Part shown: positions 1-64,000 of the stretch, piece after piece
Layout: each line of letters opens with the position of its first letter
Numbering within the stretch: position 1 is the first letter of the stretch
From: Basidiobolus meristosporus CBS 931.73
Lineage: Eukaryota > Fungi > Basidiobolomycota
Assembly (NCBI GenBank): GCA_002104905.1
Contig: MCFE01000087.1
Span: 113,290 to 177,289, forward strand
Length of the DNA stretch: 64,000 bases
Direction: 5' to 3'
Program-made: the position numbers and the translations under genes
The notes under the pieces: generated by a model
What the model was told of the DNA's origin: nothing
The model's database searches: none
What the model saw: the letters and a program-made list of their open reading frames with translations, nothing else

Positions 1-273
1 ATTGTCAGCAAGTCTTGCAAGCTTGAGTCTGTCTCTAAGAACTAAATCTTCCCAGATATTCCCTTGTTTATCCACTAGTTGGTAAGTTGCAAATGGACAT
101 TCTCTGATGATCTTGAATGGTCCTGTCCGTTATGGCTCAAACTTCTTCCGAGTGTTGTTTCTTGGCAATACAAAGTTCCCAACTCTCAATGCTTCTGGTG
201 CTACAGTCTTATCAAATCTCTGCTTCATCTTTTCTGCACTTTGAGATACTTTGGCCTGTGCCTCTTGTTGTCT

Positions 274-3200
274 TTATTCCAATTGCTGGTGTCTACTGGG
301 CTGACTAAGCTCATCTTCTAAGGCATCTGAAAGCTTGGGTTGTGTGAGATCTCCTGGAATCCTTAGTTTACATCCATACACTAAGTAAAGTGGTGATTGT
401 TGGATAGTGTTGTGCACTCTAACTCTGCAGGCAAAAAGTGCTTGATCTATATACTCATCCCATCTACTGACAGCTCCATTTGCATACTTGGTCAGCATTT
501 TTCCAAATAATCCATTAAAGAGTTCAGTGACTCCATTGGTTTGGGTTGATATGCTGAGGTTTTCAAGTGTTTAATCTGCTGTATTTCCAGGTAAGCCTCT
601 AATGTCTTTGCCATAAAGTTTGCTCCTCTATCAGATAAGATCTCCACAAGGCATCCAAACTTCACCAGGATCTCATGGTAAATGAGACTTGCAACTTCTT
701 GTTCACTGGCTATTGGTGCAGCTTTAGGAACTGGCCATTTAGTGGCATGGTTAATTGCTACTAGGATCCAACGGTTGCAATTCCTGGTGGTTGGCAGTCT
801 TCCAATAAAGTCAATTCCCCATCTCTCAAATGGTCTGACAGGCTGCAAAGGGAAGAGTTTGGCAATTCTTTGTGGCTGGCCTTGATTGATTTGGCAGTTT
901 GGGCATGTTTTCACTAGCTTCTCAATATCTTGTTTCATTCTGGGCCACCATGCTCTGACTTTCACAAGGCTATAGGTTACTTCAATCCCAAGATGTCCAT
1001 ATCCATTGTGCAGCTTATGTATTAAATCCAGGCAAGCAACATAGGGACAATAGGCAATAGGGCTTCCATTAACAATTTGGTAGAGTGTTTCATCTTGTAC
1101 AACAAATTTGCTGGCTTCATCCCGGACTATCATCTTTATCTCTTCATCCACCTCATTAGGAATGGCTTGGTCCTCCAAGTATTGTGGTAATAAGCTAGGC
1201 CAATCTGATTCATGCACCAAGTTGAGTTGTGCCACTTGTTCTAGTCTTGATAAGGCATCAGCAACTGTTTTGTTTTTCCCAGGGCAGTTGACAATCTCCA
1301 AGTCAAATTGCTGAATGTATTCACTCCATCTTGTCATTCTTCTGGATAGAACCCTCTGAGTAAATGTATACTTCAGTGAGGCATGATCAGTCTTTACAGT
1401 GCATTTGACTCCTTCAATATAGCATCTCCATATCTTCACGCAGTGTATTATAGCAAGCATCTCCTTCTCATGCCCAGGATAGTTTTGTTCTGCTGAGTTC
1501 AGTTTCTTGGACTCAAAGGCAACTGGGTAATCCTTTCCCTTGTGTTCTTGGCTTAGTACTCCACCAATTGCATAATCTGAAGCATCTGTGCACAGGGTAA
1601 ACTCTTTTCTGAAGTCAGGTACTCTTAAGCTTGGCAGCTTAGCAAGTTCATTCTTGAGCATCTGAAATGCAGTCTCACAGGCTATGTCCCACTTTTAGGT
1701 GTTGTCTTTCTTGAGGATATCAGTTGAAGGGGCTGCAATGCTTGCAAAGGACTTGACAAATCTCCAATAATAGGATGCCATTCCAAGGAATGATCTGAGT
1801 TCTGATATGCTATGGGGCTGCTTCAAACTCTTGATAGCTTCAGCCTTCTCAGGGTCTAAGGTCACTCCTGTGCTAGTCACTATGTGTCCCAGATATTCAA
1901 CGTGTTCCTTGAAGAATTCACACTTGGCTAGCTTGCCATATAGCTTGTTCTCTCTTAGTTTCTTCAAGACCTTTTCAATGTGTACCAAGTGATCCTCTTC
2001 TGTCTTGCTGTATATCAATATGTCATCTAGGTAGATTATCACAAACTTGTCTAAGTACTCCTGGAAGACAGCCTGCATCAGGGTCATGAATGTTGCAGGG
2101 GCATTGGTAAGGCCAAAACTCATGACTAAGTACTTTTAATGTTCATATCTGGTCCTGAATGCTGTCTTAGGAATATCATCTGGTTTCACCCTAAACTGGT
2201 TGTATCCTGACATGAGGTCAATCTTGCTGACTATGGTGGCTCCATTAAGTTGGTCCAAAAGCTCATCAATCCAAGGTATGGGGTACTTATTCTTGACAGT
2301 AACTGAGTTCAGGTCTCTGTAGTCAATGCACATCCTAGGTGTTCCATCCTTCTTTTTCACAAAAAGCACTGGTGCTCCCCAAGGTGACTTGCTGGATCTG
2401 ATATATCCTTGCTCCAATAGCTGATCAACTTGTCTCTTCATTTCCTTCAGTTCCAATGGACTCATTCTGTAAGGTGTCTTGCTCACTGGAGGGCTATCTC
2501 CTGTGTCAATGGCATAATCCACGTCTCTGACTGGTGGTAGGCTTACAAGCTCATCTGGAAACATGTCTGAATATTTCTTCAAGAGAGTCTGAACCTGCTG
2601 GGGTGCTGGGGTAGAGGAATCCTCCTGTAATACCGCCATGTGGAACATCTGAGTACCTTTTCTAAGTGCTCTACAGAACTGGGTCTTGCTAAGTTCACTT
2701 GTCTCACACATACTGGAATTGATCAAGTTGAAATCTAGCCTGGCAGGTAGTAGCTCATAGGTCTTGTTGTCCTTTTGGATCTGAGTAGCATGGGTTCTCC
2801 AGTTGATTGGTGGATTACAACAAAATAACCAGGTTTTTCCAAGTACAAGGTCATATTTGCAGTTCCCAAATATATAAGCCTGTAGGTCTTCTGCATATTC
2901 AATGTTCTTCATTCTTACTGGCTGGGTAATACGGTTGATTATGGGAGAGTTCCCATTAGCTGTGGAGACTGAAGTTGATTTGGTAGGTTCCAAGTTGATT
3001 CCAGCTTGCAAGGCAAATTGTTCTGACATGTATTCATGTGATGCTCCTGAGTCAATCATGATTTTGGCAGGTACTCTATTGATTACTCCATTTAAGTATA
3101 ATAACTTCCTTGAGTTTGAGGTCATTTGAGACAAGTAGTCTTCTGTCATATGGAAGGTGAGTTCCAAGTCTCCTTCAAGCTCATCCTCCATGCTACTGTG

Positions 3201-4069
3201 TTCACGGGACTCAATATGGTTGAAGGTTCTTGTTGGCTGGTGTCCATTTCTTCTCTGGAGGCAGTACTTTGAGATGTGTCCTTGCTGGTGGCAACTGAAA
3301 CAAAGTCCTTTCTTCCTGCATTCTTCTGAGGTGGGGTTCTTCTGCATAGCATCTATTTCCATTGGTACTGCTTCTGACTGCCTTCTTTGATAATGCTTGC
3401 AGCCTTTCTGATTAGTCACTGTAGGCTTCCCAACTCCAAACATAGCTGAGTCATAGTCAATGGCAATCTTGATGGCTTCTTCAATAGTCTGAGGTCTTTG
3501 ATAATTCACTTCCTTGCAAGTTCTTTCTTTCAACCCATCAATAAAGTATTCAACTTGATCCAGGGGGTCCATTCTTTCAATTTGTCCAAGTAGACATCTG
3601 TACTCAGAGATGTATTCTTGAACCATTCCGTTCTGTCTGAGTGTCTTTAACTTCCTTCTTAGTAGTGTCTGCTGGTGTGGAGGTTCAAAGCATCCTGAAT
3701 TTCCAACACAAACTCATCCCAGGTAGAGATAGTAGAGCATCCCATCATAGTGGCTGACCTGATCTTGTTGTGGTACCACTGTAAAGCTGCATCTGCCAGG
3801 TAAGAAGCTGCATAATGCAATTTGCTTTCTGGATCAACTCCTGTAGCCTTAAAAGCTTCTTCAATCTGAAAGAGCCAAGCTCCCAGGTTTTCATTGACTC
3901 TGCCATAGTACTGGTTGACCTTCACACTAAAGTTGCTCTTGACAGGGCTTTGCTGGCTCTGAGCCATGGTAGTCATTCCTTGTTGCTGTTGGCTGAGGAC
4001 CTGGAGTAACTGTTGCTGTTGGGCCAGGATTTGCTGCATGGCATTCTTCCATTCTTGATTGTCCAACAT
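274..4069 (-). pseudogene. gypsy gag-pol reading frame broken into five pieces
   Basis: ORFs 3659-4069, 2136-3626, 1695-2123, 492-1661 and 274-498. In-frame TAA stops at 2136-2138 and 1695-1697. Apparent 1-nt frameshifts near 3685 and near 540. Confidence 0.9.
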
Positions 4070-4116
4070 CTTGAGGGTGGTTTCTTCTTTCTTCAGGAGG
4101 GAGGTTTCTGGTTATT

Positions 4117-4126
4117 GCTGCTACCA
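4117..4126 (-). promoter_or_regulatory. gypsy primer-binding site TGGTAGCAGC (pairs with a tRNA 3'-CCA end, probably initiator Met)
   Basis: Lies 1 nt downstream of the LTR end CA on the minus strand. The tRNA identity is inferred from similarity to known iMet-type PBSs. Confidence 0.6.
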
Positions 4127-4127
4127 A

Positions 4128-4346
4128 TGTTACAAGTCTTGGTATAAGAGTTGTAGAGGAATAGGGAGTTTAGCTAGTATTGTATTCACTAAAACTTGAA
4201 CTGATTTTTATTGAGGTTCCAGCAGCTCCTTATATACATTTTGCCAGATCATTTGCTGACAAATTATATTTCCTAATGTAGGCTGTGGCTGATGACTCAT
4301 TTGATTGCATCATCATCACTCAATTAGATCCTACTTAATATAACTA
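4128..4346 (-). repeat. gypsy 5' LTR (~220 bp)
   Basis: Starts TGTTACA at 4128 on the plus strand. On the minus strand it contains a TATA-like tatataa and an AATAAA. The outer end (..tataacta) is approximate and abuts a copia fragment. Confidence 0.7.
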
Positions 4347-4347
4347 T

Positions 4348-5961
4348 ATTGATGTGTCCAAATCTCCTGTACCAAAGCATTGGTGTTTCTTCATTTAAGT
4401 TACTTTTATGGGCTTCCAGATTTGATGGAATATAAGTTAACTTATACAGATTCTGATCTCTTATACGCAAAGCAATAAGGGCACCATTTTAATCAGTGAT
4501 CCTGCATCCAGAATTGTTAAAGCTGAAACTGAATCCTTCTGCTGTGGCCTTCCTTACAGATAGTAGGTTCTTGGCTATTTCTGGTACATCAAGTACTTAT
4601 TTAAAGGTCAGTATATGGCCTCCTTTACTGCTTTTAAGGTTTACTTGGATGGTCCTTCTACCACTGCATCAAGTGCTCTGTTGTCACCCATGAAAATATT
4701 CTTAATTGGAATTTCTTGATATTGGGTAAAAGTTCTTTTTGTTATATCAAGTGTTGAGATGCTCCACAGTCAATATACCACATCTGAGAATCCATGTTTG
4801 TGGTCCTATTTAGTGCAGATACTAATAGTCTATCCTCAGTTGTAGCAGCATTTCCATATTAAGGCTTTTTCTGCTGACCATCTCTCTTTTTCAAATACTG
4901 GTCTGATGTGTGTCCTTGCCTTCTGCAGTAGTTACAAAACAGGTTGCTGTTGCCTTTGAAAGGTATTGTGTATCTCCTTTGTTGGTTATCATTGTGTATT
5001 AAAGCATTTTCTTAATTCTTCATCCAGGAGCCTTCCATATACGAAATTTAAGGTCAAATCTTCAGTTCTGGACTCTAGGGCTGATACAAGGCCCTGAAAC
5101 TTGTCTGTCAGGCTATTCAGGATGGTAACTATCACATCCTCATCAGTAGTTGGTACACCCACAGATTCCATCTCATCCACTAGCAGGGTAATTCTGTTAA
5201 TTAGATTTTTCATTTCTTCTCTTGGCTGCATCTTTGTTGCAAGGAATTTATGTCTCAGATACCTTTTTTTAGCAGCTGAACATGACTGGCAGGTGTCTTC
5301 TAATGCCTTCCAGGCATTCTTTGCCACTTTTGCTCTTGAGCATTGAAGTAGCAATTTGTCTTTGGCATTAGAGCAAATGCAGTTAAAGGCACTTTGTTCT
5401 TTCTTCTGCTACTCTAAGGCTTCCTCTTCCACATTTTTAGGAGGGCATTCTTCTCCCATGACAATATCCCAGAGGCCTCTTTCTTGTAGCAGTATATCTG
5501 TCTTCACCTTCACCTTCAAAACTTGGTAGTTAGAACTATCCAACTTTTCAGTAGAATGAAAAATTCCAGTAATAGCAGTAGTAGATATTGCTGAGAGCGA
5601 TAGCTTGGGGATCATAGCCTGTTGTAAGAGTCTTGGAGATATTGGAGGTGATTGGGAGAACAAGTAGATTTTGTGGCTTTCACTTAATGATCTTTTGAGT
5701 GTAAAAGTAGTATTTATACTTTTACATGGTCTTGGCATTACAAACAGATAGAATAGGTTAAGAAAAGTTCCAAGAATATGTGTGCACAGTTTGGGGCTGT
5801 TTGAACAACTTTGAGAATTTTCATGTTCTGGGTACCTGGTAGTTTGGTGAAAATACTCTAAGTAAATCCAAGGAATATAGTTAGTGTTCCCCAGCATCTG
5901 AAGGTAATGATCCAAGTGACTAAGTTAGGTGAATATTTAGGTGGAATTACAAATTTTGACA
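4348..5961 (-). mobile_element. degenerate Ty1/copia 5' fragment (LTR 5620-5961, decayed PBS, gag, protease and GAG-pre-integrase remnants)
   Basis: Homologous to the copia copies at 6472 and 56001. ORFs 4989-5354 and 5409-5915 match the copia gag. Internal deletions are visible. Confidence 0.88.
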
Positions 5962-6029
5962 TCATAGTGATCACTACCTCAGCTAGAATTGATTAAACAG
6001 CAACATTCCATCCTATTTGTTCCAATATT

Positions 6030-6350
6030 CTGAGGAGTACTGGAAGTGATGTAGAGAACTAGAGAATTTACATTTTATTCACATATAGATTTGTTGATCA
6101 AGAGTAGGGTATTTATACTTTGGATAAAGTAGAGCAAACTAATGTGTATAGTATGTTGAGGAGGGTCCTAAAAATATGTGTACAAAGTTATGGGGCTTTT
6201 GGACAACTTTGAGAAAGATCATAATCTGGGTATTTGATAATTCAGTAGAAATATTTGAAATAAATCCCAACAAGGAATTTGGTCAGCAGAGAATGCTAAT
6301 CACAGAATAAGATCTATGTGACAAGGTTAGTATGGGTATTTAGGTGACAA
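6030..6350 (-). repeat. highly decayed LTR relic of the same copia family
   Basis: Blocks such as ggacaactttgagaa, aaatcccaacaaggaatttggtcag and gtatttatactt match the LTR consensus. Boundaries are approximate. Confidence 0.6.
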
Positions 6351-6471
6351 CTTATTAATTACAACACAACCAAGCTAAAAGTAGCAGAAATGGTATGCAA
6401 CAGTATAGTTTATAGTGTGATATTTTTGTATTTTTCTATTCATGAAATAAATGCTTCTGGACACCAGATTT

Positions 6472-9400
6472 TGTTGTAAAAATTTGTATTTCCACCTAAA
6501 TATTCACCTAACTTAGTCACTTAGATCATCACCTTCAAATCCTAGAGAATACTGACCAAATTCCTTGTCGGGATTTACTTAGAATATTTTCACCAAAATA
6601 CCAGGTACCCAGAACATGAAAATTCTCAAAGTTGTCCAAACAGCCCCAAACTTTGCACACATGTTCTTGGGACCTTCCTTAACCTATTCAACGTGTTTGT
6701 AATGCCAAGACCATGTAAAAGTATAAATACTACTTTTACATTCAATAAATCATTAAGTGAAAACCACATAATCTACTTGTTCTCCCAATCACTTCCAATA
6801 TCTCCAAGACTCTTACAACAGGTTATGAGCCCCAAGCTGTCACTCTCTGCAATGTCTACTACTGCTATTACTGGAATTTTTCCCTCTGCTGAAGAGTTGG
6901 ATGGATCTAACTACCAAGTGTGGAAGGTGAAGATGAAGATGCTGCTACAAGAAAGAGGCCTTTGGGATATTGTCATGGGAGAAGAATGCCCTCCTAAAAA
7001 CGTGGGAGAGGAAGCCTTGAAGTACCAGAAGAAAGAACAAAGTGCCTTTAACTGCATTTGCCTTAATGTCAAGGACAAATTGCTAATTCAATGCTCAAGA
7101 GCAAAAACGGCAAAGAATGCCTGGAAAGCATTAGAAGACACCTACCAGTCATGTTCAGCTGCCAAGAAAATGTATCTGAGAAGAAAATTCTTTACTACAA
7201 AGATGCTGCCAGGAGAAGAAATGAAAAATCTAACTAACAGAATTACCCTGCTGGTAGATGAGATGGAATCTGTGGGTGTACCAACTACTGATGAGGATGT
7301 GATAGTTACCATCCTGAATAGCCTGACAGACAAGTTTCAGGGCCTTGTATCAGCCCTAGAGTCCAGAACTGAAGATTTGACCTTAAATTATGTATATGGA
7401 AGGCTCCTGGATGAAGAATTAAGAAAATCAAGCGCCAATAAGAAGGAAGAAGAAAATGCTTTAATAAGCAATGATAGCCAACAAAGGAGGTACCCAAGAC
7501 CCTACAAAGGCTACAGCAACCTATTTTGCAACTACTGCAAAAGGAAAGGACACACATCAGACCGGTGTTTCAAAAAGAGAGATTATCAGCAAAAGAAGCC
7601 TGAATATGGAAATGCTGCAACAACTGAAGATAGACTATTCATATCTGCACTAAATATGACCACAAACAAGGATTCTCAGACGTAGTATATTGACTCTGGA
7701 GCTTCTCAACACTTTACACACCAAAAAGAACTTTTTACCCAATATCAAGAAATTCCAATTAAGAAGGTTTTCATGGGTGACAATAGAGCACTTGATGCAG
7801 TGGGAGAAGGAACTATTCAAGTAAACCTAAGAAGCAGTGAAGGAAGCCATACACTGACCTTTAAAGAAGTACTCTATGTACCAGAAATAGCCAAGAATCT
7901 ACTCTCTGTAAGCAAGGCCACAGCAGAAGGACTCAGTTTCAGTTTTGACAATTCTGGATGCAGGATCACTGATCAAAATGGTGCTCATATTGCTTCGGGC
8001 ATCAGAGATCAGAATCTATACAAGTTGACTTATATTCCATCATATCTGGAAGCCAATATAAGTAACTTAAATGAAGAAACACCAATGCTTTGGCACAGGA
8101 GATTTGGGCACATCAATTTTGATTATTTGCGCAAAATGATCAAAGATCAGCTAATTTCTGGACTAAAAATTGATCCCCCAGCTATTTTGGAGCACCGTGA
8201 AGCCTGCATATATGGGAAACAAGCCAGACAACCGTTCAAGAGCTCTGGGTTAATCAAAACTAAGAAAAAATTAGATCTAATTCACTCAGATCTGTGTGGA
8301 CCTATGCAAAATTTATCCTTAGGCGGGATGAAGTATTTTATCACTTTTATTGATGATTATACAAGATACACATGGGTCTACTTCATGGAGAGAAAGGAAG
8401 AAGCTCTGTCTAAGTTCAGGGAGTTTAAAGCCATGGTGGAGAGAGAAACTGGTGAAAAAATCAAGAAAATACGCTCTGACAATGGTGGAGAATATACCTC
8501 AAAACTCTTCATCCACTTCTGCAAAATTCATGGGATAAAGCAAGAGACTACTGTACCATACTCCCCACAGCAAAATGGAGTAGCAGAATGAGCTAACAGA
8601 TCAATAATTGATATGGCAAGATCTATGATCCATGATCAAAAATTATCCTATGATTTTTGGGCGGAATCAGTTGCCACTGCTGTATATCTTAAAAATAGGA
8701 GTTATAACAGAATACTTTGTGATTCTACTCCATTTGAAGCATGGTATGGATACAGACCAAGTGCAGAACATCTAAGAATATTTGGGTGTACAGCATATGC
8801 CAAAAAACTGGCCGGAAATCAGTCAAAATTCGATCCAAAAAGTGTAAAATGCATATTTTTGGGCTACTCCAATGAGAGTAAGGCATACAGACTCTACAAT
8901 ACCAAAGCAAAGAAGCTGATCAAGTCCAGGGATGTGTTGTTTGATGAAAATTCAAAATTTTCACAAAAAATGACATCAGATGATGACAAAAATTTGATCT
9001 CAAGTCCACCAATTGTCAGGATTGAATCAGAGCAAAACAATGAAAATTTTTTCACTCCAGAGGACTCTACAACCGTGGTTCAGCCAGAATCAGTGCCCAG
9101 GAATATCCCAGAAGTGATCATTCCAGTATCAAATGCCCGGAGATCAAATTGGACAAGAAATAGCCCAAATTACTATATTAATGAGGGTACAAACTTAGCC
9201 TATGCCTATTCAGTCCATATTGATGAACCCCAGACTGTAAAAGAGGCCCTATATAGCCCTCAGACAAAGTTTTGGAGATCTGCAATGACTGAGGAATATC
9301 AGGCCCTGATGGAAAATCAAACTTGGGACTTAGTCAAATTACCAATCAACCAAAAATCAATTGGATGCAGATGGGTCTTCAAGACAAAATACAAGGCTGA

Positions 9401-9550
9401 TGGTACAATTGAAAGATACAAAGCAAGACTTGTAGCCAAAGGATACTCTCAAACAAGAGGACTTGACTATACTGAGACCTTTGCACCGGTAGCCAAGTTT
9501 AATTCCATCAGATTAATATTGGCTATTGCAGCCAAATAAAAGTTTTTTAT
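6472..9550 (+). mobile_element. 3'-truncated Ty1/copia element (LTR 6472-6820, PBS, gag-protease-integrase-start of RT)
   Basis: LTR runs TGTTGT...ACAACA and is followed by GGTTATGAGCCC. Gag zinc knuckle CNYCKRKGHTSDRC, protease WYIDSGAS (first codon now TAG at 7683), integrase HSDLCGP/SDNGGEY. Stops at 7683, 8589 and 9537. Homology ends near 9550. Confidence 0.95.
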
Positions 9551-9696
9551 CCAACCTTTCACACACAAAATATATTATGGGTTGGTGCAAACATATGTAT
9601 CAACGTCATTATGCCAGAGAGTGCAATAATGAGCAAGATTGTGCTACATAGTGCAGAGTAATACAAGCACAATCCTGTCTATGGATAAGTATAATA

Positions 9697-10044
9697 CATA
9701 GCAAGAGTTTTGGAGATACTGCAAGTGATTGGCAGTGCAAATAGATTATGTGGCTTTCACTTAATGATTTACTTAATGTAAAAATGGTATTAATACTTTT
9801 ACATAGTCTTGGCAAGACAAACATATAGAATATGCTTAGGAAGGCTCCAAGAGTATGTGAGCAAAGTTTGGGGCAGTTTGCATAACTTATCATATTATAA
9901 TGTTTGGGTTACCTAATGCATTGGTGAAAATACTTGAAGTTAATCCCAATAAGAAATTTGGTCAGTATTCTCTAGGATTTGTGAGTAATGATATAAGTGA
10001 CTAAGCTGAGTGAATATTTAAGTGGAATTACAAATCTTTACAAC
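9697..10044 (-). repeat. old solo or relic copia LTR
   Basis: Diverged copy of the 350-bp LTR, e.g. gcaagagttttggagatactgcaagtgattgg ... aagtggaattacaaatctttacaca. Confidence 0.75.
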
Positions 10045-10597
10045 ATAATATTTTGCCAAATCAATTTTTGCAACCAAGGACAGCACTACATGCCCTGGCA
10101 CAGTCTGGTTAAACAAGTCCACTAATTTACCTAAGTTTAGGTAAGTAAATATGGTTTTTGGATCTTTTTCTTCAATAGAGATGGAAAAAAATGTGCATTG
10201 CACTCCATGACTTTTGTGCAACTTTCCACATTTGTTACCATCAATAAGATTGAATCAAGTAATAGCTTTAGATTGGCCCAGAGGTGAGCTATTGATGGGA
10301 GCACACAGGTGGCCTTATGGCTAAGAATCAGGCTGCTTTATTGGCTAATGAACACTGATGCTCTAGGTGTGCTACATCTTGCTAGAATATTACAAGTGGC
10401 TTAAAAGCCGCTGACTTTACATACTCATGTTTTTGGACCTTTGTAAGCATATCCAGTGCATCTGTAAAAATACAAGTGGTACTTTTGTACTGAATGTATA
10501 TTGAGTGGCAAGCATACCATATGCCAGTCCTCCTAGCCATTATCAATATCACTAAAGCACCCGCACCAAAAGTTTCCAAGTAACTGTAAGTATATAA

Positions 10598-13500
10598 TGT
10601 TGTAAAAATTTGTAGTTCCACCTAAATATTCACCTAACTTAGTCACTTAGATCATCACCTTCAAATCCTAGAGAATACTGACCAAATTCCTTGTTGGGAT
10701 TTACTTAGAATATTTTCACCAAAATACCAGGTACCCAGAACATGAAAATTCTCAAAGTTGACCAAACAGCCCCAAACTTTGCACACATGTTCTTGGGACC
10801 TTCCTTAACCTATTCTACGTGTTTGTAATGCCAAGACCAGGTAAAAGTATAGATACTACTTTTACATTCAATAAATCATTAAGTGAAAAACCACATAATC
10901 TACTTGTTCTCCCAATCACTTCCAATATCTCCAAGACTCTTACAACAGGTTATGATCCCCAAGCTATACAAGTTGACTTATATTCCATCATATCTGGAAG
11001 CAAATATAAGTAACTTAAATGAAGAAACACCAATGCTTTAGCACAGGAGATTTGGGCACATCAATTTTGACTATTTGCGTAAAATGATCAAAGATCAGCT
11101 AATTTCTGGAGTGAAAATTGATCCCCCAGCTAATTTGGAGCACTGTGAAGCCTGCATATATGGGAAACAAGCCAGACAACCGTTCAAGATCTCTGGGTTA
11201 ATCAAAACTAAGAAAAAATTAGATCTAATTCACTCAGATCTGTGTGGACCTATGCAAAATTTATCCTTAGGCGGGATGAAGTATTTTATCACTTTTATTG
11301 ATGATTATACAAGATACACATGGGTCTACTTCATGGAGAGAAAGGAAGAAGCTCTGTCTAAGTTCAGGGAGTTTAAAGCCATGGTGGAGAGAGAAACTGG
11401 TGAAAAAATCAAGAAAATACGCTCTGACAATGGTGGAGAATATACCTCAAAACTCTTCATCCACTTCTGCAAAATTCATGGGATAAAGCAAGAGACTACT
11501 GTACCATACTCCCCACAGCAAAATGGAGTAGCAGAATGAGCTAACAGATCAATAATTGATATGGCAAGATCTATGATCCATGATCAAAAATTATCCTATG
11601 ATTTTTGGGCGGAATCAGTTGCCACTGCTGTATATCTTAAAAATAGGAGTTATAACAGAATACTTTGTGATTCTACTCCATTTGAAGCATGGTATGGATA
11701 CAGACCAAGTGCAGAACATCTAAGAATATTTGGGTGTACAGCATATGCCAAAAAACTGGCCGGAAATCAGTCAAAATTTGAGCCAAAAAGTGTAAAATGC
11801 ATATTTTTGGGCTACTGCAATGAGAGTAAGGCATACAGACTCTACAATACCAAATCAAAGAAGCTGATCAAGTCCAGGGATGTGTTGTTTGATGAAAATT
11901 CAAAATTTTCACAAAAAATGACATCAGATGATGACAAAAATTTGATCTCAAGTCCACCAATTGTCAGGATTGAATCAGAGCAAAACAATGAAAATTTTTT
12001 CACTCCAGAGGACTCTACAACCGTGGTTCAGCCAGAATCAGTGCCCAGGAATATCCCAGAAGTGATCATTCCAGTATCAAATGCCCGGAGATCCAATTGG
12101 ACAAGAAATAGCCCAAATTACTATATCAATGAGGGTACAAACTTAACCTATGCCTATTCAGTCCATATTGATGAACCCCAGACTGTAAAAGAGGCCCTAA
12201 ATAGCCCTCAGGCAAAGTTTTGGAGATCTGCAATGACTGAGGAATATCAGGCCCTGATGGAAAATCAAACTTGGGACTTAGTCAAATTACCAATCAACCA
12301 AAAATCAATTGGATGCAGATGGGTCTTCAAGACAAAATACAAGGCTGATGGCACAATTGAAAGATACAAAGCAAGACTTGTAGCCAAAGGATACTCTCAA
12401 ACAAAAGGACTTGACTATACTGAGACCTTTGCACTGGTAGCCAAGTTTAATTCCATCAGATTAATATTGGGTATTGCAGCCAAATATAAGTTTTTTATGC
12501 ATCAAATGGATGTAAAAACTGCATTTTTGAGTGGAGAACTTGATGAGGACATGTATATGGACCAGCCTGATGGGTTTGTTGACCAAAATAACCCCCATTT
12601 GGTCTGCAAGCTTAAAAGGTCACTATATGGTCTCAAACAATCACTGAGAGCCTGGAATTGCAAGATAGATTCTTATTTGGAATCCTTGAGTTTCAAAAGA
12701 GGTAATGCTGACTATAGTATATACTATAAGCCAGATAGAGCAAATCCAGTTCTATTAGCTCTATATGTGGATGATCCTATTATAGCCACCAATAACCTAG
12801 AAACATTGGAAGAGACTAAATCCAGCCTATCTAAGGAGTTCCAGATGTCCAATCTAGGAGAACTTAGTTACTACTTAGGGATTAAGTTCTCCATAGACAG
12901 AAGTACCCAGACTATCACCCTAAGTCAATCCAAGTATATTCAAGATATACTAAAGGAGTACAAAATGGAAGACTGTAAACCAGCAGCTACCCTAATGGAG
13001 ACAAACCTTAACTTGGTCAAAACTCAACCAAATCAAGAGAGCTTGGTGCCATCTGAAAGCCCTGACTTTCCTTATCAATCTATGGTTGGCAGTCTGATGT
13101 ATATCATGCTTGGAACATGTCCAGATATCTCATATTCAGTGGGAGTTGTCAGCCAACATAATCAGAACTATGGATCTGATCATATTGCAGCAGTTAAGCG
13201 GATTTTTAGATACCTAAAAGGAACTGCTGATATTTGCTTAAGATACACTTATAAGGACTCAGAACAAGATCTTGTGGGATACTCTGATGCAGATTGGGGA
13301 CGAAATTTAGAAGACAGAAGATCCACCACAGGATACACCTTTCTTTACTGTAAAGGAGCAATTTTGTGGAATTCAAGAAAGCAACCAACCATAGCACTTT
13401 CCACCACAGAGGCAGAGTATATGGCAGCCTGTAAAGCTACAAAAGAAGCAATGTGGTTAAGAAAGATGTTTACAGATTTAGGCCTATGTCAAAAAACGCC

Positions 13501-14088
13501 TATTACTTTATTTCAAGATAATCAAGGATGTATACAATTAGGTAGAAATCCAACTTTTCATGCTAGAACCAAGCACATAGATATTAGACATCATTTCATA
13601 CGTGAAGCTATAGAGTATAACTTGGTTAGCTTAGTTTACTGTCCTACAGATGAAATGATTGCAGACATATTTACCAAACCATTAGCTAGAGACAAGTTTG
13701 AATATCTTAGGTCAAAATTAGGACTAGTCAGTATGAACATTTAGCTGAGTGGGAGTGTTGTAAAAATTCGTAATTCCACCTAAATATTCACCTAACTTAG
13801 TCACTTAGATCATCACCTTCAAATCCTAGAGAATTATGACCAAATTCCTTGTCGGGATTTACTTAGAATATTTACCCAGAACATGAAAATTCTCAAAGTT
13901 GACCAAACAGCCCCACACTTTGCACACATGTTCTTGGGACCTTCCTTAACCTATTCTACGTGTTTGTAATGCCAAGACCAGGTAAAAGTATAAATACTAC
14001 TTTTACATTCAATAAATCATTAAGTGAAAAACCACATAATCTACTTGTTCTCCCAATCACTTCCAATATCTCCAAGACTCTTACAACA
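10598..14088 (+). mobile_element. Ty1/copia element with two LTRs and an internal deletion (gag and protease missing)
   Basis: LTRs 10598-10947 and 13756-14088, with 5-bp TSD TATAA at 10593-10597 and 14089-14093. After the PBS the sequence jumps directly to the pre-integrase region. Integrase 11075-11539 (TGA), RT/RNase H ORF 11561-13744, PPT GAGTGGGAG before the 3' LTR. Confidence 0.95.
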
Positions 14089-14579
14089 TATAAGTGTAGG
14101 CATGAAATTGGCAAAACACTCTCAGCTGGCAGGATTCCTTTCTTGAGGTATTCTCACCTTGAATAGAGTGCATTATTTAATGGCGTCCATTGAAGCGCCA
14201 ATGACTTTTGTTAGGAGAGTTTCAGAGATGTTGGTAGTGACTGAGAGGACTGGTAGGTTATGTGATATTCACTTGTTGCTTAAGTTCAGATAGAGTACTG
14301 GTACTTTTGGGGAAGCTTTGTAAGGCCAACAACAAGAATGCTCTAAGAAAAGACCCAGGAAGTGGCTTACAAAGCTGAGGGTCCACTTCCGATATTCTGG
14401 GGTTGGGCTAGCTGGCATCATGTTTGGTCCGACTTCCAACCAACCTGGACATACACCAAATCAGACATTTGCATTCATGTGTGGGACTGTGGTTGTGAGG
14501 ATGAAGGTGCCAACTTGATGCGGGTAATTTACGTGATTTACACAATGAACGTTTATTGGGATATGAATGATTCTAAAGT

Positions 14580-16058
14580 TTACAAAATGGCTTCAATCAC
14601 TTGGATGCCCTCCTTTTCTAACGCCTCCATGATGGGATTGTTGATCTCGGGAGTCATGGGGGCGATGACTCCCTTCTCCTTCAACACACCATCCAGAATC
14701 AAATCAACGGCGATGGCGCATGGGATACCGACGGTCTTGGCCATGGCGCTAGGGCCGTTGGGCTCGCCGTACTCCAACAAAGTGGAGGTGCGGGTTTGTC
14801 TGGTTCCATCGGCAAGCTCCACCTCGAACTTGTGCTGCAACATGATCATGTCCCTCTCGCCCTCTTCGTAAGCCATCTTCTCCTCAAGGGTGGCGCACAG
14901 GGTGTCCAAGTAGGTTCCACGCTTGGTCACGTTCTTGTTGGAGAACAAGTCGAGCCACTTCATGCCATTGAGGATTCTCTGGATCTCGGTCTCGTCCTTC
15001 TCACTGATCTTGGCCTTGATCGCAGCTTCCAAATCAGCCGAAGCATCGGTGACTCCGATCAACTTGGCAAGAACCGATCTCCAAGTGACATCTTGGGCCT
15101 CGGGCTTGAGGTAGTCTTGCTCACTGTCATCAAGGAAGCCAATATCAACTAAAGCCTTGACAAACTTGGGGAAACCTTGATAGCGAAGGGTACCGCGGAT
15201 GATGGTCTGAGCCTCGGGGATGTTATATCTCTCCTTGTATGGGGTGGAGTCACGGTTGGCATAACCCTCGAAGGCGAATGCTGGGTAGATGTAGAGCGGC
15301 TTGGCGGAATCCATGAGCTCGGGTCCTGGGATGTCGACCACCTGGCCGTTTTCGTAGAACTTGGCGTTGTTACGCAAAGCCAACAAGACACCTCTGGAAG
15401 ACCAGCTGAACTTGTAACCCAAGGGGTTATTCGAGGCTTCGGGGGCAGGAAGTCCACCGCAGAAAGACAAGAAGGAGAGGATCTTGCCACCCTCCTTGTG
15501 AACCTCGTCGATAGTCTTCACAGCGTACAAATGATCGATTCCGGGGTCGAGACCGATCTCGTTCATGACAGTGATGCCAGCGCTCTTGGCCTGCTCGTCA
15601 TAAGCCAGCATAGCAGGAGAAACGTAACTGGTGGTGACGACGTTCTTCTTGAACTTGACGGCAGACTTGATGACAGTGGCGTGATGAATGTATGGGATCA
15701 AGCTAATGACCAAGTCATGTTGAGACACTGCCTCGTCAATCGACTGTTCGTTGTTGACATCCACGGAAATGGCAGAAGCGCCAGGGAATTGGGCAGCCAA
15801 GGCCTTGGCATTCTCAATGCGTCTGCAGCCTATACAACGATGAGTACACCAACCCCCAACGGATACAACAACCCAACCGACTTACCGATGGTGATTTTGT
15901 TCTCGGGGCGTCTCGAGAGATATTCCACACATGGGCCAGCAACGTAGCCGGATCCGAGAAGGAGAATTTTACTGATGTCCAAGGGGAAGGTTGAGGGTTA
16001 GGTGAGTAATGCTACGACGAAACTAGTATGAAAGGGAGGGAACTTACCGATCAGCCAT
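14580..16058 (-). CDS. LYS9: saccharopine dehydrogenase (NADP+, L-glutamate-forming), 3 exons
   Basis: Spliced N-terminus MADRKILLLGSGYVAGPCVEYL. Motifs VTTSYVS, MNEIGLDPGIDH, GYKFSWS and SAMAKTVG. GT-AG introns near 16047 and 15885. Confidence 0.95.
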
Positions 16059-16475
16059 GTTGATGCAATTAGGACAGATTGCCTGATGCCGCATTCGCCG
16101 GGCTGGTTTTAAAGGCTTCGGATTGGATGCACCGTAGGAACGATCAGATTCCGATAATCCTTATTTGGGAATCCCTCGAAATGTGTTTCAGTGGATCCTA
16201 TTTGAAAACAATGGAATTGAAGCAGGGTCTCGTCTGGTTTACGCACCATCAGGGTGGCAGTAAGTATTACTCATAGTTAGTACTTGAGAGTGAGATATGT
16301 ATCCATGATGACTGAATGATTACCAAATCTCGGATAATCTCCCCATCAGACGTCACCGGGTGGGCTCTGAGGGCCAGGGTTAGGGTTTGATCGCCACACT
16401 ATGGTCCAGCACGCTTTCATGAGCACGTTCCAAGAATTTGCTCTCTCCCCTGCTCGAATTCGTCTGGGGAGTTCA

Positions 16476-16487
16476 GAGTCACGTGAC
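16476..16487. promoter_or_regulatory. palindromic E-box GTCACGTGAC overlapping a TGACTC (Gcn4/CpcA-type) site in the LYS9-MetH divergent promoter
   Basis: The sequence gagtcacgtgac is seen directly. Function is inferred from the known Cbf1 (CACGTG) and Gcn4 motifs. Confidence 0.4.
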
Positions 16488-17120
16488 ACAGTCCCTCCCC
16501 TTACACATTTAATCAGCATTTGGGAGATCGGTGATAAGGGGCTGACTTACTTAAATAATGTTGATCCATGCGCATGCGATGGGCTATCAATGATTATCTA
16601 GAGATAGTATCCCACATACCTACATACCCACATATCCACAAATTATCCAGAGATTAAATGCAAGGTAGCGACCCAAATCTGTGACCCAAATCGGCGACCC
16701 GGCCATGCAGGTTGGTTCAGTTCACCATCAGATCGCCATGGAAACTTGGGCAAAAACGATTGAATGATTTGGAGGTACATGTGCGGATTAGCTGCGATAA
16801 GGGCGGCTTGATAGGGCGATTTTGTCAGGTATATGTGATACTAACTACGTGTGTCTGGTTATTTTGCTGCCTAAGCTTCAAGCTTTGACTGATGTCGCCA
16901 TAGGCATGAGAGCCTGAGCAGTCCTGGATTGATCATCTATCTTGGGGAATCCACTAATTTAAGTAAAATCCGATTGGTAGTGCCTTTTTTTTACTTGCCC
17001 TTTAGAATAAGGTTGGCCGGAAATCATGCGCTTAAAAGATTCTAGGACCAATCTCAATTTCGATTAAATCTCTTCCTCCCTATCCTGCAGCTAGGCTTTA
17101 CCTTGGTCGGATATATCAAA

Positions 17121-20100
17121 ATGCCAGGAAGAATTGACGCCGCAAGTAAGTTGCTCATAGTGCTGTGAGGTGGGTGTGCAAAGCTAACCCTTATGTAGAA
17201 TACCTTGAGGAAACGCTTCCGAAGAGGATTATGTTCCTGGATGGTAAGTAACTTCAGCACACTACCTGTCCGTCAGGCATATCTAACAGACTCTTGAAAA
17301 CAGGCGGCATGGGAACAATGATTCAGAAGCTGAGGCTTGAGGAGGAGCACTTCAGAGGTCGGTATTCTTTTTGCTCCTACTCAGTACACCCACTCATTCT
17401 TTCTTCGACAACAGGCACCCGTTTCGCCGACCACAAGAAAGACTTGAAGGGGAACAACGATATCCTCGTTCTCACCCTTCCAGAGGCCATTGTTGACATC
17501 CATAAGCAGTATCTACTGGCCGGAGCCGATATGGTCGAGACCAACACTTTCTCCTCCACTTCTATTGCTCAAGCCGACTATGCGTTGGAGCATCTTGCCT
17601 ACGAGCTGAACAAGGTGGCAGCGGAAGTTGCCAGGAAAGCCTGTGATGAGGTCACTCTCCTCCAACCCGACAAGCCTCGTATGGTTTGCGGTTCCATTGG
17701 CCCCACCAACAGAACTGCCTCCATCTCCCCATCGGTGGAGAACCCATCCTACAGAAACGTCACATTTGACCAGCTGGTTGAAGCGTACAAAGAGCAAACC
17801 CGTGGGTTGCTTGATGGTGGCTCGGACATCCTGCTGGTGGAGACCATTTTCGATACGTTGAACGCCAAGGCGGCGCTCTATGCCATTGACCTTCTATTTT
17901 CGGAGGAGGGATACAAGGAGGTTCCTGTCCTTGTGTCAGGCACCATTGTAGATCAGAGTGGACGCACTCTCTCGGGACAGACCGGCGAGGCGTTTGTCAT
18001 TAGCGTGTCTCACTCCAACCCTACCGCTATTGGTTTGAATTGCGCTCTGGGCGCCTCTCAAATGAGACCGTTTGTGCAGAACATCTCCAACGCCACCTCG
18101 AAATTCCTGATCTGCTATCCCAACGCAGGCCTCCCCAACACATTTGGCGAGTACGACGAGACACCGGAAATGATGGCCTCCCAGGTGGAGGAGTTCGCTG
18201 CCGGAGGATTGCTCAATATCGTCGGCGGTTGCTGCGGTACCACCCCCGAGCACATCAAAGCCATCGCAGACATCTGTGCCAAATACGCGCCGAGAGTACC
18301 CCCGGAAGATATTTCCAAGAGCAAGATGCTTCTCTCCGGCCTGGAGCCGCTAGTCATAGACGAAACCACCAACTTCGTGAATATCGGTGAGCGGTGTAAC
18401 GTCGCAGGGTCCAAGAAGTTCGCCCGGCACATTCTCAACAACGAGTACGAAGAAGCGCTCGCCATCGCAAGAGCCCAGGTCGAGAATGGCGCGCAGGTCG
18501 TTGACGTCAACATGGACGAGGGGTTGCTCGATGGTGTTGCAGCCATGACGAAGTTTCTGAACTTGATCTCTACCGAGCCTGATGTATCCAAGGTTCCATT
18601 GATGATTGATTCCTCGAACTTCGAGGTCATCGAGGCCGGGCTGAAATGCGTCCAAGGAAAATGCATCGTCAACAGTATTTCGCTCAAGGAAGGTGAGGCG
18701 GACTTCCTAAAGAAGGCGACCATCATCCGTCGCTTTGGTGCTGCCGTGGTGGTGATGGCGTTCGATGAGGAGGGCCAGGCGGTGGACAGAGATCGCAAGT
18801 TGGAGATCTGTACTAGATCCTACCGTTTGCTGGTCGATAAGATCGGCTTCAACCCCAACGATATTGTGTTCGATCCCAACATTCTCACCATCTGTACCGG
18901 TATGGAGGAGCACAACCATTACGCGGTGGAGTTTATTGAGGCAGCCCGCATGATCAAGGCCACTCTGCCAGGTGCCAAGATCAGCGGCGGTGTTTCGAAT
19001 ATCTCGTTTTCCTTCCGTGGTAAGGAGGCGATCAGACAGGCCATGCACAGCGTTTTCCTTTTCCACGCCATCAAGGCAGGGCTGGATATGGGAATTGTGA
19101 ACTCTGGGTTCTTGACCATCTACGACGATATCCCCAAGGACCTGCTGGAGATCTGCGAAAACGCCGTCCATGATCTTGACCCCAACTCGACCGAAAAGCT
19201 TCTGGAGTATGCCGAGAAACACGGCAAGGTTGCTGGTAAAGTGACTGATGCTGAAGAGTGGAGAGAGCAAGACGTCACCAGCAGACTGTCCTATGCATTG
19301 GTCAAAGGCATCACCAAGTACATTGTTGAAGACACCGAGGAGGCAAGATTGGACAAGGGCAAGTATCCTCGCCCCTTGAATGTGATTGAAGGCCCTCTGA
19401 TGGATGGCATGAATATTGTGGGCCAGCTGTTTGGCTCTGGAAAGATGTTCTTGCCCCAGGTAATCAAGAGTGCTCGTGTGATGAAGAAAGCGGTTGCCCA
19501 TCTAATTCCCTTCATGGAGGTGGAGCGTCTTGAGCGCCTCAAAGCTGGGGGTATCACCGACGACGACGAGAGCAGCATGTACAACGGAACAGTGGTCATT
19601 GCCACAGTGAAAGGCGATGTGCACGATATTGGCAAGAATATCGTTGGGGTTGTTTTGGGCTGTAACAACTACAAGGTGATCGACCTAGGTGTCATGACCC
19701 CTACCGAGAAGATCATCGAAGCAGCAATTGCTGAGAAGGCCGACATCATTGGTCTTTCGGGACTGATCACTCCCTCGCTTGACGAGATGATCACTGTAGC
19801 CAAGGAGATGGAGCGCAATGGACTGAAGATCCCTCTGCTTATTGGAGGTGCTACCACATCCAAAACCCATACTGCCGTGAAGATCGCGCCCCGCTACTCT
19901 CAGCCCACGGTCCACGTCCTCGATGCCTCTCGCAGTGTGGTCGTCGTTTCCAATTTGCTGGATGAAAACTCCAGGGACGACTTCGTCGAGGATTTGGCGG
20001 AAGAGTACGAAGAGCTCAGAGAAGACCACTACGACTCTTTGAAAGACCGCAAATACCTGAGCCTCTCCCTCGTCCGTGAAAAAGGCCTGAAGATTGACTG

Positions 20101-21058
20101 GCAGGCTGAGGCAGCTCCAGTCAAGCCCAGCTTCCTGGGCACCAAAGTGTTCAAAGATTACGACCTGAAGAATACCCTGCCTTACATCGATTGGAATCCG
20201 TTCTTCCAAACCTGGCAGCTCAGAGGAAAGTACCCCAACAGAGGCTATCCAAAGATCTTCAACGACGAAACCGTTGGTGCCGAAGCCAAGAGACTGTACG
20301 ATGAAGCACAAGTCATGCTCAAGAAAATCCTTGATGAAAAGCTCTTACAAGCTAGCGGAATCGTTGCATTCTATCCGGCCAACAGCGTTGGTGATGACAT
20401 CGAGATCTATGCCGACGAGAGCCGTGCTGAACCCATTGGCACCTTTTACGGACTTCGCCAACAAGCCGAGAAGGACAAAGAATCCAACGAGCCCTATTAT
20501 TGCTTATCTGATTTCATCGCGCCCAAGGAGAGTGGAGTTGCCGATTACGTCGGTCTCTTTGCTGTAACATCCGGATTCGGAACCGACGAGTTGTGTGAAT
20601 CATTCCAGAAGGATCACGATGATTTCAATGTCATCATGGTGAAGGCCTTGGCGGATCGTTTGGCTGAGGCATTCGCGGAAATCCTACACAAAGAAGTTCG
20701 TACAGAGTATTGGGGATACTCCCCCGAGGAGACCCTGCAGACTAGCGATTTGTTGTCGGTGAAATACCAAGGGATCCGTCCGGCCCCCGGCTACCCCAGT
20801 CAGCCTGACCATACTGAAAAGCTGACCATGTGGAGTATCGCCAATATCCAGGAAAATTGCGGCATCGAGCTCACCGAGTCCCTAGCCATGGCTCCCGCCG
20901 CCAGTGTCAGTGGCCTGTACTTTGCCAACCCTAAAGCCCAATATTTCGCTGTAGGCAAAATCGACAAGGAGCAAGTGGCAAGCTACGCTGAGAGAAAGAA
21001 ATCGGATGTTGAAACCACCGAGAAGTGGCTTCGTCCCATCCTATCCTACGATACATAA
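17121..21058 (+). CDS. MTR: cobalamin-dependent methionine synthase (MetH/MTR), 4 exons
   Basis: Spliced start [23 protein letters not shown]. Homocysteine-binding GGCCG, pterin domain [11 protein letters not shown]12-binding [10 protein letters not shown] and LSGLITPSL, activation domain [12 protein letters not shown]. Confidence 0.97.
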
Positions 21059-21335
21059 ACAACGCCCAAACCACTACCCCCTCACTACATACTATTTCTT
21101 TTCACCACAGAATGCTTTTCTACACATCTTATACGGACTCTTAAGTTGTATCTTTACAATATCACTTTCCATGGACACTCAATCACTATCATTATATAAA
21201 GGACTATATTTGCGATATTTATGATTTCACTATGACAATGGCCATTTGCCGATAATATTCGAGAGCCTCGTCAATCCGAATAAATTAATTACCTCGTTCT
21301 GTCCGCCACCTCATTCCTGTGGTTAGTTCAACGCG

Positions 21336-22106
21336 ATGACTTTAGAAAAATCCTTCTTCTTCGGGCCGCACAAGATCTGCCCGACCCAAATATTCTACGG
21401 GTCCAAGTTTGCCTACGGTCTCGTCAACCTTAAGCCTATCGCACCGTAAGTGGACACTTACCTACCATGTTCGTTTCCGAATTTTATTTGACGATTGTTA
21501 TGCATTCCAGTGGCCGTATCCTTCAAATTGCTCATACCTTCAACTGGACCCAAACTTTATAGACATCCTTAATTCAGTGGGCTTTTAGATGTTCTAGTGG
21601 TATCAAAACGACCGGTGGCACGCTTTACCGAATTGACTCCGGAAGAGGTCAGTGGCCCCATGCTACTCAGAAAGACTTGTTTCTCATGTCAGCTTCACTT
21701 CCTGCGCTCTAAACAGGTCAGCGACCTATTTATTAGCGCGCAGCATATTGGCCGAGTGGTGGAAAAAGAGTTTTCGGGAGACTCGCTGAGCGTGGTGGTT
21801 CAGGTAAGCCAGATAAATCGTACAGCGGAGCTCCATCACTAAGCAGCCATAGGATGGGCCATATGCTGGCCAAACTGTCCCTCATGTACATATTCATGTG
21901 ATACCACGTCGCCAAGGAGATTGGAAGAACAATGATGAAATTTACGATGATCTTAACAAGGTTGACAATGATGATCGAAAGCCTCGCTCCGCGCTTGAGA
22001 TGGTTAGCCACAGTCTTTCATCACCGCCCCTCTTCCCTGCTAACCACATGAATAGGCTCAAGAGGCGAACATGCTTCGAGAACATTTTCCAGAGAATCGG
22101 TGTTGA
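21336..22106 (+). CDS. FHIT: HIT-family diadenosine triphosphate hydrolase (Fhit/Hnt2), about 6 exons including a 5-nt microexon
   Basis: Spliced product MTLEKSFFFGPHKI..YGLVNLKPIAP-GH-VLV..QDGPYAGQTVPHVHIHVIPR..NNDEIYDDL. HIT motif HVHIH. Confidence 0.88.
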
Positions 22107-22484
22107 CATTCTATTGAATATTATGTAAATGAGCATTGAAAGGCGGATGTATTTGGCATCAAGCGGCGTTGTACGGAGTTGAACTAATAAATCCGGTTTG
22201 AGGCTAGTCTAAGTGAGCCATGTCAACCTCGTAGAAATCAGCAGGCTGGTATCTGTGTAAACATAGATCAATTAACGTAGGGCCGCGCAGGGCATGCTTC
22301 TTACATGTTTAATCGCCCCTTGATAAAAATATACAGAATTTAGTGACTGAGCTATTATTAAAGTTCCGATTTGTTTGCACTCCACTATAAAAGTCTTTTC
22401 CTGGAATGTCTGGCCTTACAGTTTCCGCTCACTCCTCCCTATCTCTAGACATAAGCCTTGGGTACTGGCGTTTTCTCAAATAAC

Positions 22485-24236
22485 ATGAGCCCTAACTCAC
22501 TAATAGAAAGACACCATATCTCCCCCTGTTACATCGCACGACTTCCACAAGAGATCCTAGACTGCATCCTTGTCTACCTGAGGGAAGACATCACCGACCT
22601 GTGGTCTTGCTGTTTAGTGAACCGTCAGTGGAACCGCTCTTCCACTCCTGAGCTATGGCGCACTCCGGTCTTCTCTTCACAGAAGGCAATACGCGCGTTC
22701 AAACAGATCGTGACAACCAACATCAAAGGTATGATTGACGCTCGTTTTCTTATCATCTTCAACCTGGGCTAATGATACTCCCTGTGAATAGTGGCTAGCC
22801 TGGTAAAGGAGTTTGCCTTTGATGAGTATCGTTATCAAATCCGACCCATTGCTCGGGTTGAGGAGTTGATTCACTGCTTGCCAAATCTAACGTCCATTCG
22901 TCTGCCTCCCGTAATCCCACTTTTCCGGCCGAATTCCCTGCTCTCGTTTGTTTCTCATTCATTGCCCAGTATCAGGAGCTTGGGGTACCGTGACAAAAGA
23001 ATGGATCCCAACGAAATTGTAGAGGACCTGATCCGTGTGCTTGACGGGTGCCAGGATCTGGAGCATCTGATACTTGATTTCGAGGAGATCAAGCCGTTCC
23101 GCGAGGCCACTCTGGAAAAACTCCGAAGCTTGCCACCGATCGCTTCGTTGACATCGTTGGACGTGTGGAGTTACAGTGTCAAGGAGAACTTCTTCAGCTC
23201 CTTGTTTTTCTTGACACCCAACCTGAGCAAGATCTCCTTCACCACAACTCGGATCCCCATCGATGTCGTGAACCAAGTAATCAAGTATTGCCCAAAATTA
23301 ACCTCACTTCGGATCAAGTTTTTATACTCCGAAGAGATGGATCATAGATCAATGCAGCTGCTCTGCCACTGTCTCATCGATGGGTTCCGTGGAAGACTCA
23401 CCGAGCTAGGCCTCTCGTTTTTCAAAGACCCGAACATTCCCCAGGAGCTCTTGAGCCTGCTATGGGAATCGTCCCAGTGTCAGTGGGAAATTCTAAGCTT
23501 ATCCAACTTCATAATTTCCACACAGGCATTGATGCATTTGTCCGAGTGTATCACCAGCAAGCTTCGTGTGTTGGATATGTGCAATGTTATGGGCTCTGCT
23601 CCCCAGGATGTTAAGGCCTGGGACGCTCTGCTTGCGCAGTGCGGCTCGAATTTGTCTTCATTGTTCGTTGGTGGGAATTCTAGCCTTGACGACAGCATAG
23701 GCCAGATAATTGCGAAGCATTGCAAGAAACTTGAGAAGCTGTCGTTGAGAAACACCTCGGTCACCGATAAGACTGTAGTTGAGATAGTGAAAAACTGTGG
23801 GTCGACACTCTGCTATCTAGACTTGAGTGGAACCGCAACCGGCGTGGACACTATCAACACCATTTGCCATTCTTGCTGGTGCATAAGAGATCTCATTCTC
23901 CAGCGACCACTTTCTAGACTTGATGAATGCATGGATGGAACTATATTAATCCCCCTCATACAGAACCACGGGTCACGTCTCAGGCGGCTAAACATATACT
24001 CTTGGCGAATCTCTGACCAGGTTCTGGACACCTTCGCCACCTTTGGGAAAGGGATTCGTGAGCTCACCTTTATGAACAACCGGTATTTATCGGATGAAAA
24101 TCTTCGTGGAATGTTGGAAAAATGTCGGAAGCTTCGTAAGCTCTATATCTTTCCACCGTTCTGCCCGAAAGATAGCACAGCGTTTAGTTTGGAACTACTT
24201 GAAGAGATTCAAGAAAGATGTATCGATTACATATAG
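22485..24236 (+). CDS. F-box / leucine-rich-repeat protein, 2 exons
   Basis: F-box-like IARLPQEILDCIL..LWSCCLVNRQWN..LW. RNI-type LRRs such as CKKLEKLSLRNTSVTD and LCYLDLSGT. Intron ~22729-22791. Confidence 0.85.
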
Positions 24237-25211
24237 GAAGCTCTTCTGTATACTTGTTTGTCTATTTTATATTACCATTATTCATTGTATGTATACCACC
24301 CCGATACCCTTCTAAAATACCAAGATTATAGAAACCTCTATGCAATAACACAACGTCACTCCATATCAAGCGCTGTTTCTAAATGCCACGACAGCTAGGA
24401 CTATTTGCGTCTCACATGCTGATACAATATTTCACTAATAGCAAGGAGCTTCCCAAAAACATTCCCTACCTGTTACACTCTCTCTGGAGAAAATGACCCG
24501 TACGCTGGTGCACGCATTGTTACATGATTGCTTAATTAGCGTCCAGGGAATATATAGCATATCAATGAGCACATGTTCTATTGGGTTACTACTATGGCCA
24601 ATTTAGCTGGCACCAATGGTGTTAGAAGCAATAGTATAAACCGATTTATTGATTTATGTCTCACAGTGAGCCCACTTCCATCAAGTGACATTGCGAAATT
24701 TCCAGTTTCTCTATGCTTGTATGCTCAGAAATCCGCGTCAAGGGTAAATGCGGGTTTTTAAAATGATCCCAAATGAAAAGGGGCTAAAGGGATGTACACG
24801 TAAGGGGAAGAAAGGGCAGGGCAGCATAGCTCTGAGTGTTTCCAAGGATTGCTGTGTGGATTTGTATCCCTATCAATTTCAATGCCACAAATATATCGAT
24901 CGATTACTATTGTCAACATTGCCATCAAAAAGAAGTCCAACTTCCTTACTTTTGATGACGCACAAATTGATGTAGTATTCAACCATTGGTCGATATCCCA
25001 GCAACGTACAACTTGTTTCCGTTCGTCACCCCCGGGCCCATTTAGGGGCTAAGCTTGGCTTTTCAGCGAAATCTTTTAATTAGCACCCAGCCACTCAATT
25101 CTCTTCAGTTACAATCGCTTTGCTTCTTTCTTTCCGACCCGTCTGACCTTACCTTTACTTTAGTACCTGTACCTCTAACCCTTATACTACACCTTAATTT
25201 ATTCCAACACT

Positions 25212-26838
25212 ATGGTAAGTTCCTATGCCGGTACTCTCTTCGTAGCCTGCTCCTAAACATTGGTCTCTTGTCAGGATGAACAATATGATGTTATCGTTCT
25301 CGGCACTGGTTTGACCGAATGTATCTTGTCTGGCCTGTTGTCTGTTGAGGGCAAAAAAGTCCTACACATGGACAGAAATGACTATTATGGAGGAGAGAGC
25401 GCAAGTTTGAACTTGAACCAGGTATGCTACCGCTCAATGCGTTTGCTATTGATGGGTTCTAACCCAGTTTTCTTAGTTATACAGAAAATTCCGGGATGGA
25501 AAAGAACCCCCATCTGAGTTGGGCCGGGAACGTGATTATAACGTCGATTTAACCCCCAAGTTTATGATGGCCAATGGAGAGCTTGTCAAAGTCCTTACTC
25601 ACACTGACGTTACACGCTACCTTGAATTTAAACAAATCTCCGGATCCTACGTCTATGGTGAAGGGAAAATCTACAAAGTGCCCTCCAGTGAGGTCGAGGC
25701 GGTGACCAGCTCATTAATGGGCCTCATGGAAAAGCAGAGAGCCAAGAAGTTCTTTGAATTTATGCAAAACTGGAAAGATGAAGATCCTTCCACTCACCAT
25801 GGTACGCAGGCATTGATCATCTGGTTGAGAGCATTGACAATTTAAATATTTTCCTTATTAGGCCTCGACCTTGACACAAACACAATGGCTGAAGTGTTCG
25901 CTGAATTTAAGTTGGAACCTGCTACTCAGGAGTTCATTGGGCATGCTTTGGCCTTGTATCTTGATAACGAGTAATGATTGGTTGATTCGGATTTGTTATC
26001 ATGCAGGAGCTAATGACTATTTCAAACCTTATTAGATACTTGAAGAAACCGGCACGTGAGGCATATGAACGCATCGTTCTTTACATGTCTTCTATGGCAC
26101 GCTATGGAAAGAGTCCTTACATCTATCCATTGTACGGTTTGGGAGAGCTTCCACAGGGCTTTGCTAGATTGAGTGCTATTTATGGCGGAACTTACATGTT
26201 GGATAAAAAGGTCGAGGAGGTTGTATGTGAAAACGGCGTATTCGTCGGGGTTAAGTCTGGTGGAGAAATTGCTCGTGCCAAACAAGTCATTGGTGACCCA
26301 TCCTACTTCCCTGACAAAGTCCGTAAGAGTGGCAAAGTAATCCGTGCCATCTGCTTATTGAAGCACGCTATTCCAAACACAGGGGACGCTGATTCCGTTC
26401 AGATTATCATTCCACAAAGCCAAGTGCAACGTAAACACGGTAAGCCTCTCACTATCCGTCGGATCCGATCACTACGTATAAATGCTGATTGTTCTCGTGA
26501 TAGATATATACATTGCCTGCGTTAGCTCAGCGCATAAGGTTTGCCCGAAGGATCATTACCTTGCCATTGTATCCACATTGGTTGAAACAGACAACCCGGA
26601 GGAGGAGATCAAGGCCGGTTTAGACCTTCTTGGCCCTATCACCGAGAAATTTGTAACCATCTCAGACCTTGAAGAGCCCGTCGAGGATGGCACCAAATCC
26701 AATATATTCATCTCTCGCTCCTACGATGCCAGCACTCACTTTGAAAGTGTATATGACGAGGTGAAGGATATCTACAAGCGTATCACCGGACAAGACTTGG
26801 TACTGAAGAAGAGAGTGAGGGAAGAGGAGCAGGCCTAG
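25212..26838 (+). CDS. GDI1: Rab GDP-dissociation inhibitor, multi-exon (first exon is only ATG)
   Basis: [65 protein letters not shown] and [11 protein letters not shown]. Confidence 0.96.
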
Positions 26839-27615
26839 GCCATTCATCACCATTGTCTCATTTGCATTTGATGGAATCCTAGTCTTTCCTGAACCCCTAT
26901 TCAACAGATATGTAAAGTGGGAAATGGCTCGAAATTTCTCTTTCAATTGATTAATACGTGTTTATCCGACGAATAAAATCTAATCTTTGTTACTACATCT
27001 GCACGATACGACATGGTAGGGTGCGTAAGAACATGCGCGCGAGCTCTCAGAGATATCACCGTTGCACATGGAGATTTAGGCACGTTTCAAGGCAAATTGT
27101 GGAGTTAAGGTTGTGTCAATAGCTTGATGATACATGTCGGAAGGATATGGAAGATCGGACAAATGAATGGATCGTTAAACGGTAAGGAATCCACGGGGTT
27201 TCCTTAAACAGCCTGCAGCAAAGAATGCCATACGAATCCCTGTACGGCACATTATCTCTGATACATGCAACCCTGGGCAACCCTTTCCAACACCAACAGA
27301 TAAAAGAGCCATTTGTTTCCCTACGATGACATCAAGTTGGATTCTATTCATCCCTGAGTTCCTTGGATTGGTTCCATTCTTTGAATTGTTTGTAGCAAGA
27401 ATAGAGTCTTGTGAGAAGGGTTTGATTGGTGGTTGCTGAACATGCGCAGATCTCTAACGAAGGAATATAAATTGACCACCTCTACGCGTTCGGATTGATT
27501 TTCCCAAACCCCTATTGACCACCCTGAATTGCCCAGCCGTAGGTAACTCTTTACTTGATGCTGTTCAGTAACCGTCTTTAACCGCCCACTCCTACCTTAA
27601 ACTAGTCCGCCCAGC

Positions 27616-28410
27616 ATGTCGAGCTGGACTCATATCTTATTATTAACCGTGTTGGCCATCTCGTCTGCGAGACCGGCAGTCTTACCGATAAAACCCACCA
27701 ATGCGCCCCTATCCCTCAGCAGCCATGTCTCCCCCATTGCATTACCTAGCCCTTCCACCATCTCTCACTCTATCCCTTCGGTGGAAAAGCCTACTCCCAC
27801 GCCATCAACCTCGACCACTACTACACACCCTGCTCCCACGCCCGTCACCACAAATCTACCAAATATCACCGACTCGCTCCACCTGCCCGCACCGGAAATA
27901 TCCACGGGAGCTCCCAGCCAGAGTTCCTCGTCAATTCCTCTAACCGACTCCACCCCGGCTCCAGCCTCTACTCCCACCCCCACCTCCACCGTCTTGGAAT
28001 CCAGCACTCACTCGGAGTTGTCCGCATCCACTACCCACAGCAGCAGTAGCAGTAATAGTGGCAGCAGCGGGAGTGCGCCCGCAGCAATCAAAAAGCCCTC
28101 GATCGTCACGAAGGTCGCCATCCCAACGCCGCCGAGTTCTCTCAATGAGGACACCGAGCGGGCAAGCCATGCCAACGACGGGAACAACCGGTCCTTGATG
28201 GCTGCGGGAATCTCCGTGGGGGTCATAGTGTTTCTGGCCTCGGTGGGTATCTTCATCTTCCGAAAGTGGAAGCTCTCGCCATCGCACCGGTTCCGAACGA
28301 AACTGGAGGAGGGCAAACCGTACCTCCAGCTACCGTCACGGACCGGGTCGAGACGGGACCTGGTGACCAGCGACCAGGGCTCGGAATTCCTTAAGGAGTT
28401 GCATTCTTGA
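27616..28410 (+). CDS. Ser/Thr/Pro-rich single-pass membrane protein (mucin- or Mid2-like cell-surface protein)
   Basis: Signal peptide MSSWTHILLLTVLAISSA, a long S/T/P-rich ectodomain, TM AAGISVGVIVFLASVGIFIF, then basic RKWK and a short cytoplasmic tail. Confidence 0.75.
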   Translation: MSSWTHILLLTVLAISSARPAVLPIKPTNAPLSLSSHVSPIALPSPSTISHSIPSVEKPTPTPSTSTTTTHPAPTPVTTNLPNITDSLHLPAPEISTGAPSQSSSSIPLTDSTPAPASTPTPTSTVLESSTHSELSASTTHSSSSSNSGSSGSAPAAIKKPSIVTKVAIPTPPSSLNEDTERASHANDGNNRSLMAAGISVGVIVFLASVGIFIFRKWKLSPSHRFRTKLEEGKPYLQLPSRTGSRRDLVTSDQGSEFLKELHS

Positions 28411-28619
28411 GGGGAGGGGAGATGTATTAATCCAGTAATTAGTTTATTATTTGTCATCGGCTTTGTATAAATAGATTAATCTCTAGAGTAGATAGCAGCA
28501 GCAAGAAGGTTGGGATGGGCGGTGGTGTTTGATTTGCAATAAATCCCATCCAATGGTTGGTTCCGTTCATGGACATCAAACGTCGTCTATTATTTAACAG
28601 TAAGAATCAGCACGTCGGC

Positions 28620-30258
28620 CTAGTTGGTGCGCGGCTTCTTGGCCGCGTCCTTCTTCGACGAGCGTTTTCTCTTCTTCTCTTCCGAGCGAGTGGTTTTCTG
28701 CTTCAGCTTACGGATCTCCTGTTTGGACCCGAAGTGGCTGTCGTGGAGATGCATGGTGGCCATCCGTTTGGCCGCCGATACTTCGTTGAGGATCTCCAGA
28801 ACCTTGGTCTCCGACACCTTGTATTCCTCTAGCTGTTTGTTGATTCGAGCCTCGATGTTGTGGACCAGCGAGATGTCTTTCTCCGTCACCAACGATACGG
28901 CCCTACCCCCACGACCAGCTCTGGCGGTACGACCGACACGATGAATGTAATCCGTCGGATCCCGCGGGAGGTTGTAATTGAGGACAAGCTGAACCGTGGG
29001 AATATCCAGACCACGAGAACCAACATCGGTCGCAATCAGGATGGGCACCACGCTGCTACGGAATTTCCCGAGACTGTTCAACCGCTCGTTCTGGTTCATC
29101 ATCGAGTGAAGCCCTGTGCAACGAATACCAAGCTCCACCAACATCGACCGAATGGTTTCGGCGGTCTGGCAACGGCCAACAAAGATGATGGTGCTCTTGT
29201 CCTTCAGCTCTTCCGACTGTAACAGATGGACCAGGTACGCCTCTCGGACGTACGAAGGCAAGAAGACGTAGTTCTGAGTCAAAGTGGAGACGGTGGAAAT
29301 GCGGCTGTCACATTCGTAGATGTGAGGGTTCTTGATCAACCCGTCCTCCGCCTTCTTCATCTCCAAGATCTCCTCTGTCATGGTGGCTGTGTAGAGCAAG
29401 GTTTGACGTTTTTGGTTGATGTTCTCGAAGATCGTCTCGAGGTCTGGTTTGAAGGTAGGGTCGAGCAAACGATCAGCTTCATCCATCACAAGGAACCGCA
29501 GGCGTTTGAAGTTATTCGTGTTGGCGCTGCTGAGCATATGATCGGCCAATCTACCGGGGGTGGCAATCACGATGTGAGGCTTGCGGGCAAGTTGGAGTGC
29601 TTGTGCCATCATGTCCATGCCACCAACACACACGCAGATCTTGAGGTTGATTCCCTTACCTAAGACCTCGAATTGCTCGGCGATTTGGAAAGCCAACTCT
29701 CTGGTGGGAGTCAGAACCAACCCAAACACACCATAGGGATCTTCGGATAGTTTTTGAAGAATGGGGAGTGCAAACGCGGCAGTTTTACCGGAACCGGTCT
29801 TGGCGCCACCAATGACATCTCTACCTATACGCGATGGTTAGATTGAAGCGAACTCGTGAAGGTCTTGGAAGAAACTTACCAGCAAGGATTTCGGGAATTG
29901 TGGCACGCTGAATCTCGGTGGGCGAGGTAATGGCCATAGCACTTAAGGCACGAATCAACCAGTTATCAATGCCCAGGGATTCAAAGGTTTTCTTTTGTTG
30001 TAGTTCGGCAGGGAGAGACTCTTCCTCGTCCTCTTCCTCCACTTGTTCGCCTTCGTCCTCCCCATTTTCCACCTCGTTGTTACTCTCCTCTTCCCCGTCG
30101 TTCTCTTCACCCGCCTCCTCCTCCGATTGAGAAGGCTCTGAATCGGACTTCGTCTCTAGCTCCTCCTGCTCAGAAGCCTCTACCTCCTCAGGCTCAGAGC
30201 TATCCCACTCCTCTTCCGAATCGATATTGTCCGGGACTTGGGCACTTTTTTTCACCAT
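28620..30258 (-). CDS. DBP8: DEAD-box RNA helicase, Dbp8/DDX49 family
   Basis: Acidic N-terminus, Q-motif FESLG..TEIQ, GAKTGSGKT, DEAD, YTAT, RGLDIP and HRVGRTARAGR. One intron ~29823-29877. Confidence 0.9.
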
Positions 30259-30816
30259 ATTTCCAACTTCTTTCCAAGATACGCAACCAACCGAAAGCAA
30301 GACTACTCCAGGTGGACGTGGATTGTGCCAGACGATCGAGCCGACCATATCGTCGCTTTCCACAGGGCCGAAATTTTTTTTCCTTAAAAAAAAACTCTGC
30401 AGATCCTGATCCCCCTCGCTCCTGATCATCTGGATCCGGGTTTGGAGATTCATTGGGGGATTGCGCGCTGTGAAACCTAGGGGGCTCAGCTCATCCTGAT
30501 GTTCATGTGAGCCCTCCACCAACCTACCACAAGGCTTGGCAGTCCAATCATTATCACAATAACTCGAATGAAGATGACAGTGAAGCCACCATTACGTGAC
30601 ATGCACCCACATTACATAATGATCTTCAACGCGAGTCAGATTTATTAAATTTTCCTGGAGTTTAATGGGACGAGGATTACTGTACAGGGAGTATGAGAAT
30701 AGCAAGGTGCTCATGGCAATGCTTCCATATATCGATAATATAGCGATGGCAATGGGGCGAACGTTCTATGATACACGAGTGAAAGGAGGCTGGCTGTTGG
30801 GGGGGGGGAGATCTCC

Positions 30817-32040
30817 TCAGTGTTTACCACCACTGGTGTTTCGTTTCAGTTCCATTTCCTCGGTGAAGTGTCGATGGTGCCCTTTGGAAGACTCACAATT
30901 ATCGCATACTTCGATGCTTTTGAACCATTCATCTTCCAGGATCTCCTCCATGGTGATGCGCTCCGCGGGATTTGGCTCCAGTATGCGCATGAAAAGCTCT
31001 CGACACCCTGGCGGCAGCTTGTTGAGAGGCTCATATGTGCCGAGGCGTCGAAGCTCCAGGTAGTTTTTGTAATTGGGGTCGTTCTTCGTGGCGGTTCGGA
31101 ATGGGATTCCGCGATACAGCATGGCGTAGTAGACGATCCCACAGGCCCAGATATCCACCTCACGCGCGTCATACTCTTTGTTGGTGAACGCCTCTGGGGC
31201 TATGTAAGGCTCAGAGCCACATATACCACGGGAAAGATGGGCCTGACGTTCCCAGCACATCCTGAATACGTCCGACACGCCGAAATCGGTGATCTTCAGG
31301 TGACCGTTGTAATCGAGGAGTAGGTTCTCCGGCTTGATGTCTCGATGGGCAACACCCATCGAATGAAGGTAGGAGACACCTTGAATCAGCTGTTTGAAGC
31401 AGCAGTTGATCTCGGTGGTTGACATGGTTCCGTTTTTAATCACGTTGTAAAGATCTCCACCCGGACAAAACTCCATCACCTCGCACCACTGTTCGTTCTC
31501 GTCCAGGACAAGGTCCACCGTCTCCACCACGTTGATGTGGTGCAAAGAGGAAGATATGCAGAATTCTGAGGTTAGCTTCTTGACGTATTCCCGTTCCCCT
31601 TCATCCTTTCTACGACGACGGAACGACTTCACCGCATATAACTTGTCACCGTTGGTCGAGTCGATCTTGTGGGCAAGACGGACAACCGCCGTCGCACCTC
31701 GTCCGATACATCCTTTGTCGCAGATGTATTTCTTGTTGAGGTAGTTGTCGCGCTTCCCGCACGAGCGTTTACTCTCCCCGCTTTCGGAAGGAGTGGGCGA
31801 GTTGAAAATGCGCTGCAGGAGGTTCGGCTTACTCTGTTCCGAGTCCGATTCGTCGGAATAGGTGTTGTCGTTGTCAGGCTCGGGAAGTGGGAGGGAAAAA
31901 ACATTGCTGGGGGTGGATTTTGGGAAAGGGGACTTCTCCCCACGCGGTGCCGGAGTTTCTCCGAACAGTCCTGGCTCCGCTCTGCGCCGGACGTTCGAAT
32001 CCATCGCAGGAGCCCAAAAATCAGGAGAGAAGGTGACCAT
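30817..32040 (-). CDS. Ser/Thr protein kinase, fungal Hal/Sat4/Hrk1/Npr1 family
   Basis: GRGATAVV, EYVKKLTSEFCISSSLHHINVV, HRDIKPENLL, DFG, GSEPYIAPE and DIWACG. Single exon. Confidence 0.92.
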   Translation of the reverse strand: MVTFSPDFWAPAMDSNVRRRAEPGLFGETPAPRGEKSPFPKSTPSNVFSLPLPEPDNDNTYSDESDSEQSKPNLLQRIFNSPTPSESGESKRSCGKRDNYLNKKYICDKGCIGRGATAVVRLAHKIDSTNGDKLYAVKSFRRRRKDEGEREYVKKLTSEFCISSSLHHINVVETVDLVLDENEQWCEVMEFCPGGDLYNVIKNGTMSTTEINCCFKQLIQGVSYLHSMGVAHRDIKPENLLLDYNGHLKITDFGVSDVFRMCWERQAHLSRGICGSEPYIAPEAFTNKEYDAREVDIWACGIVYYAMLYRGIPFRTATKNDPNYKNYLELRRLGTYEPLNKLPPGCRELFMRILEPNPAERITMEEILEDEWFKSIEVCDNCESSKGHHRHFTEEMELKRNTSGGKH

Positions 32041-32826
32041 CTTGGCTGGTAAAGGTAGAGAGAGTAGCGAAGAAGGACTGGCTAAATAGAACGGTATAAA
32101 ATAACGATCAGAGGATCCCGTTCAAATCTCAAGTCAAAGAGGGGGGATTCGGTAGAGGAATTTGTTTTGGTCCAGAAATTCTAGGAATTCGTTTTCAGCC
32201 AGGTATTTATCCAGCGGAAAATATGCAGACTCGAATAAACATGGGGATCTCCTCATTGTGAGATCATTCCTCTAAATTCGATATTAACCAACTAATGTGG
32301 TGGGTGATTAAGCCCCTGCGGTGGACAACATAGTAGCTATTTTTCCAAACAACCACATGGAAGGAGTACTCCCCCAATTGGATTCACGCCAGACACCAGC
32401 CAGAGTTTGGAATTCTTTTTATCCGCGAAAGGTAGTGGGATCATAATAGCGATTTGCAGAATGATATGGTATCTGCAATCTGCGTAGCCAGCGATTGTTC
32501 GTGATTGCTCACAATGGGGATAAGGTTAACTTCGCCAAGAACAGGTTGGAGGCAGAGGGTATTGGGGTGGGCTTCTTTCGATGGTTTTTGCATAGCTGGC
32601 AAATAGGGGGCACTGGGAAATTGCCACTCTGGTTCTAGACTGATCGCCATGAAATCCCCGTATTCGCCATTGAAATGGTCGAGCAAATGAACCCCCATAT
32701 TTACCTTTGGAAATAGTGTCCCATAAGAATTCTACTTTTCACCACACTGATTAGAGATTTGATTATTTCCTTATTTCCAAAAGCTACACAAGCATACAAG
32801 CGGAGTAGCTATTTGGCCCTGGTAAA

Positions 32827-35074
32827 ATGTATACTCATTTGAACGCTTCGAAGCGTGGCATCCCACGCTCTTGTCAAGGCAGGGTTTCTTCTCAGCAGCT
32901 GCGACGCCTGCCACATGTCTCGTTAAATCGACTTCGCTCAAGTCGACTTGGCGTTGGCCTTCGAAGCATATCTACAACGATAGAGAACACCTCGTGTCGA
33001 AGCTTGTCCACACTACCAGGCGTTCTGGACATTTCGGAGAAAGTGGATTTCTGGAAGGAAATTATGCAATTAGAGCGTCAAGCGGCTGGCGATGCCAAAG
33101 AGCTCGTCGAAGTGGTCAAAGAGAAGCGGGAGAAGGGCGGCCTGGGGAAACTGCTGGCCTTGTCTAGCCCAGACCTTCCGAAATTATTCGGTAGGTGAAA
33201 GCAGTCTACTATGCCCTCGATAAGTTGATGTGGTTTTGCAAACACGCTTTCCTAACACGCTTATCTTACCTTTACAGCCGGTGTACTCTGTATGTGCACT
33301 TCCTCAGCAATCACACTGGTAAGCGTTCGCTTGACGCACCCCCTCCCTTCACGGCCAAGTCACTAAACACCTATCAACAGTCTGTGCCCTACCTTATAGG
33401 CCGTATCATTGACGTGGTCACGAAAAAAGCCTCGGCCCCTCTTGGCATGACACCAAACCAATTTTTCACTGCGCTGGCCGGGGTTTTCGTACTCGGCGGG
33501 CTCGCTAACTTTGGACGCGTGGTAACTTTGAAGCTAGCTAACGAAAAAATCACAGCACGTCTTCGAACCAGCCTCTACCGTAGCATTATGGGTCAGGAGA
33601 TCGCGTTCTTTGACGCCACACGTAGCTCCGACTTGGTCAGTCGGTTGACACTAGATACCACCGTGGCAGCTAAGACAGTAACCAGCAACGTGTCTGATGG
33701 ATTGAGGGCCTTGGCTTCGGCCTTTGTGGGCTTTGGTATGATGTCCTATATTTCACCGAAGCTTTCCTTGACCATGATGGGATTCGTCCCTCCGTTCGCC
33801 GTCGGTGCAGCCATGTACGGCAGACGGGTTAAGAAGCTTTCCCGCTCCACCCAGGATGCATTGAGCGATATCAACGTGACGGCGGAGGAACGCATCAGCA
33901 ACATCCGTACCGTTCGCGCCTTCACCAAAGAGAAGGCGGAAGTCGAGCTTTACGAAAACCAAGTCAACGGGATCCTGACGCTGGCCAAAAAGGAGGCCTA
34001 CGCCAGTGGAATCTTTTACGGGGTCGCCGGAATGTCTGGGAACCTCACGGTCTTGGCGGTGCTCTCGATGGGGGGAACCATGGTGCTGAACAACGAGATC
34101 ACCATCGGCGCACTGTCTTCTTTCCTCATATACACCGCGCACGCGGGTTATTCCATGATGGGACTGGCCTCTTTCTTTGCTGAAACCATGAAAGGTTTAA
34201 GTGCGTGCACCAGGCTCTTCCAGTTGCTGGAGCGTAGACCAGAGGACCTGGTCAATGGGCAACAAACCATCCCCAACCTCCAAGGAAAGATCGAGTTCGA
34301 CAATGTTGACTTCGCCTATCCCACTCGACCAGACAATCAAGTGTTCAAGCAACTTAATTTCTCCCTCGAGGCCCACTCGGTGCTGGCCGTTGCCGGTGCC
34401 TCTGGCGCTGGTAAGACAACCATCGCCTCACTTTTGCTACGCTTCTACGACCCCGAGAACGGGTCAGTCAAGATCGACGGAGTGGATCTGAAGGAGTTGG
34501 AGCTTCACTGGTGGCACAATCAAATCTCCATCGTCAGTCAAGAGCCGGTTCTGTTTGCCAGCACCATCCGCGAAAACATCCGCTACGGCAAGCCAGACGC
34601 GCAGGATTGCGAGATCGAGGAGGCCGCCAAAATCGCCAACTGCGGGTTTATCGAGGAGTTCCCAGATGGCTTAGACACCTACGTCGGAGAGCGTGGGGTT
34701 GCATTAAGTGGCGGACAAAAGCAAAGGTAATTGGATCGCAGGGCCATACCAAGCCATCAACTAACCGATCGTATCCCTTCGATAGAATCGCCATCGCCAG
34801 AGCACTCCTGTGTAATCCCGCTATCTTGGTCTTGGACGAAGCTACCAGCGCTTTGGACAGCGAGAACGAAAAGCTGGTTCAGGAGGCACTTGATCGGCTC
34901 ACCCGTAATCGTACAGTGATCACCATCGCCCATCGCCTCTCCACACTTAAGAATTCCGATGTCGTGATTTGTCTCGAGCATGGACAGATAGCCGAGATGG
35001 GCACTTACGAACAGTTGGTTGCCCATGAGGGTCCCTTCAAGAAATTGATTGAAGGCCAAATATTGGAAGTGTAA
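32827..35074 (+). CDS. MDL1: mitochondrial ABC half-transporter, Mdl1/ABCB10 family
   Basis: Presequence-like N-terminus, TMD motifs ([21 protein letters not shown]), Walker A GASGAGKT, signature LSGGQKQR and Walker [13 protein letters not shown]. Multi-exon. Confidence 0.92.
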
Positions 35075-35318
35075 CTAAACGGTAGAGCAAAAACCATCGT
35101 AAATTAATGAAACCCCCCAAATAAACTTCATCTGGTATTTCCGCGCAATCTAGCCAGCATCTCTACCATGCCGCAGCGGGCGCATACCTAATAGAATGGC
35201 TAGCTTATGAACTGCGCAAACAGGGTGATTCACGTTTAATGGGTTTACTGAATGATTCATGTTGATGGGGTCACTAGTCAACCATTCCAATCGAGATATA
35301 CAACACATGCAGTAGGGA

Positions 35319-35624
35319 TCAATCCTCATGCGCAACATTTCTGCGAACCGAGTTTGAGACATCCTCGGTGGATTTTGGAAGTTTCGAAGAGCCATTCGAA
35401 TCGGATGCTACAGGGGTTTCCACGGAGCTCTTGGTGGACCGGTTGTCGGATGTTTGGGGAGCTTGGTCGTTGGCGGATTCTTGTTTCTTTTTGGGATCTT
35501 CTGACCCATGATTGCCGTATCCTGAATAGCTCATGCTACGGAGGACCATCCTCGAGGTCCTTGGGGTGTTGAGGGCACGTAGAGCAATGTTGGTTGTCAG
35601 CATTGTGTTGGGTTGGTCGAGCAT
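35319..35624 (-). CDS. small hypothetical protein with a mitochondrial-presequence-like N-terminus
   Basis: MLTTNIALRALNTPRTSRMVLRSMSY is Arg-rich and acid-free, followed by a low-complexity S/D/K tail. The likely ATG is at 35603. No family recognised. Confidence 0.5.
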   Translation of the reverse strand: MLDQPNTMLTTNIALRALNTPRTSRMVLRSMSYSGYGNHGSEDPKKKQESANDQAPQTSDNRSTKSSVETPVASDSNGSSKLPKSTEDVSNSVRRNVAHED

Positions 35625-35866
35625 GTGCAGGGTATCCCATTATATACAACTTTTCAGCTATGGATGAGTAACGCAAGCCCTCAGTAAGGTTGGTCAACTA
35701 CATGCCAGCTAACCAAGTGACGAGGTAAATGATGGCATCAATGAGGTAATCTGACAATCGAATCGTAGCTTACATCCACATTACAATCACGAGGGATCGG
35801 ATTCCATGTTTCAGCGTCCGAGAATTCAGGCATGATTCACTCTAGAATCATATCACTTGGAATGGA

Positions 35867-35875
35867 ATCAGATAA
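35867..35875 (+). promoter_or_regulatory. ATCAGATAA, SreA/Fep1-type GATA site between the small ORF and the dual-globin gene
   Basis: Exact match to ATCWGATAA about 270 bp upstream of the globin ATG. It is a single site and could be a chance match. Confidence 0.4.
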
Positions 35876-36145
35876 GTGGGCAGCAGGTGGGATCCTACCA
35901 AATCTAGCTTAGATTTGATATTCACCAGAACATTTGTAATTGCCCTACGCGCCATTACCCTCAAGATGGATGGTATTTTCCAAGCTGGGGAGATTCCCAT
36001 TTTGGGACTTGATTTTTCATCAATCCGCTCGATCTAGAGCCTCGGCAATCAAATAAAGTTCCTCAGCTTAGGGAAGAGCGGAGAAGTATAAATAGGAATG
36101 TGTCTAGGCTCCTCAACATTACTCGAAAATCGATCTACAATTAAC

Positions 36146-37249
36146 ATGTCTGCCGTTGAAAAGACCCTGTACGAGACCCTGGGTGGGGAAGAGACCATTT
36201 CCAAAGTGGTCGATGTGTTCTACAGCAAGTACGTCCTGAACGACGAAAGAATCAAGCATTTCTTCGTCGGCGTCGACATGGAGAAGCAGCGCGTCATGCA
36301 ATCCAAGTTCCTGTCATTCGCCTTCGGTGGCCCCGCCTTCAATGGAAAAAAGATGAACATCGCGCATCGCCATCTCAAGCTCACCGACGATCATTTCGAT
36401 GCGGTCATGGATGATCTCGGTAAGGCCCTACGCGACTTCGATGTTCCCGAGGAAATTATCGCCAAGGTGGCTGCAGTTGCGGAGACCACACGCAACGATG
36501 TCCTTGGTCGTTCCGAGAAAAACCCCGCTCCGAAGGAAATCCAAATGGACCACGTGGACCGCACCCTGCTCCATACCGATCCGGTTTATCGCTACAAGTA
36601 TGTTGCCAAGTTTGTTGATTTTTCCGACAAGGATGTCGAGGCTATCAAATCGGTGTCCGAGCAACTGGCTCCTCTCGGTGCAGTCCTGGTGGACGCGGTT
36701 TACGACAAACTCAGAGCCTTTGATATCACCTGGGAATCCATGGCCAAGCGCCACGAAGGGTATGCCGGGGAGGTGGTAGAGAACGTGCGCGATCTCAAGG
36801 TCGATAGCTCCCAGATTAAGTACCGAAAGGATATGCTGACCCGCTACATCGGCCGTCTTCTAACCAACCCGTACGACGAGAGAATGATCAAATACCTTGA
36901 CTGGGTCGCTAAGATCCATACCGACATCCCAGGAAAGAAGTCCAAAATCAACGTTGAGTACATCCATATCTCTGCGCTTCTTGGCTTCGTAGAAACCACC
37001 CTGATATGGGCGGTTAGCACTCTGAAGCTCGAGAGGGAGCACGAGCTTCAAGTGATTCTGGCCTTCAACAAGGTTCTTTGGCTTCAGAATGATTTCTTTG
37101 CTAAATACTACGCCAAAGATGGCTCCGACGTACCTGCATCCTTTGGTCTGCACGCACATCCAGCACCAGCGCCCAAATTTAACCTCAACAGCGCATTGGT
37201 CGGTGGGCTTGTAGCTGTTCTTGGATTATTGCTTGCTCAAAGATTCTGA
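36146..37249 (+). CDS. chimeric two-globin protein: group-I truncated haemoglobin + sensor/protoglobin-type globin + C-terminal hydrophobic anchor
   Basis: Domain 1: LYETLGG, VFY (B9-B10), HFF (CD1), Q..Q (E7/E11), FGGP, proximal AH. Domain 2: YVAKFVDFSDKD..LVDAVYDKL..YLDWVAKIH..WLQNDFF. Tail ALVGGLVAVLGLLLAQRF. No introns. Confidence 0.88.
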   Translation: MSAVEKTLYETLGGEETISKVVDVFYSKYVLNDERIKHFFVGVDMEKQRVMQSKFLSFAFGGPAFNGKKMNIAHRHLKLTDDHFDAVMDDLGKALRDFDVPEEIIAKVAAVAETTRNDVLGRSEKNPAPKEIQMDHVDRTLLHTDPVYRYKYVAKFVDFSDKDVEAIKSVSEQLAPLGAVLVDAVYDKLRAFDITWESMAKRHEGYAGEVVENVRDLKVDSSQIKYRKDMLTRYIGRLLTNPYDERMIKYLDWVAKIHTDIPGKKSKINVEYIHISALLGFVETTLIWAVSTLKLEREHELQVILAFNKVLWLQNDFFAKYYAKDGSDVPASFGLHAHPAPAPKFNLNSALVGGLVAVLGLLLAQRF

Positions 37250-37531
37250 ATTCCCGTCTTAGTCCAACCCTAATTACCATTTTAGTACATCATTGTGAAT
37301 AATCTACAGTAAATAAACCATTACGTTCTCCTGCGGATAATATGGGATTGTCAGTGATTTCCCACCATATTCCAACTCACCTATTCCAGGAAAGCCCAAT
37401 AGCAATTGTACGTGGGAAAGCGGAGACTGTTGGTAGGAAGGGCTGAGTTATCATTTGTGGCTTGGTTGAGATACCTGTTTATCTGTCAGTGACGAGTTGG
37501 TTGAAATCAAGGGGGAGGTAGTCTTCTCCTA

Positions 37532-39199
37532 ATGGCGAGTAATACAGTCCCAAGATCACATGGATCAAACAATAGAGTCCCACTTTCCCACACCTTCAAC
37601 CAAAGCTCACGTCAGGTCAGCGAACGTTGTTTTCTCAACTACACCCAGGCAGCTATTCAACACAACCCTACGTCTATCTTCTACTCTACCCACTCAGTAT
37701 GCTTGGACTTGCCGTACGCCTGATACCAGCCAACTCCAGATTACTTTTGAAGAAGCAAACACCTGCGGTGTTTGGTTCGGTATTTACACGTCAGGTAAGA
37801 CTACTGGGCGATTCCTTGGAACCCTCTCCTATCGACTAAACCCGCAACACCGTTAGAATTCCAACCGAACCGCAATCAGCCAAGCCCTTCGCAAGAAGGT
37901 TCCTTTTCCAGGCGCTTCAGATTCCTACTTCACCCAAGAGATGACCTTCATTGGCAAGACCGAGGCGATACCCACTTACCACGTCATGGATTCAGAGGGC
38001 AACATACTAGACCCCTCGCAGGAGCCTGAGGTTAGCGGCGATTTGAGCATATTGTATCCTGTGTATTCTCAACCATCGAAATCTAGGTTTCACCCGAGTT
38101 TGCGATAAAGATCTATGAGGATATGATCACTTTGAATATCATGGACTTGATTCTTTACGAAGCCCAGCGTCAGGGACGCATCAGCTTCTACATGACAAGC
38201 TATGGTGAAGAGGCGTACATAGGAAGCGCTGCGGGCCTCTCCAGCGAGGATATCGTCTTTGGACAGGTGAGCAACAGCCATCGAGGTCGTTAGTGAAGAA
38301 GTCATTACCAACTCTGTTGATTTTAGTATCGTGAAAGCGGGGTTCTGCTTTACCGCGGCTTCACTATGGACGAATTCATGAATCAATGCTATAGTAACGA
38401 GCTTGATTATGGCAAGGGTCGCCAGATGCCCGTCCACTACGGCTCCACCAAGCACAACTTCCACACCATATCCTCCCCTCTAGGCACTCAAATCCCCCAT
38501 GCCGCAGGCGCCGCATACACCCTGAAAATGGAGGGGAAGAAGAATTGCGTGATGTGCTACTTTGGCGATGGTGCGGCCAGCGAGGGAGACTTCCATGCTG
38601 CCTTGAACATGGCGGCAACCATGAAGTGTCCCGTGATATTCTTTTGCCGGAACAATGGGTTCGCTATCTCCACACCTACCTCCGATCAATATCGTGGAGA
38701 TGGTATTGCCAGTCGAGGAATCGGCTACGGAATAGACACGATACGTGTGGATGGTAACGATGTGTGGGCGGTATATAATGCAACCAAGGAGGCCAGAAGA
38801 CTCGCAACCGAAGAACATCGACCCGTCTTGATTGAGGCCATGACTTACCGAATTGGCCACCACAGTACTTCAGACGACTCCTCCGCCTACCGGTCGAAGA
38901 AGGAGGTTGAGGATTGGGAACGCACAGACAACCCGTTGGTCCGCATGCGCAAATACCTTGAAAACAAGGGATGGTGGAACGGAGAGAAGGAAAAGTCCTT
39001 CCGCAGTGACATTCGTATCAAACTGCTCAAGTCGTTCACCAACGCAGAAAAAGCCAAGAAACCCGCTGTGAAGGAGATGTTCGAAGATGTGTACGACCAG
39101 CTCACACCCAACCTGATCGAGCAGAAGGCTGAATTGGAGGGGATTCTAAAGAAGTACCCCGAATACTACCCATCTATCAAGAACCATGCCCAGAACTGA
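37532..39199 (+). CDS. BCKDHA: branched-chain 2-oxo-acid dehydrogenase E1 alpha subunit
   Basis: [38 protein letters not shown] motif [20 protein letters not shown], and [12 protein letters not shown]. The 5' exons were reconstructed by eye. Confidence 0.94.
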
Positions 39200-39440
39200 G
39201 CGTGGCGATTGTTTATTGTTCATGGCCTTGATTGATTGTTACCCAATTTAACCATCGCATAATCAAATGGATCCCCACCCAGTAATAAACGCGAGAAGCA
39301 TTCTGTTATATTGTATTTGATTCTAGGTTTATTCATACGGTTGATTTACACACTAAAAATTGCCCGTTCGGCAATCTGATAGCTTTGGAATTAGACTATG
39401 GAACAGTGTCAAATATCATAATATTCAACGGCAGGTGGAT

Positions 39441-40597
39441 TTACAATGCAATGGCTTCGGGTGAGATTTGGAAGATCTCTGGGCGCAGGAAAGTGTGCTC
39501 TCTATTGGATTTTAGGATGAAATAGCCACGGGATAATCCGGTGGATTTGTCGACCTCGCACATGGATTTATAGATCCGCTCTACGGAGACATAGTAACTG
39601 GGGTATTTGGATCTAGAAGGACGAATTGGTGAGTACGGGCGCGAATGAAACTTCCCGGAACCTCCCGTTTATATATGGAATTTACCTAGTCACATCCATA
39701 ATCAGCACCTGTTGCCGGTCTGCATTGTATCCGCCAATGGGGGAGAAATGACCTTCGCCAGCCTGGTCAAGGCCTCGACGGGAAAACGAGAGCACGATGT
39801 GCTCGGTGCCTCTGGAGCAGACCCGTTTGAGGTCGTCAACGAACTCTTGTAGGGTTACATCTCTGGCTGATTTGGCCTCGACTTCGCAATGGTTTTGCGC
39901 CAATTCTATAGAACGACTAGATTTAGTCGGGGAGAGGGTGTGCCTCTATCTAACAGAATACTCACCTAAAAACTCTGAATCGTTCACGCCGTTGCACTTG
40001 AACTGCTTGGCAGGATCGAACCCTTCCAATAACTCCTCGCTGTACCTAGAATGGAAGAGTGAATACTCCATTGTCACGTGGTTACAACACCAGATATCCA
40101 CTAACCATCTCCAGTTGCCTTTCCACCGCTTCTTGGGATCGATCTCCATAGCATTCAACACCATTGCCAGAGAGCTAGGGCCACAATCTAGAATAATCCA
40201 TGAATATCTGCCACCCGAAGGAAATAAATCGACTAGATAGCTTACATGAGGGCTCTGACTGGGTTGTGAAATTGCCCACCAAGTTGAAATAGCCTTCCGC
40301 GTATCCTTGGCATAAGCTCTCCTTGAATATTTGTTTTCCCTCCTCTGAGGTAAACGATGTCAGACATGCAGGGAGCTTTTGGCGATAGTGGGTATTTAAC
40401 AGGACGCTGTAATCCCCACGACAAGGAAGCTTGAATGAGGAGTGTGGTTGGTCGACCTCAAGGGGAAGGTTGTTTAAAGCAACAGCGCGGACATTCTGCG
40501 TTTTCGAAACCATATGCCGAAGTAGGAGCTTATTGATTGGTCGAGAAAGTAAAGAGGGAGCATTATTCCGGGATACAATACGAAAACTATTCATCAT
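39441..40597 (-). CDS. PCS: short phytochelatin-synthase-like protein (catalytic domain only, ~301 aa), 5 exons, with an apparent 1-nt frameshift at ~39600
   Basis: FTTQSEPSYCGPSSLAMVLNAM (catalytic Cys), WKGNWRWYSE, GHFSPIGGYN (His), IMDVTR (Asp), KYP..STGLSRGYFIL. Exons 40597-40246, 40187-40106, 40045-39966, 39905-39686 and 39611-39441 total 905 nt, one short of a multiple of 3. Confidence 0.88.
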
Positions 40598-40701
40598 ATA
40601 CATGTGGCGAGGAAAGAGGGAACTGATTGTTTGTTCATGAGATCTCATTCCCTATTATATATCTTTTCAACGCGACCCCCTATTTCCAGGGTGCCATCTC
40701 A

Positions 40702-40980
40702 ATCTGATAGATGAAGACTTTTTTGGAAAGACGGAACGGTGTGGTTACTTGATGTGATACTCCTCAATAATCTGATTGTTTCATGACCAATCATTTGGCA
40801 GCGATGTAAAAATCTGATAACGCAATGTCTGGACTATGTAGTACCAACTTATTGCTAAGAAAAATCAGATAAAAATTGCTGGAAAATTATCAGATGCTCT
40901 GATGTAAGAAAGATTATTAATCTGTACTGCTTAGGAATTGGATGGTTGGCCTGAAATAGGAAGCATTCGTATTATCAGAT
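40702..40980. promoter_or_regulatory. cluster of ATCWGATAA GATA sites upstream of the PCS-like gene
   Basis: Perfect sites at 40812-40820, 40864-40872, 40887-40895 (reverse) and 40972-40980 (reverse). Near-matches at 40702-40710 (ATCTGATAG) and 40770-40778 (ATCTGATTG). Confidence 0.75.
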
Positions 40981-41327
40981 TCCCCATATTCAATTCACTA
41001 GATGTAGAGTCCAATAAGAGTAACTTCTCTGCTAGAAAGAACCCATAAGGGAAACAGATTCCAATTCTAATCAGTTTATGTGCTGAAAAGACCCAATTAA
41101 GCAGTTTCCCAAAGAGATTTGATTTTAAACGCTACCAAATTTTCACATCCAATGTCCATGGACTCGTACGGAATTCGACGGATGATTTCTGCTGAACTTT
41201 CCATAACTCGGGCAACTAAATGCCATAGGATATGTAAATTACGTAACAAATTGATGGTACAAGACAAATCTGTTTATTGAAAATGTCACAATACCCAGCA
41301 AGCACCATGACAACATATCTATAAAAT

Positions 41328-41960
41328 TTAATAGAAAGTGGAAGGACGCTTGGCAATGAAGAGGCTGCGGTTGGCCTTGTTGGCAGGGCGAGCAACACGG
41401 TGAGGAAGAGGGAAACGAAGCTTGGGAACCATAAGCTGCTTGATGTAGGGACGACGGACATCAGCGTTAGCGACTTCAGCAACACGGATGATTTGGATGG
41501 ATCTGAAGCGAGCACGATGGCGAGCGGCCATGTCTTGGTAACAAGCCTCGACGGCGTCGTTTCTGGTCAACTCACGGTATTCCTTGTACATGTTGTGGGT
41601 ACCGGAGCGAGAGTCATAACGAAGCCAGATACCGAAGGTCTTGATCTTCAAGGGGTTCTTCTCGAAGATCTCGTTCAAGGAAACGATCTCACCGGCAGCC
41701 TTCTTGACCTTCTTGAGCTTGGTCAAGAAGTACCAGAAACGACTCTTGGCAACGACTTCATTAGGAGCGAAGATTCTCATACGGAAGAGTCTGGGAACGG
41801 GCTCCTTCTCGGAAGGGAGCTTGCGGCCAATGATTTGGTATTCGTGGAGCTACACATGAAGCGAGTTAACAACCAGTGAATAAGCGAAGGGTAATGGATG
41901 CATCACGAAGATTGATTGATGATTTCTACGCAACCAAGAATATGCACTTACTCTACCCAT
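41328..41960 (-). CDS. RPL20: 60S ribosomal protein eL20 (L18a), 2 exons
   Basis: MGR|[57 protein letters not shown]. Confidence 0.97.
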
Positions 41961-42421
41961 GATACTACAAGGATTCAAGCGATCTACACACGTAAAGGAA
42001 GAGGGTCAAAGAGGAATCTTCAGAACCTCTTTTAATCACTCATCACGGACATTTCTCAAATTCATTACCTGATTGGCTTTCCCGAATTTTTTTCTATCAC
42101 CCCAGCTCACTTTTTTTCCTTCATAAGATGGTGGTTTAGTAGCCTAGTGACTTGCACTATCTGTGCGAGATTGTGTTTAAATCGAAGTAGGGTTGGGGTT
42201 GGGATCAAGTATATGGATGAACCTACACTTATTTCTTTCGGTGCTTGTTGAACCAGACCCCTTCCTTTATTTTGTACAATTTAGTTTAATAAAATGATTC
42301 AATTAGATATAGAAGAGGAAGCTGAGGAGAGATGAAAACGCAAGGAATAGTTGACACGAAATTGGGGAACTTTTCTTCTATAGGAATGGAATAGATTACA
42401 CGGGAAGGGCATTCGACGAGC

Positions 42422-43868
42422 TTAACGGAATCGATAGTTGAACACAGGGTAAGGCTTGTTCCGTAAAACGGCCTCAATCTCACTCAAGACCTGTTCGTTC
42501 AGCTTGGGCAAAACTCCCAAAGCTTTGACGTTGTCTTTGACTTGTTCAGGGTTCGAGGCTCCAAATATGGCACTGGAGACCTGGGAGTTTTTGATGGTCC
42601 ATGCCAATGCCAGTTGTGCAGTTGTACAATCTAGTTTCTTGGCGATAGGCTGTGGTGAATAGATCGGGGTTAGTTTGCTGGGGAAAACAACTCATCACCG
42701 CTCCCACACGGTACCTGAAGCTCTTTAACTTTCTCGATCTTTGCTTGCCCTTCGGGGGTCGCCAACGAGTCACGGATTCTATTCAATGCCATATTTTCAT
42801 CTCCCGACAAACGCGAGCCTTCGGGAATCCCGTTATTGTACTTGCCAGTCAGGATACCCACTGCAAGTGGTGACCAAATAGTTGCTCCTAGTAAAGGCTT
42901 TTGTTGAGTACTCCGATGGTGGATCTATTCGATAATCACGCGTTTACCCATCTTGAGCGTCTCGAAGATAGATTGGTACTCAGTTTCGATTCGTTCGCGG
43001 TGGAACATGTTGTATTGCGTTTGTTCAATCTGAAAAGCGTGATGAGCATCTCGTTGTGAATCCAACTTCAAAGATTCCTACCACTGGTCCGACTAATCCG
43101 AGACGTTGCGCTACCATGTGGGCTTCAGTTACTCTTTGGGCGCCCCATTCACTGGTTCCTAGATGAATTAAGAGTATCGGTATCAGGTGTTGATACAGCT
43201 TCGCCAAAATTCTTACCCCAATAAAGTGCTTTTCCCTGCTGGATTACATGGTTAAAGGCTCGGACGATTTCTTCCATCGGAGTGTCAGGATCGGGTCTAT
43301 GGGCCAGAACAAGGTCCACATACTCCAGCTGTAGTCTTTTCAAGCTAGCATTTAGGCCTTCTACAATGTGCTTTCGAGAAAGACCACGATCGTTGGGACC
43401 TTGGTAACGAAGAGTGTTTATGATGTGAGTGCCGACATCGACGTGACTCGAAGTTCACTTACCATCGCCGCCCCAGAAAATCTTCGTGCTGATCACAAAC
43501 TCTGAACGTCTCCAGCCCGCCAATTTGATGACTTGTCCGATGGCAAGTTCCGCTCTTCCACCACCGTACACCTCAGCAGTATCAAAATAGTTGATACCCA
43601 AGCTGAACGCGGTCGTCATGCACGAATAGCATACATCTAGTTGAATTAGTTAGAGAACTTATGCCCTACCTCCCAAACCGCGGGTCGAAAGTTCGCAGAT
43701 ATGGGAAAAGGTTACGGACCTTGTGATACTTGGCCACCATAAGTAAGCCTAGAAGGGAATCCGTCAGCTAAAAAAGCAACTTTCTAACCCCACAGGTATA
43801 ACGAACCAGCTTCCAAGTCCGAGCACGGATACTTTCAGGCCTGTGTTTCCTAGTTTACGATACTCCAT
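42422..43868 (-). CDS. aldo-keto reductase, Kv-beta (AKR6)-like, multi-exon
   Basis: [67 protein letters not shown] and [13 protein letters not shown]. Confidence 0.88.
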
Positions 43869-44100
43869 ACGAACGGAAGCGCTCTGCTTGTTGCTATAAA
43901 AGAAAGCGTTCACAACACACACACTAGTATATAACCATGAAATCTTTTCAGAGATCCTATTGGATTACTGATGTATGATGAACATCCTCTAATCGTGACT
44001 CTCAAATCAGCATGGCATTGTTTCCGTATTTTTCACGACCTTTGAAAATTGTTTATCCGTTTTGCCTGCAAATGGTAAGGGTCCGAGATGGATCCAAATA

Positions 44101-44184
44101 TACAGCTCGATATACAGCTCGATTTACAGCTCGATATACTACTCAATATACTACTTAATATACTGCTCAATGTACCACTAAATT
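44101..44184 (+). repeat. 12-bp minisatellite, 7 units with progressive divergence
   Basis: tacagctcgata / tacagctcgatt / tacagctcgata / tactactcaata / tactacttaata / tactgctcaatg / taccactaaatt. Confidence 0.85.
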
Positions 44185-44359
44185 GAATGCTTGAATACTT
44201 GTGACTTATCTCGAATTGCTGCTAAATGGGGTAAGCTAAAAGCTCTTTCCGCTCGTCTACATGTTACTTTCGGCCATTCTACCCAATATTTTTGCCATCA
44301 CTTTTTTCGTTTGATTCGTTTGTTTGATTCCTTCCTACCCATCGAGTGAATTTGCTTCC

Positions 44360-45364
44360 ATGAGCCTAAATAGAAACAAGTCCAGAGGAAGCCTCGATTC
44401 CTTTGAGTTAGGCTCAGATACGGCCGACATTCGCGCTGAACATGGTGCAAGGGCACCCAAAAATATCTGGAGAAGGTTGCTTCAAAAATGGAAGCTATCC
44501 CTTGGAATGTTGGCTGCCATTGCGCTTTTGATAACCTCACTGGCGCTGTTTGCCCATTACAAAGACAGTTTATTGCCCAAGCTAGAGCAGCTAAGCCAAT
44601 GGATCCGGGACCGCGGGTTCCTGTAAGTCAGTTCATTTCCTTCTCGTAGGTTGAAAAACTGACCCTTTTCTTAGTGGGGGCCTTGTGTTGACTTTGTTGA
44701 TCACCTGCACCGGATTTCCACCCATTTTTGGTCTCAGCACCTTGACTACATTTTCAGGCTTTGTGTACGGCTTCCCACTGGGCTTCGTGCCAGCCTTCTT
44801 GGGGGCGTTCATAGGGGGCACTTGCTGTTTCATTATGTGTCGCAGGTACGGGCGCAGATACGTTCGAAAAGTGCTCACCGCTCATCACGTCATGGCGAGA
44901 ATAACCCAGGCCATCGAGAAAAAGGGCTTCAAGGTAAGCGAAGCACCGAGCGAAACTCAATACCAACACGTCGGTAACCATTCTCCATTCAGCTGTTTTT
45001 ACTCATACGGTTTGCACCCTACCCGTATAATGTTTTGAACGTGACCCTCGCTGGAACCACCATCCCAACCACCCAATTTCTGTTGGTTACTGGCATCTCG
45101 CTAATCAAGCTCCTGCCACAAATCTACATCGGCTCACAGCTCGTCAGCTTTGCCGACTCCATTACTGAACATCCATCTGCTTTGAAGATCCTTGGTGTGA
45201 TAGCAGCGATCACTCTGGGAGTGGGCTTGCTAGTTTATGTATACTGGCTATCCAAGAAGCTAGTGGATGAGGTTGTGGACGACGAAGAGGAGCAGGATGG
45301 GCTTGTTCATGGTGATCGCGATTCTATATGGGCGTTGGAGAGCCGATCAAGCGATGAGATCTAG
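44360..45364 (+). CDS. TVP38: SNARE-associated Golgi protein, Tvp38/TMEM64 (VTT/DedA) family
   Basis: TGFPPIFGLSTL..GFVYGFP.GF..AFLGAFIGG, IRFAPYPYNVLN-type segment, and KLLPQIYIGSQL. Multiple TM helices. Two introns. Confidence 0.85.
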
Positions 45365-45479
45365 GCCAGAGTAATGATCAAGCGATGGGCTCCTCCATTG
45401 TCATAATAATCTTTATTAATGTATTATAAGAATGATGTCTTGGCCGTGGAGCAATAAACTCCGGATTTCAGCAGAAGTA

Positions 45480-48400
45480 TCAATGCTCTTTTCGCGACCA
45501 TCCAAATACACTCTCGCGATCCTTCACCAATTCCTCGGTTGGCCTACAGTAGCTAGTTAGATGGGGGGAGGCAGGGACATGGGAAGAAGCAGACCATGTA
45601 CCAATAGTGATAGTTCGTTTTTAACGTCAGAATCTCCGGGTGTCCCTCGAGGTTGACAAGCCTTATTCGTACGTATGTATTGTCAGGCGAGTTCTTGAGT
45701 ACTTCGAGCAGGACGTCTAGATTGGGTGTTTCCAGGCCATTCACATGTGTAATGAACTTGGTGGGTGCCTTAAAGAAATGAGCACCTGTCGCAGGCAGTT
45801 CCAACCATCAACGAAAGCTTACCAGTCCGTAATTGTTGGCTGGCGAGCCGAAATTACAGGAAGATACATAAACTCGGGAAGGGATGGTCTCCGCTTGACG
45901 TAGCACTGCCTTATATGGCTCTGAGACAGACAACACTAAGTGAATGGCATCATCGACAGTGGCGTAATCACGGAAGCTTTACCTTGAAGCACTGCTCCAC
46001 ACCATCTCACCACTCTAGTGGTACCCTCTCCTGAGCAAGGGGCGGTTGGGACGGTCATGGTCAACTCCTTCGAATCCCTCAAAATAGTCTGCTGGAAAGG
46101 TTAGCATGGTTTAGGCTAGTGACCAGAGCAGTGTTTACCATCTCGATATCAGTCCGATAGTATTGAACGTCCATGTCGATTAGCTGCGTACAAGGCTGTC
46201 CGTTCACCGCCAATATGATATCCAGCTCTTTTAAGACTCCCTGGCACGGGCTGCCCGCTTCAACTCTGTAGATCTGGAACACATCCAGACAAGCAGGGTT
46301 GGTTTCCTTGAAGAGCTTGATCCAGAAATAAGAGAAACCAATATCCCTAGCCTCATCAAACGACAACGTAGTCAACTCTATGGTAAGCGCCCTGAGGGTG
46401 GGATGCTTCCCATCTCTCAAATCATCCAGGATGGGGAGTATGATATCGATGGGAAGCCCGAGCTGGATCTCCTTTTCGCTTCCGTTGTCATCGGCTGATC
46501 CCAGGTAGTTCAGGAATAAGCCTTGAACGTGTCCCTGAGCATCCACAATGACTCCGTTGTCACAGGTGTACGGCACCGACGACCCAAGAGTAATTGCATC
46601 AAAGTTCACGCTTCTGCAGAGTGGCGTTATGTGATTCGAGCTTCGTAGGTAAATGCCATTCAAAACTGCTTACTTGAACCGAGGAGGATGATTCTCGCTA
46701 AATCCATAGTTCTTCACGTACGATACAGCCGTCTTGACGAGCACCGGGAGATCGGAATGGTTGAATCCGAAGAAATAGCAATCTTGCCCTAGGAAGCTAA
46801 CGGTCACTGGCTGATGGGTCGAAGCGGCATGCGCGCAAGTACTCACCGTCCTCCACCGGAACCTCGCTGATCTTAACATCCCTCACAATATCTTTATCCA
46901 CCAAGTTGGTGTCGTACGAGAGGAACACAAGATTGTGCTCGGGATGGAAATACACGATGTTTCCAGGGATTTTGATTGAATCGGCAATAATAATGGTCAA
47001 GTCACCCAGAGACACCGGAACTAGAGAGCGGCTGACAACAACAATCCCCTTCGTTGCGTCTACAATCACGCCATAGCCCTCTGTCTGAAATCCGTGTGTC
47101 AGGGATCATTGACACCAAGAAAGACAGAAAGAAGCGCTTACATTGACGAGTCGGAACCCATCCAACGTCAGCGGCATATAATACTTAATTTTGACAAATG
47201 AACGGATAAAATCCATATTGGATCGGCAAGTATCTTTTGCCAACATGTCTGCGGTTACACGACGGCGGAGCTCGGGTACTGGCGGCGGGCCCAGGTCGGT
47301 GAATAGCCAGTAACCCGATGAGTCTAGAAATGTTAGGCGTCAGACCATGCAAATACATAGAGGGCCAGGCTAGCTAACCATCTTTGACGGCGATCTTGAA
47401 TGGCGACCAGTGACGCTCCATTCGGACAATCTTCAGCCTCACGTCTCTCCGATTTGCGGCGTAGTGGTACTTGACTGGAAAATGCTCCCCATCCGAGATT
47501 CGCTTCATGATCTCAACGAATGCATCCAGGTTAGGAGTTGGTTCGTTGTTGGCCGAGGTGATGACTACCCCGCCTCCAAACCACATGCCGTAGCCTCCAG
47601 CAACATACACCCCGCCTACTGGTATCTTGTAGCTCATGGCAATCTGATAAGAGAGCTCGTTGAAGACACCACCGCCTATCATGACGTATCGATCGGGAGT
47701 ACTTCCATCAAAGAATCAGTACGTGAACAAAGCCTAAAAGCCACGAAACTTACAGCGAATGGAGGTCCTGGACAACGATGTCGAAATGCATGATTCTGTC
47801 CCCGCGCTCGATCGTCAATTGAACCTTCTCACCCACCGAGGTATCCAACACCTCTTCCAGGTGAGTAAAATCGATCGTGTAGTTTCCATTGAGCTTCACC
47901 AATATATCCCCCTCCTCCAAGGATCCAAATGCTGGCCCATTTGGAATGACGGAAGCAACAACAAGCATCCCCCTGCTCTCGGGGAAGGTGATTCGGATGG
48001 CTTTCTCCGTCTCTGGGAGCAGCCCCAGCCTACGCGTCTCATTGAACGGTTCGTACCTGGTCATGAAGCATGTCAGCTCCTCGGTCAGCAATGCAAGCGG
48101 GGCGAGACTCACATAAATCTCACTTGGATTGTGCCTCTAGTGATGGGCTCCCCGTTTTGGATGCACTTTAAGGCTCGAATTACGTGGTCCAAAGGGAGAT
48201 AGTAATTACTGGCCGCTTCATCGCTTCCGGCTGCGCCGATGGACATCAGTTAGGCGAGATCACATAGACGAGGTCACATCACTCCATACCAGATTGAAGT
48301 GCTACTGCTCTCCCATCAATGTCGATTACTGGGCTGCCGGAGCTACCACCGCTAGCACTTGAGGCAGCCTGATAATAGAACGTGCTGTTTCGAAAGGTCA

Positions 48401-49321
48401 GTGGTGGTAACGATATTAGAGCAATGGGCGCCCTACTTGAAGTCGCTGTAGTTGCCAGGCCCATAGATGCTGGTATTCCGGTGCAATTGGGAAATACATC
48501 CCGCAAGGATAGACAGCTGATCCCCGTTGTCGTTGCCTATCACACGGATCTCCAAACCCACCTCGGCCGCGGACGGCTCCAACGGGATTTCGGTGATGGG
48601 CATATACTTGATCTTGGATGGATCGAAACGAAGAAAGCTACACTAACCAATGTATCAAACAACCTTGCGTCCTCGGATACACAGGCTACTTACCCAAAGT
48701 CATGGACAGGATCGCTAGCATAGATGGCTGTGAGTTCAGGCTGTAAGACGAGAGGGTGAATGCAAATGCTCGAACCGATAAACCGGAAACACATCAACTT
48801 CCTCCAAGTCATGAAATATGGCTTCACCAACGAAAGGCCCAGGGGAGACTACATGTCTAACCAGTGGCTAAGTGGCCAGACCACTGTTTGGATAACTTAA
48901 GAAGCCCGTAAAATACCTATTGGTTAATATCAGCCCCCGCTTCGCGTCTACTATGAATCCCGTTGCTTGCGAGTTAAGCGGCTCTGAAGAAAGGGGTTTG
49001 CTTTTGATTTAGACGAAAGAGATCCCTTTACTTCAACCAGCTCATACCTTCGGTATCGAAAAACTCGATCAAACTGAACTTGATTGACACCACGGATTTT
49101 ATTCTTTTCTCGATTGTTTTTTGCCACTTGGGTTGTTGGGAGTTGGGGAAATGGGCCAGGGCAAAGGCGAAAAAATCGTTGGAGAGCTTGGCACTGCTAT
49201 CCTCGACTTTCTTGGTCGAGGTTGGTAGAGTTTGGCTACGCGGTATACCTGCGAATCTTCGAGCTGGAAGGCTGATATCCAGCATTCTTCGCTTATCTTC
49301 TGAAGGTTTATTTTGAATCAT
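45480..49321 (-). CDS. NMA111: Nma111/Ynm3-like tandem HtrA serine protease with PDZ domains, many introns
   Basis: [31 protein letters not shown]|HVV (His), VYR|DPVHDFG (Asp), [16 protein letters not shown] (Ser), PDZ segments, and a C-terminal [10 protein letters not shown]. Start codon uncertain. Confidence 0.88.
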
Positions 49322-49956
49322 GTTTGATACAAGAGAGCATGCTTCGATGAGGGGTGAGGCAGGTATTTGTGTTGTCAGCACCTGACTGAAGGCTAGGAGT
49401 GAAAGGGAACCAACGGGTGAGGTTTGGTTTGATTGACCTGGCAGAAGCGTTTCAGCAACTGAAATCCGCGCTAATTATGGTTAGAAAGCCATTGTACATA
49501 CTATCGGTATTCAACGAAAGCAGCAGGTTTCATTTTGACCCATGAATCCGCCTATATAACGCTCACGAAATCCCATGGTTGCACTGAGGTTTTAGAAGGG
49601 AAAAGAAGGCCAAGATACCGACGATAAACAAGGCGTAGCTCAAATTGAGCAGTTAGGCGGCAGACATACGGTGTGATTGGAGTAATACCCAGCAGAGATA
49701 TTGGAGAATACCGGATACTGGGCAAATCGGGATATTTGCTAGCTGAAAAGGAAACCATTTTCAATGGGAATCAAGTAGAAAATTGCTAACTTCGTCCTCA
49801 TTTGAACATTTTTGTGAGAAGTGAGCGTATTAGGAATCAATGTTACACTTTAATATACAAGATCTTCGGATTAAGCTATGGGTGAGGTCAGGGCTGATTG
49901 CTTTTTCTTTAAATATTGGCAGCGCTCCGGAGTCTGCTTACATAGCTCTACGAAAA

Positions 49957-50796
49957 ATGCACAAATTCTGGGACTGGTCACTGCTTGTTTTGCTCTCCAT
50001 TTTACTCATCACCCTCGAGGCCCAAGGGCTGCCCAACCTCAACGAGACATGCGTTTATCGAGCCAACCCAGTCAAGAGCCCCTGCAACGACGAGAGGTAT
50101 ACGTGTGACGGGACCACCAAAACCTGCGTGCTGAAGCAATGCAAGTATGATGCGGCCGACAACAAGCCCTACGACCTACCCTTATGCCCAGACAATTTCT
50201 ACTGCCCCTACGACCAAACCAAATGCCTGATGCAGATTGCCCTGGGAGGGAGCTGTTCTGTGTCAAGAGGCGATGTGTGCCAGGGCGCACCCGACGTTAT
50301 GTGCTTCCAAGGCACCTGCTCCACAAGATCAGTAGCACTGGGTGAATCTTGCGAGATTGACCACGTGTCGAATTACGAATATGACAACTGCCTGGGCAAC
50401 GCTTTTTGTTCTCCCACGACCATGGTGTGTGTCGCGCTGTTATCCTCAGGCTCATCCTGCTCGCATAGCCACCAATGCCAGTCAACCGACTGTTTTGAGG
50501 GGGTCTGTCGAGCAAGTAGCGACTCGGAGCTTTACCACTCGCTTGCGACCTGGGTGTATATCGTGATTGGTGTAGGCTGCTTTGTAGCTATACTGCTCTG
50601 TGCTTCATTTATATATTTCCGTCGCAGACGCCGCATGAGAAACTACAAGCAGATGCTGAGCTCATCCATCGCCAATCTAAATAAGAGCAATTCCGATCAA
50701 AGCCCAAATTCAAGCTTCCTGTCACCTCAGCCCTCGCTAAATTCAAGCTTCCGGTCACCCCAACCCTCATTAAATCCCTCCCCGCAAAGAGCGTAA
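49957..50796 (+). CDS. cysteine-rich single-pass membrane protein
   Basis: Signal peptide, more than 20 Cys in repeated LGxSC..xxxC..xxxCxxGxC modules, TM WVYIVIGVGCFVAILLCASFIYF, then RRRRR. The tail carries 11-aa repeats NSSFLSPQPSL/NSSFRSPQPSL. Intronless. Confidence 0.75.
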   Translation: MHKFWDWSLLVLLSILLITLEAQGLPNLNETCVYRANPVKSPCNDERYTCDGTTKTCVLKQCKYDAADNKPYDLPLCPDNFYCPYDQTKCLMQIALGGSCSVSRGDVCQGAPDVMCFQGTCSTRSVALGESCEIDHVSNYEYDNCLGNAFCSPTTMVCVALLSSGSSCSHSHQCQSTDCFEGVCRASSDSELYHSLATWVYIVIGVGCFVAILLCASFIYFRRRRRMRNYKQMLSSSIANLNKSNSDQSPNSSFLSPQPSLNSSFRSPQPSLNPSPQRA

Positions 50797-51210
50797 AACA
50801 TGTAACTAAATCCTAATATAGCCACCCGATCGTTAATAGAAACATCCACAAAATGTATTAAACTGCAACTTTTGATGATACATCCACGAAACGCTTTAAA
50901 CGGCGACTTACGATGCTTGCTTAAATCTGGCATTAGACCAACTCGATTTGATCGGTCTTCGGATCGTGAGAACTGAATTTAATATAGGCCTTTTCAAATG
51001 TCGCACATTTAGAGGCGATTAGGGAATCTTTCGGATGGTTTTTAAGTAACGTGATCGTTTGAGGGCTTTCCGACTTTCCCACGATTCATATTGCTCCATG
51101 GTGGGGATTAGGCTCAATAGCGATATGCCTTGGGGCATAAAAACCTCCCTGTAATATATATCTAAACCTCCCTATCCTGACAGGAATCTCTGTTTCGTCA
51201 AAGCTTTACC

Positions 51211-52449
51211 ATGTCTACCACTCGCTCATTTTTTGCACTCCGCAACACCGTATCAAAGGTATATTTTGAGTTGAGCTTTCTCCCCAATACCAAACCAACC
51301 ACCTCTATCTAGGCACGTCTCCATACGACTCGTTCCTTATGCGAGAATGCTAAGCCCTCTGCAAAGGACGTAAGTGGGCCGACTGTTGTCCACTTTCTTA
51401 ACATACACGTCTAATTCCCCGAAGCTTGGTATCTCACGAGTAGGAGTCTTGGGCGCTGGCCAAATGGGTGCTGGAATCGGTTTGGTTGCTGCCCGTATGG
51501 CCAAGGTGCCAGTGACTTTCGTTGACGCGAACCCCGTCCAGCTTGAAAAATCCAGCAAATTTTTGCGTGAGTGTTCCCTCTTGGGTGTACCACGTATATC
51601 CAGATACACATACCAATTCGTTTCATTTAGAGGCTCTGTTGGATAAAGACATCTCCAAAGGCAGACTTACTGGCGAGGAAAAGGAAGAAATCATGGGCCG
51701 TATGACCTGGTCCGAAAAAGTCGAAGAGTTCAACTCCGCCAACTTTGTTATCGAGGTGAGGGTCAATATTCCGAACGTAACATCAAGAATCATTCAATAA
51801 CCTTGCAACAGGCAGTTTCGGAGAATGTAGACCTTAAGCGCAAGCTGTTCGGGATCCTTTCTGAAGTTACCACACCAGAAACCATCCTTGCGACCAACAC
51901 ATCCAGTATCAGCATCACCAACATTGCCGCTGCTTCGAGTCGCCCCGAAAAGGTTTGAGTATTAATCTCGCCACCTGGTAGGAATGCTGGCTAACTATGC
52001 TCTAGGTTATTGGAATGCATTTTATGAATCCAGTGCCCGTCATGAAGCTTGTCGAGATTATTCCAGGTCTCGCCACTGATGAAAACACCCTCAAAACCAC
52101 CTTGGGGCTGTCACAAGCCATGGGCAAGGTCACAACTACCAGTCAAGATGTTCCTGGATTCATCGCCAACAGACTATTGATGCCCTACATTAATGAGGCT
52201 GTCATCGCACTGGAACAAGGAATCGCCACCAAAGAAGATATCGATACCACCATGAAGCTCGGCACCAACAACCCCATGGGCCCACTTACTCTCGCCGACT
52301 TTATCGGGCTCGACACCTGCTTGGCCATCATGCGCGTTCTTCACACCGAACTTGGAGACACCAAGTACAGACCCGCTGTGCTTCTGAAGAAGTACGTGGA
52401 CGCTGGTTGGTTGGGTAAAAAGTCCGGTCGTGGCTTCTATCAATACTAA
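51211..52449 (+). CDS. mitochondrial 3-hydroxybutyryl-CoA (3-hydroxyacyl-CoA) dehydrogenase, multi-exon
   Basis: [62 protein letters not shown] and [14 protein letters not shown]. Confidence 0.93.
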
Positions 52450-52812
52450 GCATTGGTCATCCTCATCCTTATCCCCTCACTCATCTATGCAATAAACGTG
52501 ACCATGTAGCCATGGTTGATCAGTACCTCCTTGCACATACGACATGTTGAGATGAAACCAAGTGAATGCATAGCTCCAACAGATGGTGTACAGCAAGCGA
52601 ATATATTTTCCATTCGATTTAAACAAAGGGTGTAGATGCTGGTTGGGTGGACGGGGCCGGGGACGGGGAAATAGTTATTTACACAAACGTACAACTCGTC
52701 AGAATACTAAAAACAATGGAAAACAGTTAAGGTGGACGTTAGGGAGATGGAATTAAACTCAGCAGATAAAGTAGTGCAAAAGCCAGTCAGCCGGGGACAG
52801 ATTAATATGGAT

Positions 52813-54079
52813 CTAAGGGTTCCCCTCCCGAATTGGGAGCAACGGTGTATCTTCACTAGGACAAGTGTCTTGCTTACATATTGGGCACTGGATTCAATGG
52901 GCAAATGTTAGGGATAGCGCTAAAGATGATGATAGGCAATCACCGGCGTGCATTGGTACTTACAAATTTCTTACGAGTGGTGAGCCAAGGATCTAGGTTC
53001 ATTGGTAAATGCTATGGTTAGTTGTTGTCTTTGGGTAAAGCCTCTGGTGGATGCCAATTACCAATGCATTCAACATGGAACTCATGTTTGCACGGGAGGA
53101 TACGCAATTCATCCTCGTCTATATAGTCTTCCAGACAAATGGCGCATTCTTGTGGTTCGTTGCCCTTTCTTTTCTCCTTGTAGAATTTCTTTTTGGGGAG
53201 ATTCGATATAACACTTACAGGTGCTAGGTCACGCTTCTCGCGCTGTCTTTGGCGAAATCTCCATAGGCCGTAAATGAATGCCATCATGATAGTAGGGGAT
53301 AGCAGTGTAACGATTATAACGTCCAGCAAGGGCCTAACCGGAGAAAAAGTTAATCGCGCGCTACAGAAAAGTAAGAGCTGCTAGACTGTTACCAATCCAA
53401 CATGTCATCCTTAGTTAGTCGGATTAGCATGGGTTCATCTAGGAACAGAGAGAGGTATCGGATTTGCTTGTATTGAGACTGCTGAGTAAACACAGATGGG
53501 ATCTTCACATCGGTTGTATCTCCTATCCAATCCATATGTTGTCTTGAGTAAGAGAGCCAAGGTATCCTAACAAGTTTTTCAAGCTTACCTGAGGCATACA
53601 TCGTTACCAAGCTATCAAACTCAGCATCTCCTACAATTACTGCGATAGCTCCTGACTTTTGCATATTACGAACTTTTTCGATGAAAGAGCATTTTCCCCT
53701 TTCGACTAGAGCTATCCAGTCTGTAACGGTTGGTGGAGACACAACTGTGCAAGCATGCTTCAGTTCAGGTGCAAGCATCTCCAACGGAATTAGGGTTCCA
53801 TTGATGCCTTTTTCAGTAAGACGTGGGCCAAAGGCAGCAATGCGGTCCTAGAGAAAAGAATGTTAGCAGAAGGAAATCCAACACAACCAAAGGATGTGGA
53901 CATACTTGGTACGTATCGTTTGTAGACTAATTTTAAAATAAAACAAAGGTGTGAGTGAAGATTAGGGTGCAAAGAGAGCAATGTGCAATTACCAAAACAA
54001 TTATGGTTGCATGAACACACGAAGTAAGACCAATGGCGATCCCCAACAACAAAGTACTATATAGCTTCCACAATCTCAT
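52813..54079 (-). CDS. PA-domain / RING-H2 transmembrane E3 ubiquitin ligase (RNF13/RNF167-like)
   Basis: Signal peptide MRLWKLYSTLLLGIAIG, PA domain AAFGPR..IALVERGKCSFIEKVRNMQKSGAIAVIVGD, a TM helix, and RING-H2 CAICLEDY..LPCKHEFHVECI|DPWLTTRKKF|CPICK. Confidence 0.9.
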
Positions 54080-54779
54080 CGCTGTCAAAGCTCAATACGC
54101 GCTCTATTCTGATATTTAAAGGTAGGTGGTGTATGGGTTAATACGGGTACAATTAGCAAAATTAATAAAGTAATAGCGCAATAGTAAGGTGCGGGATTTT
54201 GGGAGAAGGAGGACTAAGATGCTATTCAGAAAAAAAGGCTTTGATGACTGGGCTGTCCAAAAATAGAGAGGTCACCATCATAGGTTCTCCAAATAAATGG
54301 ATTTGGCCAATCTTTTATGTTGTCCAATCAGATGACAGTGGCTCCGCTGACCAACATGTGCGCAATGACTGCAGGACAGTCTCGAAATTGTGCCAGTTTC
54401 TATTAGATCATGTGACTTGCCAACCCTAGCTGTAATTGTTGAAAACAAACTTCATGCCATTGGTCGTGCCTTCTGATCGCACCTTCTGATCGCACAGCAA
54501 TGCACCTACTTATGAGTGCGCTTATAAAACAATCGCTCATCACAATGAATTGATGCTAGCTATACAGCCGTCTTTGTCCGCTATGCCACGCTTTTCCGCT
54601 CGATTAAGGGGCCGTGATATTTTGTACCATCGTCAATATATATACTCGCTGTGTCCAAATTACGGGGCCATTGGTTGACTGGTATATTAAATGTTTGAAG
54701 TGGCTGGGTAAACCTGTGTGTACTTCTATTTGAGCACTATGAATGTACTGGAAAAAAGTTGTTTGAGGAAGGCTCCAAG

Positions 54780-55240
54780 AAGCAATTTGGAGTGTGTGGT
54801 TTATATGTTGGAGATGTTGGAAGTGATGGGTGGTGCAAGTAGATTATGTAGCTTTTGCTTAATAATATATGGAATGAAAGGTGGTATTTGTACATTTACC
54901 AAGTCTTGACAAAGCAAACATATGAAATATGTTTATGAGGATCCCAAATATATGTGTTTCAAGTTGGTGGCTTATTAGACAATTTTGAATAGTTTCATCA
55001 AAATATGATCTGAGATAGTGGAAATGTTGTGAATTGACAGTGCTAATGTTGTAGCTGGTGTCAGAAGTGGATACTTGAATAGTGTTGTAGATTTTGTAGT
55101 TATGCCTAAATACTCACTGAACCTACAAATCCTAGAGTATTTTACTCAAATCCCTTGTTGGGATTTACTTGGGGCATTTTACCAAAATATCAGGTACCCA
55201 GAATATGAAAACCTGATAAGTTGTCCAAAGATCCCTTTAT
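54780..55240. repeat. two very old copia LTR relics in opposite orientations
   Basis: Diverged LTR blocks: ggagatgttggaagtgatggg..gtagattatg (minus sense) and caaatcctagagtattt..ccttgttgggatttac..caggtacccagaa (plus sense). Boundaries are approximate. Confidence 0.6.
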
Positions 55241-55330
55241 ACTTTAAGTATATTATATGAGTTTGTTTTGCCAAGAATGTCTAAAAGTACAAATAGCACT
55301 TTCACATTTAATAAATCAACAAGTAAAAAC

Positions 55331-55554
55331 TGTTGTAAGAGTCTTGGAGATTTTGGAAGTGGTTGGGAGGACAAGTAGATTATGTGGTATTCACTTAATG
55401 ATTTATTGAATGTAAAAGTAGTATTTATACTTTTACATGGTCCTGGCATTGCAAACACGTAGAATAGGTTTAGGAAGGTCCCAAAAACATGTGTGCAAAG
55501 TTTGGGGCTGCTTGGACAACTTTGAGAATTTTCATCTTCTGGGTACCTTGTATT
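55331..55554 (-). repeat. copia LTR interrupted by insertion of the element starting at 55555
   Basis: Begins TGTTGTAAGAG at 55331 and stops abruptly at ..gggtaccttgtatt, directly before a new TGTTGTAAAA. Confidence 0.8.
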
Positions 55555-58500
55555 TGTTGTAAAAATTCGTATTTCCACCTAAATATTCACCTAACTTAGT
55601 CACTTAGATCATCACCTTCAAATCCTAGAGAATACTGACCAAATTCCTTGTTGGGATATACTTAGAATATTTACCCAGAACATGAAAATTCTCAAAGTTG
55701 TCCAAACAGCCCCAAACTTTGCACACATGTTCTTGGGACCTTCCTTAACGTATCCTATGTGTTTGTAATGCCAAGACCAGGTAAAAGTATAAATACTACT
55801 TTTACATTCAATAAATCATTAAGTGAAAACCACACAATCTACTTGTTCTCCCAATCACTTCCAATATCTCCAAGACTCTTACAACAGGTTATGAGCCCCA
55901 AGCTGTCACTCTCTGCAATGTCTACTACTGCTATTACTGGAATTCTTCCCTCTGCTGAAAAGTTGGATGGCTCTAACTACCAAGTGTGGAAGGTGAAGAT
56001 TGTTGTAAGAGTCTTGGAGATATTGGAAGTGATTGGGAGAACAAGTAGATTATGTGGTTTTCACTTAATGATTTATTGAATGTAAAAGTAGTATTTATAC
56101 TTTTACATGGTCTTGGCATTACAAACACGTAGAATAGGTTAAGGAAGGTCCCAAGAACATGTGTGCAAAGTTTGGGGCTGTTTGGACAACTTTGAGAATT
56201 TTCATGTTCTGGGTACCTGGTATTTTGGTGAAAATATTCTAAGTAAATCCCGACAAGGAATTTGGTCAGTATTCTCTAGGATTTGAAGGTGATGATCTAA
56301 GTGACTAAGTTGGGTGAATATTTAGGTGGAAAATACGAATTTTTACAACACTCCCACTCAGCTAAATGTTCATACTGACTAGTCCTAATTTTGACCTAAG
56401 ATATTCAAACTTGTCTCTAGCTAATGGTTTGGTAAATATGTCTGCAATCATTTCATCTGTAGGACAGTAAACTAAGCTAACTAAGTTATTCTCTATAGCT
56501 TCACATATGAAATGATGTCTAATATCTATGTGCTTGGTTCTAGCATGAAAAGTTGGATTTCTACCTAATTGTATACATCCTTGATTATCTTGAAATAAAG
56601 TAATAGGCGTTTTTTGACATAGGCCTAAATCTGTAAAGAGCTTTCTTAACCACATTGCTTCTTTTGTAGCTTCACAGGCTGCCATATACTCTGCCTCTGT
56701 AGTAGAAAGTGCTACGGTTGGTTGCTTTCTTGAATTCCATGAAATGGCTCCTTTACAGTAAAGAAAGGTATATCCTGTGGTGGATCTTCTGTCTTCTAAA
56801 TTTTGTCCCCAATCAGCATCAGAGTATCCCACAAGATCCTGTTCTGAATCCTTATAAGTGTATCTTAAGCAGATATCAGCAGTTCCTTTTAGGTATCTAA
56901 AAATCCGCTTAACTGCTGCAATATGATCAGATCCATAATTCTGATTATGTTGGCTGACAACTCCCACTGAATATGAGATATCTGGACGTGTTCCAAGCAT
57001 GATATATATCAGACTGCCGACCATAGATTGATAAGGAAAGTCAGGGCTTTCAGATGGCACCAAGCTCTCTTGATTTGGTTGAGTTTTGACCAAGTTAAGG
57101 TTTGTCTCCATTGGGGTAGCTGCCGGTTTGCAGTCTTCCATTTTGTACTTCTTTAGTATATCTTGAATATACTTGGATTGGCTTAGGGTAATAGTCTGGG
57201 TACTTCTGTCTATGGAGAACTTAATCCCTAAGTAGTAACTAAGTTCTCCTAGATCGGACATCTTGAACTCCTTAGATAGGCTGGATTTAGTCTCTTCCAA
57301 TGTTTCTAGGTTATTGGCGGCTATAATAAGATCATCCACATATAGAGCTAATAGAACTGGATTTGCTCTATCTGGCTTATAGTATATACTATAGTCAGCA
57401 TTACTCCTTTTGAAACTCAAAGATTCCAAATAAGAATCTATCTTGCAATTCCAGGCTCTCGGTGATTGTTTGAGACCATATAGTGACTTTTTAAGCTTGC
57501 AGACCAAATGGGGGTTATCTTGGTCAACAAACCCATCAGGCTGGTCCATATACACGTCCTCATCAAGTTCTCCATTCAAAAATGCAGTTTTTACATCCAT
57601 TTGATGAATAAAAAACTTATATTTGGCTGCAATAGCCAATATTAATCTGATGGAATTAAACTTGGCTACCGGTGCAAAGGTCTCAGTATAGTCAAGTCCT
57701 TTTGTTTGAGAGTATCCTTTGGCTACAAGTCTTGCTTTGTATCTTTCAATTGTACCATCAGCCTTGTATTTTGTCTTGAAGACCCATCTGCATCCAATTG
57801 ATTTTCGGTTGATTGGTAATTTGACTAAGTCCCAAGTTTGATTTTCCATCAGTGCCTGATATTCCTCAGTCATTGCAGATCTCCAAAACTTTGTCTGAGG
57901 GCTATTTAGGGCCTCTTTTACAGTCTGGGGTTCATCAACATGGACTGAATAGGCATAGGCTAAGTTTGTACCCTCATTGATATAGTAATTTGGGCTATTT
58001 CTTGTCCGATTGGATCTCCGGGCATTTGATACTGGAATGATCACTTCTGGGATATTCCTGGGCACTGATTCTGGCTGAACCACGGTTGTAGAGTCCTCTG
58101 GAGTGAAAAAATTTTCATTGTTTTGCTCTGATTCAATCCTGACAATTGGTGGACTTGAGATCAAATTTTCGTCATCATCTGATGTCATTTTTTGTGAAAA
58201 TTTTGAATTTTCATCAAACAACACATCCCTGGACTTGATCAGCTTCTTTGCTTTCGGTATTGTAGAGTCTGTATGCCTTACTCTCATTGCAGTAGCCCAA
58301 AAATATGCATTTTACACTTTTTGGCTCAAATTTTGACTGATTTCCGGCCAGTTTTTTGGCATATGCTGTACACCCAAATATTCTTAGATGTTCTGCACTT
58401 GGTCTGTATCCATACCATGCTTCAAATGGAGTAGAATCACGAAGTATTCTGTTATAACTCCTATTTTTAAGATATACAGCAGTGGCAACTGATTCCGCCC

Positions 58501-61500
58501 AAAAATCATAGGATAATTTTTGATCATGGATCATAGATCTTGCCATATCAATTATTGATCTGTTAGCTTGTTCTGCTACTCCATTTTGCTGTGGGGAGTA
58601 TGGTACAGTAGTCTCTTGCTTTATCCCATGAATTTTGCAGAAGTGGATGAAGAGTTTTGAGGTATATTCTCCACCATTGTCAGAGCGTATTTTCTTGATT
58701 TTTTCACCAGTTTCTCTCTCCACCATGGCTTTAAACTCCCTGAGCTTAGACAGAGCTTCTTCCTTTCTCTCCATGAAGTAGACCCATGTGTATCTTGTAT
58801 AATCATCAATAAAAGTGATTAAATACTTCATCCCGCCTAAGGATAAATTTTGCATAGGTCCACACAGATCTGAGTGAATTAGATCTAATTTTTTCTTAGT
58901 TTTGATTAACCCAGAGCTCTTGAACGGTTGTCTGGCTTGTTTCCCATATATGCAGGCTTCACAGTGCTCCAAATTAGCTGGGGGATCAATTTTCACTCCA
59001 GAAATTAGCTGATCTTTGATCATTTTACGCAAATAATCAAAATTGATGTGTCCAAATCTCCTGTGCCAAAGCATTGGTGTTTCTTCATTTAAGTTACTTA
59101 TATTGGCTTCCAGATATGATGGAATATAAGTCAACTTGTATAGATTCTGATCTCTGATGCCCAAAGCAATATGAGCACCATTTTGATCAGTGATCCTGCA
59201 TCCAGAATTGTCAAAACTGAAACTGAGTCCTTCTGCTGTGGCCTTGCTTACAGAGAGTAGGTTCTTGGCTATTTCTGGTACATAGAGTACTTCTTTAAAG
59301 GTCAGTGTATGGCTTCCTTCACTGCTTCTAAGGTTTACTTGGATAGTTCCTTCTCCCACTGCATCAAGTGTTCTATCGTCACCCATGAAAACCTTCTTAA
59401 TTGGAATTTCTTGATATTGGGTAAAAAGTTCTTTTTGGTGTGTAAAGTGTTGAGAAGCTCCAGAGTCAATATACCACGTCTGAGAATCCTTGTTTGTGGT
59501 CATATTTAGTGCAGATATGAATAGTCTATCTTCAGTTGTTGCAGCATTTCCATATTCAGGCTTCTTTTGCTGATAATCTCTCTTTTTGAAACACCGGTCT
59601 GATGTGTGTCCTTTCCTTTTGCAGTAGTTGCAAAATAGGTTGCTGTTGCCTTTGTAGGGTCTTGGGTACCTCCTTTGTTGGTTATCATTGCTTATTAAAG
59701 CATTTTCTTCTTCCTTCTTATTGGCGCTTGATTTTCTTAATTCTTCATCCAGGAGCCTTCCATATACGTAATTTAAGGTCAAATCTTCAGTTCTGGACTC
59801 TAGGGCTGATACAAGGCCCTGAAACTCGTCTGTCAGGCTATTCAGGATGGTAACTATCACATCCTCATCAGTAGTTGGTACGCCCACAGATTCCATCTCA
59901 TCTACCAGCAGGGTAATTCTGTTAATTAGATTTTTCATTTCTTCTCCTGGCAGCATCTTTGTAGTAAAGAATTTTCTTCTCAGATACATTTTCTTGGCAG
60001 CTGAACATGACTGGTAGGTGTCTTCTAATGCCTTCCAGGCATTCTTTGCCGTTTTTGCTCTTGAGCATTGAATTAGCAATTTGTCCTTGACATTAAGGCA
60101 AATGCAGTTAAAGGCACTTTGTTCTTTCTTCTGGTACTTTAAGGCTTCCTCTCCCACGTTTTTAGGAGGGCATTCTTCTCCCATGACAATATCCCAAAGG
60201 CCTCTTTCTTGCAGCAGCATCTTCATCTTCACCTTCCACACTTGGTAGTTAGATCCATCCAACTTTTCAGCAGAGGGAAAAATTCCAGTAATAGCAGTAG
60301 TAGACATTGCAGAGAGTGACAGCTCGGGGCTCATAACCTGTTGTAAGAGTCTTGGAGATATTGGAAGTGATTGGGAGAACAAGTAGATTATGTGGTTTTC
60401 ACTTAATGATTTATTGAATGTAAAAGTAGTATTTATACTTTTACATGGTCTTGGCATTACAAACACGTAGAATAGGTTAAGGAAGGTCCCAAGAACATGT
60501 GTGCAAAGTTTGGGGCTGTTTGGACAACTTTGAGAATTTTCATGTTCTGGGTACCTGGTATTTTGGTGAAAATATTCTAAGTAAATCCCGACAAGGAATT
60601 TGGTCAGTATTCTCTAGGATTTGAAGGTGATGATCTAAGTGACTAAGTTAGGTGAATATTTAGGTGGAAAATACGAATTTTTACAACAGATGAAGATGCT
60701 GCTACAGAAGAGCTTGGATATTGTCATGGAGAAGAATGCCTCCTAAAACATGGGAGAGGAAGCCTTAAAGTACCAGAAGAAAGAACAAAGTGCCTTTAAC
60801 TGCATTGCCTTAATGTCAAGGACAAATTGCTAATTCAATGCTCAAGAGCAAAAACGCAAAGAATGCCTGGAAGCATTAGAAGACACCTACCAGTCATGTT
60901 CAGCTGCCAAGAAAATGTATCTGAGACAAAAATTCTTTACTACAAAGATGCTGCCAGGAGAAGAAATGAAAAATCTAATTAACAGAATTACCCTGCTGGT
61001 AGATGAGATGGAATCTGTGGGCGTACCAACTACTGATGAGGATGTGATAGTTACCATCCTGAATAGCCTGACAGACAAGTTTCAGGGCCTTGTATCAGCC
61101 CTAGAGTCCAGAACTGAAGATTTGACCTTAAATTACGTATATGGAAGGCTCCTGGATGAAGAATTAAGAAAATCAAGCGCCAATAAGAAGGAAGAAGAAA
61201 ATGCTTTAATAAGCAATGATAACCAACAAAGGAGGTACCCAAGACCCTACAAAGGCAACAGCAACCTATTTTGCAACTACTGCAAAAGGAAAGGACACAC
61301 ATCAGACCGGTGTCTCAAAAAGAGAGATTATCAGCAAAAGAAGCCTGAATATGGAAATGCTGCAACAACTGAAGATAGACTATTCATATCTGCACTAAAT
61401 ATGACCACAAACAAGGATTCTCAGACGTGGTATATTGACTCTGGAGCTTCTCAACACTTTACACACCAAAAAGAACTTTTTACCCAATATCAAGAAATTC

Positions 61501-64000
61501 CAATTAAGAAGGTTTTCATGGGTGACAATAGAACACTTGATGCAGTGGGAGAAGGAACTATCCAAGTAAACCTTAGAAGCAGTGAAGGAAGCCATACACT
61601 GACCTTTAAAGAAGTACTCTATGTACCAGAAATAGCCAAGAACCTACTCTCTGTAAGCAAGGCCACAGCAGAAGGACTCAGTTTCAGTTTTGACAATTCT
61701 GGATGCAGGATCACTGATCAAAATGGTGCCCATATTGCTTTGGGCATCAGAGATCAGAATCTATACAAGTTGACTTATATTCCATCATATCTGGAAGCCA
61801 ATATAAGTAACTTAAATGAAGAAACACCAATGCTTTGGCACAGGAGATTTGGACACATCAATTTTGATTATTTGCGTAAAATGATCAAAGATCAGCTAAT
61901 TTCTGGAGTGAAAATTGATCCCCCAGCTAATTTGGAGCACTGTGAAGCCTGCATATATGGGAAACAAGCCAGACAACCGTTCAAGAGCTCTGGGTTAATC
62001 AAAACTAAGAAAAAATTAGATCTAATTCACTCAGATCTGTGTGGACCTATGCAAAATTTATCCTTAGGCGGGATGAAGTATTTAATCACTTTTATTGATG
62101 ATTATACAAGATACACATGGGTCTACTTCATGGAGAGAAAGGAAGAAGCTCTGTCTAAGCTCAGGGAGTTTAAAGCCATGGTGGAGAGAGAAACTGGTGA
62201 AAAAATCAAGAAAATACGCTCTGACAATGGTGGAGAATATACCTCAAAACTCTTCATCCACTTCTGCAAAATTCATGGGATAAAGCAAGAGACTACTGTA
62301 CCATACTCCCCACAGCAAAATGGAGTAGCAGAACGAGCTAACAGATCAATAATTGATATGGCAAGATCTATGATCCATGATCAAAAATTATCCTATGATT
62401 TTTGGGCGGAATCAGTTGCCACTGCTGTATATCTTAAAAATAGGAGTTATAACAGAATACTTTGTGATTCTACTCCATTTGAAGCATGGTATGGATACAG
62501 ACCAAGTGCAGAACATCTAAGAATATTTGGGTGTACAGCATATGCCAAAAAACTGGCCGGAAATCAGTCAAAATTTGAGCCAAAAAGTGTAAAATGCATA
62601 TTTTTGGGCTACTGCAATGAGAGTAAGGCATACAGACTCTACAATACCAAAGCAAAGAAGCTGATCAAGTCCAGGGATGTGTTGTTTGATGAAAATTCAA
62701 AATTTTCACAAAAAATGACATCAGATGATGACAAAAATTTGATCTCAAGTCCACCAATTGTCAGGATTGAATCAGAGCAAAACAATGAAAATTTTTTCAC
62801 TCCAGAGGACTCTACAACCGTGGTTCAGCCAGAATCAGTGCCCAGGAATATCCCAGAAGTGATCATTCCAGTATCAAATGCCCGGAGATCCAATTGGACA
62901 AGAAATAGCCCAAATTACTATATCAATGAGGGTACAAACTTAGCCTATGCCTATTCAGTCCATATTGATGAACCCCAGACTGTAAAAGAGGCCCTAAATA
63001 GCCCTCAGACAAAGTTTTGGAGATCTGCAATGACTGAGGAATATCAGGCACTGATGGAAAATCAAACTTGGGACTTAGTCAAATTACCAATCAACCAAAA
63101 ATCAATTGGATGCAGATGGGTCTTCAAGACAAAATACAAGGCTGATGGTACAATTGAAAGATACAAAGCAAGACTTGTAGCCAAAGGATACTCTCAAACA
63201 AAAGGACTTGACTATACTGAGACCTTTGCACCGGTAGCCAAGTTTAATTCCATCAGATTAATATTGGCTATTGCAGCCAAATATAAGTTTTTTATTCATC
63301 AAATGGATGTAAAAACTGCATTTTTGAATGGAGAACTTGATGAGGATGTGTATATGGACCAGCCTGATGGGTTTGTTGACCAAGATAACCCCCATTTGGT
63401 CTGCAAGCTTAAAAAGTCACTATATGGTCTCAAACAATCACCAAGAGCCTGGAATTGCAAGATAGATTCTTATTTGGAATCTTTGAGTTTCAAAAGAGTA
63501 ATGCTGACTATAGTATATACTATAAGCCAGATAGAGCAAATCCAGTTCTATTAGCTCTATATGTGGATGATCTTATTATAGCCGCCAATAACCTAGAAAC
63601 ATTGGAAGAGACTAAATCCAGCCTATCTAAGGAGTTCAAGATGTCCAATCTAGGAGAACTTAGTTACTACTTAGGGATTAAGTTCTCCATAGACAGAAGT
63701 ACCCAGACTATCACCCTAAGCCAATCCAAGTATATTCAAGATATACTAAAGAAGTACAAAATGGAAGACTGTAAACCGGCAGCTACCCCAATGGAGACAA
63801 ACCTTAACTTGGTCAAAACTCAACCAAATCAAGAGAGCTTGGTGCCATCTGAAAGCCCTGACTTTCCTTATCAATCTATGGTTGGCAGTCTGATGTATAT
63901 CATGCTTGGAACACGTCCAGATATCTCATATTCAGTGGGAGTTGTCAGCCAACATAATCAGAACTATGGATCTGATCATATTGCAGCAGTTAAGCGGATT
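55555..64000 (+). mobile_element. outer Ty1/copia element (5' LTR 55555-55886), split in gag by a younger copy and running off the window
   Basis: LTR, PBS and gag start run to 56000, and gag resumes at 60689. ORF 60915-63554 covers gag-PR-IN-RT. A 1-nt frameshift occurs near 63497, after which RT continues to 64000. Confidence 0.93.
56001..60688 (-). mobile_element. full-length, very young Ty1/copia element (4688 bp)
   Basis: LTRs 56001-56350 and 60339-60688 (350 bp each, one difference seen by eye). PBS GGTTATGAGCCC and PPT GAGTGGGAG are present. ORFs 58214-60466 and 56362-58287 are separated by one extra base near 58256. Probable TSD AAGAT. Confidence 0.97.

What the first reader, a model, noticed from the sequence alone, without database searches (positions are those of the whole stretch)
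36146..37249. Two unrelated globin folds fused in one tail-anchored protein
The N-terminal ~120 aa are a canonical group-I 2/2 truncated haemoglobin (Tyr B10, Phe CD1, Gln E7/E11, His F8, both Gly-Gly motifs), a class associated with NO dioxygenation and O2 handling. Residues ~134-325 form a 3/3 sensor/protoglobin-type globin like fungal single-domain sensor globins (e.g. Aspergillus FglA) with its own proximal His. A ~17-aa hydrophobic helix with a basic end follows, typical of a tail anchor. A membrane-tethered two-haem T+S globin could couple O2 sensing to NO detoxification or pass electrons between haems. I know of no functional characterisation of this architecture.
Basis: partly seen in the sequence, partly recalled or inferred. 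Interest (0 to 1): 0.8.

Follow-up and report, generated by a model that had tools for sequence, protein, structure and literature searches.

The report
Tail-anchored two-globin fusion of Basidiobolus
One uninterrupted gene of the gut fungus Basidiobolus meristosporus joins a truncated haemoglobin to a sensor-type globin and ends in a membrane-anchor helix; the combination was found only in this genus, the public annotation splits it into two genes, and its role (probably oxygen or nitric-oxide handling at a membrane) is untested.

Summary
Window 36146-37249 (+) is one intronless 367-codon ORF. Residues 7-117 match Bac_globin (group 1 truncated haemoglobin) and residues 149-326 match Protoglobin (sensor globin). 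All haem-pocket residues are present in both, and both folds are confirmed by modelling and Foldseek. A hydrophobic helix (347-364) lies 3 residues from the C-terminus.

The public record of B. meristosporus splits this ORF into two in-frame models. The first has no stop codon, so the split looks like an annotation artefact. Six fused copies in two Basidiobolus species keep the frame. Non-synonymous change in both globins is low (dN 0.03-0.08 in five of six copies) while synonymous sites are saturated. All copies share one TATA promoter upstream of the T start.

An exhaustive HMMER search of 1.84 billion representatives found no other T+S fusion.

- The T domain belongs to an old fungal lineage shared with chytrids (Met at E10). 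It is not a recent bacterial transfer.
- The tail is not new to the fusion. Single-domain sensor globins of Mucorales and others carry it too.
- One paralogue has lost the T domain by a 291-nt in-frame deletion.

No RNA data were listed and function is inferred. The scan had already noted this architecture on another piece of this genome (s1-231418).

The parts
35996..36023 (+). Conserved upstream promoter block (CCnTTT...CTTGATTTTTCATC), about 125 nt before the ATG
   Evidence: Aligned in all 7 Basidiobolus copies, including the T-less paralogue. The binding factor is unknown.
36076..36096 (+). Conserved core promoter GGYGGAGAAGTATAWATA (TATA box at 36087-36094), about 55 nt before the ATG
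   Evidence: Present in all 7 copies directly upstream of the T-domain start codon.
36146..37249 (+). Whole coding sequence, 367 codons plus TGA, no intron
   Evidence: The frame is kept in 6 fused copies whose synonymous sites are saturated.
36146..36511 (+). T domain, residues 1-122: group 1 (N-type) 2/2 truncated haemoglobin. The His74 (F8) codon is at 36365-36367.
   Evidence: Pfam PF01152. PDB phmmer E 3.5e-26. AF2 with a deep alignment gives pLDDT 91.8. Foldseek target-normalised TM-score 0.84 to Tetrahymena trHbN. dN is 0.05-0.07 against four of the five other copies.
36512..36559 (+). Linker, residues 123-138: unstructured and variable
   Evidence: No secondary structure in the model. 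Fastest-evolving part, dN 0.16-0.53, with one-codon indels that keep the frame.
36560..37123 (+). S domain, residues 139-326: 3/3 sensor/protoglobin-type globin with a pre-A helix. Tyr186 is B10. The His258 (F8) codon is at 36917-36919.
   Evidence: Pfam PF11563 E 6.7e-37. pLDDT above 90. Foldseek target-normalised TM-score 0.89 to the AfGcHK globin, 0.84 to GsGCS, 0.83 to HemAT. Profile alignment to 2W31/2VEB.
37124..37183 (+). Spacer, residues 327-346: low-confidence, Pro/His-rich
   Evidence: pLDDT below 50 at 330-338. Variable among copies.
37184..37246 (+). Tail-anchor-like helix, residues 347-364, with small-xxx-small pattern (Ser349, Gly353, Gly354, Ala357 invariant), followed by the C-terminal QRF
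   Evidence: Hydropathy. AF2 helix 347-366 with pLDDT about 90. Invariant small residues. Homologous tails in Mucorales and other sensor globins.
37312..37317 (+). AATAAA, a possible polyadenylation signal 63 nt after the stop codon
   Evidence: Read from the sequence. This is a consensus match only and was not tested.

Best explanation
Shown: this is one intronless gene whose 367-aa product has four parts. They are a group 1 truncated haemoglobin (T), a flexible linker of about 16 residues, a sensor-family single-domain globin (S, the fungoglobin/protoglobin type), and a C-terminal hydrophobic helix placed as in tail-anchored proteins. Both globins keep complete haem pockets and are under strong purifying selection. 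The fusion arose within the Basidiobolus lineage. It joined an old fungal T1 globin (kin in chytrids, Met at E10) to the membrane-tailed sensor globin found in many early-diverging fungi. It then multiplied to at least 2 fused copies in B. meristosporus and 4 in B. ranarum, and lost T once.

Inferred: the protein sits on the cytosolic face of an internal membrane with both haem domains in the cytosol, probably as a dimer (S-family globins dimerise, and the tail has a GxxxG-like motif). The S domain supplies the ancestral low-oxygen, O2-binding role known for Aspergillus fungoglobin. The T domain adds local NO dioxygenation and O2/NO scavenging. Membrane tethering would put both haems next to membrane-bound reductants such as cytochrome b5 and its reductase, which could re-reduce the ferric haems.
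For: A continuous ORF with a conserved TATA promoter only upstream of the T start. Pfam, PDB sequence and Foldseek matches for both domains. Confident models: S domain pLDDT above 90, T domain 91.8 with a deep alignment. All canonical pocket residues are present. dN is 0.05-0.07 (T, five of six copies) and 0.03-0.08 (S) against saturated dS. A syntenic fused orthologue exists in B. ranarum. Met134 is Ile in 3 of 6 copies, so internal initiation is not conserved. No other T+S fusion was found among 1.84 billion representatives. The T clade is sister to chytrid T1 globins with support 99/91 and shares Met E10. The TM-like tail is shared with single-domain sensor globins of Mucorales, Umbelopsis, Irineochytrium, Zancudomyces and Plasmodiophora and is absent from bacterial kin. 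The closest named-context bacterial T relative lies between NorB and an FNR-type reductase on two contigs. Fungoglobin binds haem and O2 and is needed below 0.5% O2 (PMC11034785).
Against: No RNA run could be listed, so a single transcript is inferred and not seen. The public annotation has two models. A paralogue works without T. The syntenic B. ranarum copy has a fast-evolving T (dN 0.17-0.19) with Leu at E11 and Ser at E14, so T may be dispensable. Haem binding, membrane insertion, the target organelle and any NO chemistry are untested. pTM is 0.62 and the linker is disordered, so no defined T-S interface is predicted.
Confidence: 0.6

Rival explanations
1. The public annotation is right: two neighbouring genes produce a separate 122-aa truncated haemoglobin and a separate 234-aa sensor globin.
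For: GCA_002104905.1 contig MCFE01000087.1 carries two models at exactly these places. Met134 could serve as a start in this copy.
Against: The model ends coincide with where bacterial trHbN templates end and where Mucoromycota sensor globins start, as expected of homology-templated models. Five other copies are annotated as fused. Met134 is Ile in three copies. No conserved promoter lies in front of S, while the TATA lies in front of T, even in the T-less copy. The linker keeps its frame despite saturated dS.
Confidence: 0.05
2. The protein is functionally just a tail-anchored sensor globin, and the T domain is a passenger on its way to loss.
For: One B. meristosporus paralogue lost T through a 291-nt in-frame deletion and kept promoter, S domain and tail. 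The T domain of B. ranarum P0005 evolves about 3 times faster and has altered distal residues.
Against: In five of six copies, this one included, T has dN 0.05-0.07 with omega about 0.03-0.07 where dS could be estimated. That is as constrained as S, across divergences at which synonymous sites are saturated. Every pocket residue is intact.
Confidence: 0.15
3. The two haems form a coupled device. Ligand or redox state of the S haem gates the T haem, or passes electrons to it, giving a reductase-independent switchable NO dioxygenase.
For: Covalent linkage has been maintained in six copies. The S family is built for ligand-dependent conformational signalling in globin-coupled sensors (established knowledge).
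Against: The linker is disordered, variable in length and the fastest-evolving segment. pTM of 0.62 gives no confident interface. The T domain is attached N-terminally, not at the C-terminal end used by the transmitter domains of globin-coupled sensors.
Confidence: 0.15
4. The C-terminal helix is not a membrane anchor but a hydrophobic oligomerisation or lipid-droplet/amphipathic element, and the protein is soluble or only peripheral.
For: The hydrophobic core is short (15-18 residues) and Gly/Ala-rich. Mortierellomycota relatives carry a non-TM amphipathic end, GFFSRLWSLFF, in its place.
Against: Kyte-Doolittle 1.93 over 19 residues, above the usual 1.6 cut-off. The segment has no charged residue. 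A basic end follows within 3 residues of the terminus. The same design recurs in many lineages.
Confidence: 0.1

Closest known systems
Group 1 (N-type) truncated haemoglobins, e.g. Synechocystis GlbN, Tetrahymena trHbN, M. tuberculosis HbN, Chlamydomonas THB1; chytrid T1 globins
   Same: The 2/2 fold, the Gly-Gly hinges, and Phe B9, Tyr B10, Phe CD1, Gln E7, Gln E11 and His F8. Identity is 49% to GlbN and 42% to Tetrahymena trHbN. The nearest clade contains the chytrids Homolaphlyctis and Synchytrium.
   Different: E10 is Met, not the His (GlbN) or Lys (THB1) that gives six-coordination, and there is no His117-type covalent haem link. The domain is fused to another globin and to a membrane tail.
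Fungal sensor single-domain globins (Sgb/SSDgb), including Aspergillus fumigatus fungoglobin FglA
   Same: A Protoglobin-family 3/3 globin with Tyr B10 and His F8. Identity is 55-62% to Mortierellomycota and Mucorales single-domain members, and the C-terminal hydrophobic tail with a basic end is shared with Mucorales and others.
   Different: It carries an extra N-terminal truncated haemoglobin.
Multi-unit and chimeric truncated haemoglobins (tandem T-T...T proteins of protists and algae; Hade et al. 2017, cited in PMC7475203)
   Same: More than one globin unit in one polypeptide. Such proteins were the next-best hits (Lacrimia 12 x T, Astrephomene 5 x T, Gallionella 2 x T).
   Different: Those repeat one family (T only, or S only as in the Cyanophora 4 x S protein). 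This one joins two different globin families.
Globin-coupled sensors (HemAT, AfGcHK, GsGCS) and flavohaemoglobin
   Same: The S domain superposes on GCS globin domains (target-normalised TM-score 0.83-0.89). Like flavohaemoglobin, it is a chimeric globin plausibly tied to NO/O2 chemistry.
   Different: There is no transmitter domain after the globin and no FAD/NAD reductase domain. The partner is a second globin placed N-terminally.
Membrane-bound globins (acylated globin X; the TM-containing Geobacter GCS, PMC8076648)
   Same: A globin held at a membrane.
   Different: Tethering here would be through a single C-terminal tail-anchor helix, not N-terminal acylation or a multi-helix membrane domain.

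Membership tests
Group 1 truncated haemoglobin (T1/N, Pfam PF01152) | Profile match above the curated threshold | tested here: met
   60.3 bits against a cut-off of 21, residues 7-117. PDB relatives to E 3.5e-26.
Group 1 truncated haemoglobin (T1/N, Pfam PF01152) | 2-on-2 helical fold | tested here: met
   AF2 pLDDT 91.8, pTM 0.83. Foldseek target-normalised TM-score 0.84, rmsd 2.3 to 3AQ5.
Group 1 truncated haemoglobin (T1/N, Pfam PF01152) | Gly-Gly hinges, Phe B9-Tyr B10, Phe CD1, Gln E7/E11, His F8 | tested here: met
   G13-G14, G61-G62, F25, Y26, F40, Q48, Q52, H74.
Group 1 truncated haemoglobin (T1/N, Pfam PF01152) | Binds haem b and O2/NO | not testable with these tools
   Needs recombinant protein.
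Sensor-family single-domain globin / protoglobin (Pfam PF11563) | Profile match above the curated threshold | tested here: met
   127.3 bits against a cut-off of 25, residues 149-326.
Sensor-family single-domain globin / protoglobin (Pfam PF11563) | 3-on-3 fold with a pre-A helix, as in GCS globin domains and protoglobin | tested here: met
   pLDDT above 90 over 139-322. Target-normalised TM-score 0.89 to 5OHE, 0.84 to 2W31, 0.83 to 1OR4, 0.73-0.77 to protoglobin.
Sensor-family single-domain globin / protoglobin (Pfam PF11563) | Proximal His F8 and Tyr B10 | tested here: met
   His258 and Tyr186 are invariant in 35 relatives and aligned to F8/B10 of 2W31 and 2VEB.
Sensor-family single-domain globin / protoglobin (Pfam PF11563) | Binds haem and O2 (as shown for fungoglobin) | not testable with these tools
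   Known only for A. fumigatus FglA, by citation.
Tail-anchored membrane protein | A single hydrophobic helix within about 30 residues of the C-terminus with a very short luminal end | tested here: met
   Helix 347-364, 3 residues to the end. No other segment reaches the same hydropathy (next best 1.61 inside the S domain).
Tail-anchored membrane protein | No N-terminal signal peptide or other TM segment | tested here: met
   The N-terminus is the hydrophilic start of the T globin.
Tail-anchored membrane protein | Post-translational insertion, and which organelle | not testable with these tools
   Localisation experiment needed.
Globin-coupled sensor | A transmitter/output domain C-terminal to the globin | tested here: not met
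   Only a 20-residue spacer and the tail follow the globin.
Flavohaemoglobin | A fused FAD/NAD(P)H reductase domain | tested here: not met
   No such Pfam match.

The most novel reading that the evidence does not exclude
Early-diverging fungi possess an unrecognised class of tail-anchored, cytosol-facing sensor globins. In Basidiobolus this scaffold captured an ancient fungal truncated haemoglobin to make a membrane-bound two-haem enzyme. In that enzyme the two haems would cooperate (S gating or feeding T), drawing electrons from membrane cytochrome b5 and its reductase. This would be a reductase-less, membrane-localised alternative to flavohaemoglobin for NO detoxification in a hypoxic gut habitat.
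Probability: 0.2. Interest if true: 0.75.

Novelty: new variant of a known kind. Interest (0 to 1): 0.55.

Why it matters
Globins from different families are almost never found in one chain. The chimeras described so far pair a globin with a reductase or a signalling domain, or repeat one family. A natural T+S fusion under strong selection is a ready-made system for asking whether two haem pockets with different ligand chemistry cooperate. It also raises the question of why sensor globins of early-diverging fungi are membrane-tethered, which does not seem to have been described. It corrects a public annotation that hides the fusion. Basidiobolus lives in animal guts and can infect people, so its hypoxia and NO defences are of some applied interest. 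The practical weight is limited until haem content, localisation and activity are measured.

Tried and rejected
1. RNA evidence: the look-up of sequencing runs listed no run, so read laying was not used and the one-transcript question rests on comparative evidence.
2. Recent bacterial HGT origin of the T domain. I suspected it because the best named hits were Steroidobacteraceae at 56-57%. I rejected it because the tree places Basidiobolus T next to the chytrids Homolaphlyctis and Synchytrium (99/91), and they share Met E10.
3. Gallionella P0050, flagged with both Pfam families, is a tandem T-T protein. The precomputed or cumulative 'Protoglobin' hits on T repeats have zero significant stretches and are artefacts.
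4. The high-scoring long proteins from the HMMER search are multi-T or multi-S, not T+S.
5. Alignment A3, which mixed T-only and S-only sequences, put T globins onto the S domain and was discarded. Structures were predicted from A4 and A8 instead.
6. Direct phmmer of the whole protein did not reach solved sensor globins. A profile of 35 relatives reached them only weakly (E 0.008), and Foldseek settled the fold.
7. Haem-haem distance could not be measured, because the tools return no coordinates and no haem.
8. NCBIfam gave no match.
9. Whether Basidiobolus has a flavohaemoglobin was not tested, as no query sequence was available by reference.

Full report
**What is there.** Window 36146-37249 (+) is a single uninterrupted ORF of 367 codons ending in TGA. 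A longer ORF from an ATG at 36098 is unlikely to be used. A TATA box (36087-36094) lies only a few bases upstream of that ATG, and all relatives start with the same MS(A/T/V)(V/I)E.

Pfam gives two independent, strong matches:
- Bac_globin PF01152 at residues 7-117 (E 2.6e-16).
- Protoglobin PF11563 at residues 149-326 (E 6.7e-37).

NCBIfam has nothing.

**The T domain.**
- It matches solved group 1 truncated haemoglobins: Synechocystis GlbN E 3.5e-26, Tetrahymena trHbN 3.7e-25, Chlamydomonas THB1, and M. tuberculosis HbN.
- By alignment to GlbN and 50 relatives, the diagnostic residues are all present: Gly13-Gly14, Phe25 (B9), Tyr26 (B10), Phe40 (CD1), Gln48 (E7), Gln52 (E11), Gly61-Gly62, His74 (F8).
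- E10 is Met51, not the His of cyanobacterial GlbN or the Lys of most bacterial kin. The His117-type covalent haem link of GlbN is absent.
- In the full-length model the T domain has moderate confidence, because that alignment was shallow for T. Folded with 51 sequences, it reaches pLDDT 91.8 and pTM 0.83.
- Foldseek superposes it on Tetrahymena trHbN with target-normalised TM-score 0.84.

**The S domain.**
- Residues 139-322 are modelled at pLDDT above 90.
- Target-normalised TM-scores are 0.89 to the globin domain of AfGcHK, 0.84 to GsGCS, 0.83 to HemAT and 0.73-0.77 to M. acetivorans protoglobin.
- In 35 relatives, Tyr186 and His258 are invariant.
- A profile of these relatives aligns His258 with the proximal His of 2W31 and of protoglobin, and Tyr186 with Tyr B10 of protoglobin.

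So the second domain scores as a globin and has the haem ligand. Actual haem binding cannot be tested here.

**The tail.**
- The strongest hydrophobic window of the protein is 350-364 (Kyte-Doolittle 2.64 over 15 residues, 1.93 over 19). It is followed by QRF and the stop.
- AF2 models helix 347-366 at pLDDT about 90.
- Ser349, Gly353, Gly354 and Ala357 are invariant among the copies, a small-xxx-small pattern.
- The tail is not an invention of the fusion. Single-domain sensor globins of Mucorales and Umbelopsis, and also of Irineochytrium, Zancudomyces and Plasmodiophora, end in the same kind of Gly/Ala-rich hydrophobic helix with a basic end.
- Mortierellomycota have a different short amphipathic end, and bacterial (planctomycete-like) relatives have none.
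- I found no paper describing tail-anchored globins.

**One gene or two?** The public assembly GCA_002104905.1 (B. meristosporus CBS 931.73, contig MCFE01000087.1) carries two adjacent models here. One covers 122 codons and the other 234 codons, with 33 nt between them and both in the same frame. It ends exactly where bacterial trHbN sequences end, and the second starts exactly where Mucoromycota sensor globins start. That is what homology-templated gene models would give; this step is inference.

Evidence for one protein:
- Five other loci (one in B. meristosporus, four in B. ranarum) are annotated as 365-371-aa fusions.
- One of these, P0005, is the syntenic orthologue, with the same ABC transporter, E1 dehydrogenase and phytochelatin-synthase-like neighbours.
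- Pairwise dN is 0.05-0.07 in T for five of the six copies and 0.03-0.08 in S, while dS is saturated (above 1, or not computable). The linker and tail evolve faster but keep the frame.
- Met134 is Ile in three copies.
- The only conserved promoter elements lie upstream of the T start, in all seven copies: a GGYGGAGAAGTATAWATA box about 55 nt before the ATG and a CTTGATTTTTCATC block about 125 nt before it.

Since T has no stop and is clearly under protein-level selection, its translation must run on into S. Direct RNA evidence is missing because no sequencing run was listed.

**Distribution.**
- The word-based search of 5.8 billion clusters found full-length matches only in Basidiobolus.
- The exhaustive HMMER search of 1.84 billion representatives gave a single full-length, single-stretch hit, the Basidiobolus cluster.
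- The other high scorers are multi-T proteins (Lacrimia 12 units, Astrephomene 5), a multi-S protein (Cyanophora 4 units) or S fused to unrelated domains. None is T+S.
- A Gallionella protein flagged with both Pfam families is a T-T tandem.
- Library searches found no description of a T+S fusion or of Basidiobolus globins.

**Origin.** I first suspected a recent bacterial transfer of T, because the best named hits were Steroidobacteraceae at 56-57%. A maximum-likelihood tree of 70 T domains rejects that. The Basidiobolus clade (100/99) is sister (99/91) to a group holding Homolaphlyctis polyrhiza and Synchytrium endobioticum, both chytrids, plus unnamed metagenome sequences. This group shares Met at E10, whereas the proteobacterial-type kin have Lys and cyanobacteria have His. 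T1 globins were known in fungi only from a chytrid and a blastocladiomycete (PMC3287990). The alignment has only 125 columns, so deep branches are weak. The S part is 55-62% identical to Mortierellomycota and Mucorales sensor globins. The simplest history is that a resident fungal T1 globin gene fused to a resident tail-anchored sensor globin in the Basidiobolus lineage, followed by duplication.

**Secondary loss.** The B. meristosporus paralogue P0007 keeps the promoter, the MSAVE start, the linker, S and the tail. It lacks 291 nt, roughly codons 5-101 of T, in frame. The T domain of B. ranarum P0005 evolves about three times faster and has Ile E10, Leu E11 and Ser E14. T is therefore an accessory module that some copies are shedding or remodelling. 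In this window's copy it is fully intact.

**How it probably works.** What is shown is the architecture, the intact pockets, the selection and the tail. What follows is inferred. The protein would be a cytosol-facing, tail-anchored, probably dimeric two-haem protein.
- The S domain would carry the ancestral role of this fungal family. The one characterised fungal relative, fungoglobin FglA, binds haem and O2 and is needed for growth below 0.5% O2 (PMC11034785 citing Hillmann 2014).
- The T domain has the Tyr B10 / Gln E7 / Gln E11 pocket typical of NO-dioxygenating trHbN. A close bacterial relative sits between NorB and an FNR-type reductase on two metagenome contigs.
- Tethering may place the haems next to membrane-bound cytochrome b5 and its reductase. 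This rests on my own knowledge of globin reduction systems and was not tested.
- A fixed haem-haem relay is not supported: the linker is disordered, variable in length and the fastest-evolving segment, and pTM is 0.62.
- The target membrane cannot be assigned.

**Verdict.** It is a new variant of a known kind: a cross-family globin-globin fusion, restricted to one genus, sitting on a widespread but apparently undescribed tail-anchored sensor-globin scaffold. Function is unproven.

Noticed in passing
window 36146-36511 and 36545-37249 (L010 2501-2866 and 2900-3604): The public B. meristosporus annotation splits this ORF into two in-frame gene models. The first has no stop codon, so the fusion is hidden in that record.
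   Followed up: yes
L001 2893-3705 (B. meristosporus contig MCFE01000539.1): This paralogue lost the T domain through a single 291-nt in-frame deletion but keeps the same promoter, start codon, linker, S domain and tail. It lies between two tandem nucleoside-transporter genes.
   Followed up: yes
window 35996-36023 and 36076-36096; same positions in L001-L006: Two promoter blocks are conserved in all seven copies. The upstream block contains an imperfect inverted repeat, TTGAT-N5-ATCAA. No known factor was assigned.
   Followed up: partly
P0032-P0067, P0068, P0081, P0083 (C-termini): Single-domain sensor globins of Mucorales, Umbelopsis, a chytrid, Zancudomyces and Plasmodiophora end in a Gly/Ala-rich TM-like helix with a basic end. 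Mortierellomycota have GFFSRLWSLFF instead, and bacterial kin have no tail. Membrane-tethered fungal sensor globins seem undescribed in the papers searched.
   Followed up: partly
L008 888-4964 and L009 3277-7353 (metagenome contigs): A bacterial trHbN 56% identical to the T domain sits in a conserved NorB - SirB - trHbN - Fer2/FAD/NAD reductase cluster, a likely NO-detoxification operon.
   Followed up: no
P0131 (789 aa), P0068 (613 aa), P0108 (2207 aa), P0107 (1882 aa): Other unusual globin chimeras turned up: MoCF_biosynth + MoeA_N + Protoglobin; Asparaginase_2 + Protoglobin + TM tail (Irineochytrium); four Protoglobin units (Cyanophora); twelve truncated-haemoglobin units (Lacrimia).
   Followed up: no
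L007 3001-3397 (B. ranarum contig JASJQH010000970.1): A 111-aa 'single-domain' truncated haemoglobin of B. ranarum (P0256) is a gene model cut by the contig end. It lies beside the same ABC transporter, so it is probably an allele or duplicate of the P0005 fusion locus.
   Followed up: partly

What the first reader, a model, noticed from the sequence alone, without database searches (positions are those of the whole stretch)
40702..40980. Dense array of iron-repressor (SreA/Fep1-type) sites in the PCS-like promoter
Four exact ATCWGATAA matches fall within 170 bp (two per strand), with two 8/9 matches closer to the ATG. At ~60% AT the chance expectation is roughly 0.006 exact sites per 170 bp, so the cluster is not random. 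ATCWGATAA is the established extended consensus of fungal iron-sensing GATA repressors that control siderophore and iron-uptake genes. The spacer lies 5' of PCS and 3' of RPL20, so PCS is the likely target. An iron-starvation-induced PCS-like enzyme would be an unexpected link between glutathione-derived thiol peptides and iron homeostasis.
Basis: partly seen in the sequence, partly recalled or inferred. Interest (0 to 1): 0.8.

Follow-up and report, generated by a model that had tools for sequence, protein, structure and literature searches.

The report
Iron-switch sites upstream of PCS-like gene
A tight cluster of DNA words that iron-sensing repressors bind in other fungi lies just ahead of a phytochelatin-synthase-like gene of Basidiobolus meristosporus and recurs ahead of related genes in Basidiobolus ranarum, Mucor and Rhizopus, so iron probably controls this poorly understood protein family, though nobody has tested it.

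Summary
Four exact ATCWGATAA sites (40812, 40864, 40887, 40972) and two 8/9 sites (40702, 40768) lie 111-383 bp upstream of the ATG (40597, minus strand) of a spliced, expressed, catalytic-domain-only PCS-like gene (annotated protein P0004) of Basidiobolus meristosporus CBS 931.73. About 0.04 exact sites are expected there.

The array is single-copy and is not part of a repeat. It belongs to the PCS-like gene, not to RPL20.
- The B. ranarum orthologue has 5 exact sites, although BLASTN cannot align the two promoters.
- A paralogue clade with different neighbours has 2-3 exact sites within 650 bp of the start (a fourth at -1043 in B. ranarum).
- A third paralogue clade has none, which serves as an internal control.
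- The Cys-less PCS-like genes of Mucor ambiguus and Rhizopus microsporus carry 3 and 5 exact sites within about 220 bp of the start. Two Kickxellomycotina genes carry weaker clusters.

The best reading (0.7) is a conserved SreA/Fep1-type iron-repressor array, so that the gene is induced by iron starvation. The iron response, the regulator gene and the enzyme's role were not tested.

The scan had already noted ATCWGATAA clusters on other DNA of this genome; I did not check those notes. I found no paper linking PCS-like genes to iron regulation.

The parts
40972..40980 (-). Exact ATCTGATAA site, -383 from the ATG
   Evidence: Aligned with an exact site in the B. ranarum promoter (A2).
40887..40895 (-). 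Exact ATCTGATAA site, -298
40864..40872 (+). Exact ATCAGATAA site, -275
40812..40820 (+). Exact ATCTGATAA site, -223
   Evidence: The core is positionally conserved in B. ranarum (A2).
40768..40776 (-). 8/9 site ATCAGATTA, -179. The TCWGATT core is kept in all four clade A/B promoters.
40702..40710 (+). 8/9 site ATCTGATAG, -113. This proximal site is invariant (TATCAGAT on the gene strand) in all four clade A/B promoters.
40787..40791 (+). CCAAT box (ATTGG on the gene strand) inside a block conserved between B. meristosporus and B. ranarum. It is a candidate site for the CCAAT-binding complex.
   Evidence: A2; also present in Bran_A (A4). The function is inferred.
40721..40739 (-). Conserved promoter block (TTCCGTnTTTCCAAA on the gene strand) of unknown factor
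   Evidence: A2.
40675..40694 (-). Conserved partly palindromic block (ACCC..AAAT.GGGG on the gene strand) between the proximal site and the TATA box
   Evidence: A1, A2 and A4.
40655..40661 (-). TATA-like box (TATATAA on the gene strand), about 55 bp upstream of the 5' end of the mRNA contig
   Evidence: Read from the sequence. Conserved in A2.
39429..40601 (-). Expressed, spliced PCS-like mRNA. Exons are 40601-40246, 40187-40104, 40043-39966, 39905-39686 and 39612-39429. The annotated CDS is 40597-39441 (P0004, 301 aa).
   Evidence: A 922-nt spliced contig in run X3 with four GT..AG introns. Pfam PF05023. The NCBI gene model is in L003.
41328..41780 (-). Last exon of the upstream neighbour RPL20/L18A. 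It is not the target of the array.
   Evidence: Pfam PF01775. Similarity to paralogues and to the B. ranarum orthologue stops at or shortly after its stop codon. The array occurs without this neighbour in L001 and L004.

Best explanation
The 280-bp array is a functional cis-regulatory module of the PCS-like gene. It consists of six binding sites of the ATCWGATAA type for a two-finger, SreA/Fep1-family iron-sensing GATA repressor, placed 50-320 bp upstream of a TATA box.

By analogy with Aspergillus SreA and S. pombe Fep1, the repressor would occupy the sites when iron is sufficient. It would leave them under iron starvation, and the gene would then be induced. A conserved CCAAT box within the array may add CBC/HapX-type input.

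The product keeps the Cys-His-Asp triad of phytochelatin synthase, lacks the Cys-rich tail, and has a basic, acid-poor N-terminal extension like a mitochondrial presequence.

Shown here: the sites, their excess over chance, the gene model and its expression, and conservation of the array across orthologues, paralogues and two phyla.

Inferred: the regulator, the iron signal, the direction of regulation and the enzyme's role. The most likely roles are glutathione cleavage or thiol-peptide formation in mitochondria during iron starvation, for example to buffer competing metals or to change the glutathione/Fe-S signal.
For: Cluster statistics
- 8 exact sites against 1.74 expected in the window.
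- 4 exact sites against 0.04 expected in the spacer, and 0 of 20,000 simulations reached 4.
- every WGATAA in the spacer has the ATC prefix. This is the extension that separates SreA-type sites from generic HGATAR sites (PMC2610380).

Position
- A spliced mRNA contig starts at 40601, and a TATA-like box lies at 40655-40661. The array is therefore in the proximal promoter.

Conservation in Basidiobolus
- The B. ranarum orthologue (syntenic L005) has 5 exact sites and 8 cores. All exact sites of that 6.7-kb locus lie in the promoter. BLASTN finds no alignment between the two promoters.
- Paralogue clade A has 2 exact sites (L001) and 3 within 650 bp plus one at -1043 (L004), with different neighbours.
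- Pooled over the three promoters other than the one under study: 19 cores and 10 exact sites, against 0.68 and 0.12 expected.
- The clade C paralogues (L006-L008) have none, at similar GC content.

Other fungi
- Mucor ambiguus has 3 exact sites at -135 to -62.
- Rhizopus microsporus has 5 exact sites at -221 to -24 and none elsewhere in 7 kb.
- Mycoemilia and Coemansia have weaker clusters.

Literature
- ATCWGATAA is the SreA consensus and matches the in vivo sites of Urbs1 and Fep1 (PMC2610380, PMC10500206).
- SreA homologues are reported in Mucor genomes (PMC7011435).
- Siderophore-type GATA factors are described as well conserved in a fungal survey that included B. meristosporus (PMC5311114).
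- S. pombe Pcs1-GFP is mitochondrial (PMC4410428).
Against: - No expression data under defined iron conditions were available.
- The one transcriptome run shows the mRNA at a contig depth similar to its neighbour's, so the gene is not silent under that unknown condition. Contig depth is a poor measure of expression.
- I could not look for the SreA orthologue in Basidiobolus because no tool-derived seed sequence was available.
- The two positionally invariant sites are the imperfect ones (ATCTGATAG and ATCWGATT). Eight of 25 cores read GATT rather than GATA. The factor's true preference may therefore be the ATCWGAT palindrome.
- The text of the S. pombe Fep1 ChIP/RNA-seq paper does not mention PCS. 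Sporobolomyces PCS1 mRNA did not respond to Cu, Cd or Zn (PMC4410428).
- The link between this motif and canonical iron-uptake genes in this genome rests only on earlier, unchecked scan notes.
Confidence: 0.7

Rival explanations
1. The array is a conserved cis-element for a factor that recognises the ATCWGAT palindrome and responds to a signal other than iron, such as another metal, redox state or sulfur status. That factor could be a two-finger GATA protein or a different protein.
For: The invariant part of all 25 cores is the ATCWGAT palindrome, and a third of them end in TTA or TTG rather than TAA. The positionally conserved sites are the imperfect ones. The regulator was not identified, and SreA is documented experimentally only in Dikarya (PMC10500206). 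A PCS-like gene would fit naturally into a metal or thiol regulon.
Against: Most sites (14 of 25) match the exact 9-mer SreA consensus. In Rhizopus and Mucor all of them are ATCTGATAA. The same word was found in silico upstream of the Mucor rhizoferrin synthetase gene (PMC9226013). Earlier scan notes report it at siderophore genes of this genome, but I did not check them.
Confidence: 0.17
2. The sites are bound by a single-finger GATA factor of the nitrogen (AreA/Gat1-type) or light (WC-type) class.
For: All such factors recognise a GATA core. Four of the sites contain HGATAR.
Against: Every GATAA in the spacer carries the ATCW extension (4 of 4, against 4 of 51 elsewhere). Single-finger nitrogen factors do not need that extension. 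There are no additional plain HGATAR sites in the spacer (5 in total, all within the cores). According to PMC2610380, HGATAR alone barely distinguishes SreA targets whereas the extended word does.
Confidence: 0.08
3. The array serves the neighbouring RPL20 gene (a 3' element) or an unannotated transcript in the spacer, rather than the PCS-like gene.
For: The array lies 350-630 bp downstream of the RPL20 stop codon. No read-level data define the RPL20 3' end.
Against: The clade A paralogues, Mucor and Rhizopus all have the array upstream of the PCS-like gene without an RPL20 upstream neighbour. The other RPL20 paralogues of the genome lose similarity exactly at the stop codon. The spacer has no ORF of note.
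Confidence: 0.03
4. The cluster is a chance occurrence, or part of a dispersed or low-complexity repeat.
For: The spacer is AT-rich (37% GC) and the word is AT-rich.
Against: None of 20,000 composition-matched simulations reached 4 exact sites. There is no extended repeat and the region is single-copy in the genome run. The cluster recurs in six further promoters. The AT-rich transposon flanks of the window (24 kb) hold 1 exact site.
Confidence: 0.01

Closest known systems
SreA regulon promoters of Aspergillus fumigatus (ATCWGATAA; Schrettl et al. 2008, PMC2610380) and the Fep1/Urbs1 sites of S. pombe str1 and fio1-fip1 and of U. maydis sid1
   Same: The 9-mer is identical, including the partly palindromic ATC extension. 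Several copies lie on both strands within a few hundred bp of the start codon.
   Different: The organism is a zoopagomycete, where this system has not been studied. The target is a PCS-like gene, which is not among the described targets (iron uptake, siderophore synthesis, hapX, grxD). Neither binding nor iron response has been shown.
Nostoc sp. PCC 7120 Alr0975 (NsPCS; PDB 2BTW, 2BU3, 6THO), the catalytic-domain-only phytochelatin synthase
   Same: It is the best solved relative (E about 3e-19 over residues 77-279). The Cys, His and Asp of the papain-like triad align, and there is no Cys-rich C-terminal domain.
   Different: The fungal protein has a roughly 55-residue basic N-terminal extension and four introns. 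It groups with fungal PCS, not bacterial ones. Its activity is unknown.
The 'PCS-like' clade of Mucoromycotina with a substituted catalytic cysteine (Shine, Shakya and Idnurm 2015, PMC4410428)
   Same: It is a divergent, fast-evolving PCS paralogue clade in an early-diverging fungal lineage. Its Mucor and Rhizopus members carry 3 and 5 exact ATCTGATAA sites just upstream.
   Different: The Mucorales clade has Gly in place of the catalytic Cys and keeps a short Cys-rich tail. Basidiobolus clades A and B keep the Cys and have lost the tail. In the tree the two clades are separate, and Basidiobolus A+B is sister to Basidiobolus C.
S. pombe Pcs1 (canonical fungal PCS; mitochondrial by GFP fusion, PMC4410428)
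   Same: It has an N-terminal extension with the features of a mitochondrial presequence. The Basidiobolus extension has 6-8 K+R and 0-2 D+E in its first 50 residues.
   Different: Pcs1 has the long Cys-rich C-terminal domain. No iron regulation is reported: it was not measurable on the iron arrays (PMC1929147) and is not mentioned in the text of the Fep1 ChIP paper.
Secreted gamma-glutamyltransferase Ggt1 of Histoplasma, part of a glutathione-dependent ferric reductase (from my own recollection; no paper was checked here)
   Same: It is a precedent for an iron-limitation-linked enzyme that cleaves glutathione into a thiol peptide.
   Different: It belongs to a different enzyme family, is secreted, and releases Cys-Gly. 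The protein here looks intracellular or mitochondrial and would release gamma-Glu-Cys.

Membership tests
SreA/Fep1-type iron-GATA repressor binding array | Extended consensus ATCWGATAA rather than bare HGATAR | tested here: met
   There are 4 exact and 2 one-mismatch sites. All WGATAA words in the spacer carry the ATC prefix. The consensus is as defined in PMC2610380.
SreA/Fep1-type iron-GATA repressor binding array | Several copies clustered in the promoter of the regulated gene, in excess over background | tested here: met
   The sites lie at -383 to -111 from the ATG, upstream of the TATA box and of the mRNA 5' end. The excess is shown.
SreA/Fep1-type iron-GATA repressor binding array | Evolutionary conservation of the sites as a functional element | tested here: met
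   Conserved in the orthologue, in the paralogue clade, and in Mucor and Rhizopus. Absent from the clade C paralogues. The promoters are otherwise unalignable.
SreA/Fep1-type iron-GATA repressor binding array | A two-GATA-finger repressor with a Cys-rich iron-sensing region encoded in the same genome | not tested
   No seed sequence was available from any tool. Support is only indirect and from the literature (PMC5311114 and PMC7011435, the latter for Mucor).
SreA/Fep1-type iron-GATA repressor binding array | Iron-dependent repression of the downstream gene, with derepression under iron starvation or in a regulator mutant | not testable with these tools
   Only one transcriptome run of unknown growth condition was found, and it is held as contigs.
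SreA/Fep1-type iron-GATA repressor binding array | The same word enriched at canonical iron-uptake and siderophore genes of the same genome | not tested
   Only unchecked earlier scan notes report this. The window holds no such genes.
Phytochelatin synthase (Pfam PF05023) | Phytochelatin catalytic domain | tested here: met
   The exons hit PF05023 at E from 8.5e-11 to 2.3e-20. P0004 is annotated with PF05023.
Phytochelatin synthase (Pfam PF05023) | Papain-like Cys-His-Asp catalytic triad | tested here: met
   YCGPSS, GHFSP and IMDV are conserved and align to Alr0975.
Phytochelatin synthase (Pfam PF05023) | Cys-rich C-terminal metal-sensing domain (PF09328) of canonical eukaryotic PCS | tested here: not met
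   The protein has 301 aa and no Cys in its last 25 residues. Clade C and the Kickxellomycotina proteins keep a short CxxxCxxxxxC-type tail.
Phytochelatin synthase (Pfam PF05023) | Phytochelatin synthesis or glutathione deglycination activity | not testable with these tools
   This needs an enzyme assay.

The most novel reading that the evidence does not exclude
PCS-like proteins are an old, so far unrecognised part of the iron-starvation regulon of early-diverging fungi (Zoopagomycota and Mucoromycota). In each lineage the iron-regulated copy is a divergent paralogue: tail-less in Basidiobolus and Cys-less in Mucorales. It would be targeted to mitochondria and would have a role in iron-starvation adaptation distinct from classical heavy-metal-activated phytochelatin synthesis.
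Probability: 0.45. Interest if true: 0.75.

Novelty: new member of a known kind. Interest (0 to 1): 0.62.

Why it matters
- The SreA/ATCWGATAA system has been characterised experimentally only in Ascomycota and Basidiomycota. Conserved arrays in Basidiobolus, Mucor and Rhizopus suggest that it works in early-diverging fungi too.
- The result gives a first functional handle on two orphan groups: catalytic-only PCS-like proteins, and the Cys-less 'PCS-like' clade of Mucorales, whose function was explicitly left open in PMC4410428.
- Iron acquisition is central to the biology of Mucorales. A conserved, probably iron-regulated gene of unknown role is an obvious candidate for expression and knockout tests in tractable species.
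- It would also connect glutathione-derived thiol chemistry with iron homeostasis in a new way.

Tried and rejected
- Dispersed repeat: rejected.
- Chance: rejected.
- RPL20 as the target: rejected, because the array travels with the PCS-like gene.
- The other four exact sites in the window lie in a retrotransposon pol ORF (630), in the MetH coding sequence (20504), 231 bp upstream of the globin-fusion gene (35867) and in an unassigned ORF (47642). They are single sites, and the one at 35867 is not kept in B. ranarum. I treat them as background.
- A hidden gene downstream of the clade A paralogues, which might explain their second, 3' cluster: no conserved ORF was found.
- ABC transporter at 33195-35074 as a phytochelatin (HMT1) or Atm1-type exporter: the best solved relatives are ABCB10, ABCB1 and ABCB19, so there is no such link.
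- GATA-finger genes in the window and in all fetched loci: none found.
- Published evidence of iron-regulated PCS in S. pombe, Lichtheimia, Mucorales or Basidiobolus: none found.
- Seed for the Basidiobolus SreA orthologue or for canonical iron-uptake genes: none could be obtained from any tool, so both tests were left out.

Full report
**The observation**

The sequence holds exact ATCWGATAA sites at 40812 (+), 40864 (+), 40887 (-) and 40972 (-). One-mismatch sites lie at 40702 (+, ATCTGATAG) and 40768 (-, ATCAGATTA).

- The whole window has 8 exact sites against 1.74 expected from dinucleotide-preserving shuffles.
- A Markov model trained on the 678-bp spacer itself expects 0.04 exact sites and 0.27 ATCWGAT cores. 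Four and six are observed, and none of 20,000 simulations reached those numbers.
- The 24 kb of equally AT-rich transposon flanks in the window hold one exact site.
- All four WGATAA words in the spacer carry the ATC prefix, against 4 of 51 elsewhere.
- The copies share nothing beyond the motif and a few A residues.
- In the genome run only one contig covers the region, so it is not a dispersed repeat.

**The locus**

The window is Basidiobolus meristosporus CBS 931.73, contig MCFE01000087.1. Locus L003, fetched through the annotated protein P0004, shows the same gene order in reverse orientation.

Both flanking genes are on the minus strand. RPL20/L18A ends at 41328. The PCS-like gene is annotated from 40597 to 39441.

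Run X3 behaves as a transcriptome. It gives a 922-nt contig with four GT..AG introns: exons 40601-40246, 40187-40104, 40043-39966, 39905-39686 and 39612-39429. The gene is therefore real, spliced and expressed under at least one unknown condition.

The contig's 5' end (40601) lies about 55 bp downstream of a TATA-like box at 40655-40661. The six sites therefore sit 50-320 bp upstream of the TATA box, at -111 to -383 from the ATG. The transcription start is only approximated by a contig end.

**The gene product**

The exons hit Pfam PF05023. P0004 (301 aa) aligns to the cyanobacterial catalytic-only enzyme Alr0975, with the Cys, His and Asp of the triad in place.

It lacks any Cys-rich tail. 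It has a basic, acid-poor N-terminal extension (7 K+R and 2 D+E in the first 50 residues). This resembles the mitochondrial presequence proposed for fungal PCS; S. pombe Pcs1-GFP is mitochondrial (PMC4410428).

**Comparative test**

Basidiobolus has three PCS-like clades:
- Clade B: the window gene P0004 and B. ranarum P0005, which is syntenic (RPL18A, PCS, E1_dh, globin).
- Clade A: P0001 and P0003, with different neighbours.
- Clade C: P0006, P0007 and P0008.

In the tree, A and B are sisters on a long stem, and together they are sister to C.

Counts within 650 bp upstream of the start codon:

| Promoter | ATCWGAT cores | Exact 9-mers |
|---|---|---|
| B. meristosporus clade B (window) | 6 | 4 |
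| B. ranarum clade B | 8 | 5 |
| B. meristosporus clade A | 5 | 2 |
| B. ranarum clade A | 6 | 3 |
| Three clade C promoters | 0 | 0 |

B. ranarum clade A has a fourth exact site further upstream, at -1043. The clade C promoters have comparable GC content.

The three clade A/B promoters other than the one under study hold 19 cores and 10 exact sites, against 0.68 and 0.12 expected from the window background.

BLASTN aligns the two species' RPL20 genes at 94% and their PCS genes at 69%, but finds nothing in the promoter. MAFFT alignments show islands of identity in an otherwise unalignable background:
- the proximal site, with TATCAGAT invariant in all four promoters;
- a second TCWGATT core;
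- two of the distal sites;
- a CCAAT box (window 40787-40791);
- a TTCCGTnTTTCCAAA block;
- an ACCC..AAAT.GGGG block;
- the TATA box.

This is the pattern of a selected cis-regulatory module in which some sites have turned over. Because clade A has no RPL20 neighbour, the array belongs to the PCS-like gene.

**Beyond Basidiobolus**

- The Mucor ambiguus PCS-like gene P0073 has three exact ATCTGATAA sites at -135, -118 and -62. Its locus holds 4 exact sites against 0.21 expected.
- The Rhizopus microsporus gene P0093 has five exact sites between -221 and -24, and none elsewhere in 7 kb.
- Both belong to the Mucorales clade in which the catalytic Cys is replaced by Gly. Shine et al. noted this clade as PCS-like proteins of unknown function (PMC4410428).
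- Mycoemilia scoparia has 1 exact and 2 near sites at -362 to -166. Coemansia has 1 exact and 1 near site at about -880.
- A more distant relative from an unidentified sample (L002) has none, but only 425 bp upstream were available.

**Interpretation**

ATCWGATAA was derived from the A. fumigatus SreA regulon. It matches the in vivo sites of U. maydis Urbs1 and S. pombe Fep1 (PMC2610380), and reviews give it as the SreA recognition sequence (PMC10500206).

The partly palindromic extension is what distinguishes these sites from the HGATAR sites of single-finger nitrogen factors. Every GATAA in the spacer has it.

SreA homologues are reported in Mucor genomes (PMC7011435). A survey of fungal GATA factors that included B. 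meristosporus calls the siderophore-regulating class well conserved (PMC5311114).

The most likely mechanism is therefore repression by an SreA-type factor in iron sufficiency and induction under iron starvation. I give this 0.7.

The main reservations are these:
- No iron-dependent expression data exist.
- The regulator was not identified in this genome.
- The mRNA is present in the one available transcriptome.
- A third of the cores read GATT, and the positionally invariant sites are the imperfect ones. This leaves room for a factor with a somewhat different preference or a different signal (0.17).

**What the protein might do under iron starvation**

This part is inference only. Four possibilities, in no firm order:
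- It cleaves glutathione to gamma-Glu-Cys, or makes short thiol peptides, inside mitochondria. That could buffer Zn, Cu, Cd or Mn, which compete with scarce iron for Fe-S and haem assembly.
- It handles metals that enter through iron-starvation-induced uptake systems.
- It lowers glutathione and so changes the glutaredoxin/[2Fe-2S] signal that SreA-type and HapX-type sensors read.
- It has a non-catalytic role, as the Cys-less Mucorales clade suggests.

The paralogue pattern (iron-type array on the divergent tail-less copies, none on the copies that keep the Cys-rich tail) argues that the role differs from classical metal-activated phytochelatin synthesis.

**Novelty**

I found no paper linking PCS or PCS-like genes to SreA, Fep1 or iron starvation in fungi.

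The cis-element and its regulator family are known, so this is a new member (target) of a known kind, in phyla where the system is unstudied.

Earlier notes of this scan report ATCWGATAA clusters at other loci of this genome: a siderophore importer, a ferrichrome-type NRPS, haem oxygenases, mitoferrin/GRX4 and a CreA-like triad. I did not check them, and they are leads only.

Noticed in passing
L001:7214-7405 and L004:5440-5671: Both clade A paralogues (B. meristosporus and B. ranarum) carry a second cluster of ATCWGATAA-type sites 200-480 bp downstream of their stop codon, with 1 and 2 exact sites plus near matches. No conserved ORF or annotated gene follows. The purpose is unknown.
   Followed up: partly
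L001:5848-6000: The NCBI model of P0001 (256 aa) probably starts too late. An in-frame upstream ATG at L001:5848 adds an N-terminal extension that aligns with the conserved extension of P0003, P0004 and P0005.
   Followed up: partly
window 40787-40791, with conserved blocks at 40721-40739 and 40675-40694: A CCAAT box and two further blocks are conserved between the otherwise unalignable B. meristosporus and B. ranarum promoters. The CCAAT box could give CBC/HapX-type input, and the other two blocks have no assigned factor.
   Followed up: partly
window 41328-41420 (RPL20): The genome run holds at least four further RPL20 copies at about 90% identity. Their similarity stops exactly at the stop codon, so this is a multi-copy ribosomal protein gene family with unrelated 3' flanks.
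   Followed up: no
window 39318-40778 (run X5, organism C): A relative's contig matches the PCS-like gene and proximal promoter at about 87% identity and ends at 40778, inside the array. It could not be read further, so the distal sites in that strain are unknown.
   Followed up: no
window 17294-21058: An intron-free, five-domain cobalamin-dependent methionine synthase (MetH) ORF of 1254 aa.
   Followed up: no
window 32827-35074: An ABCB half-transporter whose best solved relatives include mitochondrial ABCB10. It is not Atm1 or HMT1-like. It lies three genes from the PCS-like gene, next to the Bac_globin-protoglobin fusion (36098-37249) and the BCKDH E1-alpha gene (about 37900-39199).
   Followed up: partly
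window 35867-35875: A single exact ATCAGATAA site lies 231 bp upstream of the globin-fusion gene. It is not conserved in the B. ranarum locus L005, so it is probably chance.
   Followed up: yes
window 1-14000 and 54000-64000: AT-rich (37-39% GC) flanks with long ORFs. The one scanned (492-1661) has LTR-retrotransposon pol domains (RNase H, integrase).
   Followed up: partly
P0059-P0113 (Mucorales hits): The Cys-less PCS-like clade (QSSPxHGGVSSL) keeps a conserved C-terminal KLKCKDCxRxCH motif. Basidiobolus clades A and B show the opposite pattern: they keep the catalytic Cys and have lost the Cys tail.
   Followed up: partly
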